Shown: piece by piece, positions 1 to 64,000 of the stretch
Position numbering within the stretch: position 1 is the stretch's first letter
How the letters are laid out: the number at the start of each line of letters is the position of its first letter
Assembly (NCBI GenBank): GCA_965263035.1
Contig: OZ253580.1
Location: 3,648,001 to 3,712,000 of the forward strand
Source of the DNA: Acidobacteriota bacterium
GTDB taxonomy: Bacteria > Acidobacteriota > UBA6911 > RPQK01 > JAJDTT01
Length of the DNA: 64,000 nt
Direction: 5' to 3'
Translations under genes and position numbers: made by a program
The notes under the pieces: model-generated
Told to the model about the DNA's origin: nothing
The model's input: the letters and a program-made list of their open reading frames with translations, nothing else
Database searches by the model: none

Positions 1-1
1 C

Positions 2-640
2 GCCAAGCAGTGGCATCTGGATGTCGCCGGCCGCTACAGTCGCAGTTTCGGGCCCCTCGACCTGGGCATGAGCGTTTTCGACGGCACTAGTCGAGACCCC
101 TTTCTGATTCTGGACCTGGACCGCGCCGAAGAACCGTCCCTGGTCCCGTATTATGAGCAGATCCGGCAGTTCGGGCTGGACGCCCAGCTCACGGCCGGTT
201 CGTGGCTGTTCAAGCTCGAGGCGATTCGGCGAACCGGCGCCCGAAACCGCCTCGGTGTGGAAGAGGACTACTCGGCTTCCTCCTTTGGCGGCGAATATAC
301 GTTCTATTCCGTATCGGGCTCGGCTGTGGATCTAACGCTGCTCAGCGAATGGAACTACGACGACCGGCGCCAATTTGCCACCAACATCTTCCAGAATGAT
401 GTTTTCCTTGCCGCGAGGATAGCGTTCAATGACGTTCAGAGCACAGAGATTCTCACCAGCATTCTGCGAGACGCCGACAGTGCCGGCCAAGTACTGACTC
501 TGGAATTGAACCGGCGCATCTCGGACCAGTGGTCTCTGCGTCTGGAGGCGATCGCTCTTCGTGGTATCAGGGAAGCGGATCTCACCTATGTGACTCGGCG
601 CGACAGCTTCGTCGAGTTGAACTTGATCTACAATTTTTGA
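2..640 (+). CDS. Partial (5'-truncated by window) probable outer-membrane beta-barrel protein
   Basis: Frame open from position 2 (AKQWHLDVAGRYSRSFGPLDLGMS...); alternating amphipathic strands; ends in ...LNLIYNF with the terminal Phe typical of OMPs. Confidence 0.6.
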   Translation, partial: AKQWHLDVAGRYSRSFGPLDLGMSVFDGTSRDPFLILDLDRAEEPSLVPYYEQIRQFGLDAQLTAGSWLFKLEAIRRTGARNRLGVEEDYSASSFGGEYTFYSVSGSAVDLTLLSEWNYDDRRQFATNIFQNDVFLAARIAFNDVQSTEILTSILRDADSAGQVLTLELNRRISDQWSLRLEAIALRGIREADLTYVTRRDSFVELNLIYNF

Positions 641-878
641 AAGCCGGTATTGTCCCATCGGCAGCAATCGACCGCCTCAGCTGAGTCCCAAACTCCGTTC
701 TGCCCACGCCTGAGATGCCGCCTTCCGCTTCTTTGGAATTCAGCTGCGCGCTGGATATTCCGGCGAGGATTTCTATCTGTAGGCCGTGCGGTAGTGGTTT
801 TGCTTGGATGTCCACCGGTGGTAGTATCCCCGATAAATTGTTGGAAGCCTCAGGTTGCAATATCCGGGAGTCAGAGCT

Positions 879-1217
879 ATGGAGGTACATGCCGAGCGGG
901 AAGATGGAATCTTGATCGCCCGAGCGGAGGGCCGTGTCGACGGCACCAACGCCCGCGAGTTCGAGGAGGCGCTCCACGCGGCCATCGGGGAGGATGATCG
1001 ACTCCTGATCATGGACCTGCAGGAACTCTCCTACATCAGCAGCCCCGGCCTTCGAGTTTGTCTGATGATTGCCAAGAAGCTCCAGAGACAGGGTGGAAAG
1101 CTCGTGGTCTGCTCGCTCACCGAAACCGTCAACCAGGTGTTTGAGATCAGTGGTTTCAGCAGAATCATCCCCACTCATGCCTCCCGGTCCGAAGCGGTCG
1201 CCAAGCACGGCGGCTAG
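879..1217 (+). CDS. STAS-domain anti-sigma factor antagonist (RsbV/SpoIIAA-like)
   Basis: GRVD...DLQELSYISSPGLRV...VFEISGF motif; ATG at 879. Confidence 0.9.
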   Translation: MEVHAEREDGILIARAEGRVDGTNAREFEEALHAAIGEDDRLLIMDLQELSYISSPGLRVCLMIAKKLQRQGGKLVVCSLTETVNQVFEISGFSRIIPTHASRSEAVAKHGG

Positions 1218-1383
1218 GATTTCACCTTGGAGACCAGGCTTGGCGCCGGCCGAGTCTTTCGCATTTCGCTGTCGGGCACGCCTGATGGCGAGCGGTATTG
1301 GAAGCGGAAGGAGATTTCGTTGGTGACGAGGCACAGTCGTCCCTTTTTTCCTGCATGACGTTCCGTCGGAGCGAGAGGCATCA

Positions 1384-1803
1384 TTGAGCCGGAAGCTTTC
1401 CCTGGAGATCGACCCCAGAGTTGACGAGCTGAGTACGATTACGGCCGCCATCGAGCAGTTCGGGGACGCGGAGCAATGGCCGCCCGATATGGTCTTTCAA
1501 ATCAATCTGGTTATCGAAGAGCTGGGACTCAACATCATGACCCACGGGAAGAGCGAGGATCTCGAGAAGATCGAGATCATGCTGACCGCGGAAGGGGAGT
1601 CCCTCACCATCGAAATCGTGGACAATGGTCGTCCGTTCGACCCGACCAGCGATGCTCCCGAACCCGATCTGGGTTCCGAATTGGGGGAACGCAGCATTGG
1701 TGGGCTCGGTGTCCATATCGTACGCAGCTTGGTGGACAGCTTGTGCTACCGGCGTCAGGGGGGGAGAAACCATGTGACTCTGGTCAAGGAGCGGGTCCGG
1801 TGA
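1384..1803 (+). CDS. Anti-sigma regulatory factor, RsbW-like HATPase
   Basis: EELGLNIMTHG (N box), IVDNGRPFDP (G1), IGGLGVHIV (G2). Confidence 0.9.
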   Translation: MSRKLSLEIDPRVDELSTITAAIEQFGDAEQWPPDMVFQINLVIEELGLNIMTHGKSEDLEKIEIMLTAEGESLTIEIVDNGRPFDPTSDAPEPDLGSELGERSIGGLGVHIVRSLVDSLCYRRQGGRNHVTLVKERVR

Positions 1804-2984
1804 AGCGATGCGCCGGCCGGCCGGCCGGTCTTTTCATACTGGCAGTTGCTTGGTTAATGACAGCGCTGCCGGTGCCGGCGCAGCAACCCGGCGTTTCCGG
1901 CCAACGCATTCTCTTCGGACAGTCCGCCGCTTTCAGCGGTCCTGCCCAGGAATTGGGTATCAGCATGCGTCTCGGGATCGAGGCCGCCTTCCACGAGCTC
2001 AACCGGGCGGGCGGCGTCCACGGCCGGCGATTGGAGTTGACTGCGCTGGACGACGCCTACGAGCCGGAAGCCGCCGTCGCCAACACCCAGGCACTGATCA
2101 GGGAACAAAAGGTTTTTGCCCTCATCGGCGCCGTCGGCACACCGACCTCACGCGCGGCCTTACCGATTGCCGCGGACGCGAGTGTGCCCTATATCGCCCC
2201 GTTCACGGGTGCCGCGTTCCTGCGCGATGCCAATTGGAGCAATGTCATCAACCTGCGAGCCTCCTACAACCAGGAGACGGAGGAAATGGTGGCCCGGCTG
2301 ACCGAGGACATGGGCATCAAGCGGATCGCCGTGTTGTACCAGGACGATTCCTTCGGTCGAGCCGGATACCGTGGAGTGCGGGCCGCACTCGACCGGAGAA
2401 AGATGACGCCGGTTGCCATCGGTTTGTATCCTCGCAATACCCTGGCGGTGAAGATGGCTCTCCTGGATGTGAACGAGGGAGACCCCAAGGCCGTGATTCT
2501 CATCGGGGCGTACAAACCTCTCGCCACGTTCATCTCATGGGCGCGGTTTTCGGGCCTGCATGCCGTATTCATGAACATCTCCTTCGTCGGCAGCAACGCG
2601 TTGGCGAAAGAGCTCGGTCCCGGCGGTGCCGGTGTTTACGTCACTCAGGTCGTGCCCTTTCCGACCGACAGATCTGTTCCCATCGTCCTCGACTACCATC
2701 GCGCTCTTTCCGCCTATGCATCCGACGCGGTTCCCGGGTTCATATCCTTCGAAGGCTATCTGGCCGGACGCCTGGCCATTGCCGGCTTGAAGAAGTGCGG
2801 GCGTGAGGTCAGTCGAACCGGTTTTCTGGACGGTTTTCGCCAAGCCGGAATGATCGACCTCGGCGGGTTCCGACTTCGTTTCGGCAAAGAGGACAACCAG
2901 GGCTCGGACGCCGTTTTCCTGACCGTAATCGGTCGTGACGGTCGATATCGTCCGATCAGCTCACTGCTGGAAGCGGCGCCGTGA
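1800..2984 (+). CDS. Periplasmic binding protein, LivJ/branched-chain amino acid type
   Basis: GTG at 1800 overlaps the upstream TGA; signal peptide, then GQSAAFSGP...GGVHGR...DDAYEP...GAVGTP; coupled to the kinase gene. Confidence 0.85.
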   Translation: MKRCAGRPAGLFILAVAWLMTALPVPAQQPGVSGQRILFGQSAAFSGPAQELGISMRLGIEAAFHELNRAGGVHGRRLELTALDDAYEPEAAVANTQALIREQKVFALIGAVGTPTSRAALPIAADASVPYIAPFTGAAFLRDANWSNVINLRASYNQETEEMVARLTEDMGIKRIAVLYQDDSFGRAGYRGVRAALDRRKMTPVAIGLYPRNTLAVKMALLDVNEGDPKAVILIGAYKPLATFISWARFSGLHAVFMNISFVGSNALAKELGPGGAGVYVTQVVPFPTDRSVPIVLDYHRALSAYASDAVPGFISFEGYLAGRLAIAGLKKCGREVSRTGFLDGFRQAGMIDLGGFRLRFGKEDNQGSDAVFLTVIGRDGRYRPISSLLEAAP

Positions 2985-5170
2985 TCGAACGACTGAACCG
3001 TTTGGTCGGAAGTCTGCTGCAGAGTCGCTTTCGGATCTCGACCCAGCTCTACGCCACCATCGGGGGCGCCGTCGCTCTGACCATTTCCGCGAGCCTGGTG
3101 GGCTGGTTTTCCTTCGATCGCGTAGGCGATCTCCAGCGGCGGGTCAATGAACTTCGGTTTCCGGAATTGGAGGCGGCGTTCGGCGTCGCCCAGTACAGTG
3201 GAGCCTTGGTAGCGGCCGCACCGCGCCTGACCACGGCCGAAACGCCGGAGGACTTCAAAAAGGTCGCAGCCGGCATCGCCGAAGCGAATCAGGCGCTTGA
3301 GGACCAATTGGCCGTTCTGGAGCGGCAAGATTCGGCAGATGAACGCTTCCAGCGCATACGTGCGCATGCCGATACGCTGATCTCCAACATCCGGGCGATT
3401 GAAACCGACATGTCCGCGATTTACACGCTGACCGATCGGAGTGCGGATCTGCGAACGGAACTCTTGGATTTGCAGGGAAGCCTGCAGCGGGTGATCTTCC
3501 CGGCCGTCGACGACCAGTTCTTCTACACCATCACGGGGCACCGCACCCTGGGTGAACCTCCGGCCCCTCGTTGGAAACATTTTTCGGAAGCTGAGTTCGA
3601 TCGTTTTCGCCATCTGACCGATCTTCTCGCGGACGCCAATATCGCAACCCAACTTCTGGACAGCGCCTTCACGGTTTCGGATGCCTTCTTGATTGAGCCT
3701 TTGAGGGACAAGTTCGAGGCCTCCCGCAACCGCATAGAACTGAGCCTTTCGACGTTGGAAGGATCCCAGTTGGGTGGCCGGATCTCGTCCGATTTACAAC
3801 GCCTGTTCGAGTTGGGGGCCGGGGAGGAGGGCTGCCTGAATCTGCTGGTCCGTCAACTCAGACTTACGGCGCGGCAGAGGGGGCTCTTGGCGAGAAACCA
3901 GGAGATCACCATCGATCTGGTGACCGAAGTCGATGAGCTGGTGAAAGCGTCGCAAGCGAGCGCGGCAGCGGCCACTCAAGAATCCACACAGGCCATCCTG
4001 GCAGGCCGGATCCTGCTCGTCGCCATCAACGGGCTCAGCATCGTTGGAGCCGTGCTCATCGCCTGGCTGATCGTGGGCCGGATATTGCTGCGCCGCCTGG
4101 CGCTGTTGTCGCAGCGCATGCGGCGAATGGCCGGCGGAGAATTGGAGGGCACGGTCGAGATCGAAGGACGGGACGAGGTAGCCGACATGGCCGCGGCCCT
4201 CGAGGTGTTTCGCCGTCACGCCCTGGAGGTTCAGCGTCTGAACCTGGTGGAGAAGCTGGCGGAGGAATTGCGCGGTAAGAACGACCAATTGGAGAGCGTG
4301 CTCGCAGACTTGCGGAAGGCTCAGGACCAGATCGTCATGCGTGAGAAGCTGGCGGCGCTCGGTGAGCTCACCGCGGGCGTCGCCCATGAGATCAGGAATC
4401 CTTTGAACTTCGTCAAGAACTTCGCGGAGGCGTCGGAGGAACTCTTGGAGGAACTCCAGGAAATCCTCGAAGAAGAGAGCAAAAAATTGAAAGCGGACGA
4501 CCGCGAACTGGTCGAGGAGTTGATTCAGGATCTCAACGATAATCTTCGGCGCATCCACTCACACGGTGAACGGGCCAACCGGATCGTTCACGACATGCTC
4601 ATGATGGGACGCGGCTCAGGCGAGTGGCAGGTGACCGACGTCAACAATCTGCTCGATGAACACACCCGGCTCGCCTACCATAGCGCCAGGGCGGCCGATC
4701 CTGACTTCCAACTCCACATGGAGATGAGTCTGGATCCGGAGACGGGTCACTTCGAAGTCATTCCGCAGGACATGGGCCGGGTTTTTCTGAACATGGTGAG
4801 CAACGCCTGCTACGCCACCGATCAGAAACGGCGCGCGGCTGTCGAGGCGGGGAAAGGGCCTTTCGACTACATGCCGACTCTGTGGCTTGCCACCCGGCGT
4901 CTTGATGACCGCGTGGAGGTCCGAATCAAGGACAATGGGAACGGAATTCCAGCCGAGATCGTGGACAGGATCTTCAATCCGTTCTTCACGACGAAACCCA
5001 CCGACCAGGGAACAGGGTTGGGCCTTGCTCTTTCCAACGACATCGTGCGGGAGCATGGAGGATCCATTCGAGTGGAAACCGTACCCGGCGAGTACACCGA
5101 AATGATTGTCGAGGTTCCCGTGATGCGCCCCGTGGCCATGGAAGGGGCCCCCGGCCGGCAACCGAGTTAG
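2981..5170 (+). CDS. Membrane sensor histidine kinase (periplasmic helical sensor, HAMP, HisKA, HATPase)
   Basis: Two TM segments, HAMP (GRDEVADMAAAL), H-box GVAHEIRNPLNF, DNGNG, FNPFFTTK, GTGLGL. Confidence 0.93.
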   Translation: MIERLNRLVGSLLQSRFRISTQLYATIGGAVALTISASLVGWFSFDRVGDLQRRVNELRFPELEAAFGVAQYSGALVAAAPRLTTAETPEDFKKVAAGIAEANQALEDQLAVLERQDSADERFQRIRAHADTLISNIRAIETDMSAIYTLTDRSADLRTELLDLQGSLQRVIFPAVDDQFFYTITGHRTLGEPPAPRWKHFSEAEFDRFRHLTDLLADANIATQLLDSAFTVSDAFLIEPLRDKFEASRNRIELSLSTLEGSQLGGRISSDLQRLFELGAGEEGCLNLLVRQLRLTARQRGLLARNQEITIDLVTEVDELVKASQASAAAATQESTQAILAGRILLVAINGLSIVGAVLIAWLIVGRILLRRLALLSQRMRRMAGGELEGTVEIEGRDEVADMAAALEVFRRHALEVQRLNLVEKLAEELRGKNDQLESVLADLRKAQDQIVMREKLAALGELTAGVAHEIRNPLNFVKNFAEASEELLEELQEILEEESKKLKADDRELVEELIQDLNDNLRRIHSHGERANRIVHDMLMMGRGSGEWQVTDVNNLLDEHTRLAYHSARAADPDFQLHMEMSLDPETGHFEVIPQDMGRVFLNMVSNACYATDQKRRAAVEAGKGPFDYMPTLWLATRRLDDRVEVRIKDNGNGIPAEIVDRIFNPFFTTKPTDQGTGLGLALSNDIVREHGGSIRVETVPGEYTEMIVEVPVMRPVAMEGAPGRQPS

Positions 5171-5276
5171 GACTTGGCCCGAGTTTCACCGCGCAACGTC
5201 GTCGCTGGAACGTTAATAGTGTCGATTCGCGAGATGTTCTAATCTCGAGCGAAATCGCGTTTCGCGAGTCAGCTTC

Positions 5277-6710
5277 ATGGATTTTCGATCCTGCGATCTG
5301 GACGCCCAGTACTACGACGAAATGTTCCGTGAGGACGGCGCCCCACGAGAACATAGTCAATTGCTGTACGAAGCCCTGTGCCGACTGTCGGTCGAGGAAG
5401 TCGGCAGCATTCAGGAACGGGTCACGCGTTCGTTCTCCCAAGAAGGAATTACCTTTACCGTTTACGGTGACGATGAAGCCGAGGAGCGCATCATCCCCAT
5501 CGACTGCGTTCCCCGAATTCTTTCGGGGGATGAGTGGCGCCAGTTGGAAGCCGGCCTGACCCAGCGACTCACGGCTCTGAACCGTTTTCTGCAGGATATC
5601 TACAACGAGGCTCGCATTATCGCGGACGGTGTCATCCCGTTGGACATGGTGCGGGGTTGTCCCCAGTACCGCCTGGAAATGCGTGGGTTTTCGGCGCCCC
5701 ATGGCGTCTGGATCGGCGTTTGCGGCACTGACCTGGTGCGCACCAATGACGGATTCTGCGTGTTGGAAGACAACCTGCGGGTTCCCTCGGGGGTTTCGTA
5801 CATGATCGCCAACCGGAAGGCGGTGAAGGCCAGTCTTCGCCTCGTCTACAGAAACTCCCGAGTTAGAGAAGTGGAGCACTACGGACGCGTCCTGCTCCAG
5901 ACCCTGCGAGAGTTGGCGCCCAGAGATCGGTCGGGACCCTGCATCGTGCTGCTGACACCGGGTGTCTACAATTCCGCGTTCTACGAGCACATATTTCTGG
6001 CAAACGAGATCGGTGCCGAGTTGGTGGAGGGCCGCGACCTATTGGTCAACGATGGCTACGTCTACATGCGAACTACGGCGGGCCTGAAGCGCGTCGATGT
6101 GATCTACCGGCGTGTGGACGACGATTTTATCGATCCTCTCGTGTTTCGTCCCGACTCTCTGCTTGGCGTACCCGGGCTGATCCACGCCTACAAGCAGGGC
6201 AACGTATCCCTGGTCAACGCACCCGGCACCGGGGTCGCCGATGACAAGAGCGTCTATGCCTATGTGCCGGACATGGTCCGCTACTACTTGGGGGAGGAGC
6301 CGCTTCTTCAGAACGTGAAGACCTGGATCTGCCGCCGACCCGAAGAGCTCGAATATACTCTCGACAACCTGGAGAACCTGGTGGTGAAGCGGGTAGGAGA
6401 GTCCGGCGGATATGGGATGCTGGTCGGTCCGCACTCGACTTGCCAAGAGCGTGACGAATACGCGAAGCAGGTGCGGGCCAATCCGGCCGATTTCATTTCG
6501 CAGCCTGTTCTGTCGCTCTCACGCGCGCCTTGCGTGATCGATGGCCAGGCCGAACCGCGCCACGTCGATCTGCGTCCGTTCGTCCTCAATGGCCGCCGGA
6601 TCCGAATAGTGCCCGGAGCTTTCTGCCGTGTGGCGCTGCGCCGGGGCAGCCTGGTGGTGAACTCGAGTCAGGGCGGAGGCGGCAAAGACCTGTGGGTGTT
6701 GGGAGACTGA
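5277..6710 (+). CDS. Circularly permuted type 2 ATP-grasp protein
   Basis: GITFTVYG, LEDNLRVPSGVSY, NSAFYEH, RVDVIYRRVDDDFIDP, HVDLRPF, VVNSSQGGGGKD. Confidence 0.95.
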   Translation: MDFRSCDLDAQYYDEMFREDGAPREHSQLLYEALCRLSVEEVGSIQERVTRSFSQEGITFTVYGDDEAEERIIPIDCVPRILSGDEWRQLEAGLTQRLTALNRFLQDIYNEARIIADGVIPLDMVRGCPQYRLEMRGFSAPHGVWIGVCGTDLVRTNDGFCVLEDNLRVPSGVSYMIANRKAVKASLRLVYRNSRVREVEHYGRVLLQTLRELAPRDRSGPCIVLLTPGVYNSAFYEHIFLANEIGAELVEGRDLLVNDGYVYMRTTAGLKRVDVIYRRVDDDFIDPLVFRPDSLLGVPGLIHAYKQGNVSLVNAPGTGVADDKSVYAYVPDMVRYYLGEEPLLQNVKTWICRRPEELEYTLDNLENLVVKRVGESGGYGMLVGPHSTCQERDEYAKQVRANPADFISQPVLSLSRAPCVIDGQAEPRHVDLRPFVLNGRRIRIVPGAFCRVALRRGSLVVNSSQGGGGKDLWVLGD

Positions 6711-6978
6711 GTGGAGCGGGTCGCGGCGTTCCTGCGACCGCTGATGAGTGATTCTGCTGGTATGACACGACTGCAACCGGGGAGGGAGCCATGAGAGAAG
6801 GAACGAAGATCCCGCTGCACACGCGGCTGCTGCGGGGAGCGGTGGGGAAGCTGTTGCTGGTGGTGATCTGTCTGCTGTGCGGGACGGCGGCGGCGCAGGC
6901 GGCGGTGGACGACGAGGTGCTGTACGTGTTCAACACCTTCTCGTTCATGGTCTGGGGCGCCATGGTGATGTGGATGTG

Positions 6979-8760
6979 TGAAGGTGTCCCGTTTTCGTGG
7001 ACGGTTTATTAGTGCGGTTTACGTTGGTCTAGGTTGTAATACTCCTTCTGTCGTTGGGGAGCAAGACTTCCTCCCGCTGAATGTCAATGGCCATAGAAAA
7101 TGTCAGGGTGTTGACCATTGACAGAGCGTTCTTTCTTCTGTGGGGGGACTGATGGAGGCGTCAGCAAAAGGGCTCACGTTGTGGGAAATCTCTGATTTTC
7201 CACAATGGGATACCGCGTAACGAGGGGGCCTCGGCGCTCTCTTTCCAGGGATTTAAGAGTGGTGTGTATCTCTTTGCATCCGGGGGTCTCAGGGGGGCAG
7301 CGCCCCCCTGCCCTCTTCAATCGTGTCGCGCGCGACGCTTGGTGCGACGGTGATGGTGCTGGTTTCGTGGTCGAGCAGCGCGAAAACGAACCGGTTCGTG
7401 AGGCGGCGTCAGTCCTTCTGAGCCTCCCGGCCCGCAGGACCGGCATTGGAGGCAGGAAAGACGACCCCAGCAGGTCATCACTGCACTCGGCGAGAGCACG
7501 AATCGGGGATCTCGTCGTCCGGATCGAGTTTCGACGACGGCGTGGGTCCTACGCTGCCTGCTGCTCGTAGCGGACCGGCGACTCGTAGCCCAGCGCCGAG
7601 TGTCGGCGCCGCCGGTTGTAGAATCCCTCAATGAAGTCGAAGACGGCCCGCCTCGCCTGATTCGGATTCCGGAACTGGTGACAGTCCAGCAACTCGCACT
7701 CTAGCGTCGCGAAGAAGCTCTCGCACATCGCGTTGTCGTAAGCGTCCCCCACCGAGCCCATCGACGGCCGCACCCCGGCCTCCCGGCATCTCTTCCCGAA
7801 GGCAGTCGAGGTGTACTGCGCCCCCTGGTCCGAGTGGTGGATCACCTGCTTCGGCTGCCGCCGTATCACCGCCATGGCGAGCGCCTTTTCGACCAGTTCG
7901 GAGCGCAGATGGGTCTCCATCGCCCAGCCCACAACCAAGCGGCTCCAGGCGTCCAGGACCACGGCCACGTACAACCAGCCCGCCTTCGTGCGGACATACG
8001 TCAGGTCCGCCACCCAGAGCTGATCCGGTCCCTCAGCCGCGAAGTTCCGGTTCACCAGGTCCGGCGCGGGACGGGCGTCCCGGTCCCTCCGGGTGAGCCC
8101 GGCCTTCCGGTGCCTCCGGCTCGCCCCCTGAATCCCGGCTTCCCGCATCAATCGACCGACACGCTTCGGGCTCGTCCGTTCCCCTCGAGCTCTCAGTTCG
8201 GCATGCAGACGAGGCCGACCGTAAACTCTCCGGTTCTCGTTCCAGATCTGCACGATCTTTTCCCGAAGCGCCTGGTCCTGGCGAGCTCGATTCGAGGGCA
8301 GACGTTTCAACCAGGCGTAGTACCCACTGGGGGAAAGACCCAACACGCGGCACATCACCCGAATCGGAAACTGGGCCCGGTGCGCCTTTACGAACTCGAA
8401 TCCTTTCCGGGGATCGAGTCGCTCTCCCGGGCGAACCAAGCCGCGGCTTTTTTTAGGATGTCCCGCTCCATCCGCAGGCGCTTGATCTCCCGCCTCGCCT
8501 GGCGCAACTCCTGGCGCTCGAACGTCGTCAACCCGTCGCTCCGGTGCCCCTCGTCCAGATCGGCCTGCTTGACCCACTTCCGGATCGCCGAAGCCGAGGG
8601 CTCGAACTCCCGCGCCAGTGCCTCCGGCGATCGCCCCGAGCGCACCAGCCCTACGATCTCCCGCCGGAACTCCGGCGGATACCGTCTCTGCTTTCTTGCC
8701 ATCGTGGATCCCTCCTTACTCCCCTACTTTGGAAGTGTCCACGAAAGCGGGTCAACTCCA
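6979..8760 (-). mobile_element. IS3-family insertion, 1782 bp, 3-bp TSD GTG
   Basis: Imperfect IRs TGAAGGTGTCCCGTTTTCGTGGAC and TGGAGTTGACCCGCTTTCGTGGAC (TG...CA ends); GTG at 6976-6978 and 8761-8763. Confidence 0.93.
7549..8702 (-). CDS. IS3 transposase OrfA (8388-8702) and OrfB, joined by programmed -1 frameshift
   Basis: OrfA HTH (RRYPPEFRREIV); A7G slippery site at 8447-8454; OrfB DDE motifs WVADLTY, HHSDQGAQY, DNAMCESFF. Confidence 0.93.
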
Positions 8761-9982
8761 GTGCGCCGGGTTCACGATGCTGGAGTCCGGGTCGGTGCGG
8801 ACCAAGAACGCGTCCATGATCTGCATGAAGAACATCGGACTGTACTCGATCGCGGGGCTGGCCTACTACGTGATCGGGTACAACCTGATGTACACGGACG
8901 TGGGGAGCGTGATCGGGTCGTTCAAGCTGCTGTACGGGCCGACGGCGGCGGATCTGGCGCTGGTGGCGGGCCAGGAGGGGGCAGCGGCGGCGGTGACGGG
9001 GGCCGAGAGCAAGTACTCGACGATGTCGGACTGGTTTTTCCAGATGGTGTTCGTGGCGACGGCAGCGTCGATCGTGTCGGGGGCGCTGGCCGAGCGGGTG
9101 AAGATGTGGTCGTTTTTCGTGTTCACGATAGTGCTGACGGCGGTGATCTACCCGGTGGTGGGGGCGTGGACCTGGGGCGGCGGCTGGCTGAGCGAGCTGG
9201 GGTTCCAGGATTTCGCGGGATCGACGATCGTGCACAGCACGGGCGGCTGGGCCGCGTTGGCGGGGATCCTGATCGTGGGGCCGCGGCTGGGCAAGTACCG
9301 CAAGGACGGGACGGTGAGGCCGACGCCGCCGTCGAACGTGATCGTGGTGACGCTGGGGGTGTTCATTCTCTGGTTCGGGTGGTTCGGATTCAACGGCGGG
9401 TCGCAGTTGGCGCTGGGGAGCGCGGCGGACGTGATGGCGATGAGCCACGTGCTGGTGAACACGAACCTGGCGGCGGCGGCGGGGGTGGTGACGGCCCTGA
9501 TCGCGTCGCGGCCGATTCTGGGGCGCAATGACCTGTTCGCGACGTTGAACGGGGGCATCGCGGGCCTGGTGGCGATCACGGCGGGACCGGACATCGTGTC
9601 GCACCACTGGTCGATCCTCATCGGCGCCATCGGCGCGATCCTGTGCACGGCGGCGATCAAGTTTCTGGAGAAAGTGAAGATCGACGACGTGGTGGGAGCG
9701 GTGCCGGCGCACCTGTTTGCGGGGACCTGGGGAACGATCGCGGTCTGCATAGCGGCGGGCGGCAACGTCGGGGTCCAGTTGTTGGGCATCGTGTCGGTGG
9801 GTGCGTTCGTGTTCGCGTCATCATTGATCGTGTGGAAAGTGCTGGCGATGACGATGGGCGTGCGGGTGTCGGCCCAGGTGGAACGGCTGGGACAGGACGT
9901 GGGCGAGTTGGGCATGGAGGCCTATCCCGAGTTCGTCCTCATGCCGGAAGAACTGGACGACGAGTTCGACGAATAATCGAGG

Positions 9983-10993
9983 TTGATCAACAGGAGATCC
10001 AGGTTGCTTTCGCGCAACGCTCAAGGTCTGTATTGGATGGGCCGTTACCTCGAGAGGGCGGAGCATCTCTGCCGCCTGTTGCGACTGCAGGTCGAGGCTC
10101 TGGTGGATCGTCCGATTCGTGAGATCCACTTTGGGTGGAGCCGCATCTACGTCAGTCTGAATCGGCATCCGTCCGGAGGCCCCCTGGAGCTTCTGGGAGA
10201 CGAGGAGGACGATCCGCTGGGCGATTCCTACACGCTGGCCGACTTCTACACCTTGGCCGACGACCTCACGTTCGAAAGGTCGAATCCCGATTCGGTATTC
10301 AGTTGCTTCGCCATGGGCCGTGAAAACGCCCGCCAGATGCGCAATCGGATCAGTGCCGAGATGTGGAGTTGTCTGAACCGGGCCTACCTGCGACTTCAGG
10401 ACATGACCATCCAGAAAATCTGGGAGGTCTCCCCGGAGAATTTCTACGTGGCAACCGCGCGTGACATCGATACCTTCAATGGTGTCGCGGAAGTGACCAT
10501 GTATCGTGATGAAGGCTGGCGTTTCTGGCGGCTGGGGCGTTCCATCGAACGGGCCCAGTCCTCGGCCGGGTTGTTTCTGGCCCAAATGAACGCCGGCCGT
10601 CGGATCGACTCCTCTTTGGGAGAGGACTGGACCGGTCTTCTGCGCTTCTGCCAGGCGTTTGACGTCTACAATCGAAAATACAGCGTCGACGTGCAGCCGG
10701 ATCAGGTTCTGGACTTGCTGGTGACGGACCCGCATCTGCCCGGCTCCCTCTTTCGTTCCCTCAACGCGGCGGTCATGGAGCTTGACGCCATCGGCCCCGG
10801 CCCCATCGCCGAATCGGGTGCACAGGCGCGGCGTCTGGCGGGCCGTCTTCGAGCCTTGATCCACTATGCCTGGGGGGATCGGGAGGACCACGAGAGTCTG
10901 CTCCAGTGGATCGGTGAGAACTGCCGGAAGCTCCACGAACTGGTCATCGCAGCCTATGTCGACTACCCCATCGAGGACTCCCCGCTACGCTGA
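9983..10993 (+). CDS. Alpha-E domain protein (DUF403-like)
   Basis: LYWMGRYLERAE and LGRSIERA ER motifs; RENARQMRNRISAEMW. Confidence 0.93.
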   Translation: MINRRSRLLSRNAQGLYWMGRYLERAEHLCRLLRLQVEALVDRPIREIHFGWSRIYVSLNRHPSGGPLELLGDEEDDPLGDSYTLADFYTLADDLTFERSNPDSVFSCFAMGRENARQMRNRISAEMWSCLNRAYLRLQDMTIQKIWEVSPENFYVATARDIDTFNGVAEVTMYRDEGWRFWRLGRSIERAQSSAGLFLAQMNAGRRIDSSLGEDWTGLLRFCQAFDVYNRKYSVDVQPDQVLDLLVTDPHLPGSLFRSLNAAVMELDAIGPGPIAESGAQARRLAGRLRALIHYAWGDREDHESLLQWIGENCRKLHELVIAAYVDYPIEDSPLR

Positions 10994-10997
10994 TCCC

Positions 10998-11891
10998 ATG
11001 GCTGGGACCGTCCGATACGAGATCCGGCACGTTTCCCGGTACCGGTACGCATTCCCGGCCTGGGAATGCGTCATGTTGCTCTGCCTGAAGCCACGGAGCG
11101 ACGGTGGACAGCGGCTCCTTGGCTTCGATATCGAAGCGCGGCCTCGTGCTTCCATGACCGTTGAGACGGACCCCTTCGGCAACTCCCGGCATGTTCTCTA
11201 TCTTCACCGGCCGCACGATTTCCTGGAAATAGCCGCACGGTCTACGGTCGAACCTGCGACCCCGGCGCCCCTTCCGGGAAATCTCGGCGCCGATTCCTGG
11301 CGGGAGATTCTCTCTTGGAGAGAATCTTTCGATCATTGGCACTTCACCCATGCCAGCACTTTGGCCCGGCCGTCACCTCTACTGGAGGACTTCGTGGTCA
11401 GAAACGGCATCGAGCGGGGAGACGATCCTCTGGCAGGGCTGTTGCAGCTCTGCCAGAGCCTTTTCCGCAGCTTCGAGTATGTCCCGGGCAGCACCACCGT
11501 TGCGTCTCCCGTAGAGCACATCCTCGAATCGGGCCGTGGTGTCTGCCAGGACTACGCCCATGTCATGATCGCCATCGCACGTTCCTGGGGCATCCCCTCG
11601 CGGTACGTCTCCGGGTACCTGAACGAGACTGGCCAGCCTGGCGAGCAGGTGGTGGGGAACGCCACCCACGCCTGGGTCGAATGCCTGTTGCCGGGTCTGG
11701 GGTGGATCGGGTTCGACCCCACCAACGAGAGTCTGGTCGACCAGCGGCACGTCCGGACCGCGGTGGGCCGCGACTACCAGGACGTCTCGCCGACCCAAGG
11801 TGTTCGCCAGGGAGGTGGCGAAACCAGTCTCGAGGTGGATGTCCAGGTCGTCCAGAAAGGTGTGGGGGAAAGGGTTCCGCCGGAAATTTGA
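10998..11891 (+). CDS. Transglutaminase-like protein
   Basis: N-terminal YEIRHVSRYRY; catalytic GVCQDYAH, HAWVE, GFDPTN. Confidence 0.95.
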   Translation: MAGTVRYEIRHVSRYRYAFPAWECVMLLCLKPRSDGGQRLLGFDIEARPRASMTVETDPFGNSRHVLYLHRPHDFLEIAARSTVEPATPAPLPGNLGADSWREILSWRESFDHWHFTHASTLARPSPLLEDFVVRNGIERGDDPLAGLLQLCQSLFRSFEYVPGSTTVASPVEHILESGRGVCQDYAHVMIAIARSWGIPSRYVSGYLNETGQPGEQVVGNATHAWVECLLPGLGWIGFDPTNESLVDQRHVRTAVGRDYQDVSPTQGVRQGGGETSLEVDVQVVQKGVGERVPPEI

Positions 11892-11972
11892 GTATTGGAG
11901 AGTCGCCGGGCAATAGTCGAAGCCACCTGCGGTAGTTCCGCCGGTCGGAACTTCGACTTTCCCGGCCACACC

Positions 11973-13589
11973 ATGGCACACGCAATCCGAGTCCGGCCGG
12001 ACGTCAAGATCCCCATGAGGGACGGTGTGGAACTCTATGCCGCTCTCTACCACCCCGCCAAGGGCACTCGATTCCCCGTCTTGCTGATTCGGTCCCCGTA
12101 CGGAACCGAGTTTCCGCGCTACGTGAGCTGGATGGAACGGTTCGTGGAGCGAGGAGCCTGCGCCGCAGATGTCCATGAAACCCGCGGCGGTTACGACACG
12201 CAGCAATGGATCGGGACCCAACCTTGGTGTGACGGCAACATCGGGACTTTTGGAAGCTCCTATCCCGGCTACACACAGATCCTCCCGGCTACCCTTCGTT
12301 CACCCTGCGTCAAGGCTCTGGTTCCCATGGCCAACCAGGAGGACAACTACGGGCACCTCCGGTACGATGGTCTGCTCCAACTTCAGAACGCGATCAATTT
12401 CATCCGGATCGGGAGCCGGGAGGTCGAAAACCTGGTCAGCAGGTACCTGAACTTCGAGGAACTCTATCGGCGACTGCCGCTGCTCACTGCAACCGACGAC
12501 ATCGCCGAACGCCCCTTTTACAGGGAGATCATTCGCCACCCCCGATTCGACGAGTTCTGGCGTTCCTACAGCATGAAGGGCCGCTACCGGGAAGTCGACG
12601 TGCCCGCCTATTTCGTGACCGGCTGGTACGACAATCTGGTTCACGAGGGATTCAAATGCTTCACGGGTTGGAAGCAGGGGGCGCGGAGCCGGGAGACGCG
12701 CAGGCTCACCAAGATGATGGTGGGACCCTGGACCCATTCCGCGATCGGCAGCGCCGAACCGTTCGGCGACGTCGACTTCGGTTCCGACGCCGCGGTGGAC
12801 ATCCCCGAATTCCACCTCCGGTGGTACGACCAGCGCCTCCGGGGTATCGACACCGGAGGCGACGACGAGCCGTCGCTCTGTATCTTTGTCATGGGAGAAA
12901 ACAGGTGGCGGCAGGAAAAAGAGTGGCCCTTGGCCCGTACCCGTTACACTCGATGCTACCTTCACAGCGGCGGGAGAGCCAACGTCTTCACCGGGGACGG
13001 AAGGCTGACGTCGGACCCGCCGGGGGAGGAACCATCCGATTGCTACGACTACGATCCGCAGCACCCGGTTCCGACTCTGGGCGGCCAATCCATGTTCCTC
13101 GAGAATACGGGACCCAGGGAGCGGACGCCGGTCGAGTGCCGGGACGACGTATTGGTGTTCAGCTCCCATGCCCTGGAACGAGATCTGGAGGTCACCGGAC
13201 CCATACGTTTGACCCTCTACGCGGCTTCCAGTGCCCCGGACACGGACTTCACGGCGACCCTTGTCGACGTCCATCCCGACGGAAAGGCGATCTGCATCAG
13301 CGAGGGCATCGTGCGAACCCGTTTTCGGGATTCGTGGGAGGCTCCGACGCTTCTGACACCGGGTAGAATCTACTGCTTCCAGATTCCGATCTGGGAAACC
13401 AGTAATCTGTTCCGGGCCGGCCACCGCCTCCGCTTGGAGGTTTCCAGCAGCAACTTCCCTCGATTCGACCGGAATCTCAACAGCGGAGGCGACGCCGGAA
13501 CGGAAACCCGCTTTCGGACCGCCCGGCAGACGGTGTATCACACGCCCCGGTATCCGTCCCACATCACTTTGCCGGTCATTCCCCGATGA
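11973..13589 (+). CDS. CocE/NonD family serine hydrolase (possible short internal deletion)
   Basis: IPMRDGVEL, RSPYG, nucleophile GSSYPG, GWYD, GPWTH, SSSNFPRFDRN. Confidence 0.88.
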   Translation: MAHAIRVRPDVKIPMRDGVELYAALYHPAKGTRFPVLLIRSPYGTEFPRYVSWMERFVERGACAADVHETRGGYDTQQWIGTQPWCDGNIGTFGSSYPGYTQILPATLRSPCVKALVPMANQEDNYGHLRYDGLLQLQNAINFIRIGSREVENLVSRYLNFEELYRRLPLLTATDDIAERPFYREIIRHPRFDEFWRSYSMKGRYREVDVPAYFVTGWYDNLVHEGFKCFTGWKQGARSRETRRLTKMMVGPWTHSAIGSAEPFGDVDFGSDAAVDIPEFHLRWYDQRLRGIDTGGDDEPSLCIFVMGENRWRQEKEWPLARTRYTRCYLHSGGRANVFTGDGRLTSDPPGEEPSDCYDYDPQHPVPTLGGQSMFLENTGPRERTPVECRDDVLVFSSHALERDLEVTGPIRLTLYAASSAPDTDFTATLVDVHPDGKAICISEGIVRTRFRDSWEAPTLLTPGRIYCFQIPIWETSNLFRAGHRLRLEVSSSNFPRFDRNLNSGGDAGTETRFRTARQTVYHTPRYPSHITLPVIPR

Positions 13590-13606
13590 AGGGGAGCGCA
13601 GCACCA

Positions 13607-13744
13607 ATGCGAATCCGTGCCGATGTCGGAGGCCGGGACGGATCCTTGCTGTTGGACCAGTACGATTCGACCATCCTGATGCCGCCCGGTACCCGGGCCC
13701 ATCCGGGCAGTCTTGGAAACATGGTCATGGAGTTGCCAGTCTGA
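13607..13744 (+). pseudogene. Hydantoinase A/oxoprolinase subunit remnant with most of the gene deleted
   Basis: 45-codon ORF after RBS AAGGGGAG: MRIRADVGG (HyuA-like N-terminus) fused to GSLLLDQYDSTILMPPG...GNMVME (HyuA-like C-terminus), directly before the B subunit. Confidence 0.75.
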
Positions 13745-13747
13745 GAA

Positions 13748-15475
13748 ATGCGCTCAAGAGTCGACCCCATCACTCGTGAAATCGTTCAGAACGCGCTCTC
13801 CTCGGGTGCGGACGAGATGGCGCTGGCCCTTTACCGCACCGCCTACTCCACCATCGTCAGGGACTGCCTGGATTACTCCACCTCCCTGTGCAACGCACGC
13901 GGGGAGATGATCGCCCAAGGCGTCACCATACCGCTGCACCTGGGTTCGGTGCCGCACGCCATGGAAACCCTCCTGGAGAAGTACGGCCGGAAGATGGAGC
14001 CGGGGGATGTCTTCATCATGAACGATCCCTTCGGCGGGGGGATGCACATACCTGATATCTACGTGGTGAAACCTGTTTTCTGGGAAGGGGAAATCGTCTG
14101 CTTCGCCGTGACGACGGCCCACCATCTGGACCTGGGGGGGAGATTGCCGGGAAGTTCGGCCTGCGACAACACGGAGATATTCCAGGAGGGGCTGCGCATC
14201 CCCTGGCTCAAGCTCCATCACCGGGGGGATCCGGACGAAGCGATCTTCGCCCTGCTGCGCACCAACGTCCGGGTGCCCGAGAAAACCGTGGGGGATCTCC
14301 GGGCACAGGTCGCCGCCTGCAATATCGGAGAGCAGGCAGTGAGGCGACTCATCGTTCGCTATGGCGCCGAGACCCTCTCTGCCTGCGGCGACGATCTCAT
14401 CGACTACACGGAAGAACTCATGCGCGCCGAGATCGCGTCCTGGCCCGACGGAACCAGCACCTTCGTGGACTATATGGACAGCGACGGCGTCGGCGGGCCC
14501 CGGGTTCGTTTCCAGGTCACCGTCACCATAGAGGACGACACCTTCACCGCTGATTTCAGAGGAACCGACCCTCAGGTCCGGGGCGCTCTCAATTCGACTC
14601 GCTCTTTCACCTGCGGGGCAGTGGCCGTGTGTGTGCGATGCGCCATGAGCGGGGATGTGCCCAACACGGCCGGGATGTTCCGTCCTCTGAACATCATCAC
14701 CGAACCGGGCACCGTCGCGGAGGTCGTGATGCCGGGAGCCTCTTCAATGCGCGGCGTGACCGGATTTCGCATGGTGGACACGATCTTCGGAGCCATGGCC
14801 GGGCTCCTTCCCGATCGCATCCTGGCCGCCGGAGAGGGCGGAAACACCCTGGTCGTTTTCGGGGGCCGCCACCGGGACCGGTCTCCCTACATCTACTACG
14901 AGTCGGTCACCGGCACCTGGGGAGGCCGGCCGGGGATGGACGGCAACGATGGTCTCTGCAATCCCATCGTCGTGGCCAGCAACATCCCGGTGGAGCAGGC
15001 GGAAGCCGAATACCCGGTGCGAATTCGGCGTTACGGCCTGGTGGGGGATACCGGAGGACCTGGAAAATACAGAGGAGGATTGGCCGTGGAACGGGAGTGG
15101 GAACTGCTGGAGGGCGAAACCCATCTCGCGATACGCTCCGACCGCCGCGATCATCTCCCCTACGGCTTATGCTCCGGGAAACCGGGAAAAGGTTCGATCA
15201 ACGTCCTCTACCGAAAGGACGGCAGCCAAGAAGTGCTCCCGGTCATGATCTCTACGACGATGAAAGCGGGCGAAGTCCTTTATCATCGGCAGGCTGGGGG
15301 CGGCGGATGGGGAGACCCGCTGGAACGGTCACCCGAATCGGTGCTGCGGGACGTGAAGAACGAGAAGGTTTCGCTCCGTTCCGCCCGGGAAGACTACGGC
15401 GTCACCTTGGATTTGGAGGACTGTCGGACCGGCGAGAGGGCTCAGGGTCGAAAACGGCAGCGACGAATGAAGTGA
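13748..15475 (+). CDS. Hydantoinase B/oxoprolinase family protein
   Basis: DPITREIVQN, TAYSTIVRDCLDYS, NDPFGGGMHIPD, HHLDLGG, QEGLRIP, GGGGWGDP. Confidence 0.93.
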   Translation: MRSRVDPITREIVQNALSSGADEMALALYRTAYSTIVRDCLDYSTSLCNARGEMIAQGVTIPLHLGSVPHAMETLLEKYGRKMEPGDVFIMNDPFGGGMHIPDIYVVKPVFWEGEIVCFAVTTAHHLDLGGRLPGSSACDNTEIFQEGLRIPWLKLHHRGDPDEAIFALLRTNVRVPEKTVGDLRAQVAACNIGEQAVRRLIVRYGAETLSACGDDLIDYTEELMRAEIASWPDGTSTFVDYMDSDGVGGPRVRFQVTVTIEDDTFTADFRGTDPQVRGALNSTRSFTCGAVAVCVRCAMSGDVPNTAGMFRPLNIITEPGTVAEVVMPGASSMRGVTGFRMVDTIFGAMAGLLPDRILAAGEGGNTLVVFGGRHRDRSPYIYYESVTGTWGGRPGMDGNDGLCNPIVVASNIPVEQAEAEYPVRIRRYGLVGDTGGPGKYRGGLAVEREWELLEGETHLAIRSDRRDHLPYGLCSGKPGKGSINVLYRKDGSQEVLPVMISTTMKAGEVLYHRQAGGGGWGDPLERSPESVLRDVKNEKVSLRSAREDYGVTLDLEDCRTGERAQGRKRQRRMK

Positions 15476-15844
15476 AAGGGGAGATGTCGAACCGGTGCCT
15501 GGGTGGCCTCATCCCACCGGGTAAATGTCGCGGCAGGGGGGGGAAGAGAAGAACTGGTTCCGGTATTGTTACACGGGGGTCCTCTGCCGGGCGGAGGTCC
15601 GGCGAGTTTGTTCACCGGCTGGTGCCGAATGCGGACGGGTGCGCAAGTAACCATGAAGATTCACGATGACGGAGTTTTCCAAGTTGCTGGTAGCCCGGCG
15701 GAAAAGGTGCGACGGCGGCAGGCCGATTGCCGGTCGGCAGACGGCTCGGCTTCGAAGCCCCGTAGTGGAGACGACCCGGAAGGCAACCAAACCTTCGGCA
15801 CTTTTCTGAACCTCCCGAATTTTCCGTTTCCGGTGAAGTGGGCA

Positions 15845-17170
15845 ATGCTGGCCGGCGCCATCTGGCTGCTGTCGTCGACGGCCGTTCTCAGCAGTGACGA
15901 CGAGGAGAAAAAAACCGCCGAGAAGCCTCCGGTCACGGTCGATCGGGCCTTGGGGAATGACCTGCCAAGCTGGGTCGATCTTTCCGGCGAGTTCCGGGTC
16001 CGCTACGAGGGTCGGCGGGCATTGGGCTACCGGCAAGGAAGCGACGACGGATACGGTCTGATCCGGACCCGTCTCGATTTGGGGATCACCCCTGTCTCTT
16101 GGCTGAAGTTCGGGTTTCAGGGACAGGATGCCGGTGCTCCGGGCATCCGTGACGGGTTGCCGAACATCGGAGTCTTCCGTGACGGGTTCGACTTGCGGCA
16201 GGCGTACGCTCAGATTGGGAGTGAAAAATCGCCGGTCACGTTGACTGTGGGCCGCCAGGTCCTGGCCTATGGAGATCAGCGTCTCATAGGCGCGTTGAAT
16301 TGGACGAACACCTCCCGAGCCTTCGACGCGGTGAAGCTCCAGTTCCGCGGCGACGGCGCCCGGGTCGATGTCTTCTCGGCGCAAGTGGTGCAGAACGACC
16401 CCGCCGTGCGAATCAACCGCTCGATGGAAGGGAACAACTTGCATGGCGTGTATGGCGCCATCGAAAACGTGATCCCTGGTTCCACCCTGGAACCTTACCT
16501 CCTATGGCAGTCGATCCGGTCCGTCGTCAACGAGTTGAACCAGAGAGGCGATCTCAACCGCTACACCATGGGATTGAGAGTGTGGGCGAAGGGTCTCGGC
16601 CCCTGGGACTACAACCTGGCCCTGGTCCGGCAGCGGGGCGATTTGGCTGGTGCGGAAATCCAGGCCTGGGGCTACTACGCTGAATTGGGCTATTCCATCG
16701 ATGCCGAATCGAGCCCGCGACTCTATGTTCATTACAACTTTGGCTCGGGTGACGAGGATGGCAGCGATGGCCGGGTCGGCGGCTTTGTGGACATTTATCC
16801 CACCGCCCACTTCCTGTACGGCTACAATGACCTTGTGGGCTGGCGCAATCTGAAGAACATCCGACTCGGAGCCGAGTTCAAGCCCCATCCGAAATTTGGA
16901 CTGCAATTCGATTTCCACTCCTTCTGGCTGGCCACAGGGAATGACGCCCTCTACACCGTGGCAGGGGCATTGTCCGTTGCGCCGCCGCCCGGAGGAGCCA
17001 CCGACCTGAAGGTCGGGAACGAGCTGGACGCCGTGTTCACCGTACCGGTTTCGAAGGCCGTGAGCCTGAGCGGCGGCATTGGCTACATGTTCCCTGGACC
17101 GTTTCTCAAGGCCAATACGCCGGGGGATGGGAACACCTTCTCCTACCTGGTCGCGTCGTACAAATTCTGA
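15845..17170 (+). CDS. Alginate-export family outer-membrane beta-barrel (start uncertain)
   Basis: Signal peptide; GEFRVRYE, DLRQAY, VGRQVLAYGDQRLIG, C-terminal YKF. Confidence 0.82.
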   Translation: MLAGAIWLLSSTAVLSSDDEEKKTAEKPPVTVDRALGNDLPSWVDLSGEFRVRYEGRRALGYRQGSDDGYGLIRTRLDLGITPVSWLKFGFQGQDAGAPGIRDGLPNIGVFRDGFDLRQAYAQIGSEKSPVTLTVGRQVLAYGDQRLIGALNWTNTSRAFDAVKLQFRGDGARVDVFSAQVVQNDPAVRINRSMEGNNLHGVYGAIENVIPGSTLEPYLLWQSIRSVVNELNQRGDLNRYTMGLRVWAKGLGPWDYNLALVRQRGDLAGAEIQAWGYYAELGYSIDAESSPRLYVHYNFGSGDEDGSDGRVGGFVDIYPTAHFLYGYNDLVGWRNLKNIRLGAEFKPHPKFGLQFDFHSFWLATGNDALYTVAGALSVAPPPGGATDLKVGNELDAVFTVPVSKAVSLSGGIGYMFPGPFLKANTPGDGNTFSYLVASYKF

Positions 17171-17250
17171 CGCCGGGGTGGATCGGCGGCCTTGGTCTTC
17201 GCCGCAACGACATCCGGACCTGACGCTTTGGGCCGGGCTGCCGCCGGCTC

Positions 17251-17988
17251 CTATACCTGAGGCCTCTCCAACAGGACGGTGACCCCCATATCCAGGTATT
17301 TCTGGCGGGTATCGGGCGTGTAGTTTCGGAAGCAGACCTTGGTCTCGGATCCTCGAAGCTGCTCGCAGATGTGCCGGACACAGTCGTCGACGCTCTTGAA
17401 CGGGTGGTGGGGGTGGCTCTCCAGGCTGAAGGTCAGGTCCATGGGTCCGAAGGAGAGGCAGTCGACGCCCGGCTGAGCCAGTTGCCGGGCCGCAGTCACC
17501 GCCGCCACCGACTCGATCTGCATCCAGAGGACTCCCGTTTCCCCCCACCAGCGCCGGTACTCCCGATGATCGATCTCGGGATCCCAATTCAGCCGGTGAA
17601 AGCCGCCCCAACTGCGGACTCCCTGCGGAGCGTAGTAAAAGTTGTCCACTGCTTCACGAACAGTGTCCACGGTCTCGACCTGTGGAACCTCGATGCCTGC
17701 CGGGCCCAGATCCAGTACGTTTCCAATGAGGTAGGTATGCCGCGTGTGCTTGATGCGAAAATGCACCGGCATGTCCAGTTCGGCGGCCACTGTGCAGAAC
17801 CGGATCAGGTTCGTTTCATTGTAGGCGTCGTGCTGGCTGTCGACCCACAGGAAGTCATAAGAGTCGGCCTCGACGATGGAACGGAGTGTGTCCCCGTCGC
17901 TGTCGGGTGAAGCGGAAACGCCAACGATGGTTTCGCCGGAGTGGATGCGTTTCTTCAGAGCTGTAGCGCGGTCGCTGATTGACGGCAT
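17251..17988 (-). CDS. HpcH/HpaI aldolase/citrate lyase family protein
   Basis: YDFLWVDSQH, VLDLGPAGIEVPQVET, MQIES, FGPMDL; RBS AGGAGG before the ATG at 17988. Confidence 0.88.
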   Translation of the reverse strand: MPSISDRATALKKRIHSGETIVGVSASPDSDGDTLRSIVEADSYDFLWVDSQHDAYNETNLIRFCTVAAELDMPVHFRIKHTRHTYLIGNVLDLGPAGIEVPQVETVDTVREAVDNFYYAPQGVRSWGGFHRLNWDPEIDHREYRRWWGETGVLWMQIESVAAVTAARQLAQPGVDCLSFGPMDLTFSLESHPHHPFKSVDDCVRHICEQLRGSETKVCFRNYTPDTRQKYLDMGVTVLLERPQV

Positions 17989-18154
17989 TGTGATCCTCCT
18001 GTCGGGGCGGTCAGCCAAGAAAAGGTCAGATTATACACAGCGGAAGGGAAGGAGAAGAGGGTAGTGAAAGGTGTGCCGGGGTGCCGCGACGCGCCTCGGC
18101 GCGGGCTGGTAGACTCTCGCGGATCGAATCCGCCACTGAAGAACGAGGTGAACC

Positions 18155-19036
18155 ATGCGAAGACTGCCAGTTGGTCCTCTCTACTACGAGTACAGCCGGC
18201 ACAATGAGGTGCGTCTACGGATCGAGCCTGGAGAAAGGGTGCTGGTAGAGGCCGAAGATGCGTTTTCGGGGCAGGTTCGAACCAACGAGGATCGCCGCGA
18301 CCGGAAGGCGATCCCCTTCGGCAACCCGCAGACCGGTCCCATTTATGTCAACGGAGCGCAACCGGGGGATGCGCTGGCCGTCCATATCCACGAGATTCGC
18401 CCCAGCATCGGCCAATGCGCCACCCGTACCAGCGATCCCAGGCAGCTCGCCGAGTGGATCGGCACGGACTGTCCCCACGGCACTCACGTCTGCCCCATCC
18501 GCGACGGAAAGATCTACTGGAGCGACGAGATCACGATTCCGTATCGTCCCATGCTGGGTTGCATCGGGACGGCTCCGGACACGGGCGTGCCCACCACCGG
18601 ACCGGCGGGACCCCACGGGGGCAACATGGATATCATCGAGACCGGGCCCGGCAGCACTGTCTATCTGCCGGTCTACGTTCCGGGAGCCTACCTCTATCTC
18701 GGAGACGCCCACGCCGCCATGGGACACGGTGAGCTTTCGGCCAGTGGGCTCGAAATGCCTTCGGAGACGGTCATCACCGTGGACCTGATCCCCGGAAAGA
18801 CAATACCCGGACCCCGAATCGTGTCGGCGGAAGAGATCATGACCGTGGCCACCGGCTGTCCCATGGAACGCGCCACGGCTCAGGCTTACGCCTGGCTCAT
18901 CCTCTGGATGGAGGAGGAGTATGGCTGGAATCGCTGGAAGGCGTACGACCTGCTGACGCACGTGGGACGGATCTCGGTCGGCTATTACGCCATCGGGACG
19001 GTCGCCGCCAAGATCGCCAAGAAATATCTGGTTTGA
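18155..19036 (+). CDS. Acetamidase/formamidase family protein
   Basis: NPQTGPIYVNGAQPGDAL, HGGNMD, GDAHAAMGHGE. Confidence 0.92.
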   Translation: MRRLPVGPLYYEYSRHNEVRLRIEPGERVLVEAEDAFSGQVRTNEDRRDRKAIPFGNPQTGPIYVNGAQPGDALAVHIHEIRPSIGQCATRTSDPRQLAEWIGTDCPHGTHVCPIRDGKIYWSDEITIPYRPMLGCIGTAPDTGVPTTGPAGPHGGNMDIIETGPGSTVYLPVYVPGAYLYLGDAHAAMGHGELSASGLEMPSETVITVDLIPGKTIPGPRIVSAEEIMTVATGCPMERATAQAYAWLILWMEEEYGWNRWKAYDLLTHVGRISVGYYAIGTVAAKIAKKYLV

Positions 19037-19093
19037 GGGGCCCGGCAGGGTGCCGGGTCCGCACTCGGACATGCCGGGCCGCGCCGGAGCCAC

Positions 19094-19594
19094 TTACATC
19101 ACGGATTTCAACAGCTTCGGAGTGACGAACCAGACCAGGCTCCCCTCGCCCCAACGGACACTCCCCCACCGGTCCCGCGGCAGGTCGATCCTGGCCATGG
19201 CTGCGGTGGGAAACCTGATCTGGGCTCTCCCGATGAGGCGGCCGGCCAGCACGGAACAGGTGGGTTGGTGGCTGGCCAAAAGCAGGCGGGAATGGGAATC
19301 GGAGCAGCCCCGGATGATCTCCAACAGCTGGTCCGAGGTGGTGTCGTACAGGTCGCGCGTTGCTTCGATGGGACACGGCCAAGCGCCGGCTTGGGCGGCC
19401 AGTTCCACGGTCCGCCACGCCCGGACCGCAGAGGAGGAGATCACCCGGTCCGGGACCTGGCCCAACCGGGCCAGGTAACGTCCCATCCGTTCCGCGGCGG
19501 CGATACCGCGCCGCGCCAGCGGTCGATCGTGGTCGACGGCATACGCGGCGTTCCAATCCGATTTGGCATGCCGAAAAATGAGCAGTTGTTTCAT
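19094..19594 (-). CDS. sixA: Histidine phosphatase, SixA-like
   Basis: RHAKSDW...DHDRPL..RG, SSAVRA, HQP. Confidence 0.88.
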   Translation of the reverse strand: MKQLLIFRHAKSDWNAAYAVDHDRPLARRGIAAAERMGRYLARLGQVPDRVISSSAVRAWRTVELAAQAGAWPCPIEATRDLYDTTSDQLLEIIRGCSDSHSRLLLASHQPTCSVLAGRLIGRAQIRFPTAAMARIDLPRDRWGSVRWGEGSLVWFVTPKLLKSVM

Positions 19595-19622
19595 GACCCG
19601 CTGAATCCTGCCATCATCCCAC

Positions 19623-20663
19623 TTGCAGCCAGTCTACTACGGCCGAGCGTCGAGCCTGCAAGCCAGGGAGAGTGGAGATCGTTCTGCCGGGATCAACGTC
19701 AGATCCGGGTCGCCTGCAGCTCCAGGGAATCCGGCTCGGATCCAGGACCGCCTCGTGCGCTACTCATCCAGACCGACGCTGGAATTGTCGCCCGGAATGC
19801 CGGCCCATGAGGCTCTTGGTAAGATCCATTTGGCTCTGCTGAGCGCGATCCTCCGCAACCAGGAGGGTGTGCTCGGGAGTCGGGACCCGGAGTTCCTGCA
19901 CGATTTTCGCGTCGCCGTACGCCGAGCTCGATCGGCCCTGACCCAGGTCAAGGGAGTCTTCCCGGCAGGGGAGGCCGAACGCATCAAGGTCGTGCTCTCG
20001 TCCATGACCCGCGTGACCGGCCCTTCCCGGGATCTGGATGTCTTTCTGGAGAAGCTGGAGGCCTATGAGTCCGGCCTCTCGGAGCGGATCCGGCAAGAAC
20101 TGGTCCCGGTCAAGGAATTGGCCCGGCGCCGGCGCAGAGACCAGCGGCCCGTCCTGGCAAGGGTCCTGAACTCGGTGTCCTGGGCGGAAGCGGTAGGACG
20201 ATGGGAAGAGTTCCTGGTCTCGGGAACCGACCCCCAGGCGCTTCCCAAGAAGGGCCGAAGACCGCTTGGAGCCGTCGCCTCCAAGCGGATTCGGAAGGCC
20301 TATCGCCGGGTCACACGCAGAGAGAGTCTCGCCGGATTGGAGATCGAGTCGTTGCATCGGCTTCGGATCGACTGCAAGAAGCTCCGCTACCTGCTCGAGT
20401 TCTTTAGCAGCCTCTATCCGGCCCGGGAGGCGGCTTCCTCGATCAAGAGTCTCAAGTCTCTACAGGGCGTGCTTGGAGATATTCATGACTTGGCGGTCCA
20501 TCGGGAGATGGCACGGCGAATCTGGACGGAAATTCGTCCTCGACCCGAATCTTCAGTGGGTCTGGATCAGCTGGAGCGCCGCCTGGAGCAGCTTCAATCC
20601 CAGGCCCAAGACGCGACGGAGGAGAGGTTCCGGCGGTTCTGCGCCCAAGCTACTCCTTGGTGA
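19623..20663 (+). CDS. CHAD-domain (polyphosphate-binding) protein; start uncertain
   Basis: LHDFRVAVRRARS, RDLDV, LHRLRIDCKKLRY, LQGVLGDIHD. Confidence 0.9.
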   Translation: MQPVYYGRASSLQARESGDRSAGINVRSGSPAAPGNPARIQDRLVRYSSRPTLELSPGMPAHEALGKIHLALLSAILRNQEGVLGSRDPEFLHDFRVAVRRARSALTQVKGVFPAGEAERIKVVLSSMTRVTGPSRDLDVFLEKLEAYESGLSERIRQELVPVKELARRRRRDQRPVLARVLNSVSWAEAVGRWEEFLVSGTDPQALPKKGRRPLGAVASKRIRKAYRRVTRRESLAGLEIESLHRLRIDCKKLRYLLEFFSSLYPAREAASSIKSLKSLQGVLGDIHDLAVHREMARRIWTEIRPRPESSVGLDQLERRLEQLQSQAQDATEERFRRFCAQATPW

Positions 20664-20695
20664 GTCGCGGAAGGCGGTGTGGGCGAAGAATGGTG

Positions 20696-20857
20696 CCAGC
20701 CCGTGGCAAAAGTCGTCACGGCATTCGACCGTCCCCGCATCGTGCGCGGACTGTGTTGCGACTCGGTCACCTACTCCCGGTATGCTCCCTCCGTTGCGCC
20801 TGGTCCGGCGGGCGCAGGAGCGGTCTCGGCGCTCGCGGGACTTTCACCACGGACTGG
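20696..20857. repeat. About 162-bp intergenic MITE/REP-like element with terminal inverted repeats
   Basis: Ends CCAGCCCGTGGCAAAAGTC and GACTTTCACCACGGACTGG; partial inverted copy at 22397-22452. Confidence 0.7.
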
Positions 20858-20880
20858 TAGCGATTCCGCGCGGATTCGGA

Positions 20881-22389
20881 TCAGGAACAGCGAAGCGTAT
20901 AACCGCATGAACGGAGATACGCCGTCTCTTCATCCAGGTCGGCGCCGGTGAGGGGATGCAGCCGCAGCCATCCGGCGGGAAACTCCAAGGTCACTCGCTT
21001 CTCCTCGGCTCGGAGCCGAGGTTCGGGCATGGGGACCGAAACCCGGCTGCGATGCAACAGGGCCGAGAGCCGAAGCAGAATGGCCAGACGTTTCGCACTG
21101 AGAATCTGTTGTGCGGGCAACCCCTTGAACACCGAAACGGGGAACTTCCGCCGGTGCGCCCTGACCAGCGTGGCCAGGAGCTTCTGCTCCTCCCGCGAGA
21201 AGCCCAGCAGGTCGGAGTTGGCGATGATGTACTCGCCGTGCTTGTGGTAGTGATGGTGGGCGATGTCGAGTCCGATCTCGTGCAGTTGCGCCGCCCAGGA
21301 AACCATCAGCCGAGCTTCCCTGAAATCCAACTCCCAGCCTCGAGCGGCCTGCTCCAGGAAGTCCAGGGCCGTCGTCCGGATTCGATCCGCCTGTATCCGG
21401 TCCACATGGTAGCGGTCGGACAGTGAGGCGACGGTCTGGCTGCGGACATCCGCTTCCCGGATGCGGCCCAATAGATCGTAGAGAAGGCCCTCGCGCAGGG
21501 CGCCGTCGGCCGAACGCAGGTGCTCGATTCCCAGCGAATCGAACGCCGCCATGAGCACGACCAGTCCACCGGGGAAGACCCCTCGCCGCGCCGAGCGCAG
21601 TCCGTTGAACCGAAGCTTCCTGATGGTCCCCGTCTTGAGGATCGCATCTCGAAGACGCCGGAGAGCCTCGGGGGTGATCCCGTCGCGGCTCCAGCCGGCG
21701 TTCCGGACCACCGCCTGGATGGCGCGAACGGTGCCCGAAGCTCCCAGGGCCTCCTCCCAAGCGAAATCCCGATAGCGCGCCTGGACCGATTCGAACTCCT
21801 GGTGCGCCGCCAGTTCGGCTCGCTTCCAGCGATGGGAGGTAATTTCGCCGTCGCTGAAATAGGTGCGGCTCATGGAGACACAGCCCAGATAGAGGCTTTC
21901 CATGAGGACGGCATCGAAGGATTCCCCGGCGATCAGTTCGGTGCTGCCGCCACCGATGTCCACCACCAGCTTGCGTCCGGCCGGACTGGCCAGGCCGTGG
22001 ACGACGCCCTGGTAGATGAGCCGCGCCTCCTCGATACCGGAGATGGTCTCGATGGGGTGGCCCAGGGCGGCTTCAGCCCGGATCAGAAAATCCTGAGCGT
22101 CGTGAGCACTCCGGAAGGTGTTGGTCCCCACGGCGCGGACTCTTTCGGGAGCCATGTACATCACCCGCTGGCCGAAGCGCCTCAGGCAGTCGAGAGCACG
22201 AAGCTGGGCGTCGTGGGAGAGCCGCCTGGAAGAGTCGAGTCCAGCCGCCAGCTGGACCATCTCCCGCAGCCGATCCAGGACCATTACGTCTCCCGACCTG
22301 GCGCGCGCCACGATCATGTGGAAGCTGTTGGAGCCCAGGTCCACGGCGGCCACGGAATGTCGGTCGAGGGTTTCGATGTCTCGTTGCAT
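20881..22389 (-). CDS. ppx: Exopolyphosphatase Ppx/GppA
   Basis: AAVDLGSNSFHM, EEARLIY, DIGGGSTE, ALREG, LHEIG HD-like tail. Confidence 0.95.
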   Translation of the reverse strand: MQRDIETLDRHSVAAVDLGSNSFHMIVARARSGDVMVLDRLREMVQLAAGLDSSRRLSHDAQLRALDCLRRFGQRVMYMAPERVRAVGTNTFRSAHDAQDFLIRAEAALGHPIETISGIEEARLIYQGVVHGLASPAGRKLVVDIGGGSTELIAGESFDAVLMESLYLGCVSMSRTYFSDGEITSHRWKRAELAAHQEFESVQARYRDFAWEEALGASGTVRAIQAVVRNAGWSRDGITPEALRRLRDAILKTGTIRKLRFNGLRSARRGVFPGGLVVLMAAFDSLGIEHLRSADGALREGLLYDLLGRIREADVRSQTVASLSDRYHVDRIQADRIRTTALDFLEQAARGWELDFREARLMVSWAAQLHEIGLDIAHHHYHKHGEYIIANSDLLGFSREEQKLLATLVRAHRRKFPVSVFKGLPAQQILSAKRLAILLRLSALLHRSRVSVPMPEPRLRAEEKRVTLEFPAGWLRLHPLTGADLDEETAYLRSCGYTLRCS

Positions 22390-22396
22390 CGGTCAG

Positions 22397-22452
22397 CAGT
22401 CCGCCGGGATGCAGGGACGGGCGAATGCCGTGACGACTTTTACCACGGGCTG
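22397..22452 (-). repeat. Truncated inverted copy of the 20696-20857 element
   Basis: Reverse complement CAGCCCGTGGTAAAAGTCGTCACGGCATTCGCCCGTCCCTGCATC matches 20697-20741. Confidence 0.75.
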
Positions 22453-22603
22453 CCAGGGTCACGCTGGGGTCGGCCGGCGGCGAAAGCCGGCACGGCATCT
22501 TCCGAACACTTGCATACCTGAATCCGTCCCGCCGCTCAAACCTGTTATCGGGCTCGCTTGCAGAATCGAAGCCTGTTGTGGTCCAATTTGCGGGAACATC
22601 ACG

Positions 22604-24790
22604 ATGTCAGCGGTTTCTGGAACAGCATCTCCGTCCCTGCCCCGCGTCACCTTAGATTCCCCCGAAGCCTATCTCAACCGGGAGTTGAGCTGGCTGGGCT
22701 TCGCCAGCCGCGTCGTCGCCCTGGTGGAGAACCGTGAACTTCCCCTCGTGGAGCGAGTCAAGTTCGCCGGGATCGCCGGCATGCTCCATGACGAGTTCTT
22801 CATGAAGCGGATCAGCGGACTGAAGCGCCAGATCCGAAATCGTTCCAAAAAGACCGCCATCGACGGCCGTTCACCCGAAGCCGTGTTCCGAGCTTGCCAG
22901 GCCGAACTGCGGAAGCAGTCCAGGAGGCTGGGACAGACGCTGTTGGAGGACCTGGGCCCGGCCCTGGCCGCCGACGGAGTGGGTATTGTCGATTACGATC
23001 AGTTGGAGGCCTCGCAGAGGCAGTATCTACGGGAATATTTCCAGGATTCGGTGATGCCGATCCTGACGCCGCTGGCCGTGGACCCGGAGCACCCCTTCCC
23101 CTTCATAAGCAACCTGGGACTCAATCTGGCGATTCTCTTCACCGATGACGATGGACGCGAGCGGTTCGTCCGCATCAAGGTGCCGGACAATCGGCCCCGG
23201 TGGGTTCCCCTCCCGGACCGTTCCGGCTTCACGCCTATGGAGCAGGTCATTGCCGGGAACATCGATCTTTTGTACCCGGAGATCCCTCCTCGGGGAATCT
23301 ACGCCTTCCGCGTGACCCGCGGCAGCTCGGGAGACCCGGAACGCTTCCGGGATCTGTTGGAGGACGAGTCCCACGCACCGGGCAGCATCATTCAGCAAGT
23401 GAGCAGCGAATTGAAGGCCAGACGCTTCGCAGGTGCGGTCCGGCTCCAGGTGAATCGGGACATGCCCGGGAAGCTCGCCGAATGGTTGGTCCGACAGTTG
23501 GAGATGGAGCCCGATGACATCTATCCCACAAGGCAGCTGCTCAGACTCAGCGACTTGTCCAAATTCAATCCGGGCGATCGCGAAGACCTCCGTTTCCCGC
23601 CTCATCGGCCCGTGACGCATCCCCGCCTGCGTCGCCTGGAATATGGCCACCCCGCAGCCATTTTCCCCGAGATCAGACGTGGTGACCTTCTGCTGCATCA
23701 TCCGTATCACAGCTTCGATTCATCGGTCCTGAGGTTCATCGAGGCTGCCGCCATCGATCCGGACGTCCTGGCCATCAAGCTGACCATCTACCGGACGAGC
23801 GGCGATTCTCCCATCGTCAAGGCGTTGGCCGAAGCCGCCCGGAGAGGCAAGCAGGTGGCGGTGCTGGTGGAGGTGACAGCTCGATTCGACGAGGCTCCCA
23901 ACATCGCCTGGGGGCAATATCTGGAAAATGAGGGCGTGCACGTAGCATATGGTGTGGAACGGCTCAAGACCCACGTCAAGCTGGCGCTGGTACTACGGGA
24001 GGAAGAGCAGGGAAGGATCCGTTACTACGCCCACGTGGGAACGGGAAACTACCATACCGGAACGGCGAAAGTGTATGAGGACGTGGGGATCCTGACCTCC
24101 GACCCGGAGATCTGCCGGGACATCGCGGCGGTCTTCAACGCGCTGACGGGAAAGACGCCGCACACCGGATACTCGCAGATGATCGTCGCCCCGGTGGCCA
24201 TGCGCAAACGGTTCAATCAACTCATCCGCCGCGAAGCCGAACACGCGGCCGCCGGCAGACCGTGCGGCATCCATGCCAAGATGAATCAGCTTCAGGACGC
24301 GGAGATCATTCGGGAGCTCTACCGGGCCGGCCAGGCCGGAGTCCCCATTTCCCTGAACGTTCGGGGCCTCTGCTGCCTCAGGCCGGGAGTCCCGGGGCTG
24401 TCCGAGAATATTCGGGTGTTCAGTGTCCTGGGGCGTTTTCTGGAGCACAGCCGGATCTACCGTTTCGTCAACGGCGGCGATATCGAGGTCTTCATCGGCT
24501 CTGCGGACTGGATGAAGCGGAACCTGAAGAAAAGGGTGGAGACCGTGGTGCCGGTTCGGGACCCGGCCTTGAAGCAGGAGTTGGACGAGATCCTGCAGGT
24601 CTATGAACGAGACAATGCTTCGGCCTGGGACTGCCAGCCGGACGGAAAGTACGTGGACCGGTCGCCTGAACCTGGACAGCCATCGCGAGCGGCCCAGGAA
24701 GTCTTCATCGAGCGGGCCGGCAGCAGATCGGATCTCCCCGGCCGTGAATCCGAGAATCGATCGAGGAGGATGACACCTGGGCGTTTCTGA
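22604..24790 (+). CDS. ppk1: Polyphosphate kinase 1
   Basis: NRELSWL, HPFPFISN, HHPYHSF, ARFDE, KTHVK, TGNYH, RFLEHSR, SADWM. Confidence 0.96.
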   Translation: MSAVSGTASPSLPRVTLDSPEAYLNRELSWLGFASRVVALVENRELPLVERVKFAGIAGMLHDEFFMKRISGLKRQIRNRSKKTAIDGRSPEAVFRACQAELRKQSRRLGQTLLEDLGPALAADGVGIVDYDQLEASQRQYLREYFQDSVMPILTPLAVDPEHPFPFISNLGLNLAILFTDDDGRERFVRIKVPDNRPRWVPLPDRSGFTPMEQVIAGNIDLLYPEIPPRGIYAFRVTRGSSGDPERFRDLLEDESHAPGSIIQQVSSELKARRFAGAVRLQVNRDMPGKLAEWLVRQLEMEPDDIYPTRQLLRLSDLSKFNPGDREDLRFPPHRPVTHPRLRRLEYGHPAAIFPEIRRGDLLLHHPYHSFDSSVLRFIEAAAIDPDVLAIKLTIYRTSGDSPIVKALAEAARRGKQVAVLVEVTARFDEAPNIAWGQYLENEGVHVAYGVERLKTHVKLALVLREEEQGRIRYYAHVGTGNYHTGTAKVYEDVGILTSDPEICRDIAAVFNALTGKTPHTGYSQMIVAPVAMRKRFNQLIRREAEHAAAGRPCGIHAKMNQLQDAEIIRELYRAGQAGVPISLNVRGLCCLRPGVPGLSENIRVFSVLGRFLEHSRIYRFVNGGDIEVFIGSADWMKRNLKKRVETVVPVRDPALKQELDEILQVYERDNASAWDCQPDGKYVDRSPEPGQPSRAAQEVFIERAGSRSDLPGRESENRSRRMTPGRF

Positions 24791-25299
24791 TCCGGCCGCT
24801 CCGGATTCCGCCTCCCCTCCGCAGACACAAGAATCCACTGGGCACGATCCAGCCGCGAGCCGCCTGCACCTCCTCTTGTTGCAACATTGTCCTGATTTTC
24901 TTGGTATCCCCAGCTCAGCGTGACGAAGCGTACGGCATTCTGACGGAACCGGTTGCTACCCTCGGGAGGGTGGCAACGAGCCGTTGGATGCCATGACCAA
25001 TCTGCTGCTGAAGGATCGGCCGACCGGGGTCAACGAGTCGACCTGCCCATCACCATACGGCAGTCCAACTATTTCGCCAATGTGGTCCGTCGAATCGCAG
25101 CCGGAGACACGTCCCGCCGGTCCATCATTCGGCTGGAGGCCCATCTCGAGAGCGGGAGGGGAGAACAGTCGGGTCAGGATTCCGAGGGTTCGCCTCGGAC
25201 CGTTCGCCCGCCGCGTTCTCCTCAGCGATCCGAAGGCGGACAAGACTCTCCCCGACGGCCCGGACCGAAGTGATGCCGGACGTTTCTTTTGCCAAGTCG

Positions 25300-25871
25300 A
25301 CGGCCAACGGCGGCTGGCGTGTATCAGCTTCGGCTGCTGTTACGGCAAGCCTTTGGATCAGCTCGGACCGGCGGCCCGCCGGTTTTTCGAACACTTCCAC
25401 TTCGCCTTCACCGGAGAGATGAAGAAGATCGCCTACAGCTCGGGTCTGGACGGCGCCAAGGTGGGTCCGGTGCAAGCCTTGAGCGCCCTGGTCCTGGTCT
25501 TGTCCGGTCTGGTGGGATCGTTTCTCTTCCTGAACTCCCGCTACGGCGCCGCGGTGCTGGTCACGGCCCTGGTTTCCCAGCTCTGGCGAGCCTACTCGGA
25601 AGGCCTCCGGGCCGATTACCGAGGAGACCATCGGGTCTCCGCCTATCGGATTCCGAGCCTGGCGGCGGCAGCCTGCGCCGCCGGCATGCTGATGGTCCTG
25701 CCCGGCTCCCCCCAGATTCGTTCCCAGTTGAATCTGGGACTGGAGTTACTCTGGGATCCGAAGGTTCTGCTGCTGCTCCAGGCACTCTGGCTCTTCGTCT
25801 TCTTCCGGCTGGGGCGCAGCATGGTCACCCGGTCCACCCTGGTCATGTCGGTTCGGAAAGACCGGGTGTGA
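25300..25871 (+). pseudogene. C-terminal fragment of an Lgt-like (prolipoprotein diacylglyceryl transferase family) membrane protein
   Basis: RLACISFGCCYGKP motif followed by TM helices and E-x-LR-x-DYRG; upstream in-frame sequence does not look homologous. Confidence 0.5.
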
Positions 25872-26193
25872 CGAGCCGTTCGGAACCGGGACCGACGAGG
25901 GAAACGCGGGAGGACGCGGAAGCCTCTCCTCCTTTGCGGTCATCGCTGGGTCATTGGACCATTCACTATTGATAGAGAAAATTAGTCCATTTTTCTCCAT
26001 GGATAGTAAAAATCCGGGACACTGGCCCGAATTTCTGGTTTCGCCTGTCCCGGGTGAGCAATGCGGACCCGCCGCCGAGCGGCGACCCGGGAATCAATGC
26101 GGGTGCCGTGGACGATTTTTCCACGGATTTTTACCCAAACTTCACCCAATTGGAGGCTTCGCTTCGGCCCTCGCTGATAAGGTATCTGACGGG

Positions 26194-27438
26194 ATGAGTT
26201 CACCATATCGGAGGCCTCACTCCAGCTCCGTATCGCCTTCCGGCACGCCGGTCGCCGGCTCCAAGCCCGTGGTGCCGGGCAGATCCGGCCCGTTGCCGAG
26301 AACGGCCATATTCACCGACACCCTGGACCAGGTGAACGGCGTGTCCAACACGTACCAGTACCTGGCGGCCTACTGCCGGCGGCGAAAGATCGACCTGGAC
26401 TTCTTCACCTATGGTTCGCGGACGTCCCTGGAAAAGCAGGGTTCGGTCCGGATCTTTCGCTACCGGCCCCGGCTCCCCATGCGCTATTACGCCGGCCTGG
26501 TCTTCGATCTTTGGACTCCACGAGGGAATCTCCAGGAAGATTGCCGCCAGGGCGGATACGACCTGATCCACGCCGCGACCCCAGGGTCCATGGGCCTCAA
26601 CGCGCTGGCCGCCGCCGACAAGCTGGGACTTCCCCTGGTGGGCGTGTACCACACGGCTCTGCCCGAGTATGTCGGAACCCGAAGACGGAGTCTCATGGCG
26701 AGGCTGGGGCTTCCCTCCGATCTCCTGGAGCAGTCCACGTTGGAGGGTTGCTGGAAGTTCGTCGAGTGGTACTACCGGCATTGCGAGAAGGTCCTGGCTC
26801 CGTCCCGCAGCATCGCCCGAACCCTGGGAAGGAGGATCCGCGTCCCCATGGACTGCTTCTCCCGGGGCGTCGACACGCGGAGATTCAGTCCGGAGCATCG
26901 CCGGGAGTCCTCCCGGACCACGGTCCTGTACGTGGGCCGCGTATCGGTGGAGAAGAACCTTCGGTTGCTGGCGCGGATCTTTCGACGGCACGGGGACGCC
27001 TGCCTGCAGGTGGTGGGAGACGGACCCTTTCGCAGCCGCATGGAGCGGGAAGCGCCGTCCGCGAACTTCACCGGATTCCTGACGGGACTCGAACTGAGCC
27101 GGGCCTACGCGTCGGCGGACCTGTTCGCTTTTCCTTCGGAGACGGACACCTTCGGCAACGTGGTCCTGGAGGCCATGAGTTCGGGCCTGCCCGTCGTCGT
27201 CACCGACAAGATGGGTCCCAAGGAACTGGTCGAACACGGCTCCAACGGGTTCGTCGCGTCCAATGACCAGGAGTTCGAGCTCTACCTGAATCGATTGATC
27301 CAGGACGAGGCGCTGCGAAGGGACATGGGTGCCCGATCCCGGGAGATGGCGCTGGAGCGAACCTGGGACGCGGTCTTCGGATCGCTGTTCGACTGCTACA
27401 GGGAAGTCGTCCAGGGGCATCGCGAACGAGTGGCGTAG
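26194..27438 (+). CDS. Glycosyltransferase family 4 (GT-B)
   Basis: FTDT..QVNGVS, HAATPG, YVGRVSVEKN, FPSETDTFGNVVLEAMSSGLPV. Confidence 0.92.
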   Translation: MSSPYRRPHSSSVSPSGTPVAGSKPVVPGRSGPLPRTAIFTDTLDQVNGVSNTYQYLAAYCRRRKIDLDFFTYGSRTSLEKQGSVRIFRYRPRLPMRYYAGLVFDLWTPRGNLQEDCRQGGYDLIHAATPGSMGLNALAAADKLGLPLVGVYHTALPEYVGTRRRSLMARLGLPSDLLEQSTLEGCWKFVEWYYRHCEKVLAPSRSIARTLGRRIRVPMDCFSRGVDTRRFSPEHRRESSRTTVLYVGRVSVEKNLRLLARIFRRHGDACLQVVGDGPFRSRMEREAPSANFTGFLTGLELSRAYASADLFAFPSETDTFGNVVLEAMSSGLPVVVTDKMGPKELVEHGSNGFVASNDQEFELYLNRLIQDEALRRDMGARSREMALERTWDAVFGSLFDCYREVVQGHRERVA

Positions 27439-27538
27439 TCGCCGAATTTACACCGAATCCAAGACAGATCGGAGGTGTGGAGTGAGACCATCACTGGGGA
27501 CAGGTTCGACCGGAGGAGCCTCCGGCTATGGGAGGCGC

Positions 27539-28678
27539 ATGATCTCTCCGCGGCGGGCCCGCCGGCTCATGGCGCAAGGATGGAAGGCCGCAGACCTGCA
27601 CGTCCACACACGTTTTTCGTATGACGTCATCGCCGACACCTCCGTCGACCCGAGATTCCTCTACCAGAAGGCGAGGGATGCGGGAATGTCGTTCGTGACC
27701 TTCACCGATCATGACACGATGGCGGCTTACGACTGCATCGGCTGGGAACGGCCTGCTCTGGTGCCGGGGGTGGAGGTCAAGATCCTGGACCGGGACCGGG
27801 TCGGACACACCATCCACATCAACGTCTACCTGTTGGACCACCGCCAATTCCGGGAGATCGAACGGATCGCCCGGCAGGCGCAGGATCTGGAACTGCTGTT
27901 GACCTATCTGAACGACAATGATCTTCCCTATACCTGCAATCACCCGTTCTGGTTCGAGTTCGGCGAACAGCCGAACCTCAAGATGGTGCCCTAGGAGCCT
28001 GCGCCGCAGAAATTGATCTACTGCGAAAGCGGTAGAATCGGTCCATATTTCCCCGATTTCTCGGCGAATAGAACAACTATGCACCTCAAAATCGAGAAAA
28101 TCCGGCCTCGATTCCCCACTTTCTCGCTACGATCATTTCTACCGCGCAGACTCCCAGCTCTTCGAACACTTTCCCGTCGTCGAATACAACATGCACCGGG
28201 TCCGGAGAATGAACCGCCTCACTCTGGAATTGGCCGAGAGGTACGGGGTGGGCATGGTGTCGGCGACCGACACCATACCGGACAGGTCGCCCGAGCCTAC
28301 ACCCTGGCTCAGGGTGACACCTTCCGGGAGTACTTCGAGAACATCAAGGCCGGGAACTTCTATCTGGTGGCCCGGGATCTGGCCGCCGAGATGCTCACTT
28401 CGGAGACATTGGCCTGGCTGGACGCCGCCTTCTGGAACTCGGGACACGATTTCGGAATGGGCAAGCGGTTGATCACCGGGATCGGCCGGATAGACCAGGG
28501 AGTGAGGGTGGTCCTGCGAGGCGAGCTCAAGCATCGGCCCCGTTTGCGAACCTTGATCTGGGGTCGGATCCACCTGGTGTCCTTCACCCGGATTCCGGCG
28601 TTCGTCTACGTTTCGACCCAACGGGCCGCCGGCCGCAGGGTGGTCCGCGAGATGCGCCTGGCAGGAGCGATTACTTGA
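27539..28678 (+). pseudogene. PHP-domain phosphoesterase disrupted by a MITE and a 1-bp frameshift
   Basis: DLHVHT, TDHD, GVEV, NHPFW; MITE at 27995-28153; frame resumes QLFEHFPVVEYN; TDT[H]TG motif broken by a missing C near 28273. Confidence 0.85.
27995..28153 (+). mobile_element. 159-bp MITE, copy 1
   Basis: TIR GAGCCTGCGC and GCGCAGACTC; flanks CTAG/CCAG; near-identical to the copies at 34771 and 52637. Confidence 0.92.
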
Positions 28679-28939
28679 CCGTCTGGCCGCTGCTGGCTTT
28701 GGTGTCGGGTCTTCTCGCCGAGCCGGACGCGAGACGGAACGCCGGAGTTCCGGTCCGGATCGTCGACCATCCCAGGTGGTGGCTCAAGGTCGAGCTCACG
28801 CTCGATCTGTCCCGGCTCGATGCCGAGCCCGGCCCTGCCGCCAAGCGGTTGACGCTCCCGGTGAAGGTCCCGGAAAACTCCGCAAGGACGCGGCTTCACG
28901 CGGGACAGGCTTCGGTCCGCGGCAATTGACCAACTCCGG

Positions 28940-30298
28940 TTACACGTCTGAGAGGAGTTCCACTCGGCCCGTGCTGTCGCCGATGCGCTCGACCGGCACT
29001 CCCAGTTGGCTCAGCACCGTCAGATAGAGGTTGGTCAGCGGAGTCCCCTCCTCGAACCGAAGGTGGCGGCCTCCGCTGAGCCGCCCCGCGCCTCCGCCGG
29101 CCACGAGTACAGGCAGGTTGCGGGGAGTGTGCAGGTCGCTGTCGCTCATGCCGCTTCCGTAGAGGAGGGTCACCTGGTCCAGCAGCGAACCGTCCCCCTC
29201 GGGGGTGGATCGCAGCTGCTCCAGGAAATAGGCGAACATCCGCATGTGGAGAACGCTGACTCGAGTCAGTTTTTCCAGCTTTTCCGGATCGTTCTGATGA
29301 TGGGAGAGGGGGTGGTGCGGATCCGGGACTCCGATCTCGGGATAGGTCCGCTGGCTCAGCTCCCGTCCCAGCATGAAGGTGATGACGCGGGTGAGGTCCG
29401 ACTGGTAGGCCAGGACCTGCAGGTCGATCATCAGCTTGGCGTGCTCTTCGAAGCTGCCGGGGATCCCGGCGGGACGCTCCAGCACCGTCGCCTGCCTGCC
29501 GGCTTGGGTCTCCGCGATCTGGATTCTCCGCTCCACGTCCCGGACCGCGTCCAGGTATTCGACCAGCTTGCTGCTGTCGCCGGCGCCGATCCGCCTTTGC
29601 AGCCGGGCCGCTTTCCGGGTGACCGAGTCGAGAATGCTCCGTTTCGTCCGGATCCGATGGAGCCGCTCGGCCGGATCGGTGCTCTCGTGGTCGCCGAAGA
29701 GGCGTTCGAAAACCGCCCGCGGGTTGTTCTCCGTGGGCAGGGGAGTGGTGGAGTTCCGCCAGGAGAGCGTGTTGATGTAGGAACAGCTGTAGCCGACGTC
29801 GCAGGCTCCCGCCAGATCGGTCGCCTCCAGTCCCAATTCCAGTGACGCCAGTTGGGTGTGCCGCCCGTACTGGCCGGCCGCGATCTGGTCGAACGAGACT
29901 CCGGCTTCGACCCCGGCCCCTTCCGTCGGCTTCACGTGCACGCCGGTCAGAAACGCGCCCCCGATCCGTCCATGTCCGCCGGCAGGTTCGCCGGGCAGCG
30001 CCACCGCCGGCTCGTTGCTGAGCCCGGTCAGGACCAGAATGCGGTCCTTGAACGGAGTCAACGGTTCCAGGATGGGGGTGAATTCGAACTCGGCCCCCTG
30101 GGCTGTGGGGGTCCAACTCTCCATCACGGCGCCATGAGGCACATAGACCACTCCCAGACGGTCAGCCGGTGGACTCGTCCCGGCATGGCCAGAGGTCAGG
30201 GCCGGCACCATACTGTCCAACAGGGGCAGTCCGATGGCGGCGCCCAGGCCGCGGAGGAACGACCTGCGGGGCAGCGAGATCTTGCGGATGATCCTCAT
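28940..30298 (-). CDS. DUF1552 domain protein with Tat-like signal
   Basis: LPRRSFLRGLG..LPLLDSM, SFDQIAA, SLELG, NPRAVFERLFG, HHPLSHH. Confidence 0.9.
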   Translation of the reverse strand: MRIIRKISLPRRSFLRGLGAAIGLPLLDSMVPALTSGHAGTSPPADRLGVVYVPHGAVMESWTPTAQGAEFEFTPILEPLTPFKDRILVLTGLSNEPAVALPGEPAGGHGRIGGAFLTGVHVKPTEGAGVEAGVSFDQIAAGQYGRHTQLASLELGLEATDLAGACDVGYSCSYINTLSWRNSTTPLPTENNPRAVFERLFGDHESTDPAERLHRIRTKRSILDSVTRKAARLQRRIGAGDSSKLVEYLDAVRDVERRIQIAETQAGRQATVLERPAGIPGSFEEHAKLMIDLQVLAYQSDLTRVITFMLGRELSQRTYPEIGVPDPHHPLSHHQNDPEKLEKLTRVSVLHMRMFAYFLEQLRSTPEGDGSLLDQVTLLYGSGMSDSDLHTPRNLPVLVAGGGAGRLSGGRHLRFEEGTPLTNLYLTVLSQLGVPVERIGDSTGRVELLSDV

Positions 30299-32685
30299 GG
30301 ACCGGACCTCTTCATGCGAAACGGCCGACTCTTGACGATGCCCAGGATCAGCGCCGACCAGCGGTAGTTGGACGGCGCCGCTTTCCTCATGATCTCACGG
30401 ACGGCCGGCATGTCATAGGGTTCGATCCCGCGGCCCACGGCATAGGTCAGGAGCTTGCCGGTGAGAGTCTCGATGAATTCCCGACGGCGATTAAGGATCA
30501 GACTCCTGAGATCGGCGGGACCTTGAACCCTGGTCCCGTCGGGCAGCGTCGCCAGGGAATCGATGGGAAGATCGCCGTGGTCGCGGTCACGCCACCTGCC
30601 GATGGCGTCGAAATTCTCCAGCGCGAAACCGAGGGGATCCATCAGGCGGTGACAGCTCGAGCAAGCCGGATTTCCGGAGTGCTGCTCCATCAGCTCCCGG
30701 GTCGAGGTGGCACGCTTCTGCTCGCCGTGCTCCGGCAACTCGGGCACGTCGGCCGGCGGAGGAGGCACCCGGGTTCCCAGAATGTTTTCCAGCAGCCACT
30801 TGCCCCTCAGCACCGGCGAGGTGCGGGTGGCGTACGAAGTGACGGTCAGGATGCTGCCCTGGCCCAACAGGCCCCGGCGCCGCTCATCTTGCAGGTTCAC
30901 CCTTCGAAATCGGTTCCCATAGACTCGGGGAATTCCGTAGTGCCGGGCCAGACGTTGATTGACAAAGGTGTAATCGGCTTCCAGCAGATCGGTCACGCTC
31001 CGATCGAGTCGCAGTTGGCTCTCCAGAAACAGCTCCGTCTCCTGCCGGAGCGCCTCCCGAAGATTGTCGTCCCATTCCGGATACCGGTTCTCGTCCGGGG
31101 TCACGGCCCGGAGGTTCCGGAGATGCAGCCACTGGGTTGCGAAGTTCGTCACCAGGGCCTTGGACCGGCTGTCGGCGAGCATCCGCCTGACTTGGACTTC
31201 AAGATCGTCGGGATCGCTCAACCTCCCACCGGCCGCGGCCACCAGCAACTCCTCGTCGGGGACGCTGCTCCAGAGGAAGAAGGACAGGCGGGAAGCCAGA
31301 TCCAGGCCGCTGAGGTTGAAGGCGGTCGCCGGTGCCACCGTCGCCGGGTCGCGCTCGACCCGGAACAGGAACTCCGGATCGACCAGGATCCTTTCCAGCG
31401 CCGCCCGGATGCCGGCGTCGAAGCCGCCTCGGCTTCGACCCTCCCGGTAGAACTCGAGCAAGGGTTCGACGTCGTCATTCGTCACCGGCCGCCGGTAGGC
31501 GCGGCGGGCCAGGTTGGCCAGGATCCGCCGGGCGCAGTCCAACTCGTCGGCGTCTCGCCCGGGGAGCGGACGGCAGATGAAGATTCGCCGGCGACTGGGA
31601 GTGTCGCCGGGCCCCTGGACCCGAAAGGGGCCGTCGATCCGGAGGCTGCGCACGCCCCGATCGGAATAGCCGCCTCGGAGACTGCCGACGGGCAGCCGCG
31701 CCGGGCCCAATCCCTCGGGCGCCGGCGCTCTTTGGAGGAACGAAACCGCCACCGTCCGGGTCCCCGCCTCGGCCGGAAAACGGACGGTGGGATCCGGCGC
31801 CGCCGGCCGTCCGTACGATGAGTTCCGGTCTTGGCCTTCCAGGCGAATGAGTCGAAGCCGCTTCCCGTCCAAACGGACGCCCAGTTGCCGGGGTTGGCCG
31901 GTTCGGCGCCGTTGGAGGGAGATCGTCAGAACGTACTCGCCGTCGAGCGGGAAATGATGGCGAATTGCCAATCCTCCCCCGGAACCGAACGGAAGCTCTT
32001 CGCTCATGCGGCCGGACTGCACTGCCAGGGGCGAAGTCGTGTAGGTGGCGGCTGCCGGGTGCAACGTGGGGTCGCCGACGGCGAGTCGACTGATTTTCCG
32101 GGCCGCCGACAGGTATCTTTCCAAGAGCAGCGGAGAGAAAGAGAGGGCGTCGGAGATGTTGTCGAACCCGTACGCCAGGTCGTCGGACGGCAGCAGCGAT
32201 GGACCGTCGATCTCCAGCGCCAGCAGGTCCCGGACCGCGTTGGCGTACTGGGTGCGGGTCAAGCGGTAGGACGCCGGACGGCCCGGGTTGGGATCGCTCT
32301 CCGCCGCCCGGTCGAGCGCGGACTCCAGCCAAGAGCTGAACGCCGAGCGGTCATCTGCCGTCGGAAGCGGCATTCCCTCAGGCGGCATCACCCTGGTCCT
32401 GAGCTGGCGAACCACCTTCTCCCAGACCGGGGCGTCGCCACCGACCCGAGCCAGGTCCAAACTGTCGAACTCGACTCCGGCGGTCTTGAGTTGCCGGTTG
32501 TGACAGCTGACGCAGTAGCGATCCAGGAGGGTCCGGTAAGGGGGTAGCGACGGTGGGACAGAGGTGGGGGAATGCAGCCTGAGTCCGGCGCTGGGGCTGC
32601 CGGAAACTCCCTTGCCTGCGGCCTGGGACTGAGGGGCCCCGGCCAGGGAGAGTCCCAGACAGGCGATGATGATCCTGGAGTTCAT
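30295..32685 (-). CDS. DUF1592/1588/1585/1587/1595 protein with c-type heme motifs
   Basis: CVSCH and CSSCH; RLTRTQYANAVRDLL, LASRLSFFLWSS, TSPVLRGKW. Confidence 0.9.
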   Translation of the reverse strand: MNSRIIIACLGLSLAGAPQSQAAGKGVSGSPSAGLRLHSPTSVPPSLPPYRTLLDRYCVSCHNRQLKTAGVEFDSLDLARVGGDAPVWEKVVRQLRTRVMPPEGMPLPTADDRSAFSSWLESALDRAAESDPNPGRPASYRLTRTQYANAVRDLLALEIDGPSLLPSDDLAYGFDNISDALSFSPLLLERYLSAARKISRLAVGDPTLHPAAATYTTSPLAVQSGRMSEELPFGSGGGLAIRHHFPLDGEYVLTISLQRRRTGQPRQLGVRLDGKRLRLIRLEGQDRNSSYGRPAAPDPTVRFPAEAGTRTVAVSFLQRAPAPEGLGPARLPVGSLRGGYSDRGVRSLRIDGPFRVQGPGDTPSRRRIFICRPLPGRDADELDCARRILANLARRAYRRPVTNDDVEPLLEFYREGRSRGGFDAGIRAALERILVDPEFLFRVERDPATVAPATAFNLSGLDLASRLSFFLWSSVPDEELLVAAAGGRLSDPDDLEVQVRRMLADSRSKALVTNFATQWLHLRNLRAVTPDENRYPEWDDNLREALRQETELFLESQLRLDRSVTDLLEADYTFVNQRLARHYGIPRVYGNRFRRVNLQDERRRGLLGQGSILTVTSYATRTSPVLRGKWLLENILGTRVPPPPADVPELPEHGEQKRATSTRELMEQHSGNPACSSCHRLMDPLGFALENFDAIGRWRDRDHGDLPIDSLATLPDGTRVQGPADLRSLILNRRREFIETLTGKLLTYAVGRGIEPYDMPAVREIMRKAAPSNYRWSALILGIVKSRPFRMKRSGP

Positions 32686-32817
32686 GAATTCGCGACCGGC
32701 TGTTTTCAAAGTATTATGGCGACGGGCTGCGACGGTCTGCAAGCACTTCGCAAGGGTCCGACTGGGATGAAATTCAATCCAAACAGAAGCCGCGGCGCCC
32801 GCTTCCACTGGCCGCCC

Positions 32818-34317
32818 ATGGGATCAGGGTTACATTCCCTCGGTCTTTCGGTTCTGGTGTTCCTCGTGCTGTTACCCGATTTTCCAGCGGCGGCCGGGCC
32901 ATCCCGGAACCCGGCCGCCGGAGGCCGGGTGTCCCCGTATCGTCTGGTGGAGGCCGCCAAGTCGGGTGACGACGAGGCTTTGCGGTCCCTGCTGGCCGCG
33001 CATGCGGACGTGAACGAGCGTCAGGCCGACGGCGCCACGGCACTGCATTGGGCGGCCCATCGGGACGACCTGAAGAACGCGGTTCTGCTGATCGAGGCCG
33101 GAGCCGATGTTAGGGCCTCCAACGAACTTGAAGTGAGTCCCCTGTGGCTGGCCTGCGTCAACGGGAGCGCCTCCATGGTGAGGGTTCTGCTTGGAGCCGG
33201 GGCCGATCCCAACGCCGCGCCCGCCAGCGGCGAGACCCCTCTCATGCATGCCGCCCGCAGCGGTTCGACGGACGCAGTCAAGCTTTTGCTACTGCATGGC
33301 GCTGACGTGAACGCCAAAACCCCTTTGGAAGACCAGACGGCGCTGATGTGGGCTCTATCGGAGAAGCATGCAGAAGTTTCCCGCACCTTGATCGAACATG
33401 GTGCAGAGGTTTCCGCACGTTCCAAGTTCGGCTTCACGCCTCTGCTGTTTGCCGCTCGCGTCGGCGATCTCGACGGTGCCCGAGCCTTGTTGGCGGCAGG
33501 AGTGGACCCGAATGTGACGGCTTCCGGCGGTGAGAGTGCGCTGGTGGTGGCGACCGTGCGCGGTCACGTGCCGTTTGCGCTCTGGCTGCTGGAACAGGGG
33601 GCGGACCCGAACTCCGACGGCTCGGGATACACGGCTCTGCACTGGGCCGCCGGCGCCTGGGAAACCGAGATGACCGGTCCCAAGGGGATCGTGGCGCATC
33701 CCGGCCACGAGTGGGACGCCATGCGAGGCTTGCAGGAGGGCAAGCTGGAACTGGTTCATGCGCTGTTGGCGCGGGGAGCGGACCCCGACGCCCGGCTCCT
33801 GAAGCACCCTCCCCGGTTCGGCTACACAGCCGACCGGCAGCGGCCGGCGGGGGCGACCCCCTTCCTGCTGGCGGCCAGGGCCGGAGACGCCGGCGTCATG
33901 CAGGTTCTGGTGAAGGCGGGCGCCTCTCCCCGGCTCGCAGCCGACGACATGACGACGACTCTGATGGCGGCAGCCGGGGTGGGCCGAAACTTGACCGAGA
34001 GCCGGGTGACTGAAGAACAGACGCTGCGTGCGGTCCGGCTCGCCCTGGAATTGGGAGCCGACGTGAATGCCGCCAACCGGGACGGGGACACGGCTCTGCA
34101 CGGTGCCGCCCGCATCAAATCCCCCGCTCTGGTGCAACTGGTCGTTGACCACGGCGCCGAGGTGAACGTGAGCAACCGGAAGGGACAGACGCCGCTGTTC
34201 GTGGCCCGGCACTATTTCCATCCCGGCTCTCCGCCGCTCCCGGTCCCAAGCGAGACCGCGGATCTGCTGCGCCGGCTGGGCGCCGAAGAAACGTTTTCTG
34301 AGGGAGTTACGGAATGA
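32818..34317 (+). CDS. Secreted ankyrin-repeat protein (start uncertain)
   Basis: Many ANK repeats (GATALHWAA, GETPLMHAA, GFTPLLFAA, GDTALHGAA). Confidence 0.92.
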   Translation: MGSGLHSLGLSVLVFLVLLPDFPAAAGPSRNPAAGGRVSPYRLVEAAKSGDDEALRSLLAAHADVNERQADGATALHWAAHRDDLKNAVLLIEAGADVRASNELEVSPLWLACVNGSASMVRVLLGAGADPNAAPASGETPLMHAARSGSTDAVKLLLLHGADVNAKTPLEDQTALMWALSEKHAEVSRTLIEHGAEVSARSKFGFTPLLFAARVGDLDGARALLAAGVDPNVTASGGESALVVATVRGHVPFALWLLEQGADPNSDGSGYTALHWAAGAWETEMTGPKGIVAHPGHEWDAMRGLQEGKLELVHALLARGADPDARLLKHPPRFGYTADRQRPAGATPFLLAARAGDAGVMQVLVKAGASPRLAADDMTTTLMAAAGVGRNLTESRVTEEQTLRAVRLALELGADVNAANRDGDTALHGAARIKSPALVQLVVDHGAEVNVSNRKGQTPLFVARHYFHPGSPPLPVPSETADLLRRLGAEETFSEGVTE

Positions 34318-34464
34318 AGCTATCCCACCGGACGGGGTCGGACGAAGTCATGGGAGAAACAGGTGCCCGGTCCCCGTTTTCGGCATAGTCATGCATCCAG
34401 CCTCCGCAGGTAAGTCCAAGCGAGAACGGACGGTCTCGTATCCCGCCGTTTCAAAGAACCCTCA

Positions 34465-34978
34465 CTATGGGTTGGACATGCGCATCAGACGTCGGTCTCG
34501 TCGATCGTCGAGAATTCGCTTCAGGTACTTATGTCTCTCCTTGGGGTCCATCTTGAAGGCTTGCCTCAACGCCCGCCCAAAGCTGCCAGCCTTCTTCAGT
34601 TCCACCAGCATGCGATTCTCGATCCTCCCGTCTCTTGGCTTGTAGCTGTCGATTCTAGCTTTCCGGTGGGAGTAAGCCTTGTAGAACTCATCCATCGTCA
34701 TCCCTTTTGCCTCGGCCTCGACCTCGGCCCACATGAGATCTTGGACGTGGCTTGCCTGATGGGGATCCAGGAGCCTGCGCCGCAGAAATTGATCTACTGC
34801 GAAAGCGGTAGAATCGGTCCATATTTCCCCGATTTCTCGGCGAATAGAACAACTATGCACCTCAAAATCGAGAAAATCTGGACTCGATTCCCCACTTTCT
34901 CGCTACGATCATTTCTACCGCGCAGACTCCTGGCACCATCAAGATGATCAGCTCAGCCTTGCCGAGATTTTTCTGCAT
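34465..34978 (-). pseudogene. Small hypothetical protein interrupted by MITE copy 2
   Basis: Strong RBS AAGGAGG before the ATG at 34978; removing the MITE plus 4 bp joins MQKNLGKAELIILMV in frame to DPHQASHVQDLMW...MSNP. Confidence 0.7.
34771..34929 (+). mobile_element. 159-bp MITE, copy 2
   Basis: Same TIRs and internal sequence; flanks CCAG/CTGG. Confidence 0.92.
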
Positions 34979-35180
34979 GTGGACCTCCTTTCGATGCTCT
35001 TGGGCCTCGCATCCGGACCCACGCTGGTTTCGACGCGCCCTTTTTGTCTGATCAATAGCGTCGACGGTCTAGTCGCGCCGGGATGTACTGATCGAATTTC
35101 AGCAAACGCGCTCCCGAACGGAGGCGCTTCCGTCCCTCCGTTCGGGAGACCTCCGCCGCTCCGTCGTATGCACAGGGCCT

Positions 35181-36164
35181 TCAGACGGAGATCCGCTCGA
35201 CGAGGTTGCGGGAGACGCGCCGGCGGCGCCGGTCGTAGACCTGGGTGGTGCTGGGGTGGGCGTGCCCGGCCAGGTACTGGACGTCCTCGAGCGGCACATT
35301 CTGACTCAGCAGGTCCGTGACCACCAGGACGCGGAACGAGTGGGACGAGAGGATCTTCGGCAACCCGGCGGCCGCCATGCGCCGCTTGAGCATCCGCTGG
35401 ACGGCGGGAGGCGACATCGCCCGATCGGTGAGCGGGCTGGAGCGTCGCTCTCCCGCCCGAAAGAGCGGCGAGGACTGGGGCGCATCCGTCAGGCCGGCCC
35501 CTTCGAGGTAGGCCGCGATCCACTCGTCCAAGTCGTGACGCACCGGGATCTCCCGGGACTTGCCCCCTTTTTCCGAAAACTGCAGCGACCGGTGGTTGCC
35601 GTTGTCGCGAAGATCCTGCATCCGCAGCCGGCTGATGGCCCCGACCCGGGCGCCGGTGTAGATGAGCGTCCCGAGGACCGCCCGGTCCCGGAGCCCGAAC
35701 ACACGATCCGTCTTGATGGAGGCGAGCAGCTGACGGGCCTGGGCGACGGTCGCCTCGGGCGTGCGGCCCTCCCCGAAGGGATGGCGCATCCCGCGAACCA
35801 GCCGAAAGGGATTCAATACGGCAGCATGCCGGGCGACGAGCACATCAAAAAAATGCCGCAGTCCGGCCAGGGCCTGGTTCTTGGTGGACGCGCCGCCGGG
35901 GAGCTGTTCGAGGAACCGGCCGGCCAAGCCGGGCGTGACTTGGTGGAGCTCCAGGTCCTGGTCCTCGCACCAGTTGAGGAACCGACTCACGTGGCGGGCG
36001 TAGGCGGTCCGAGTGTGGGGATTCGAGAGGCGCGCGGAGAAGAACTCATCGGCCGCGAAGCAGGCCGCCTTGCCGGCACGCACGAGGACGGCCGGGAAGG
36101 TCCCTTCGAGGTCGGTTTCGGCCCGCGAATCCGAGGTTCTGAGCACCAGTTCCTGATCAGCCAT
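35181..36164 (-). CDS. Tyrosine recombinase/integrase (resolvase-type)
   Basis: Complete catalytic set: R (TGARVG), K (EKGGK), HSFR, H (LAGHA), Y (TTQVYD); N-terminal SAM-like NPHTRTAY. Confidence 0.95.
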   Translation of the reverse strand: MADQELVLRTSDSRAETDLEGTFPAVLVRAGKAACFAADEFFSARLSNPHTRTAYARHVSRFLNWCEDQDLELHQVTPGLAGRFLEQLPGGASTKNQALAGLRHFFDVLVARHAAVLNPFRLVRGMRHPFGEGRTPEATVAQARQLLASIKTDRVFGLRDRAVLGTLIYTGARVGAISRLRMQDLRDNGNHRSLQFSEKGGKSREIPVRHDLDEWIAAYLEGAGLTDAPQSSPLFRAGERRSSPLTDRAMSPPAVQRMLKRRMAAAGLPKILSSHSFRVLVVTDLLSQNVPLEDVQYLAGHAHPSTTQVYDRRRRRVSRNLVERISV

Positions 36165-36171
36165 AATAGAT

Positions 36172-36193
36172 AAGTATAATATCCTTTATCGTA
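36172..36193. other. Candidate recombination site A0 directly upstream of the recombinase ATG
   Basis: AAGTATAA-TATCCT-TTATCGTA shares the right arm and about 60 bp of downstream sequence with site A2. Confidence 0.65.
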
Positions 36194-36273
36194 ATCTACG
36201 GCAGGCCTCTGACTCCCCATTCTCTGCACCGGACGGGCGCTTTTCCTTCCCCTCGCTTCCCCACTTGGTGAAC

Positions 36274-37332
36274 TTATTCTGACGAGATAATCACATCTCC
36301 TGATGTGGAGCGGACGGATGTGAAGGTGGTCTTGCCGTTTTTGAAGGTGACCACTTCTCGCTTGCCGGATGGGTCCTGAGTGACCCAGCGCCCGTGCCGC
36401 TTCCCCTCCACATACGAGCCTTCGTGGACCGCTCCATCCGCACTGCGGACAATCCACTGTCCGTGTCTCTTCCCCTCGACATGGGGGCCTTCGGAGACAG
36501 CTCCATTCTCGTAGCGCGTGATCCACTGACCCTGCCGATTCTTGCCGGCCTCAAGATACCCGGTCTCTTCCGCAGTCTCCTTGCCTCTGCCTCTGTCCCA
36601 GACCCATTTGAGGGTTCCCTGCCCTTGGGCCAGGTCCCCGGCACACTCGCCCGTCCAGGTCACGGTCTGGTCCGGCAGGAGGAAACCATTCCAGACGTAG
36701 CATCCTGGCGGGTTTGACAACTCCATCCAGCACTCAGTGCCGCCCCACTGGCCGGCACAGGAAAGCCGTCCAGTGGTTGTAAATGAGGGCGGGCGGCAAT
36801 CCTCCTCGTTCACCCGCCGGTACTCCTCCAGGAACCAGTCGAGGTCGGAGGTCAGCACTTCGCTGATGCGTTCGGGATCGTGGGCACCGCAACACTCGAC
36901 CGAGCTGATTCTCCACGTGGGCGCCATGTTCTCCAATCCGCTGGCGGGATCGGTGACGAGCTTGTGGTATTCGAGAGAGATAGCATGTGCCACGAGCTCG
37001 GGGGAGACCGCCCTGACATCGATGGAGACCTTCAGGAACGCTCCGTTCGACTCGCTTTTCAAGGATGAGGAGAGACGCTCTGCCCGCAAGCGGCTTTTGG
37101 CGACGTCCAGAACGGGACTTAGTTGGATTGCCTCCTCAGGTTCCGCCGCGCCGGCATCTATCGACCCGCCGCCACCGCCTCCCAGTCCCATGGGGCGGCA
37201 GGCGTTGTACAACTGGAAGCGCTCGAGATCCGAGGCGGATTGTCCGCTCACATCCGTCGCAGAAACCAGCAGCAGCGCCACCAGGCCCGCCGCAACTCCT
37301 CGGAACCCCCGGTTGCCGTTTCTCATTCTCAT
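36274..37332 (-). CDS. Secreted MORN-repeat-like protein with Cys-containing N-terminal domain
   Basis: Signal peptide; TWTGECAGDLAQGQGTLKW, repeated EGxxVEGKRHGxW units. Confidence 0.8.
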   Translation of the reverse strand: MRMRNGNRGFRGVAAGLVALLLVSATDVSGQSASDLERFQLYNACRPMGLGGGGGGSIDAGAAEPEEAIQLSPVLDVAKSRLRAERLSSSLKSESNGAFLKVSIDVRAVSPELVAHAISLEYHKLVTDPASGLENMAPTWRISSVECCGAHDPERISEVLTSDLDWFLEEYRRVNEEDCRPPSFTTTGRLSCAGQWGGTECWMELSNPPGCYVWNGFLLPDQTVTWTGECAGDLAQGQGTLKWVWDRGRGKETAEETGYLEAGKNRQGQWITRYENGAVSEGPHVEGKRHGQWIVRSADGAVHEGSYVEGKRHGRWVTQDPSGKREVVTFKNGKTTFTSVRSTSGDVIISSE

Positions 37333-37491
37333 GGCATCTCCTCCCCTCGCGGAATACGGCAAGCCTACTCCTCGAGAGCAAAGTCCGCCGACGGGGTCGC
37401 GGATCCGGATCTGGAGGATGCCGCCGGCGAGACCAGCGCCGGGTCCGCGGGTCCCCCAGCTGATTCTGCAAAGAGTTTTCTCCTCAAGAAG

Positions 37492-37515
37492 GTCCGATAA
37501 TTGAAATTAACGGAC
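37492..37515. other. Candidate recombination site B1
   Basis: GTCCGATAA-TTGAAA-TTAACGGAC dyad with 6-bp spacer. Confidence 0.7.
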
Positions 37516-37787
37516 ATCCTGGGGGAAAAGGGAGGATTTCGCCGGTTCTATGGTCCAAGAGAAGCGGACCAAACGCCTCTTGGAGGGGTCTGGGTCCAAC
37601 AAGATCAACATATTGGACCCTAAACTAAGCCCCTGACTCCTCAGTTTCCGGAGGTGACCGCAGGCAGGAGCCGCCCCCTTCTTTCCCAATCCGGGGATCC
37701 CCTCGGGACCAGAAATGAGGCCAAGACTCGACCCGCCGAGTCGGTGACCCGTACTACAATTCGGCCAGAAGGAGCTCCCCAGCATCA

Positions 37788-40700
37788 TTGAATACTGTCG
37801 AAGGCCAAACCTTCTGCCGGGAGGAACCATTCCGGATGTCAGTACACACCCTAAAGATCGAACATCCTCGCCGATTGCGATCCACGACCTCGATGCTAAC
37901 CGTAACTTTGGGCTTGATTCTGCTGGCCGTACCGGAGAAAGCCATGGCTCAGATCGTCCCCGTCTGCGACCGGACCCCGGAAGTACGCGACGGCATCGTG
38001 GGGAAGATTCCGGACGTTTCCGATTGCGGTGATGTGACAGAGGCACATCTGGCTGTGATCAAAGGCTTCCTCGATCTGGCAGGTCCGCACAAGTTTTGGG
38101 GTCTTCCCAGCGGCCTCGAGAGCCCCATTCCAGAGTTGAAATCGGGGGATTTTTCCGGACTATCTTCGTTGGAAGGACTCCGGTTGCAGTACAATGACCT
38201 GACGACTCTACCGCCAGGCCTCTTCGACGGGCTGTCCTCCCTGAAGACGCTCGGGCTGAGCCGCAATCTACTGACGAACCTGCCGGCCGGAATTTTTTCC
38301 GGGCTCACTGGGCTGGAGACACTTACTCTGCCCCTTCATTACAACGACCGTCTCCCCCTGTCCGGTGACCTTTTCTCCGGGCTCACTGGGCTGGATACTC
38401 TCTGGTTGTCCTTGGTCGGGTACAACGACCTGATCCCTCTGCCCGATGAGATCTTCTCCAGACTCACCGCGCTACAATCGCTCACTCTGCACGTCGCGGA
38501 TCGGAGCACTCTGCCCGATGACCTCTTCTCCCAATTGTCCACACTAAAAAGGCTCTATCTGGGTTACAACGACCTGACCACACTGCCGGACGGGGTCTTC
38601 GCCGGGCTGTCCTCGCTGGAGGAGCTCAACCTTTTAGACAACGACCTGGCTACACTGCCGGACGGGATCTTTGCGGGGCTGTCCTCGCTGGAGGAACTCA
38701 ACCTTTTAGACAACGCCCTGACCACACTGCCGGACGGGATCTTTGCCGGGCTGTCCTCGCTGGAGGGGCTCGATCTGAGTGGTAACGACCTGACCACACT
38801 GCCGGACGGGATCTTTGCCGGGCTGTCCTCGCTGGAAACGCTCTCGCTGCATGGCAACGCCCTGACCACACTGCCGGACGGGATCTTTGCCGGGCTGTCC
38901 TCGCTGGAAACGCTCTATCTGCGGGGCAACGACCTGACCACACTGCCGGACGGGATCTTTGCCGGGCTGTCCTCGCTGGAGAGGCTCTCGCTGTCTCGAA
39001 ACCGGCGCCCACTGACCACGATGATTTCGCTGGAATTCGCCGGGGAAGGCCGGTTCAGAGCCCGGTCGCACACGGGAGCGCTCTTCGATATCGTGCTTCC
39101 GATCACCATTGTAAACGGCGTCATCGACGGAGGTTCAAGCCAAATCACCATTCCCAGGGGCAGCGTGGAAAGCGCCACATTCACAGTCTCCCGGGATCCT
39201 GGCACGGCCTCTGCCGTCTTCGTGGACATCGGCGAGTTGCCGGGGCTGCCGAACTCCATTTCTACGGACCTCACTCTGGTCAAGTCCCCCAACCTGCCCC
39301 TGACGGTTCTGGAGGCGCCAAGTCTGCACTTCGCCCATTTCGCCAATGGGGAATCCATCACCTCCGAGTTGGTGTTGGTGAACGTGGGCGCCGAACCGAT
39401 CCGTCCGGTCGTCCACTTTCTGGATCGCGGGGGGAATCTCCTGTCCGGCGGATGGCTGGTGGAGATGAGGGAAGGCCTGGAGGTTCAAGAGGACGGCTCG
39501 GTGAGTGTTCAGATGGGCGTGGAACCCTTGGGAGAGATCACGATCTCGACCCACTCTCGAAGGGTGATGGTGTCCGGATCGGTGCGCGTGGAGTCCGACG
39601 GTCCCATCGGCGGGGTCCTCCGCTATGTCGATCCGGGCATCGGCGTTGCCGGGGTGGGAGCGAGTCCACGCGTCCGGGACGCCATCTTCCCGGCTCGAAA
39701 CCAGGCGGGCGGGATCCGCTCAGCGGTCGCGGTCCGCAACCGAGGAGTGGAGTGGATGAGGGTGCAGTGCCAATTGATGCAAGCGGGCGCCGTGCTGGAA
39801 GAGACGAAGATTTCTCTGAAAGGCGACGGGCAGGAGGCCCGGTTTCTCGACGAGTTGTTCCCCGAAACCGACACCTCCGACTTCCTTGGATCGGTGCGCT
39901 GTACTGCCCCGCGCGGCAAGCTTTTTACGGGAGTGGCGGTGGAGATGGATACCGGGAATGGAATCTTCACGACCCTGCCGATGATTCCGGTGGAACCTGC
40001 GGCAGCCGGCGGCGAGGACGGGACGCTGGACTTCGCGCATTTCGGAAACGGGTCGTCCGTTCGATCCGAGTTGGTGTTGGTGAACGTGGGTGCCGAACCG
40101 ATGCGACCAGCCGTCTACTTTTACGATCAGGACGGCTCCGTCATTGCTGCAGAATCGGTAGTGGACGTGGTGGAAGATCTGGAGGTCCGAGAGGACGGGG
40201 CTTTGAGTGTTCGGACGGAAATGGCGGTGCTGAGCGAGCTTACGATCTCGACCCACGGGCGAGGGGAGTTGATGACGGGATCGGTGCGCGTGGTCTCCGA
40301 CGGTCCCATGGGCGGGGTCCTGCGCTTTGACGTCCCAAGCGTGGGGGTGGCCGGGATAGGCGCCTGCCCGCCCGTCACGGCCGCGATGTTCCTGGCCCGG
40401 CGGCAGGAGAACGGGATCAACACCGGAGCTGCGGTCCGAAACCTCGAGTCGGAAGCGATGACGTTGACCTGCGCACTGATGCAGAATGGCCGCATGCTGG
40501 CTGAGACGGAGATCGATCTGAAGGCCGGCGGCCAAGTTGCCCGTTTCATCGACGAGCTCTTCAAGGAGGCCAATACCTCCGACTTCATCGGCTCGGTCCA
40601 CTGCACCGCGCCCCCGGGCGGATCCTTCACGGGAGTGGCTCTGGAGATGGATGCTGACAACCGGATCTTCACCACGCTGCCCATGGTCCCGGTTCCTTGA
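37788..40700 (+). CDS. Secreted leucine-rich repeat protein with duplicated C-terminal domain (start may be 37893)
   Basis: 24-aa LRRs (NDLTTLPDGIFAGLSSLExLxL); two copies of a roughly 230-aa FAHFxNG...FTTLPMxPV domain. Confidence 0.92.
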   Translation: MNTVEGQTFCREEPFRMSVHTLKIEHPRRLRSTTSMLTVTLGLILLAVPEKAMAQIVPVCDRTPEVRDGIVGKIPDVSDCGDVTEAHLAVIKGFLDLAGPHKFWGLPSGLESPIPELKSGDFSGLSSLEGLRLQYNDLTTLPPGLFDGLSSLKTLGLSRNLLTNLPAGIFSGLTGLETLTLPLHYNDRLPLSGDLFSGLTGLDTLWLSLVGYNDLIPLPDEIFSRLTALQSLTLHVADRSTLPDDLFSQLSTLKRLYLGYNDLTTLPDGVFAGLSSLEELNLLDNDLATLPDGIFAGLSSLEELNLLDNALTTLPDGIFAGLSSLEGLDLSGNDLTTLPDGIFAGLSSLETLSLHGNALTTLPDGIFAGLSSLETLYLRGNDLTTLPDGIFAGLSSLERLSLSRNRRPLTTMISLEFAGEGRFRARSHTGALFDIVLPITIVNGVIDGGSSQITIPRGSVESATFTVSRDPGTASAVFVDIGELPGLPNSISTDLTLVKSPNLPLTVLEAPSLHFAHFANGESITSELVLVNVGAEPIRPVVHFLDRGGNLLSGGWLVEMREGLEVQEDGSVSVQMGVEPLGEITISTHSRRVMVSGSVRVESDGPIGGVLRYVDPGIGVAGVGASPRVRDAIFPARNQAGGIRSAVAVRNRGVEWMRVQCQLMQAGAVLEETKISLKGDGQEARFLDELFPETDTSDFLGSVRCTAPRGKLFTGVAVEMDTGNGIFTTLPMIPVEPAAAGGEDGTLDFAHFGNGSSVRSELVLVNVGAEPMRPAVYFYDQDGSVIAAESVVDVVEDLEVREDGALSVRTEMAVLSELTISTHGRGELMTGSVRVVSDGPMGGVLRFDVPSVGVAGIGACPPVTAAMFLARRQENGINTGAAVRNLESEAMTLTCALMQNGRMLAETEIDLKAGGQVARFIDELFKEANTSDFIGSVHCTAPPGGSFTGVALEMDADNRIFTTLPMVPVP
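38574..39000 (+). repeat. Six near-identical 72-bp tandem LRR-coding repeats
   Basis: CTG(A/G)C(C/T)ACACTGCCGGACGGG(A/G)TCTT...GGGCTGTCCTCGCTGGA at 38574, 38646, 38718, 38790, 38862, 38934. Confidence 0.92.
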
Positions 40701-40917
40701 TCACCTGTCAGAGATAGCTTGGGAAACGAGTCCTGCTTCGGAACCTACTCCGGTGACCGGAAGCGGCGATCTCCACAAAAACAGGCAGGAACTAATCTTG
40801 AATTCTCTATAGGAGCAGGGTCTCTGCCCTTACTCTTGGGGGGCCAGGATCAGCCTCGAACTGCCCGGAAACAAGGGTCAGAAGAAGAGGGTCAGGCCCC
40901 TCCAGGAGGTCTCAGAG

Positions 40918-40940
40918 TACGATAATTGCACTTTATCGTA
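40918..40940. other. Candidate recombination site A1
   Basis: TACGATAA-TTGCACT-TTATCGTA perfect dyad, identical at 42990 and 44722. Confidence 0.8.
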
Positions 40941-41079
40941 CCCTAATCGACCCTCTTGCTACGCGTCTCGGGGCTGGATGCTTGGGTGATCGACTCACCC
41001 TTAGATGCCGTAGCGTTGCCGCTCCGGCTACTTGTAACCGACTACTACCGATCGCATGAACGCATGATATTGTAAGTAG

Positions 41080-42516
41080 TTGGAGGACATTGGATCCGTG
41101 TTTGGTGTGGAATTTCGGCGTTGGGTCTTGATTCTATCTGCTACGGCCTTGTGTGTTGCCGTCGTTTCATGCGAAGGCGAGACGGTATCGAAGGGAGACA
41201 AGAAGCAGTTCCTTAAAGAAGTCGACCTGCTCGAAGATCCTTCAGAGAAGAGGGCCGAACTCGAAGCGTACATCACTCGAAATCCAGACGGACCTCAACT
41301 GTCATTCGCATATGGCCTGTTGCTGGACCTACTGAGAACAGAGCACCCTCAGGACGCTCTCAGATTGGCAGACAGAATACTGACCGAGCAGAAGACAGAC
41401 ACCGAACTTCACTACTACGCCTACCTCACAAAGTTCACGGTGTATGAAGATCTCGGTGACCGGGACGCCGCCGCAGCATTGGCCCGCCGAGTCCTCACCT
41501 CTGAAAGCGATCCGAACCTCCTCCGTCTCGCCAGGCCTCATGATCCCGAGAAGGCGGAAGAGTACGAGGCTCGGATTCAAAGCTCGCATATCAATTCTCA
41601 AGAGATCGAAGCCATCGGCTGGGAGTCGCGGTTGTACGACTTAAGCCCCAGTGACTTGAAAAAAATGTCAGATGAAGACAGAGCCCGCCGTTTGACTCAG
41701 CAGATCCGGCGCTACGAAGCACTTCCGGAGAGCGACCGCGCCCTCACCAACAAATTTCCTGCTCTTTACTTCGAGATCGCTCGCCTATTGGCCCGTTTGG
41801 GAGACGGTGAATCGGCCCTATCTTATCTTGAGCGAGTCGAGGAAGTGCCGGGATCAGACTGGCATCTCGCCAGCAGCCGTGGCGAAGTCTACGTAAAAAT
41901 GGGAAAATCCTTACTAGCCATAGAAGCCCTTACTGAGGCACTCGCTTTGACTATGGCTCCGTGGCTTTGGCAACGGATTCAGGAGACATGCGAGTCCGTG
42001 GGGGAATCTCCGGAGAAATGGCTGGCGCGAAGCCGACAAATTCGCGCCGAACGACGCTGGGTTTTCCCCAATCTGAACCTTGAGACGCCTGACACCGAGA
42101 AATGGAATCTGCATGACTTCCTGGGTAGTGCTGGTAGTGTCGTCGTTTTCTTTTCGCCCGGCTGAGGTCCATGCATTGCGGAGTTGCCGCATTTGCAACG
42201 TTTCCATGATCGCTACGCGGACTCGGGACTCCGGGTAGTACTCCTCGAATACGGCGGTTGGACACATCAGCAGATCGAGTCTTGGCTCGACAAGCAGAGG
42301 GGTAGTCTTCCCGTCCTCCTCGGGGCTGATCGAGAACGGCTTGAAAAGAAATACAATATTCGAGTCACTCCGACCAAGTTCATCCTCGACGAAAACGGGC
42401 GAGTTCTGTTCCGTCAAATAGGATATGGCCCAGGTGTCGAGAAGACTCTGGAAGCGCAGATTCGAGAAGCGCTAGGCATGAACCCTTTTCTGGCCGAGAC
42501 AGTGAGCGCACCTTGA
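41080..42516 (+). CDS. TPR-like lipoprotein fused to a TlpA/thioredoxin-like domain with in-frame UGA (probable selenocysteine, UxxC)
   Basis: Lipobox-like VVSC; helical repeats; VFFSPG-TGA(42163-42165)-GPC-IAELPHLQ continues in frame to TPTKFILDENGRV. Confidence 0.8.
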
Positions 42517-42580
42517 GCAAGCCCGTAGTTCAATTCGGGCCACGCCTCCTCAATCTTCTTTAACTCCCGTCGGAACACAA
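42500..42580 (-). pseudogene. Remnant of a plasmid RepA-like C-terminus
   Basis: FRRELKKIEEAWPELNYGLAQGAL parallels the remnant at 49260-49340 (CLREPKEIKEA*PEQHYGIARGVL); family assignment from memory. Confidence 0.45.
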
Positions 42581-42861
42581 TGCCAATGTTCCCTGGGCCA
42601 GCGCGGGTCCTGGATCCAAGCGGCCAAGAAGCTTTTCGACGATGCACAGACCAGTGGCAGCCATCTACGTTTTCCGATTCGCCCCACGACTGGAACCGAC
42701 CGGGACCGCGTGATCTACGACGCGGTTCAGCAGGTGTGCAGACTCGCCAACAGGCTTCGGACGGCGTTCCCAGACGCATAGCGATTAGCTCAGCGAGTGA
42801 ACGATATTGTGGGCCTTGCGGCAGCTGGAAGCAGTAAATCGTTGTGATCGGGTGGGCCACT

Positions 42862-42884
42862 GCCGTTAACTGAAATTAACAGAC
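42862..42884. other. Candidate recombination site B2
   Basis: GCCGTTAA-CTGAAA-TTAACAGAC. Confidence 0.7.
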
Positions 42885-42989
42885 GTTCTCTGGAAAAAGG
42901 GAGGATCACGGGGGGTGCGAATCAGCCCCAAGCCTCCCGGAAACACGGACCAGGAAAAGACCACCAAGCCCCTCCAAGAGGGTTCAGGA

Positions 42990-43012
42990 TACGATAATTG
43001 CACTTTATCGTA
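42990..43012. other. Candidate recombination site A2
   Basis: TACGATAATTGCACTTTATCGTA. Confidence 0.8.
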
Positions 43013-43190
43013 ATCTAATCCACGGCCCTGACTCCCCTATTCTCCGCCGGACGAGGCGCTCGATCTCCTCTTTTTTTAACCCGGTGAGCCCATCCGGGCA
43101 CCAAAATCACATTCCTTGATGCCGTACCTCCTGCCCTCTGTGAGGATGGTCTACGGGGGGCAGGGGACCAAGGTAGAAGGAGGTGCCGTG

Positions 43191-43694
43191 ATGACAACAA
43201 CGATGAAATCGAGCCGGACTCAAGTTTTTGTTTTGCTCCTGGCAGGACTACTCGCACAACCGGTGACGGCGGGGGTGATTCCAGGGCGCTGGGAGAAGGT
43301 CTCGACCTTGGAAATGACGTCGCCCATCACGGCGGAACTGAAAAACGGGGATCGGATCCGGGGCCAGTTCCGACGGCTGTCGCCATCAGCCCTGGAACTC
43401 CGGAGCCGCGCCGGTTGGGCAGTGATCCCAAAATCGGACATCCGGACGATTACCACTCCCTCAAAGGATGGTCTGGGCAACGGAGCCGGCATTGGCGCAG
43501 CGATTGGGGCTGGACTTGCACTCGGGGCCTTCGGCTTAGCAGTTCGTACTCGAGGTGGGTTGGATGGTGATACTTGGCCCTTTTTGATGATTGGAGGCAT
43601 CGGAGCCAGCATCGGAGCCGGCATTGGCGCAGCTGCCGATGCTGCCATGAAGGGCGAGCCCATCGTGGTCTACAAAGCGCCCGGAACTCCTTAG
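43191..43694 (+). CDS. Secreted/membrane glycine-zipper protein, paralog 1
   Basis: RBS AGAAGGAGG; signal peptide; VIPGRWEKVS...IPKSDIRTI; GAGIGAAIGAG glycine zippers. Confidence 0.8.
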   Translation: MTTTMKSSRTQVFVLLLAGLLAQPVTAGVIPGRWEKVSTLEMTSPITAELKNGDRIRGQFRRLSPSALELRSRAGWAVIPKSDIRTITTPSKDGLGNGAGIGAAIGAGLALGAFGLAVRTRGGLDGDTWPFLMIGGIGASIGAGIGAAADAAMKGEPIVVYKAPGTP

Positions 43695-43734
43695 AGTCCC
43701 AAGCACAGAGATCCGAAAGGGAGGCGACGATAGG

Positions 43735-43758
43735 GTCCGTTAACTGAAATTAACGGCC
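43735..43758. other. Candidate recombination site B3
   Basis: GTCCGTTAA-CTGAAA-TTAACGGCC. Confidence 0.72.
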
Positions 43759-43972
43759 TTCTCCCTTCTGCCCCACCCGATCCAGGATTCCAGACGCCGT
43801 GAATTCCCGGTCTCGGTGAGCCCATTTCGACGAAAAAATCACATTTGTTGATGTGTACCTCCTGCCCTTGGTGGGGACGACCCACGGGGGGCAGAAGAGC
43901 AATGGTTCGACGGTGACCGTGAGCGTCTCCGGCGACCAGCAGTGTTTCTTCAGGAAAGAAGGAGGTGCGAAG

Positions 43973-44566
43973 GTGATAACCCCAAAGATGAAATCCTGCC
44001 GAACCCAAATCCTCTCCTTGATCCTGGGGGGACTGATCGCACAGCCGGCGCAAGCGGAGGTGATCCCCGGACGGTGGGAGAAGGTCTCCGCCTTGGAAAT
44101 GGCGTCGCCCATCGTGGTGGAACTGAATGCCGGGGATCGAATCAAGGGCCAGTTCCGAGGCCTGTCGGCATCAGATCTGGATCTCCTGAGCCCCTCTGGT
44201 TGGGCAGTGATACCGAAATCGGACATCCGAACGATTACATCTCCTTCGAAGGACGGCCTAGGCGACGGAGCCAAGATTGGAGCCGGGATAGGGGCCGGGA
44301 TTGTAGTCGGAGCCGTTGGCATAGCTGCCATGGCCCAAAATAAGGGGGATGCTGCCAGTGCGCCAATGCTAATGTTGATACTTGGAGGCGGTGCAGCAGG
44401 CATAGGAGCGGGACTGGGTATGATTGCCGACGCCGTAATAAAGACCGAGGACATCGTGTTGTACATAGCGCCCGGAACTCCTCGCCGGTCCAAGCACAAA
44501 GATTCGGAGTGGTGGCCCCCAGATCCGCCGGCGGCCGAGACGGAGGAACCCCAAAATTCACAATGA
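43973..44566 (+). CDS. Secreted/membrane glycine-zipper protein, paralog 2
   Basis: RBS AGAAGGAGG; clear paralog of 43191-43694 with a C-terminal extension. Confidence 0.8.
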   Translation: MITPKMKSCRTQILSLILGGLIAQPAQAEVIPGRWEKVSALEMASPIVVELNAGDRIKGQFRGLSASDLDLLSPSGWAVIPKSDIRTITSPSKDGLGDGAKIGAGIGAGIVVGAVGIAAMAQNKGDAASAPMLMLILGGGAAGIGAGLGMIADAVIKTEDIVLYIAPGTPRRSKHKDSEWWPPDPPAAETEEPQNSQ

Positions 44567-44721
44567 CTGGGACGGGCGTTCTCCAACTGGTAGGAATCTA
44601 ATCCTAGATTCCCTATAGCAGCGGGTTTCCTCCCCTTCTCTCGGAGGGCGTGGGTTAGCCTCAAGCCACCTGGAAACACGGTCCGGAAAAAAGGACCAGA
44701 CTCTTCCAAGAGGACTCAGGG

Positions 44722-44744
44722 TACGATAATTGCACTTTATCGTA
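44722..44744. other. Candidate recombination site A3
   Basis: GGG-TACGATAATTGCACTTTATCGTA-CCC extended dyad. Confidence 0.8.
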
Positions 44745-44910
44745 CCCGTGCCGGGCGCCGAATCCGCACAGCCAACGAGAAGTGTACGCCCCTCGGAGAG
44801 AAGGGGAAGGAGGGCCCATCACCGCACCCTCTCCCCCTCACCAAAGTCTGATTTGACCGTCCCTTTTCTCGGGTAGTTCTCGCTACTGCTCAGGATGGGA
44901 CTGCCTAAAC

Positions 44911-44931
44911 TAGCCCACTGGGGTATATAAT
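44911..44931 (+). promoter_or_regulatory. Probable TA operator palindrome abutting the -10 box
   Basis: TAGCCCA-C-TGGGGTA followed by TATAAT (44926-44931), 8 bp before the toxin ATG. Confidence 0.55.
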
Positions 44932-44939
44932 GTCGTTCG

Positions 44940-45277
44940 ATGCAAACAGTGGCCGAGACCCCGACATTCTCCCGTCAGGCCGAAAAGCTGTTCAGTGAGG
45001 ATGAGAAAATGAGCTAATCAACTTCCTCGCGGAGAATCCGCTGGCAGCTGATGAAATTCCGAGTACGGGCGGTGTCCGAAAGCTACGCTTCGCAGCCTCC
45101 GGCCGGGGCAAGCGAGGCGGGGCTCGAGTGATCTACTACTACTTGGACGAAGCGAGTCCGGTTTACGCGCTGCTTGCCTATGCGAAGAGTTCGAAAACTG
45201 ACATGACACCGAAAGAAAGGCGCACGGTTTCAAAACTCGTAGTCGCACTCAAGGCGGCCCGAAAGGGGATGAAATGA
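44940..45277 (+). pseudogene. higB: RelE/HigB-family toxin, frameshifted
   Basis: MQTVAETPTFSRQAEKL, then a 1-bp loss near 45008, then LINFLAENP...TGGVRKLRF...GKRGGARVIYY...AYAK. Confidence 0.85.
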
Positions 45278-45564
45278 GCACATTTGGAGACGACCTGATC
45301 CAGTCACTCAAAGAAGCCCTCGCTCACGCAAAGGGAGATGGCTACGCTATCCTCCATGCTCCCGTAACTCCACGCGAGGTTCGGGAACAGGCGAAGCTCA
45401 CACAGGCGCAGATGGCGCCATTGATGGGCATGAGCCTTTCCGGCTACCGGAAATGGGAACAGGGAACGCGCCAGATTAGCGGCCCGGCTGCAACTCTTCT
45501 GCGTGTGATCGCAAAGGAACCAGAGGCCGTCAAGCGCGCATTGCTGTCTTCGGGGCAAGTATAA
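45274..45564 (+). CDS. higA: HigA-like HTH antitoxin
   Basis: ATGA overlap with the toxin; LTQAQMAPLMG..YRKWEQG.R.SGPAATLL. Confidence 0.88.
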   Translation: MSTFGDDLIQSLKEALAHAKGDGYAILHAPVTPREVREQAKLTQAQMAPLMGMSLSGYRKWEQGTRQISGPAATLLRVIAKEPEAVKRALLSSGQV

Positions 45565-45939
45565 GCATAGTAGTAGAGAGGACCCTCCTCTTGCAGCGCA
45601 TGCTTAGAAAGTGCCGGAGTCACGCAATAGGAAAGACACAATGGCCTTTGTATTGCACGGGTCTTTCGCGCCCGGGATCCGCACCAAGTCGGCAAGCCGA
45701 TCAAATCACCCTCCCGGTCGGCTGTTGAGAACCTGGGAATCCTCTAGGAGGCTGTCCGAGAATTCGACATTGAGTGACCTTCACCCGTAGCCATGCTCAG
45801 GGGCAATGGCCCAAGGCTCCGAAGACCCTCGAAGCCTGGCCTCCGGAGCCGAAGGAATCGATGGGCTACTCTATTTACGACTCGGAAAGAGGCTACAGCG
45901 GCCGATTTTTGACTTCATCCGCCCTTATCCGCCCCTTTT

Positions 45940-47460
45940 TTACGCCCAGGCCGCTCGCTTCCCGAACTCCGGACACAACACCTCTCCCCGCAGAGCCGCA
46001 AGCATGATCTTTTTGAGATTGTGCGCCACGCAGACCAAGGAGAACTCCCCGGCCACTTTCTCCTTGCCCCGCAGCCCGAATCCCCGAAATCCCGAGTTCT
46101 TGATCTGCCCGAATACCGGCTCGACGATGGTCTTGCGACGCGCGTAGAGCGCTCGGCTCTCCGGTTTCGACATCCGCTCGTTCATCGCCCGTCGCAACGG
46201 CTCCTTCCCGTCGCTCGTGATCGTGCGCGCCGCCCCTGACTTCGACCGGCAGCACCGACGATAGTAGGCACAGGATCGGCACTCCTCGATGTCCCCCTGA
46301 TACACCCGCTGTCCCGTGCCGCGGGGGGTCTTCGACCTCAGCAGTTGGCCGCCGGGACAATGAAACCCGTCCCGCTCCCCGTCGTAACGAAAGTCCGCTT
46401 TCACCAGGCGACGCTCACTCTCCTCCAGCTCTCCCTTCCCCCGCTTCTCGCCCCGGTCCGTCGCCACGTACGCTTCCACCTGACGATCGGACACCTCCTG
46501 CAGGTTCTTTCCCGAATAGTAGCCGTGGTCCAGGCTCAGCTTCTCCGGCAACCGACCGCTCGTCTCCTCCATCTCATCCAGCGCCCGAGCCACCTCCTGG
46601 GCATCGTTCGCCTGTTGGCTCACGTGCTGACCCACGATCACCTGCGATGTCTCCTCCACGCTGATCTGCGCGTTGTACGCGTACTCGAACCCCCCTTTTT
46701 GCTTCATGATCCGCGCCTCGGGGTCCGCAAAGCTGAGCTGCTTCTTGTCCTCGATCTCCCGACCCGGTCGAAGCTCCGCCTCCCGCGCTTCCAGCGACTG
46801 TTTCGTCTCCCGGATCTTCTGCAACCGCTGCTGCTTGTCGCGCAGTTCCTCCGGCAACTCATACCCGGTCCGCTCCGCGTAGGCTCGATCCTCTTGCTCG
46901 TCGCAGCGATCGGCCTGTCGGGTCAAGGCCTCGATCTCCTCGCACAACTCCTTCTCCTTCTCCTTCTCCTTCAGTCGTCCGTAACTCATCGCCTTGTGCT
47001 TCGAGCTGTTCGCCTTGAACTTGGACCCGTCCAGGCTCACGTGGCCCAAACTCACCAGCCCCAGCCCCAGCCCCAGCGCCAACTGCACCGTCTGCTTGAA
47101 ACAGGACCGGAAGAACTCCCCGCGGTCCTTCCGGAAATCGCTCAACACCCGGAAGTTCGGGCAGTTCCTCCCCGCCAGGTACATGAAGCCGAGATCTTCC
47201 CGGCAGCGCTGCTCGATCTGTCGCGAGCTGAACACGCCGTGACTGCAGGCGTAGATCAGGATCGAAACGATCTGGCGCGGCGCGTAGGCCCGCTGACCCC
47301 GGTGGCTGTACCGGGCCTTCACTTCCGTCGTGTCCAGCTGCCGAAACAGATCCCGGTAGAGGAAACACTCGTGATCCTCCGGCAACAAGTCGAATACGTT
47401 AGCTGGAAACAGCTGACTCTGGTAGTAATCTTTCGGGTAGGCTTTGAAGCGAGGGGGCAT
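45940..47460 (-). CDS. IS1182-family transposase
   Basis: SSRQIE, LDGSKFKAN, DPEARIM, YNAQ, LDHGY, RRKTIVEPVFGQIK. Confidence 0.92.
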   Translation of the reverse strand: MPPRFKAYPKDYYQSQLFPANVFDLLPEDHECFLYRDLFRQLDTTEVKARYSHRGQRAYAPRQIVSILIYACSHGVFSSRQIEQRCREDLGFMYLAGRNCPNFRVLSDFRKDRGEFFRSCFKQTVQLALGLGLGLVSLGHVSLDGSKFKANSSKHKAMSYGRLKEKEKEKELCEEIEALTRQADRCDEQEDRAYAERTGYELPEELRDKQQRLQKIRETKQSLEAREAELRPGREIEDKKQLSFADPEARIMKQKGGFEYAYNAQISVEETSQVIVGQHVSQQANDAQEVARALDEMEETSGRLPEKLSLDHGYYSGKNLQEVSDRQVEAYVATDRGEKRGKGELEESERRLVKADFRYDGERDGFHCPGGQLLRSKTPRGTGQRVYQGDIEECRSCAYYRRCCRSKSGAARTITSDGKEPLRRAMNERMSKPESRALYARRKTIVEPVFGQIKNSGFRGFGLRGKEKVAGEFSLVCVAHNLKKIMLAALRGEVLCPEFGKRAAWA

Positions 47461-47848
47461 CCGACACTCTCCTGATGATCTGTTCCCCTTATTTTAGGGA
47501 GTATCCATGTTGCAAGTGGTGGGTGCTAATCGGTGTTTCCATCCCGTGTCGTTAGTACGTGATCTGTCCGGTCCAAAGGGCACAGGGTTAGGAGGAGCGT
47601 TCTTCCGCCAGAGGTGAGGCGGAGATCGAGCTGGATCCAGCGGGCGCCGTGCAGGGGGCGATGAGTGGACGGATCAACTGGATCGAGGGGCCTGAGATCG
47701 TCGACGTCAGTCCTCCGGGAGGTCCGGATACGCCGTGAAGAGCTTTCATGGCCGTAAGCAAGCTTCCGGCCAGACCTGACCGGAAGTTCGACAGACGGCC
47801 ATCAGGGGGTCCACACGCTCCCTTTCCTCACGGGGTCTCTCCGTGGCC

Positions 47849-48796
47849 TCAGAAGGTCGCTCGGGGCGCTACGGGCAACCAGGTGCGGTCCTGCCGGACG
47901 AGGGTGTTGGCCAGGACGATGAGCTTGCGCATGACGGCGACGAGGGCCACCTTGCCGGGCTTGCCGCGCTCTCTCAGCCTCCGGTACACCTCGGCCAAGT
48001 CGGGGTTCCAGCGCAGGGCGGCCACCGCCGGCATGTACAGGAGCCGTCGCGCCCGCGCCCGTCCGCCCCGGATGAAGGCCCGGCCCTGCCAAGTCCCGGA
48101 CTCGCGGGGAACGGCCGCCAGCCCGGCCAGACTGGCGGCGGCCTTGCCGCTGAGGGCGCCCAGCTCGGGCATCTCGGCCAGCAGACCGGCGGCGGTGGTG
48201 GCCGCGATCCCGGGAATGGAGGTGAGGATCTCCAACTTGCGGGCCCGCGCCTCGTCGGCCGCAATCAGCTGCTGCATTTTGCGGTCGATGGCGCGCAGGT
48301 GGCGCTCGAACAAGTTGATCCGGGTCTGGTTCTGCTGTTTGAGCAAGGGTTCGCGGAGCTGTTGGCGGCGGTTGAGCAGGGCCGTGCGCTGGCGGATCAG
48401 CGCGTCCCGGGCCGTCTGCAGATCCTGGAGCCGGCGTTGCGTTTTGGACGGGGCCGGGGTCCGGCGCGGATCCAGGCTGGCGGCCAGTTGGGCCAGTTTC
48501 CGAGCGTCTACGGCGTCGGTCTTGGCGCGGCTCCCGGTCGCCCGGGCGAAACATCGGGCCTGCCAGGGGTTCACCTTGGCCAACGGCAGCTTCGCTTTGG
48601 ACAGCGCCTCCTCGAGGTCCCGGTGGTAGGGGCCGGTGGCCTCGTAGGCGACGCACTCGACCGGAGTTCCGATCCAATCGATCAGCGCCCGGAAGCCGGC
48701 CGGGTCATTGTCGAACTGGGCGGAATGGCCGTCGGCCAGCCGGTGCGCGTCCAGGTGAGCTTTCGAGATGTCGATGCCTACGGTATGCTGTTTCAT
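47849..48796 (-). CDS. IS110 DEDD recombinase
   Basis: GIDISK, YEATG, KTDAVDA, SIPGI, RESG, ALVAVMRKL. Confidence 0.94.
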   Translation of the reverse strand: MKQHTVGIDISKAHLDAHRLADGHSAQFDNDPAGFRALIDWIGTPVECVAYEATGPYHRDLEEALSKAKLPLAKVNPWQARCFARATGSRAKTDAVDARKLAQLAASLDPRRTPAPSKTQRRLQDLQTARDALIRQRTALLNRRQQLREPLLKQQNQTRINLFERHLRAIDRKMQQLIAADEARARKLEILTSIPGIAATTAAGLLAEMPELGALSGKAAASLAGLAAVPRESGTWQGRAFIRGGRARARRLLYMPAVAALRWNPDLAEVYRRLRERGKPGKVALVAVMRKLIVLANTLVRQDRTWLPVAPRATF

Positions 48797-48965
48797 CTTT
48801 CCTGTCTCCTGTGCTTGTCATTCGGGCCTTGATGCCCTCGTATCCATTCAGGACATCGGGAAAGACGGTGGCCGACCTCACTCCCAAACGGTTCCTAACA
48901 GTCCGCGTCGGTACGGTCCAGCCACCGCCGTCCGGGTCGCTCATGAGCGACCCGGACGGGCCTAT
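48797..48965 (-). ncRNA. Predicted IS110 bridge RNA
   Basis: 5' hairpin CCGTCCGGGTCGCTCATGAGCGACCCGGACGG followed by guide-like segments matching both target and donor flanks. Confidence 0.75.
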
Positions 48966-49014
48966 TTAAACAGACAAGCGTCGGTGACAGTCCTGTTCTC
49001 GGACAGGCTCCTAG

Positions 49015-49370
49015 GACAGCAAGAGCCGTTTGGGCAAGGACTTCGTCACAATGACACTCCGTCACTCCGCGGCGCTCGGAATAGGCATCCTGAACGAATT
49101 CAAGCGCAGCTCTCTGGGCCCGGTCTGTACATGTGGCTCACCTATCGACCTTCGCCTTGAAGAAACCAGTGCAGCTCCGCTGGCGCAACCTCTCTCGGCA
49201 GTTTGGGGTTAATCTGGGCCAAGAGAGCAGAAAACGCGCTGTGGATAATTTCCTTGCGAAGTGTCTCCGGGAGCCTAAGGAGATCAAGGAAGCTTGACCG
49301 GAGCAACACTACGGAATCGCCCGAGGTGTGTTGCTGCTGGTTCCCTTAAAGCCCACCGTGCTACCCAAAC
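49015..49370 (+). pseudogene. Degraded plasmid RepA-like C-terminal region
   Basis: Frameshifted fragments DSKSRLGKDF...FKRSSLG / LYMWLTYR / FALKKPVQLRWRNLSRQFG...VDNF..CLRE..IKEA*PE; family assignment from memory. Confidence 0.55.
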
Positions 49371-49486
49371 CCTTTACGCTTCTTACGTAGTCGGATCTCG
49401 ATCCGGTGTCCTCTTGATCGTTCACGCTAACCACAGGCGAGGCGGATTTTCGCGCAGATACGGCCGGACTCTCTTGCCAGGAGAAG

Positions 49487-49571
49487 TGCGAAAGGGGGGA
49501 CTCGAACCCCCACGGGGAGTAACCCCACCAGATCCTAAATCTGGCGCGTCTGCCAATTCCGCCACTTTCGC
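49487..49571 (-). tRNA. tRNA-Leu (TAG)
   Basis: GCGAAAG acceptor stem, D-loop GGAATTGGCAGAC, anticodon loop TTTAGGA, long variable arm, GTTCGAG. Confidence 0.95.
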
Positions 49572-49666
49572 TGAAAAAATCATTCTAACGCAAGCGCACG
49601 ATCAACAAGGGATACTATCTGCTGTGAGCGGAACGCCGTGTGATATTCTCCACTTCTCGGTCGTGG

Positions 49667-49743
49667 CGGGGCATGGCGCAGTCTGGTAGCGCGCCTGCTT
49701 TGGGAGCAGGAAGTCGGGGGTTCAAATCCCTCTGCCCCGACCA
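49667..49743 (+). tRNA. tRNA-Pro (TGG)
   Basis: CGGGGCA...anticodon loop TTTGGGA...GTTCAAATC...TGCCCCGACCA. Confidence 0.96.
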
Positions 49744-49831
49744 TTATTCCGGAGTCGGACATCCAACGGCCTGACCTCATCGGCGTGCCGGCCGCGCGTA
49801 TCTCGGGTGACATCGTCGTAATAAGAAAATC

Positions 49832-51310
49832 GTGAGACCTGCTTCGTTCCTGTGCTGCCTGTCTCTTCTCCCCCTCTGGGCGCCGCCGGCGACTCTGGCC
49901 CTTGGGAAAGGGATGCCGGAACCGCCAGGAGAGCCTCGACTCGTCCATATCGGTCAACGGGTCGGAGCCTGGGGCCGCATGGGTGGCCTCTTTCTCCACG
50001 ACGATCACTTGGTCGCCCGGTCGCAGGGCCTGGGGCGTGTCATGGGAAAGGTCAGGAAGCATCCCGGCAACCCGATCCTCGCGGCCGATCGTCCCTGGGA
50101 GGCCGGTTCCGTCGGGTATGCCTGCGTCATCTACGACGGCGAGGAGAAGCTCTACAAGATGTGGTACGAGTCCCGCCTCAACCCGGGGCGGCTCAGCGGT
50201 CCCAACCTGGAGCAGGGGCGCTGCCTGTACGCCACTTCCGGAGATGGACTGGCCTGGGAAAAGCCGATCCTCGGAATCGTCGAAAGCCACGGTTCCCGGG
50301 AGAACAACATCGTCTTCGCCGGTCCGGAAGGGGCTCGCAACAAGGTCTACTGGGTCATCAAGGATCGAGCCGACCCGGATCCGGCCAGACGCTACAAGAT
50401 GATGTTTCATCTCTGGGACTTTCGGGGCCGCGGCGTGGGCATCGCCTACTCGGCGGACGGTCTGCATTGGAAGACGGACGCCCGGGTGAACCTCCACGGG
50501 GGCTTCGACACCCACAACATCTTTTTCTGGGATGACCGGGTGGGACAATACGTGGGCTACTTCCGCACCCGTATGCTGGGACGGCGCTTCATCGCCCGCG
50601 CCACGAGTCCCGATGCCTTCCACTGGTCTCATCCGGTGAGCGTGCATGGTCCCGACCAGGGCGATCCCCGGGACTTCGACCTCTATACCCCGGGCGTCTT
50701 CAAATACAGCCGCGCCGCGGACACTTACGTCCTCTACTCCGCGGCCTTCGATCGGGCAGCCGATCGACTCTTCGGTCAGCTGGCCGTCAGCCGGGATGGA
50801 ATCGACTGGCATCGGTTTCGTGCTCCTTTCCTTCCCCTGGGTTCGGAGGGGGAGTGGGACGCCGGCTCGATTTATCCCGCACCCTCCCAGGTCTCCGTCG
50901 GGGGCGACAGCGCCATCTACTACCGGGGCGATCATGTCGGTCACGGATCCGGAGGCCGGCCCGGCATCGGCGTGGCGCTTCTGGACGAGGGGGGATTTGT
51001 CGCCTGGGAGGCTGAGACTCGGGGGACTCTCACCACCCATCCGCTGGCAGTCGGGGGATCACGGGAGACCCTCTACGTGAACGGGGATGCTTCCGGAGGA
51101 TCGATCCGCGCCGAGTTGCTCGATGCGGACGGGGAGGTCATTCCAGGCTTCTCGAGGCAGGAGAGCGTCCCCATCAGCGCAAGAGGCTCGCGGCTTTTGG
51201 TCCGGTGGAAGGGAAAGTCCGGCCTGGGCGACGCCGTGCTGCAACCTTTTCGCCTCAAGCTGTATCTGGAACGGGCGCGAGTCTACGGCCTCGGTTGTGC
51301 CCGGCCTTGA
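49832..51310 (+). CDS. Secreted beta-propeller glycoside hydrolase-like protein (GH32/43/130 clan-like)
   Basis: Signal peptide; KHPGNPIL, YKMWY, repeated SxDGxxW boxes (SGDGLAW, SADGLHW, SRDGIDW). Confidence 0.65.
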   Translation: MRPASFLCCLSLLPLWAPPATLALGKGMPEPPGEPRLVHIGQRVGAWGRMGGLFLHDDHLVARSQGLGRVMGKVRKHPGNPILAADRPWEAGSVGYACVIYDGEEKLYKMWYESRLNPGRLSGPNLEQGRCLYATSGDGLAWEKPILGIVESHGSRENNIVFAGPEGARNKVYWVIKDRADPDPARRYKMMFHLWDFRGRGVGIAYSADGLHWKTDARVNLHGGFDTHNIFFWDDRVGQYVGYFRTRMLGRRFIARATSPDAFHWSHPVSVHGPDQGDPRDFDLYTPGVFKYSRAADTYVLYSAAFDRAADRLFGQLAVSRDGIDWHRFRAPFLPLGSEGEWDAGSIYPAPSQVSVGGDSAIYYRGDHVGHGSGGRPGIGVALLDEGGFVAWEAETRGTLTTHPLAVGGSRETLYVNGDASGGSIRAELLDADGEVIPGFSRQESVPISARGSRLLVRWKGKSGLGDAVLQPFRLKLYLERARVYGLGCARP

Positions 51311-51396
51311 CCGGTCGATAATGTAGGCTGGCCGGAGATAAGGAACGGGAACCGATTGCGGGCGGCTGTCGGAAACAGAACTCGGGAGAGGGCGCT

Positions 51397-52191
51397 TTGA
51401 ACGTCGATCTCAAGAATCAGGTGGCCTTGGTCACCGGAGGGGCCAAGGGCATCGGGAAGGCCATTTCCACGCTTCTGGCAACCAACGGCGCTCGCGTGGC
51501 CATCGTGGATATCGATCTGGATGCGGCTGAAAAAACGGCGGCCGGAATCCGGGAATCCGGAGGAGAGGTGTTGGCCATCGAAGGGGACGTGAGCCGCTCC
51601 GGGCAGATGGAGCCGGCCGTCGAGCGGATCGCGGAGGAATGGGGGAAGCTCTCGATTCTGGTCAACAACGCGGGAATCAACACCCTCGGAGGCCGGGTGC
51701 CTATTCATGAGTTCCGGGAAGAAGACTGGAGCCGGATCCTGGAGGTGGACTTGACCGGCGTCTACGTCGTCAGCAAGGCTGCGGTCCCCGCCCTGCTCCG
51801 CAACCGCGGGGGGCGGATCGTGAACATCTCGTCCGTCGCCGGTCTGGTCCCGTTGCGCCTGCAGAGCGCTTTCGTCGCGGCCAAGGCGGGCGTGGTCAAT
51901 CTGACCCGCTCCATGGCACTGGAGCTGGGTTCTCAGGGTATTCTGGTCAACGCGGTGGCGCCCGGTTCCACCCTGACCCGGGGAACGAAGAAGCTCTTCT
52001 ACGCCGACGACGGCGTCTACACGGAAAACGCCGCAAGCTTGCTGTCCCATATTCCTCTGGGCCGGCCGGCTGAAACCCGGGAAATCGCCTATTCGGTGCT
52101 CTTCCTGGTTTCGCCGGAAGCGAGCTATATCAATGGAGCGGTCCTGACGGTCGATGGGGGATGGACCGCCGGATATACTCGAGACTGGTAG
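51397..52191 (+). CDS. Short-chain dehydrogenase/reductase
   Basis: TGGAKGIG, NNAG, NISS, FVAAK (Phe at the usual catalytic Tyr), VDGG. Confidence 0.93.
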   Translation: MNVDLKNQVALVTGGAKGIGKAISTLLATNGARVAIVDIDLDAAEKTAAGIRESGGEVLAIEGDVSRSGQMEPAVERIAEEWGKLSILVNNAGINTLGGRVPIHEFREEDWSRILEVDLTGVYVVSKAAVPALLRNRGGRIVNISSVAGLVPLRLQSAFVAAKAGVVNLTRSMALELGSQGILVNAVAPGSTLTRGTKKLFYADDGVYTENAASLLSHIPLGRPAETREIAYSVLFLVSPEASYINGAVLTVDGGWTAGYTRDW

Positions 52192-52219
52192 CTGCCCAGC
52201 AGAAACGGAGATGTGACAG

Positions 52220-52636
52220 ATGGCCAAGATCACCGAGTTTCAGGGATATCAGGGGGAGCCGCCGATTCCGAAGCCGGACGCGTTGGTAGAACCCAATATC
52301 GTTACCGTGCAGGACGGCGTTCCCGTCAAGTACCCGGGGTGCGAGGGAATAGGGGTCCGCGTGGTGCATCCCTCCAATCCCAGGGCCCCGGCCGAGAACC
52401 TGGGAATGGTCATGTTCTTCGTCCCGCCCCACGTGGTCCTGGGAGTGGGCAGCCACCATACCGAGGAATGCTACGTCATCCTGAAGGGGCGGGGGACCAT
52501 GACGCTGGCCGGGAAACAGGTCCCGGTGAGCGCGGGGACCTTCATCCATCTGCCGCCCTGGTGCGAGCATGGAGTCGAGAACACGGGAGATGAGACCATG
52601 GAGATTCTCATCTGCACTTCTCCTCCCAATCCCTAG
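52220..52636 (+). CDS. Cupin domain protein
   Basis: SHHTEECYVILKGRG, PPWCEHGVEN; the stop TAG is the MITE target. Confidence 0.88.
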   Translation: MAKITEFQGYQGEPPIPKPDALVEPNIVTVQDGVPVKYPGCEGIGVRVVHPSNPRAPAENLGMVMFFVPPHVVLGVGSHHTEECYVILKGRGTMTLAGKQVPVSAGTFIHLPPWCEHGVENTGDETMEILICTSPPNP

Positions 52637-52795
52637 GAGTCTGCGCGGTAGAAATGATCGTAGCGAGAAAGTGGGGAATCGAGGCCAGATTTTCTCGATT
52701 TTGAGGTGCATAGTTGTTCTATTCGCCGAGAAATCGGGGAAATATGGACCGATTCTACCGCTTTCGCAGTAGATTAATTTCTGCGGCGCAGGCTC
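52637..52795 (-). mobile_element. 159-bp MITE, copy 3 (inverted), perfect CTAG TSD
   Basis: CTAG at 52633-52636 and 52796-52799. Confidence 0.92.
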
Positions 52796-52825
52796 CTAGA
52801 CCTTGAGACTACTCTTGGAGGAATT

Positions 52826-53236
52826 ATGAAAGTTCTGGAACATGTGGCAATCGTGGCGGACGATCCCGAGAGCTTGGCGGACTGGTACTGTCAGACCCTT
52901 GGATTCGAGCTCTTGTCCAAAGGGACCGTCGTGCTTGGGGACACGGAGATCTCCTATCACTTTCTGGGCCTGTCGGGTGGGGCCCTGCTCGAGATCCTGA
53001 ATTCCAACGGGAAGGAACGGACCCGGAAGGAGGACGACGACGCCGGGATTCGACACATCGCGTTCCTGGTGGAGGATATGGACGCCTCCTGCCGGTCCTT
53101 GCAGGAGAAGGGGATCGAAGTCGGCCCAACGCGGGAGCTCCCGAACGGGACGAAGCTGGTGTTCTTCCGGGACCCGGAGGACAACATCCTCCAACTGGTC
53201 TTTCGGACCGCGCCCGTACGGCCCTGGCTGTCGTGA
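52826..53236 (+). CDS. VOC/glyoxalase family protein
   Basis: LEHVAI, WY..LGF, LEI, HIAFLVED, FFRDPEDNILQL. Confidence 0.9.
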   Translation: MKVLEHVAIVADDPESLADWYCQTLGFELLSKGTVVLGDTEISYHFLGLSGGALLEILNSNGKERTRKEDDDAGIRHIAFLVEDMDASCRSLQEKGIEVGPTRELPNGTKLVFFRDPEDNILQLVFRTAPVRPWLS

Positions 53237-54298
53237 AGAAGCCCGTCAGGGAACGAGAAACCGCCCTCGCGCGTTCGCCGGCGAGCCGGTTTCAGCGTCC
53301 GGTCCAGGAACGGTAGGCGGCCAGTCCGACCAGAGCGTTGCAGGTGGTGTTGAGCCGCAGATCCAAAGGCTGATCAGGATCTCCTCCTCCCACCGCGTCG
53401 CCCCACCACTGTCCGTCCGGCTGTTGGCTGCGAATCAGATACGCGGCAATCCGACGGGCAGCGTGCCGGTAGCGATCCTCGGGCGACACCTGGTACAGAT
53501 CGGTGAGGCCCCAGAGGAATTTGTGGGATTCTACGCAGTCGTAGATGCCTTCTCTCCCGGTGAGAACGGCGTCCGTGTACTTCCGGGCCGCCTCCAGATA
53601 CCGGTTCTCTTGGGTCAGTCGAAAGAGCCGCACCAACAGCACCTGGACCGGCCCCAGGCGGGCCGGTCGCTGTTTGAGCCCGTCGCGGTCTACGAAGTCC
53701 CTGCTGGTCCGTTCCAGGAGCAGCTCCTGGGTGCCGTCCACCCGGCGGTTTGCTGCCAGGTAGATTCCTTCCTCCGGGTGGGGCTGAAGCTTCAGCAGTT
53801 CGATGAGAAAATCACCCGCGCTCCGAGCGGCGGCAACGTGGCGGGTTGACAGAAGGCCGAGACCGGAAAATCCGGCTGTCATGGCGTGTTGGACGCCCTC
53901 CCCCTCGCTGAGGTCCGCCGCCCTGTCCAGGAAACCCCCATTCTCCCCGTCCTGATAGGCGAGGATGTCCTCGGCGAGCGGGAAGGCGATGTCGTACCGG
54001 CCGCAGATCCCGGCGCCCCAGACCATCCAGCCTCGATCGTAGGTGTTGGTGGACCGGGACGCCTCCTGCTCCGGCGGGATCGACAACTCGCCGCGGTCTC
54101 CCAGGAATCGAGAGGCAAACCAGTCGAGACAGGAGAATGCCGCGTCGAAGGCGCCGTTGACGGCCAGACTGCCGGGAACCTTGTAGTAAAGCGAAGCTTG
54201 ATCGGATCCCTGGATGCTTCCCCGCTCGTCCATCAGGGATCGGAGCCAGCGGCATGCCGATTTCAGGCTCCGGGACAACTCCTGATCGGTGGAACTAG

Positions 54299-56369
54299 CC
54301 CGAGTTTACCGTATTGGAGATCAGGATAAAGATAAGTTGTTTTTTTGCAAAGAGATAGGGCAGGTGTCCCGTATGACCTACGGAGCCGCATCAAGGGGTC
54401 GGATGGCGTGTTTTTCGAGTCCCAGGACTTCGTACATCGTGCGCTGTTCGTCCGTCATCTGCGAGAGCGTCGTCCGGAGTTCGGGCTCGCCGCCCTCCTC
54501 CCGCGCTGGATACAGCACGTCGACTTCGCGGATCCCGCTGAGCGCGTCCAGCAGCGCGGGGATCGAATCCTGCACGCCGTGGCGGCTCAGTTCCCGCTGC
54601 AGCAGGCCGCACAGCAGCAGCGCCAGCACGCAGCAGAACACATGCACCGCGATCTTCTGGTCCGTCCAGTGGTATTGTGGCCGGATGGCGATGCAGTTGC
54701 TGTCCTTGAGCTGCCGGAAGGCGCTCTCGACATGATGTTGCGCGCGGTAGCCGCGCACCAGCTCGGCGTCGCTCCAGCCCGCCTGGTCGGTGAACAGCAG
54801 GGTCTTGCCCAGTAACGTGCGCTGAAGCTGCTCCCAGGCGCGCCGCTGGAAGCGATAATTCACCTTCGGCAAGCCGTCCACCTCACGCACCTGAACGGCG
54901 AACAGGTCCCGCATGTGCCGGGCCCGCAGCCAGCCGTCGACCTTCTTGCGCGTGCCGGCCAGGCTCGGCTTGCGTCCCCCCCGGATCTTGCCCTCGCGCC
55001 AGCGCCGCAACTGCCACTGCAGGGCGCGCAGGTGCTGGCGCCGCTTAGCGATCTCGCGCAGCAGCGTCCGACATTGGGCGTCGAACAGCGCTTGGTTCCA
55101 AGTCACCAGCACCGTGCGCTGGACGCCGAACACTTTGGACTCGGTGCGGTAGGAGCGCACGCCGGCCAGCCCGTCGGCCTCCAGCGAGCGCATCTGGTCC
55201 GCAGGCACGGCCAGCAGGTGCGGATGCTGGGTGGGGACCAGCGAGCCGATGAAGTGGAACGGGCTGCGCTCGACCCAGTCCAAGTTCGGGCGCGAGTTGT
55301 TGCCCTTGTCGAAGACCAGGGTGACCGTCTCGGTCCCGGCGGCGATCTCCCGGTAGCGCCGGGCCAAGTCGGCGGCGAGGCTTTGGAACGTTGGCGCGTC
55401 GGGGCGGTTGCCGGGATAGGTGCGATGCAGCAGGGGCAGGCGGAAGTCGGCCGTGACCAGCAGGGCCACGCCGATGATGCGCAACGACCTGCGGCCCTCC
55501 TTGCTGTGACCGCGCTGAGCCAGTTGGGAGCGCTGGTTGAAGGAATTGATGTAGGTAAAGAAGTGGGTGGCGTCAAACAGCACTTGGCCCAGGTCGAGGC
55601 GGAACTCGCGGGTCATGGCGGCAACGATGTCGCGTTCAATGGCGGGTAGGGCGGGGACGGGGACGCGGTGCATATGGTCCCAGAAGCGCTGGCTGGTGAG
55701 CTGGTTGGAGCGCAGGGGGAGCAGGCGGCGCAGGGCGGTGGAGTCGAACCAACGGGCGAGGCTGGCCTTGGAGCCGGGGGCGAGGCAGCGGTTGAGGACG
55801 GCGGCGAGCAAGTAGGTGCCGACGGAGGGACCGGAGCCGCGCTTCGGGAGATGGCGGTCGATGTGCTCGACCAACTGCAAGCGGCGGGCGAGGGTAAGCA
55901 GGGCGGCCGAGGCCCCGAATTCGCGCACGACCGCCTCGAGCGGCTGGGCGGGGGCGGGGGCGGCGCGGAGCTTCTCGATGATCTTGTCGGCGCGACCGAG
56001 ATAGGTCTGGGAGACGATCTTGGGTTTGCCGTCGACGCGCTTGCAGACGCGGGCGTAGTAGTAGGGGCGGCCCCGGATGATCTTCTTGACGAGGCTGGCC
56101 ATATATTTAGGTCATACAATAGCGTATGGATCCGACCGATGTCAAGCGAGTTATCCGTAAAAACTTCATTTATAGATGGAATAATAGTTCTGGAGAAGAC
56201 CTGACAAATCCCACCATATATTAGGCCATACAAAAATCAATGGGACGAGAGCAAGGGCCTCGGCCGGGCTGGGTGATAAACCCTTCCTTATCAATAACTT
56301 GAATCTGAATCGTCGGTCTGCCCACGCGCTAGGGCAATGCTATGCTGGTGCGAACACGGTAAAGTCGAG
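54299..56369 (-). mobile_element. IS1634-family element with CTAG TSD
   Basis: IRs CCCGAGTTTACCGT and ACGGTAAAGTCGAG; CTAG at 54295-54298 and 56370-56373. Confidence 0.88.
54378..56102 (-). CDS. IS1634-family transposase
   Basis: KKIIRGRPYYY N-terminus, LFDATHF, RGHSK, VFDKGN, YRAQHHVESAFRQLK, IRPQYHW. Confidence 0.9.
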   Translation of the reverse strand: MASLVKKIIRGRPYYYARVCKRVDGKPKIVSQTYLGRADKIIEKLRAAPAPAQPLEAVVREFGASAALLTLARRLQLVEHIDRHLPKRGSGPSVGTYLLAAVLNRCLAPGSKASLARWFDSTALRRLLPLRSNQLTSQRFWDHMHRVPVPALPAIERDIVAAMTREFRLDLGQVLFDATHFFTYINSFNQRSQLAQRGHSKEGRRSLRIIGVALLVTADFRLPLLHRTYPGNRPDAPTFQSLAADLARRYREIAAGTETVTLVFDKGNNSRPNLDWVERSPFHFIGSLVPTQHPHLLAVPADQMRSLEADGLAGVRSYRTESKVFGVQRTVLVTWNQALFDAQCRTLLREIAKRRQHLRALQWQLRRWREGKIRGGRKPSLAGTRKKVDGWLRARHMRDLFAVQVREVDGLPKVNYRFQRRAWEQLQRTLLGKTLLFTDQAGWSDAELVRGYRAQHHVESAFRQLKDSNCIAIRPQYHWTDQKIAVHVFCCVLALLLCGLLQRELSRHGVQDSIPALLDALSGIREVDVLYPAREEGGEPELRTTLSQMTDEQRTMYEVLGLEKHAIRPLDAAP

Positions 56370-56424
56370 CTAGGGGTCGGCTCTGGGACTGACACGGGCT
56401 GTTCCTCTACGAAGTAGTGCGGCT

Positions 56425-58116
56425 TCAGTCCCTGTCCCAGGCCTTGGGTGCGATGCCCTCGATGTGGGTCTTCACGTCGATCACGGCGGGCCGGTCGGAA
56501 GCCAACGCCTGCTCCAGGGCGCCGGCCAACTCGCTCGGCTTGTTGACCTGGACCCCGAAGCAGCCCATCGACTCTGCGATCTTTGCGAAGTCGGCGTCGG
56601 TGAGCCTCCAGAGCAGGTCGGATCCCGGCTGGCGCCCGCCGTAGATCCCTTCGTTGAGATCCTTCTCCTGGTTCAGTGAGGCGTTGTTGTTGATCAGCGT
56701 CACCGTGTGGATGCCGTAGCGGAGCGCCGTATCCAACTCCGTCATGTGGTACCAGACACCGCCGTCTCCGGTGAAACAGATGACGGGCCGGTCTCCGGCG
56801 GCGCACTTGGCTCCGATGGCCGCCGGAATACCCCATCCCAGGGACCCGGCGCAGCGGATGTAGGATTGAGCCGGCGACGTCAGGTCCACCATGGTTCCGG
56901 TCCAGATGCCCGCGTGCCCGGTGTCGGACACGAGGATGGCGTCGTCCGGCAGCCGCCGGGTCAGCTCCTTGCACAGCCGTTCCGGCCGCATGGGAAGCAG
57001 ATCGGAGTCGGCGATGGGCGCCACCTCATCGCGCCACTCCCGGACCAGCTGATGAATGCGGGCGATCCAACCGGCGCGGGACCGGGACAGCTCCGAGGAC
57101 TCGACGCCGCTGCAGTGGGCCAACATCTTGCGCAGTCCGGCCCGGGCGTCGCCCTGCATGCCGACCGAAATGGGGAAGGACCGCCCCAGCTCGGCGGGGT
57201 CGATGTCGAGTTGGATGACTTGGGTGCCGGGCCGAGGGATCCGCCAGTCGTTGGTTACCTGACCGCCGGTATGACTGCCCACGAAGAAGACCAGGTCCGC
57301 TTCGGCCAGGGCGCGGTTGGCGCAGGCGCGGGAGTACTGGCCTGAAACGCCGACGGCCAGAGGGTGGTCGAAAGGGAAGGTCTCCTTGGCGTTCAGGGAG
57401 GTGATGACGGGCAACTGGAGCCGGTCCGAGAGCTCTACCAGTTCCTGACCGGCCCCGGAGACGGTCACGCCGCCCCCCGCTACCACGATGGGGCGTCGGG
57501 TCTTGACCAGCAGTTCGATGGCGCCGAGCACCGGCGCCAACTCCGGCTCCGGGCGAAAGGGTGGAATCTGGGTGAACGGCTCCTCGACCACGATCTCCAG
57601 GTCGGCCTCGCCGGTCATCACTTCCCCGCCGAAGATCCCCCACAGATCCAGATGAGTGGGACGAGGCGTTGCGGTCACGGCCTCCCGAATGGCTTGGCGC
57701 AGGAAGCGGGGAAAGTGGTCGACGGCGGTGACCGCCATGCTGTACTTGGTCACGGCGGCGAAGGGCCCCGCGTGCGACACTTCCTGATAGGCGTTGCGGT
57801 CTTGCCGAACCTGCGGGAGCCGGCCCGTCAGGGCGACGACGGGTGAACAGGCCAGATAGGCGTCCTGGAGTCCGGCGGCCAGATTCAGGGCCCCCACCGA
57901 TTGGGCTCCACAGACGCCGATCCCACGGCGCACGCGGGCGTAACCGTCGGCCATGTAGGCCGCCGCCTTCTCGCCGTGGGTCATGATTCTGGAGATCCCC
58001 ATCCGCTCCATTTCGGGCATCGCATCGGGTATGACCACGGGCATGAAGAAGAAGTGTGTGACGCCGTACCCGTGCAGGGTCTCGGCCAGAAAGCGGGCTC
58101 CCGTCATCGTCGCCAT
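56425..58116 (-). CDS. Thiamine pyrophosphate-binding enzyme (acetolactate synthase-like)
   Basis: HGEKAAAYMADGYAR, GSLGWGIPAAIGA, TPP motif GDGG...NN. Confidence 0.92.
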   Translation of the reverse strand: MATMTGARFLAETLHGYGVTHFFFMPVVIPDAMPEMERMGISRIMTHGEKAAAYMADGYARVRRGIGVCGAQSVGALNLAAGLQDAYLACSPVVALTGRLPQVRQDRNAYQEVSHAGPFAAVTKYSMAVTAVDHFPRFLRQAIREAVTATPRPTHLDLWGIFGGEVMTGEADLEIVVEEPFTQIPPFRPEPELAPVLGAIELLVKTRRPIVVAGGGVTVSGAGQELVELSDRLQLPVITSLNAKETFPFDHPLAVGVSGQYSRACANRALAEADLVFFVGSHTGGQVTNDWRIPRPGTQVIQLDIDPAELGRSFPISVGMQGDARAGLRKMLAHCSGVESSELSRSRAGWIARIHQLVREWRDEVAPIADSDLLPMRPERLCKELTRRLPDDAILVSDTGHAGIWTGTMVDLTSPAQSYIRCAGSLGWGIPAAIGAKCAAGDRPVICFTGDGGVWYHMTELDTALRYGIHTVTLINNNASLNQEKDLNEGIYGGRQPGSDLLWRLTDADFAKIAESMGCFGVQVNKPSELAGALEQALASDRPAVIDVKTHIEGIAPKAWDRD

Positions 58117-58294
58117 AGGAAAGCGCCTCCCCGAATGCGCGCTGCCGATCTCAGCTCTGGGAACGCTTCGATCGGACGCGTTCATGACCCATTTCAGTCC
58201 GGATCAGTCTACTACGTGCCCGTGGTGCAGGTCGCCACGGCACCTGACAGACAAGGAAACCTGGCGGTAGGGGTGTTCTGCCGAGTCTGAAAGA

Positions 58295-58325
58295 AGAAAG
58301 GGCAACCACCAGGGTTGCCCTTTCT
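58295..58325 (-). terminator. Hairpin terminator after FecR/DUF6600 paralog 1
   Basis: AAAGGGCAACC-ACCAG-GGTTGCCCTTT; same hairpin at 60924-60948 after paralog 2. Confidence 0.65.
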
Positions 58326-58380
58326 CGTCTGCATGTTCGACGCCGCGCGCTGCCACGCGGTCCGGGAGATCCTAGAATTG

Positions 58381-60732
58381 CTAGCGGTTCCTGGATGAAC
58401 GTCGAGAGCGGGAGCTGCTCCCGGAAGATCCGGATCGTCTGGGCGCGGACCGCACCTTAGACTTGGATGGCTTGCTTCTCGACGGCGCTGGAGCGCGATA
58501 CGAGGGAGTCGACCTGGGGGAAGGCCGTGATTGCACCGAAGGACGAGAGCTGGGCCGTGACGAGGACCGGACTGCCGGACGCGAGACCGTCCGTTGGGAA
58601 GTGGGTCTCGACCGCCTCGAGCTGGAGACGGAGGGCCTTGCCTGGTTGCGGGGGGTGCGTTTGGTGACGGACCCTCTCGATCCGGATGAGGGCCGGGAAA
58701 TATTCCGGCTCGAAGCAGGGGATCGGGTCGACTGCGGGACCCGGGTCGGGGTGCGGATGACGTTCGGGCCGGACCGCCCGCTCTGGCGGGAATCGGTGCG
58801 TTGACGGGTAAAGGATCCCGTGGACCCGGTTCGATTGGGACGGCTGACGAATGATGGCCGGGATGGGGCCCGAACCTGAGAGTTTCCAGGGTTTGTGACG
58901 GAGGGCCTTGACGGGCTTCGGCTGGTGCGTTTGGTGACGGACCCTCTCGATCCGGACGAGGGTCGAGAAAGACCACGGCTCGAAGCAGGTGAGCGGCTCG
59001 ATTGCGGGGCCCGGGTCGGAGTCCGGATGACGTTCGCACCGGACCGCCCGCTCTGGCGGGAATCGGGGCGTTGACGGGTGAACGTTCGGGTGGATCCGGT
59101 TCGATCCGGACGGCTGACGTTCGATGGCCGGGATGGGGCCCGAACGGAAGAGCCGCCGGGTCGGGAGACGGAGGGCCCCGACGGACTGCGGTTTGTGCGT
59201 TTGGTGACGGACCGCGTCGATCCGGACGAGGACCGGGAAAGATCACGGCTCGAAGTCGAGGAACGGGCTGGCTGTGAGGCCTGGGTGCGGGAGCGGCTCA
59301 GGCTCTCTCGGGACCGGCCTTGTTGCCGGGAATCGGACCGTTGGCGCGTAATTGCTCGGGTGGGCCCGGTTCGATCGGAACGGTTGACGGTCGATCGCCG
59401 GGAGCCGCCTTTCACGACTCGGTCGCGAGTTCGATCGGCAGGTTTGGAAGCCAGCCTCGAGGAGCGGACGCCACTTCTCGAATTCACGGAATTCGGCCCC
59501 CGCACACGCGGACGCCGGAGTTCTCTGGGGAGACCCTGACGGAAACTTCCCACGATGGCGTTGGAGGCCACGACTCGAGTCCTTCCTGGTCCTCTTCCCA
59601 GATTGCGCCCATGAACGACGGTCAGCCCGTTGGAGCGGTCGCGTGGATTCCAATTCCGGAAAACGTTGTTCTGAACCACCACGGTCGTGTTGCCGCGCCC
59701 CCGATAGCCCCTTCCGTAGTAGCCCCTGGGCGCCCAGCCGACGTAACCGTTTCCCCAATAGAAGTCGACGTGCGCCGCACGCCAGCGGTTGAATCCCCCG
59801 GGCACCCAGGCCCAACGGGCCCGGGGCCCGTAATAGATCCAGCGCCCGTAATGGTAGGGCAGCCAACCCCAGGGCTCGTAGCTGACCCAGGTCCACCCGC
59901 CCGCGAGGTAGCCCCACCGACCGTGGCGAAACGGCGCCCATCCCACCGCGACGGTGGGCACCCAGACGTGTCCGTGGGAGCCGTAGTGAACCCAGTCGCC
60001 ATGATGGTCCAGAGAATGAACTCCCGGGTAGTCGACGCCCCCCAGATACCCAGTGGAACGGCTGCTCACCAGAAGGGCGTCCCGGCGCCCGCTCCAGAGC
60101 TCGAAATCGTCCAGATCCCGAACCAGAGCCTGGATTCCGCTCTGCTGTCCGTCCAGACGCAACTCGTGTCCGGTCTCCACTCTCACCTTCCCGTGCGGAC
60201 TGCGGACTTCCGCCCGGCCCTTGTGGACCACCAGGCGCATGGAACCGCCGGGATCGACCTGGATTCGGTAGAGTCCTTTCTCTCGGAAGCTCACCGAGGC
60301 CAAATCCGTCTCCGCATGGATCCCGCCCGCATCATTCACTCGGAGGATCAGATCGCCCTGGTGAATCTTCAGGATGTTCTTTTTCTGGGACAGTTCCGAG
60401 AAGAAGACGTCGGTCTCTCCGGAGATCCGGACGAAGTTGCCGTCCCCCAACTCCACCTCGATCCGCGAATCGGGGTGGGCGACGACCCGGTCGCCGCTGA
60501 CCAGGGGAAGATTGAGCGTCACCTCGTTCCAGTCCACGTCGCCGGAAGTCTCGTAGGCGGCGCGGCCGTCCATGAAGCTGACCCGGGCCGGATGTTCCCG
60601 GCTGGCCGAAACCCACGTGGTGGAAAATCCCGTCATCAGGATCAGGAGGGCGGACAACGGAGCCAGCCGGTCCCCCCGCCACACCCTCGAGTTTCTGTAA
60701 GCGCCTGGTGGAATGGGTGATGCTTTATTCAT
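58381..60732 (-). CDS. FecR-domain/DUF6600-like secreted protein with long Ser/Arg-rich repetitive tail
   Basis: ARVSFMDG...NLPLVSGDR (FecR-like), Trp/Gly-rich WAPFRHGRW...WGWLPYHYGRW, low-complexity C-terminus. Confidence 0.85.
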   Translation of the reverse strand: MNKASPIPPGAYRNSRVWRGDRLAPLSALLILMTGFSTTWVSASREHPARVSFMDGRAAYETSGDVDWNEVTLNLPLVSGDRVVAHPDSRIEVELGDGNFVRISGETDVFFSELSQKKNILKIHQGDLILRVNDAGGIHAETDLASVSFREKGLYRIQVDPGGSMRLVVHKGRAEVRSPHGKVRVETGHELRLDGQQSGIQALVRDLDDFELWSGRRDALLVSSRSTGYLGGVDYPGVHSLDHHGDWVHYGSHGHVWVPTVAVGWAPFRHGRWGYLAGGWTWVSYEPWGWLPYHYGRWIYYGPRARWAWVPGGFNRWRAAHVDFYWGNGYVGWAPRGYYGRGYRGRGNTTVVVQNNVFRNWNPRDRSNGLTVVHGRNLGRGPGRTRVVASNAIVGSFRQGLPRELRRPRVRGPNSVNSRSGVRSSRLASKPADRTRDRVVKGGSRRSTVNRSDRTGPTRAITRQRSDSRQQGRSRESLSRSRTQASQPARSSTSSRDLSRSSSGSTRSVTKRTNRSPSGPSVSRPGGSSVRAPSRPSNVSRPDRTGSTRTFTRQRPDSRQSGRSGANVIRTPTRAPQSSRSPASSRGLSRPSSGSRGSVTKRTSRSPSRPSVTNPGNSQVRAPSRPSFVSRPNRTGSTGSFTRQRTDSRQSGRSGPNVIRTPTRVPQSTRSPASSRNISRPSSGSRGSVTKRTPRNQARPSVSSSRRSRPTSQRTVSRPAVRSSSRPSSRPSVQSRPSPRSTPSYRAPAPSRSKPSKSKVRSAPRRSGSSGSSSRSRRSSRNR

Positions 60733-60750
60733 GATTGCCTCACTTCATAC

Positions 60751-60777
60751 AGATGGCGCGCCTCTCTTCCCGGTTCA
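60751..60777 (-). promoter_or_regulatory. Putative ECF-sigma promoter
   Basis: TGAACC-N16-CATCT, conserved with the paralog promoter. Confidence 0.5.
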
Positions 60778-60923
60778 ATTGAGATGACAGGCTGGTCGTT
60801 CTTGCTCCCTTCACCCGACTCCGCGGCGATTGGACTCACATTTTCCCTGGTGGCCGTCGCGACGGCTTCCGACTGGTTCGGCACCCCGATGGCCGTCGGT
60901 ATTGTACCGGTTCCGAAACGAGA

Positions 60924-60948
60924 ACGGGCAACCACCAGGGTTGCCCGT
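60924..60948 (-). terminator. Hairpin terminator after FecR/DUF6600 paralog 2
   Basis: ACGGGCAACC-ACCAG-GGTTGCCCGT. Confidence 0.6.
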
Positions 60949-61003
60949 CTCTTCCAATGTTGTAGTCACAGCGCATCGGCGCGCGTTTCAGGCGAGTCCT
61001 GAA

Positions 61004-62707
61004 TCAGTTCCGATTGCGGTTCGTGGTCCGAGAGCGGGAGCCGCCTCCGGAAGATCCGGATTGTCTGGGAGCGGATCGTACCCGAGGGCTGGGTGAACGG
61101 CTGACCGATGGCGCCGCCGAGCGGGAAGAGGGAGCCGTGTAGGTAGGCCTCGAGGGATACGGTGTCCGGGAGGTGGAACGCGAAGAGGATCGGACCGACG
61201 GACTCGAAAAGGTCGGCGAGGTAGCGGGTCTCGATCGTCTCGAACTCCAGACGGATGGCCTGGACGCGCTACGGCTGCTGCGATTGCTGAGGGACCCTCT
61301 GGAACTGGGCGAGGACCGGGAAAAACTACGGCTCGGTGAAGTTGAGCGAAACGACCGCTGGTTCCGGGTCCGCGTGCGGTCGATGCCGGCGGTGGAACGT
61401 CCCAGGGTGGACCGCCGGGAGCTGTCTTGGCCGACTCTCTCCCGATTGCTCGCAGCCGATCGGGATGCCAATCTGGAGGCGCGCGAGCCCGTTCTCGAAA
61501 ATGCGGAGTTTCGATTCCACACACGAGAACGCCGGAGCTCTCTGGGGAGTCCCTCTCGGAATCCGCCCACGATGGTGTTGGAGGCCAAGACTCGAGTCCT
61601 CGCTGGTCCTCTGCCCAGATCGTTCCGGTGGACGACCGTCAGGCCGTTGGAGCGATCCCGCGGGTTCCCAAGCCCTTGGTTGCCGCCGGTGTAGTAGCCT
61701 CTGGGCGCCCAGCCGACGTAACCACTTCCCCAATAGAAGTCGACAAGGGAGGGGTGCCACCGGTTGAAACCTCCGGGCATCCAGGCCCAACGACCCACCG
61801 GCTGGTAATAGATCCAGTTCCCGTAGTGATAGGGGAGCCAACCCCAGGGCTCGTGGCTGACCCAGGTCAGGCCGGAAGAGAGATAGGTCCACCGTCCGTT
61901 TCGAAACGGAGCCCATCCCACCGAGGCGTCGGGCACCCAGACATGCCCGTAGCGCCCGTAGTTGTCCCAGTTGCCATGATGGTCCAGCGACCGGGCTCCA
62001 GGGAAGTCCTCGCCCCCCAGGTACGCGGCGGAACGGCTGCTTACCATGACGGCATCCCGCCGGCCGCTCCAGAGTTCGAAATCGTCCAGATCCCGAACCA
62101 GCGCCTGGCTTCCGATCCGGCGTCCGTCCAGAAGCAGTTGTTGTCCCGTCTCCACTCTCTCCTTCCCGTGCCGGCTGCTGACTTCCGCCCGGCCCTGGTG
62201 GACCACCAAGCCTGTCGAGCCGTCGGGATCGACCTGGATTCTGTAAAGCCCCTGCTTGCGAATCTTGACGGAGGCCAGCTCTAAATCGACCTGGACCCGA
62301 TCCGCATCATTCACCCGCAGGATCACGTCGCCCGCGTGAATCTTCAGGATGGTCTTTTTCTGGGACAGCTCAGGGAAGAGGACATCGGTCTCGCCGGAGA
62401 TTCGGACGAAGTTGCCGTCGCCCAACTCGACTTCAATCCGTGAATCGGGGTGGCCGACGATCCGGTCGCCGCTGACCAGGGGAAGATTGAGGGTCAGTTC
62501 GTTCCAGTCCACGTCGCCGGACGTCTCGTAGGCGGCGCGGCCGTCCATGAAGCTGACCCGGGCCGGGTGATCCCGGCCGGCCGAAACCCAGGTGGTGGAA
62601 AATCCCGTAATCAGGGTAACGAACGCGCACAACAGAGCCGTTCGGCTCCACCGTCGCGTCCTTAAGTGTATGGAATTGCCTGTGGGAACTAGGAGTGAGA
62701 TTCTCAT
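61004..62707 (-). CDS. FecR-domain/DUF6600-like protein, paralog with shorter tail
   Basis: Highly similar N-terminal domains to 58381-60732; RBS GGAGG before the ATG at 62707. Confidence 0.85.
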   Translation of the reverse strand: MRISLLVPTGNSIHLRTRRWSRTALLCAFVTLITGFSTTWVSAGRDHPARVSFMDGRAAYETSGDVDWNELTLNLPLVSGDRIVGHPDSRIEVELGDGNFVRISGETDVLFPELSQKKTILKIHAGDVILRVNDADRVQVDLELASVKIRKQGLYRIQVDPDGSTGLVVHQGRAEVSSRHGKERVETGQQLLLDGRRIGSQALVRDLDDFELWSGRRDAVMVSSRSAAYLGGEDFPGARSLDHHGNWDNYGRYGHVWVPDASVGWAPFRNGRWTYLSSGLTWVSHEPWGWLPYHYGNWIYYQPVGRWAWMPGGFNRWHPSLVDFYWGSGYVGWAPRGYYTGGNQGLGNPRDRSNGLTVVHRNDLGRGPARTRVLASNTIVGGFREGLPRELRRSRVWNRNSAFSRTGSRASRLASRSAASNRERVGQDSSRRSTLGRSTAGIDRTRTRNQRSFRSTSPSRSFSRSSPSSRGSLSNRSSRSASRPSVWSSRRSRPATSPTFSSPSVRSSSRSTSRTPYPSRPTYTAPSSRSAAPSVSRSPSPRVRSAPRQSGSSGGGSRSRTTNRNRN

Positions 62708-62725
62708 GATTGCCTCCCAGTATAC

Positions 62726-62752
62726 AGACGGAGACAATTCTTGCCCGGTTCA
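62726..62752 (-). promoter_or_regulatory. Putative ECF-sigma promoter
   Basis: TGAACC-N16-CGTCT. Confidence 0.55.
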
Positions 62753-62795
62753 ATTTCCAATAAAGTTTTCTATCGCGTTTTCCTTACCGGACTCC

Positions 62796-63884
62796 TCACC
62801 GTGTGAACTCGTAGGTCCCCTTCAAATACGAGGCATCCCGGAACTGTTCGATCCATTCACCCGAAACCAGATTCGACTCGAAGGAGAATTGGTCGTGTCC
62901 AATCGACATGGTTGCCTCTTCGTCCAAGAAAGGATCGTGACGAATCGTATAGGCAAGCCGGAGCTGGCCATCCTTCAGTTCGCCGTTGACCAGGCTGAAC
63001 TCCGGAACCTCCCACGCTACACCGTCCAGGCCCGAGATCATCATGTAACCACGAATGAACGAGCCGTCAGCCCAGAGGGCAAGTTCGCCAGTGGCGTAGC
63101 CGTCATCGTCCTCAAGGCGAACCGAATAGGTGACCGGGGCCGGGTCCAGTGGAAGACTGGAGAACTGTCCGCCTGAGAAGGTGAGGGCCGTTCCGAAAAT
63201 AGGGAAGTCGGAAGCGATTTCGACCTTGCCGCCGTCCAGCGTCTGACCCGGAAAGTACTCATGGAGGAATTTGGCCGTGTGAGAGAGTGGCCCTAATGTA
63301 ATGGGCTTCTTGGGCCCCAACGGGTTGCCGTCTCCCGAGAAGAGGGAGAGTTCGACCTTGGCCGTTCTTTCTCCGTTCAAGTCGCCGTTGGCTAGGGCAA
63401 GGGCGATCTCCGAGAATTTCTCGAACGGAATGGAAGCCCGGTAAAACTCCTTGGACGGGGCAATGCCGACGCTATCGCTCACCCGGCCGTCCTCGAGTAT
63501 CAGATATGTGAGGTTCGCCTCGATGAGGTTGTCCAGCAAGAGATCATCGGACCGCAGAATGGCGGCCCCGGCCTCCAATTGGGATCCGGTCAATCGAAGG
63601 GTGACCGTGGCCTGGGGCTGGATTTCCACGCCATACTCCCCGTTTTGCACGACGTCGCCGTTGACCATTGGGTTCCAGGCCACGTCTTCGCCGTCATCGG
63701 TTCTGAACAGGAACAGCGTCCCGACATAGACGTGTGTTTCCCGGTTCGTGAGGTTGATGATGGTCTCATATCCACCTCCCGCCACGACTTGTCCGAACGC
63801 GGCGTCCTTTTTGGGATAGAAGTTTTGCGCTGAGGCGACTGCCGTGAAGGCGAGCCAGACCAGTACGAATCGTTTTGTCTGCAT
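62796..63884 (-). CDS. Secreted hypothetical beta-rich protein
   Basis: RBS GGAGG; signal peptide MQTKRFVLVWLAFTAVASA; FGQVVAGGGYETIINLTN domain reminiscent of the LRR protein's C-terminal domains. Confidence 0.7.
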   Translation of the reverse strand: MQTKRFVLVWLAFTAVASAQNFYPKKDAAFGQVVAGGGYETIINLTNRETHVYVGTLFLFRTDDGEDVAWNPMVNGDVVQNGEYGVEIQPQATVTLRLTGSQLEAGAAILRSDDLLLDNLIEANLTYLILEDGRVSDSVGIAPSKEFYRASIPFEKFSEIALALANGDLNGERTAKVELSLFSGDGNPLGPKKPITLGPLSHTAKFLHEYFPGQTLDGGKVEIASDFPIFGTALTFSGGQFSSLPLDPAPVTYSVRLEDDDGYATGELALWADGSFIRGYMMISGLDGVAWEVPEFSLVNGELKDGQLRLAYTIRHDPFLDEEATMSIGHDQFSFESNLVSGEWIEQFRDASYLKGTYEFTR

Positions 63885-64000
63885 CTCTGTTCCTCCAGTA
63901 CTCACGCTTTTTGTTGACGGGACGGCGGGGACAATAGTTCGATCCCCAATCAAGGATTCGTTCAGTACCCGGCCGCCTTGTCGACGATGTGCCGGAGGGT

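Follow-up and report, generated by a model that had tools for sequence, protein, structure and literature searches.

Positions 35181-45564 of the window are probably a cassette array, built and re-sorted when a site-specific recombinase acted on double-stranded cores of lox-like design. The window is the whole 64,000-nucleotide stretch analyzed here, and positions refer to it unless a genome position is given. Sequence comparisons support the reading that the palindromes act as recombination sites of one recombinase family and not as operators of a regulon. The earlier note on this DNA had read the region as a modular shuffling system. Recombination-site behavior and variable cargo agree with that reading. 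Its model of two site families in strict alternation around single-gene cassettes is not supported.

The recombinase

The recombinase is encoded at 35181..36164 on the minus strand. It is a 327-aa Xer-like tyrosine recombinase, as judged from Pfam, NCBIfam, and an alignment to XerD. The ORF is unbroken, and the XerD catalytic R, K, H-x-x-R, H, and Y are all matched by identical aligned residues, which confirms the intact enzyme of the earlier note. Pfam matches were to Phage_integrase (1.1e-22) and a SAM-like N domain. It contains only the SAM-like and catalytic domains and no arm-binding domain in Pfam. The top NCBIfam matches were XerD (114.5 bits; cut-off, 329.6) and XerC (111.5 bits; cut-off, 335.15). 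It scored 56.9 bits against the integron integrase TIGR02249 (cut-off, 265) and 23.1 bits against NF011946 (cut-off, 435). The alignment to XerD is contiguous, with residues 49-312 aligned to 21-279, small gaps only, and no large insertion.

According to PMC8138268, a family-specific insertion in the catalytic domain is the defining feature of the IntI group. No such insertion had been seen at first reading, and the IntI profile scores far under cut-off and the small gaps against XerD agree. Identity as an integron integrase was rejected because of the sub-cut-off NCBIfam scores and the lack of a large insertion relative to XerD. XerC/XerD-dif dimer resolution was also rejected, since the scores are below equivalog level and one genome contains several paralogs and dozens of cores. 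The genome contains at least six copies of the recombinase, with four intact close paralogs and two from a sister clade. On the 5' side of each copy lie cores in one shared orientation.

Palindromic cores

The cores have a 7-6-7 or 8-7-8 geometry. Each has two inverted arms and, between them, an asymmetric spacer of 6-8 bp, which appears to be the build of a simple lox-type site. Five spacer classes were found: A (TTGCACT), I (TAT[A/C]CT), I2 (CGTACT), B (CTGAAA), and another with GATCAAC. A is one of several spacer classes in one core family, beside I, I2, and GATCAAC.

Site A (23 nt) occurs exactly at 40918, 42990, and 44722. These three copies had been reported as identical, and they are far above chance (3 against 0.02 expected; 0/100 shuffles reached 3). 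The three reported B sites are present at 37494, 42863, and 43737 (0.01 expected), 1-2 nt from where they had first been placed. All spacers point the same way, as claimed, and the cores of each array are co-oriented. Strict alternation of A and B does not hold. An extra core at 37595-37617 lies about 80 nt after B1, and a B-105 bp-A composite recurs.

The genome contains 8-10 copies of A and about 26 of B. Six of eight A copies are identical over 23 nt, and their left flanks are 64-87% alike. Among the 26 B copies, none of 30 changed arm pairs was compensated, and the spacer varies less (4/156 positions) than the arms. This pattern fits a site for protein binding and strand exchange rather than a hairpin. 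In most cases B stands 41-50 bp past a stop codon, with the A-containing unit immediately next. Rfam gave no match in 34000-46000. By inspection the sites are 20-23 bp palindromes of conserved sequence and appear unlike attC, as the earlier note had held. The exact A core was found in this genome only, and neither A nor B was found in 67 other genomes of the order. The composite unit is confined to one genus.

The array in the window

Cargo 1 lies on the minus strand. All other features from core I to the toxin-antitoxin pair are on the plus strand. Core I (TAAGTATAATATCCTTTATCGTA; 36171..36193) is 6 nt from the recombinase ATG and has the right arm and right flank of A. It is the A variant that had been noted near the recombinase start. 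The right-flank motif RA (..CTGACTCCCC; 36201..36218; repeat family D13) is common to I and several A cores. Cargo 1 (36274..37362) encodes a 362-aa protein with a signal-like N terminus and C-terminal G-x-W repeats, and it has no Pfam match.

Core B1 (CCGATAATTGAAATTAACGG; 37494..37513) is followed by the extra core, a degenerate member of the GATCAAC class (37595..37617), with an RA-like flank after it at 37625-37642. This core places B1 in a composite unit, and the nhmmer match to the unit covers the stretch. GATCAAC-type cores also follow B at genome positions 6193716 and 5173380. Cargo 2 (37788..40700) encodes a 970-aa leucine-rich-repeat (LRR) protein (LRR_8, 1.3e-58) with internal 72-bp tandem repeats. 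After it come the left flank L_A and core A1 (40838..40940; repeat family D4; A1 at 40918-40940).

Cargo 3 (41080..42837) contains a TPR protein (41080-42165) and then thioredoxin-like fragments (42184-42516 and 42580-42837). It appears to be split. The composite unit at 42863..43012 contains core B2 (42863-42882), a 107-bp L_A, and core A2 (42990-43012). It is followed at 43020..43093 by the RA flank (43020-43037) and a motif, D8 (CCGGTGAGCCCAT; 43081-43093). Cargo 4a (43116..43694) encodes a small, glycine-rich, secreted-looking protein whose likely start is the methionine of MKSS. Core B3 (43737..43756) has a D8 after it at 43813-43825. Cargo 4b (43853..44566; repeat family D3) is a paralog of 4a; over 300 nt the two are 79% identical.

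L_A and core A3 (44642..44744; A3 at 44722-44744) precede a toxin-antitoxin pair at 44940..45564. The pair consists of a RelE-like toxin with a frameshift near 45008 and an HTH_3 antitoxin (45274-45564). One extra base was present at 45008 in three DNA runs. Two multicopy insertion sequences on the minus strand (45744..48796), assigned with Pfam, end or disrupt the array. They encode a DDE transposase (45940-47460) and an IS110-family transposase (47849-48796).

The cargo names given in the earlier note fared unevenly. The LRR protein was recovered as described, and the TPR-TlpA cargo as a TPR protein with thioredoxin-like fragments. The "MORN" label for cargo 1 has no Pfam support at E<=0.01, its repeats being visible by eye only. 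The "Gly-zipper" pair are real plus-strand genes with signal-like N termini, with no Pfam match. The HigBA call is right as to an HTH antitoxin and a RelE-like toxin, and the toxin frame is interrupted near 45008. The "empty" B2-A2 cassette is instead the recurrent B-L_A-A composite.

The composite unit and its flanks

The composite unit is about 150 bp long and consists of B, a stretch of about 105 bp (L_A), and A. At least seven intact or near-intact units from B to an A-type core occur in the genome (3690863, 2107988, 6156838, 6025203, 6162698, 6193716, and 5173380). Two truncated units occur at 6171062 and 6149196. The window composite recurs at genome positions 2107858-2108007 and 6156838-6156987. 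Conservation extends beyond the palindromes to about 75-105 bp left of A and about 30 bp right of it, with a further motif about 60-70 bp downstream. Identity drops sharply at the borders of the unit. Some module boundaries fall at the D8 motif or in the flanks, off the cores.

Cores beside recombinase genes

The arrangement of core I next to its gene is repeated at five other recombinase paralogs in the genome. Near-full-length relatives (n = 46) from Acidobacteriota, Planctomycetota, Verrucomicrobiota, and other phyla were examined. In many of them a 7-6-7 palindrome immediately precedes the start codon. A site type was assigned by regex in 36/47 tree rows and none in 11. The palindrome type tracks the recombinase clade: the tree needs 14 label changes, compared with 26.8 on average after shuffling (0/200 shuffles as low). 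One starred clade has the AAAGTACGTTACC half in 6/6 rows, and a second has TAGACAA arms in 7/8 rows.

The arms of site A are those of the recombinase family's own site. Discounting an inserted MITE, 7 nt separate an A core from the ATG of one decayed paralog (genome position 163953). No B-type adjacent site was found beside any recombinase among the relatives examined, so B may be an accessory or architectural site. In integrons a resident promoter (Pc) drives the cassettes. Core I here contains TATAAT reading into the array, and a consensus promoter scan called none there.

Arrays elsewhere in the genome

An unbiased scan of the 6.2-Mb genome retrieved 40 NNNNTAA-N6/7-TTANNNN palindromes. Relative to 11 recombinase N termini, 15/40 lie on the 5' side within 10 kb and 27/40 within 50 kb. 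On the 3' side the counts are 2/40 and 3/40. The genome-wide motif search proposed earlier thus found cores clustered in one orientation 5' of recombinase paralogs and not scattered. The claim of at most one gene per interval needs qualification, as intervals in the larger arrays reach several genes and 2-11 kb.

Homology of the flanks changes over exactly at the cores. Among A-type core pairs (n = 171), 38 have one flank only in common and 7 have both. Among B pairs (n = 253), these counts are 34 and 1. A recombinant triad was found at I2, with the joints rec-I2|Z, X-I2|Z, and X-I2|RA. The right flank of X-I2|Z is identical at 68/70 positions and the left flank of X-I2|RA at 63/70. Homology switches inside the common 17 bp, and identity across the duplicated segments (475-1473 bp) is 96-99%. 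A comparable triad was found at B. The array also contains segmental duplications of 2-6 kb, and ordinary homologous recombination, seen as large segmental duplications, has also shaped the arrays.

The host is a soil member of the Acidobacteriota, and most of the array modules encode LRR proteins.

The fixed locus in sister genomes

Synteny places the island between an ankyrin-repeat gene (32572..34317, plus strand), which is its conserved left border, and tRNA-Leu(tag) (49486..49571, minus strand), its conserved right border. The island measures 15.1 kb in this genome. Five sister genomes have other cargo there, in islands of 6.7-10.3 kb. The orthologous recombinase at this locus is intact in 2/5 of them and a remnant in 3/5. 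In two further genomes the locus contains 1.65 kb of other DNA and 8 bp only, respectively. Array content thus differs between species at one conserved locus. A resident platform fits the positional orthology of the recombinase across sister genomes while the cargo differs.

The gly-zipper module (cargo 4a) recurs in two sister genomes, with breakpoints in A/I and B cores. It follows A here and the recombinase-adjacent I core in one sister genome. In the second, its homology ends inside the left arm of B. Matches to the LRR genes also occur in other genera.

Alternative explanations

The array may instead consist of scars left by repeated integration of plasmid-like or otherwise self-contained elements. 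Each would have carried its own recombinase and site for multimer or co-integrate resolution and then decayed, with no capture platform and no free cassettes. We consider this rather unlikely. It would suit the plasmid relatives of the recombinase (134 plasmid records, 141 matching places, 37-56% identity). The family is typically single-copy on plasmids, and partition-like and toxin-antitoxin genes are found close to it in the two records inspected. It would also suit the relatives outside the genus, which have one site each and lack an array in the 10 kb to either side, and the one case of an I2-type recombinase inside an array after B cores. Recombinase fragments are numerous in the genome, several recombinase copies and cores are decayed, and the A core's own recombinase is dead. 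However, the recombinase is orthologous in position across at least five sister genomes with differing cargo. Paralogous loci share only the ORF, core, and right flank and no larger element. The modules are small, have one composite end structure, and contain no replication or transfer genes in their annotated parts.

It is improbable that the region is a set of tandemly expanded LRR genes in which B is a terminator-like hairpin, A and its flanks are an operator or promoter, ordinary homologous recombination and gene conversion homogenize the repeats, and the recombinase is incidental. LRR proteins do make up 6/9 of the large array ORFs tested, plus two more. The position of B past stop codons and the 2-6 kb duplications would fit, and homology-limited gene conversion could also give sharp ends of identity at unit borders. 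Against this, A has the arms of the recombinase family and adjoins a paralog gene, and cores lie mainly on one side of recombinase genes (27 against 3 within 50 kb). The same units join unrelated cargo (LRR, TPR, gly-zipper, toxin-antitoxin, and unknowns). The B arms lack compensatory changes, the "loop" is better conserved than the stem, and neither a terminator nor a sigma-70 promoter turned up at the cores in consensus scans. A and B were not found in the 67 other genomes, whereas LRR matches occur in other genera. A third explanation, dispersed REP/BIME- or MITE-like intergenic repeats spread by an unrelated transposase, is very improbable. REP/BIME with RAYT consists of hundreds of dispersed intergenic palindromes and an HUH (IS200-like) transposase. 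The 150-bp unit does recur at two distant loci with 147/150 positions identical and unrelated flanks on both sides. A true MITE is also present nearby, so MITE-type elements are active in this lineage. Yet the unit has neither terminal inverted repeats nor target duplications at its ends, and its cores are low in copy number and clustered at recombinase genes, not genome-wide.

Proposed mechanism

In the preferred reading of a recombination-built cassette array, the Xer/Cre-like recombinase would bind the inverted 7-8 bp arms (xCGNTAA ... TTANCGx). It would cut the strands at the predicted positions, the edges of the asymmetric 6-7 bp spacer. Core I, 6-7 nt upstream of the recombinase start codon, would be the head of an array that extends away from the gene. 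A module would contain one or a few genes, then usually B about 45 bp past the stop codon, the conserved stretch of about 105 bp, and an A-type core, with all cores in direct orientation. Two cores of the same class may then recombine and excise the intervening DNA as a predicted circle with one core. Run backward, this reaction would place such a circle into any core that matches.

In lox variants, the spacer sets compatibility. The spacer classes may likewise be compatibility groups. I and A spacers are alike at 3/7 positions only, which makes I x A exchange by the usual two-strand route doubtful. No circle junctions or other direct signs of activity were identified in four runs of short assembled contigs, and all joints in these runs can be explained by paralogous loci or relatives.

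Tentatively, the system could be a "lox-type" answer to the integron that arose independently and uses double-stranded sites. Its chromosomal platform, the Xer-like recombinase with the core beside its gene, would be resident, derive from plasmid resolution systems, and capture, store, and re-order circular B-A cassettes. The heterospecific spacer classes would be its addressing code, and it would diversify a secreted LRR repertoire. It looks like an integron in its working that is built from different parts. Literature searches retrieved no description of such a cassette system.

Comparison with known systems

As in sedentary integrons, a tyrosine recombinase gene heads the array and points away from it, with a site directly upstream of the gene. 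The modules are co-oriented, and most contain one gene or a few, followed by a recombination site on the 3' side. The array includes a toxin-antitoxin pair, and content varies between species at a fixed locus. Unlike in integrons, the enzyme is without IntI hallmarks. attC sites are imperfect inverted repeats of variable sequence that fold as single strands, and the sites here are, by inspection, short, perfect, conserved lox/dif-type palindromes in place of such long hairpins. There are also several spacer classes, a conserved composite of about 150-300 bp around the cores, and several platforms in one genome.

Acinetobacter pdif modules are similarly small, include toxin-antitoxin genes between Xer-type sites with an inner ..TAA-spacer-TTA.. 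pattern, and occur in different contexts. The pdif sites have distinct XerC/XerD arms and alternating orientation and make use of the host XerC/XerD. The arms here are symmetric, every site is direct, and the first one lies beside the gene of a dedicated recombinase. Membership in the pdif/Xer modules was rejected for these reasons. Cre/loxP and plasmid multimer resolution also combine a simple tyrosine recombinase, inverted arms, an asymmetric 6-8 bp spacer, and a gene-adjacent site, in keeping with the plasmid relatives described above. They use one site per replicon to resolve multimers, whereas many chromosomal cores of several classes lie between cargo genes here.

Mycoplasma Xer-type phase-variation loci and shufflons work by inversion between inverted sites. 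They resemble the array in having a dedicated Xer-like recombinase beside a surface-protein gene family, with a conserved short site at each gene. Since all sites here are direct, excision and insertion would be expected instead. Membership among shufflons or invertible switches was rejected, as the cores of an array are all in one orientation.

CIME/ICE arrays and tycheposons form by tandem accretion of integrative elements at tRNA genes. Islands that target tRNA genes have the tRNA 3' end directly repeated at their borders and between the accreted elements. The island here likewise abuts a tRNA 3' end, has directly repeated sites between cargo blocks, and varies in content. Unlike in those systems, the repeated sites are not evidently tRNA derived, and the recombinase lies at the tRNA-distal end, oriented so that its 5' end looks toward the array. 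Further arrays with this site system occur elsewhere in the genome.

Recombinase and cargo genes

The recombinase gene is a complete ORF at 35181-36164 on the minus strand. It encodes the Pfam Phage_integrase domain and an N-terminal SAM-like domain. The protein aligns contiguously with XerD and has the same residues at the catalytic positions (Arg, Lys, His-x-x-Arg, His, and Tyr). The gene is intact, as the earlier note had proposed. The protein fails the IntI models and contains no large insertion relative to XerD, in line with that note's reading that no IntI-specific insertion is obvious.

The first cargo gene encodes a 362-aa protein without a Pfam match. It had been called a MORN protein; "MORN-like" repeats were recognized by eye only, as were the signal peptides mentioned below. 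The second encodes a 970-aa LRR protein. The third encodes a TPR protein and is followed by thioredoxin-like fragments. The next two encode paralogous glycine-rich ("gly-zipper") proteins with signal-like N-termini (gly1 and gly2). The last module contains a frameshifted RelE-like toxin gene and an HTH antitoxin gene. Genes beyond the window were called with an ORF and GC3 heuristic.

The RelE-like toxin gene (44940-45277) is broken near 45008 in the assembly, and contigs of three DNA runs contain one extra base there. Either an assembly error or variation between strains may explain the break. The TPR/thioredoxin-like gene (41080-42837) seems to be broken into three ORFs. A sister genome (G007, locus L095) has a homologous module with a B-A unit after it. 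The LRR gene contains 72-bp tandem repeats at 38149-39007, and their number may vary between strains because joints of ~70-200 bp occur in contigs. Third-position G+C was 0.56-0.75 in the cargo genes (36000-45500) versus 0.83-0.88 in the recombinase and insertion sequence transposases. The lower values may reflect a foreign origin of the cargo.

Sites and layout of the array

The sites and spacer polarity reported for the window are present. Site A (23 nt, spacer TTGCACT) occurs exactly at 40918, 42990, and 44722; three copies compare with 0.02 expected, and no shuffle attained three. Site B, a 20-nt palindrome with spacer CTGAAA, occurs at 37494, 42863, and 43737 (0.01 expected). An A-related variant, TAAGTATAATATCCTTTATCGTA, occupies 36171-36193, with 6 nt between it and the ATG of the recombinase ORF on the minus strand. 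All spacers in the window share one direction.

The strict alternation of A and B was not borne out. A further palindromic core with spacer GATCAAC lies ~80 nt past the first B (37595-37617), so the sites do not strictly alternate. Cores of this type also come after B at two other loci in the genome. The interval between the second B and the second A had been read as empty and is in fact a composite unit of ~150 bp. A profile from three full copies gave 39 matches in the genome (E<0.01). Intact or nearly intact units, running from B to an A-type core, were found at at least seven places, and two more are truncated. Conservation far exceeds the palindromes. It includes L_A, a flank of ~75-105 bp left of A; RA, ~30 bp on the right of A ending in ..CTGACTCCCC; and D8, the 13-nt motif CCGGTGAGCCCAT, ~60-70 bp downstream of A, I, or B.

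The revised order is the recombinase-adjacent core I, cargo 1, B with the further core, LRR, L_A with A, TPR, B with L_A and A, gly1, B, gly2, L_A with A, and toxin-antitoxin. The array is followed by two insertion sequences and then by tRNA-Leu. A small ORF running through L_A into the A core behind GGGAGG was rejected because at least 3 of 12 copies have stops in its frame and in one the frame is shifted. Rfam gave no match in 34000-46000 at a permissive threshold. A scan for consensus promoters and terminators made no call at the cores, and shuffled sequences yielded more sites than the real one.

Recombinase paralogs and their adjacent cores

The window sits in a single 6.2-Mb contig with a G+C content of 62%. 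The nearest public relatives of this genome (G000) are Acidobacteriota MAGs. It contains three further intact close paralogs of the recombinase (84-86% identical), one frameshifted copy, and several fragments. Two further intact recombinases, 61-63% identical, belong to a sister clade. Wherever the N-terminus is retained, a palindromic core precedes the ATG by 6-7 nt. The core is TACGTATAATAT[A/C]CTTTATCGTA in the close clade (I) and TACGGTAACGTACTTTACCG in the sister clade (I2). Homology among the paralog loci is limited to the ORF, the core, and ~30-50 bp past the core. It stops at the stop codon, and no conserved site was found 3' of the recombinase genes.

The arms of A equal those of I. 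At genome position 163953, a 163-bp MITE separates a recombinase fragment from an A-type core. Without the MITE, A would lie 7 nt from the ATG, which marks A as the gene-adjacent site of a now-decayed recombinase paralog. Perfect I-type cores (spacer TATAC-T class) also lie inside arrays without an adjacent recombinase, at G000:C1 6028484 and in L095 at ~3865.

Clustering and polarity of the cores

Scattering of the A and B motifs over the whole genome had been named as evidence against the proposal; they are instead grouped at recombinase genes with one polarity. The A, B, I, and I2 cores bunch after these genes in a single orientation relative to them. An unbiased scan for NNNNTAA-N6/7-TTANNNN palindromes retrieved 40 in the genome. 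On the 5' side of 11 recombinase N-termini, the nearest 10 kb contain 15 of the 40 and the nearest 50 kb contain 27, in stretches that amount to 1.7% and 6.8% of the genome; 3' stretches of equal size contain only 2 and 3. Because the copies did not arise independently, binomial figures serve as description only.

The largest array extends from 6146630 to the end of the contig, and its genes are mostly on the plus strand. B lies 41-50 bp past the stop codons of five of its large ORFs. LRR proteins are encoded by six of the nine large ORFs tested and by two tested later.

Link between enzyme and site across the family

Relatives of the recombinase were retrieved at 78 loci from Acidobacteriota, Planctomycetota, Verrucomicrobiota, Gemmatimonadota, Nitrospinota, Actinomycetota, Bacillota, and other phyla. 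Many of the 46 near-full-length loci examined contain a 7-6-7 palindrome directly before the start codon, commonly ACGATAA-AGTATG-TTATCGT or CGGTAA-AGTACG-TTACC; the Planctomycete clade has TAGACAA-N6-TTGTCTA. Site type tracks the recombinase clades in a maximum-likelihood tree of 47 proteins (the 46 loci minus L027, L030, and L051, plus six G000 paralogs). A regular expression assigned a site type in 36 of the 47 rows and none in 11. Placing the labels on the tree takes 14 changes; shuffled labels averaged 26.8, and none of 200 shuffles was that low. Host phyla are intermixed inside the clades.

The family is common on plasmids, typically in single copy (134 matching records at E<=1e-30, 37-56% identity). 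The gene lies near partition-like and toxin-antitoxin genes in both records inspected. It is reasonable to infer that the ancestral role may have been multimer resolution at the adjacent site. At the distant loci, outside the genus, no second related palindrome was found in the 10 kb flanking the recombinase on each side, and the few extra palindromes appear unrelated. Loci L028 and L030 are the two ends of one 202.7-kb Vicinamibacterales contig. Both ends contain the same recombinase and upstream sequence, which suggests a circular replicon assembled with overlap.

Breakpoints at the cores

Homology between array segments switches at the cores. Among A-type core pairs (n=171), only one 50-bp flank is common in 38 and both in 7; among B pairs (n=253), the counts are 34 and 1. 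One breakpoint involves three I2-type cores. A 1473-bp segment right of one recombinase's I2 core is 99% identical to a segment at 2.10 Mb, and 475 bp on the left side at 2.10 Mb are 96% identical to the left of the third core (6.157 Mb). At the base level, 68/70 positions of the right flanks and 63/70 of the left flanks are identical, and other combinations are at background. The switch point lies inside a common stretch of 17 bp, and the triad is recent. There is a comparable triad at B. The gly-zipper module comes after A in G000 and after a recombinase-adjacent I core in G007. In a second sister genome (G005), its homology starts at the right arm of A and ends inside the left arm of B.

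Not every boundary lies at a core, however. Some lie at D8 or in the flanks, and the arrays contain segmental duplications of 2-6 kb. In the largest array, 6149392-6151455 matches 6180988-6183066 and 6151648-6153760 matches 6185250-6187362 (G000:C1; 84-90% identical). These copies cover an A core and extend over the N-terminus of the following LRR gene, so ordinary homologous recombination shapes the arrays too. Two composite units are identical at 147/150 positions and have unrelated flanks, which could be gene conversion. In the 26 copies of B, 0 of 30 changed arm pairs are compensated, and the spacer is better preserved than the arms. Six of eight copies of A are identical over 23 nt, whereas L_A is only 64-87% alike. 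These patterns argue against a structural hairpin and for protein recognition with spacer matching.

A fixed locus with variable content

The island is bordered by an ankyrin-repeat gene on its left and by tRNA-Leu(tag) on its right, and both are syntenic in each of the seven genomes of the same genus that were examined. The content between them turns over, and the invariant gene order raised as a counterargument was not found. The island is 15.1 kb in G000, with an intact recombinase. G001 and G007 contain 6.7-7.7 kb with different cargo and an intact orthologous recombinase. G002, G003, and G005 contain 7.6-10.3 kb with different cargo and a recombinase remnant. G004 contains 1.65 kb of other DNA and no recombinase. 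In G006 (L092, C32 ~2700-2730), the ankyrin stop codon and the 3' end of tRNA-Leu are only 8 bp apart, and the whole island, including the recombinase, is absent. A B core lies ~80 bp from the tRNA in G005 and G007, and an I2 core ~300 bp from it in G001 and G002.

B (<=1 mismatch) was found in 8 of the 9 genomes from the genus and in none of the 67 others from the order. A (<=2 mismatches) was found only in G000 among the order genomes searched. The genome tallies for cores and for MITE and insertion sequence copies include the unpublished genome G016, on which none of the conclusions depends.

Proposed mechanism

Recombinase dimers would bind the inverted arms, and four subunits would join two cores. 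Cleavage would fall at the spacer edges, and strand exchange would need matching spacers. Direct repeats would yield an excised circle with one core, and the reverse reaction would insert it. Differing spacers would define classes without cross-reaction. In both directions, likely -10-like sequences overlap the I core, which suggests autoregulation and perhaps outward transcription; the consensus scan calls no promoter there. The triad and re-assortment favor B as a possible second crossover site. Its constant position next to L_A-A, and the fact that no B-type recombinase was found, favor the alternative that B may be an accessory site of the composite unit.

Comparison with known systems

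The array appears to be a variant of recombinase-built cassette arrays. Its logic is that of a sedentary integron, a likeness that the earlier note had also drawn; the strictly alternating two-site model proposed there was not supported. It differs from integrons in its enzyme, which is not of the IntI type, and in its sites, which are lox/dif-like double-strand palindromes. Unlike pdif modules, it has symmetric arms, direct orientation, and a dedicated enzyme. Unlike Cre-type and plasmid resolution systems, it has many sites between cargo genes. A full-text literature search, at the level of titles and abstract openings, found no description of arrays of this kind. Known simple tyrosine-recombinase subgroups are described without such a system in portions of the source that treat them (PMC8138268).

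If active, the system would be a second, independently evolved way of building gene-cassette arrays, with ordinary double-stranded lox/dif-type sites in place of the attC sites that integrons fold from single strands. It would illustrate how gene capture can arise from plasmid multimer-resolution enzymes. Its related recombinases, which have several mutually exclusive site classes, would form a natural set of practical value in genome engineering, and the system would point to how surface or secreted LRR proteins turn over in soil Acidobacteriota. Mobile elements of Acidobacteriota are little studied. Even if the arrays are now mostly fossil, the recombinant triads are a record, from a lineage not yet cultured, of site-specific exchange at defined 20-bp cores.

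Reads, metagenomes, and other mobile elements

Signs of circles or deletions were sought in three DNA runs (X13, X16, and X18) and one RNA library (X19), all as short assembled contigs. The joints 34933>43002, 36230>43081, and 40693>43734 were considered as excision products. They match arrangements at paralogous loci (163760, 6020907, and LRR-B junctions) and so give no evidence of excision. Contigs of the four runs frequently end at cores, as expected for repeats. The exact A core had 0 matches in JGI metagenome contigs. The exact B core had one, which we take as chance; that contig has a G+C content of 30%, no recombinase, and no other likeness.

The insertion sequences between the array and tRNA-Leu, at 45744-47501 and 47849-48796, encode a DDE transposase and an IS110-family transposase, respectively. 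The first has many copies in the genome that are 90-99% identical. The window also contains a 163-bp MITE at 34769-34931 with terminal inverted repeats of ~20 bp. Copies 92-98% identical occur at many places in genomes of two genera, and the MITE between the recombinase ATG and its A core at genome position 163953 is another copy. Its summed contig depth was 25,000-31,000 in the three DNA runs versus roughly 20-400 in most neighboring bins, and the flanks of the matching contigs vary.
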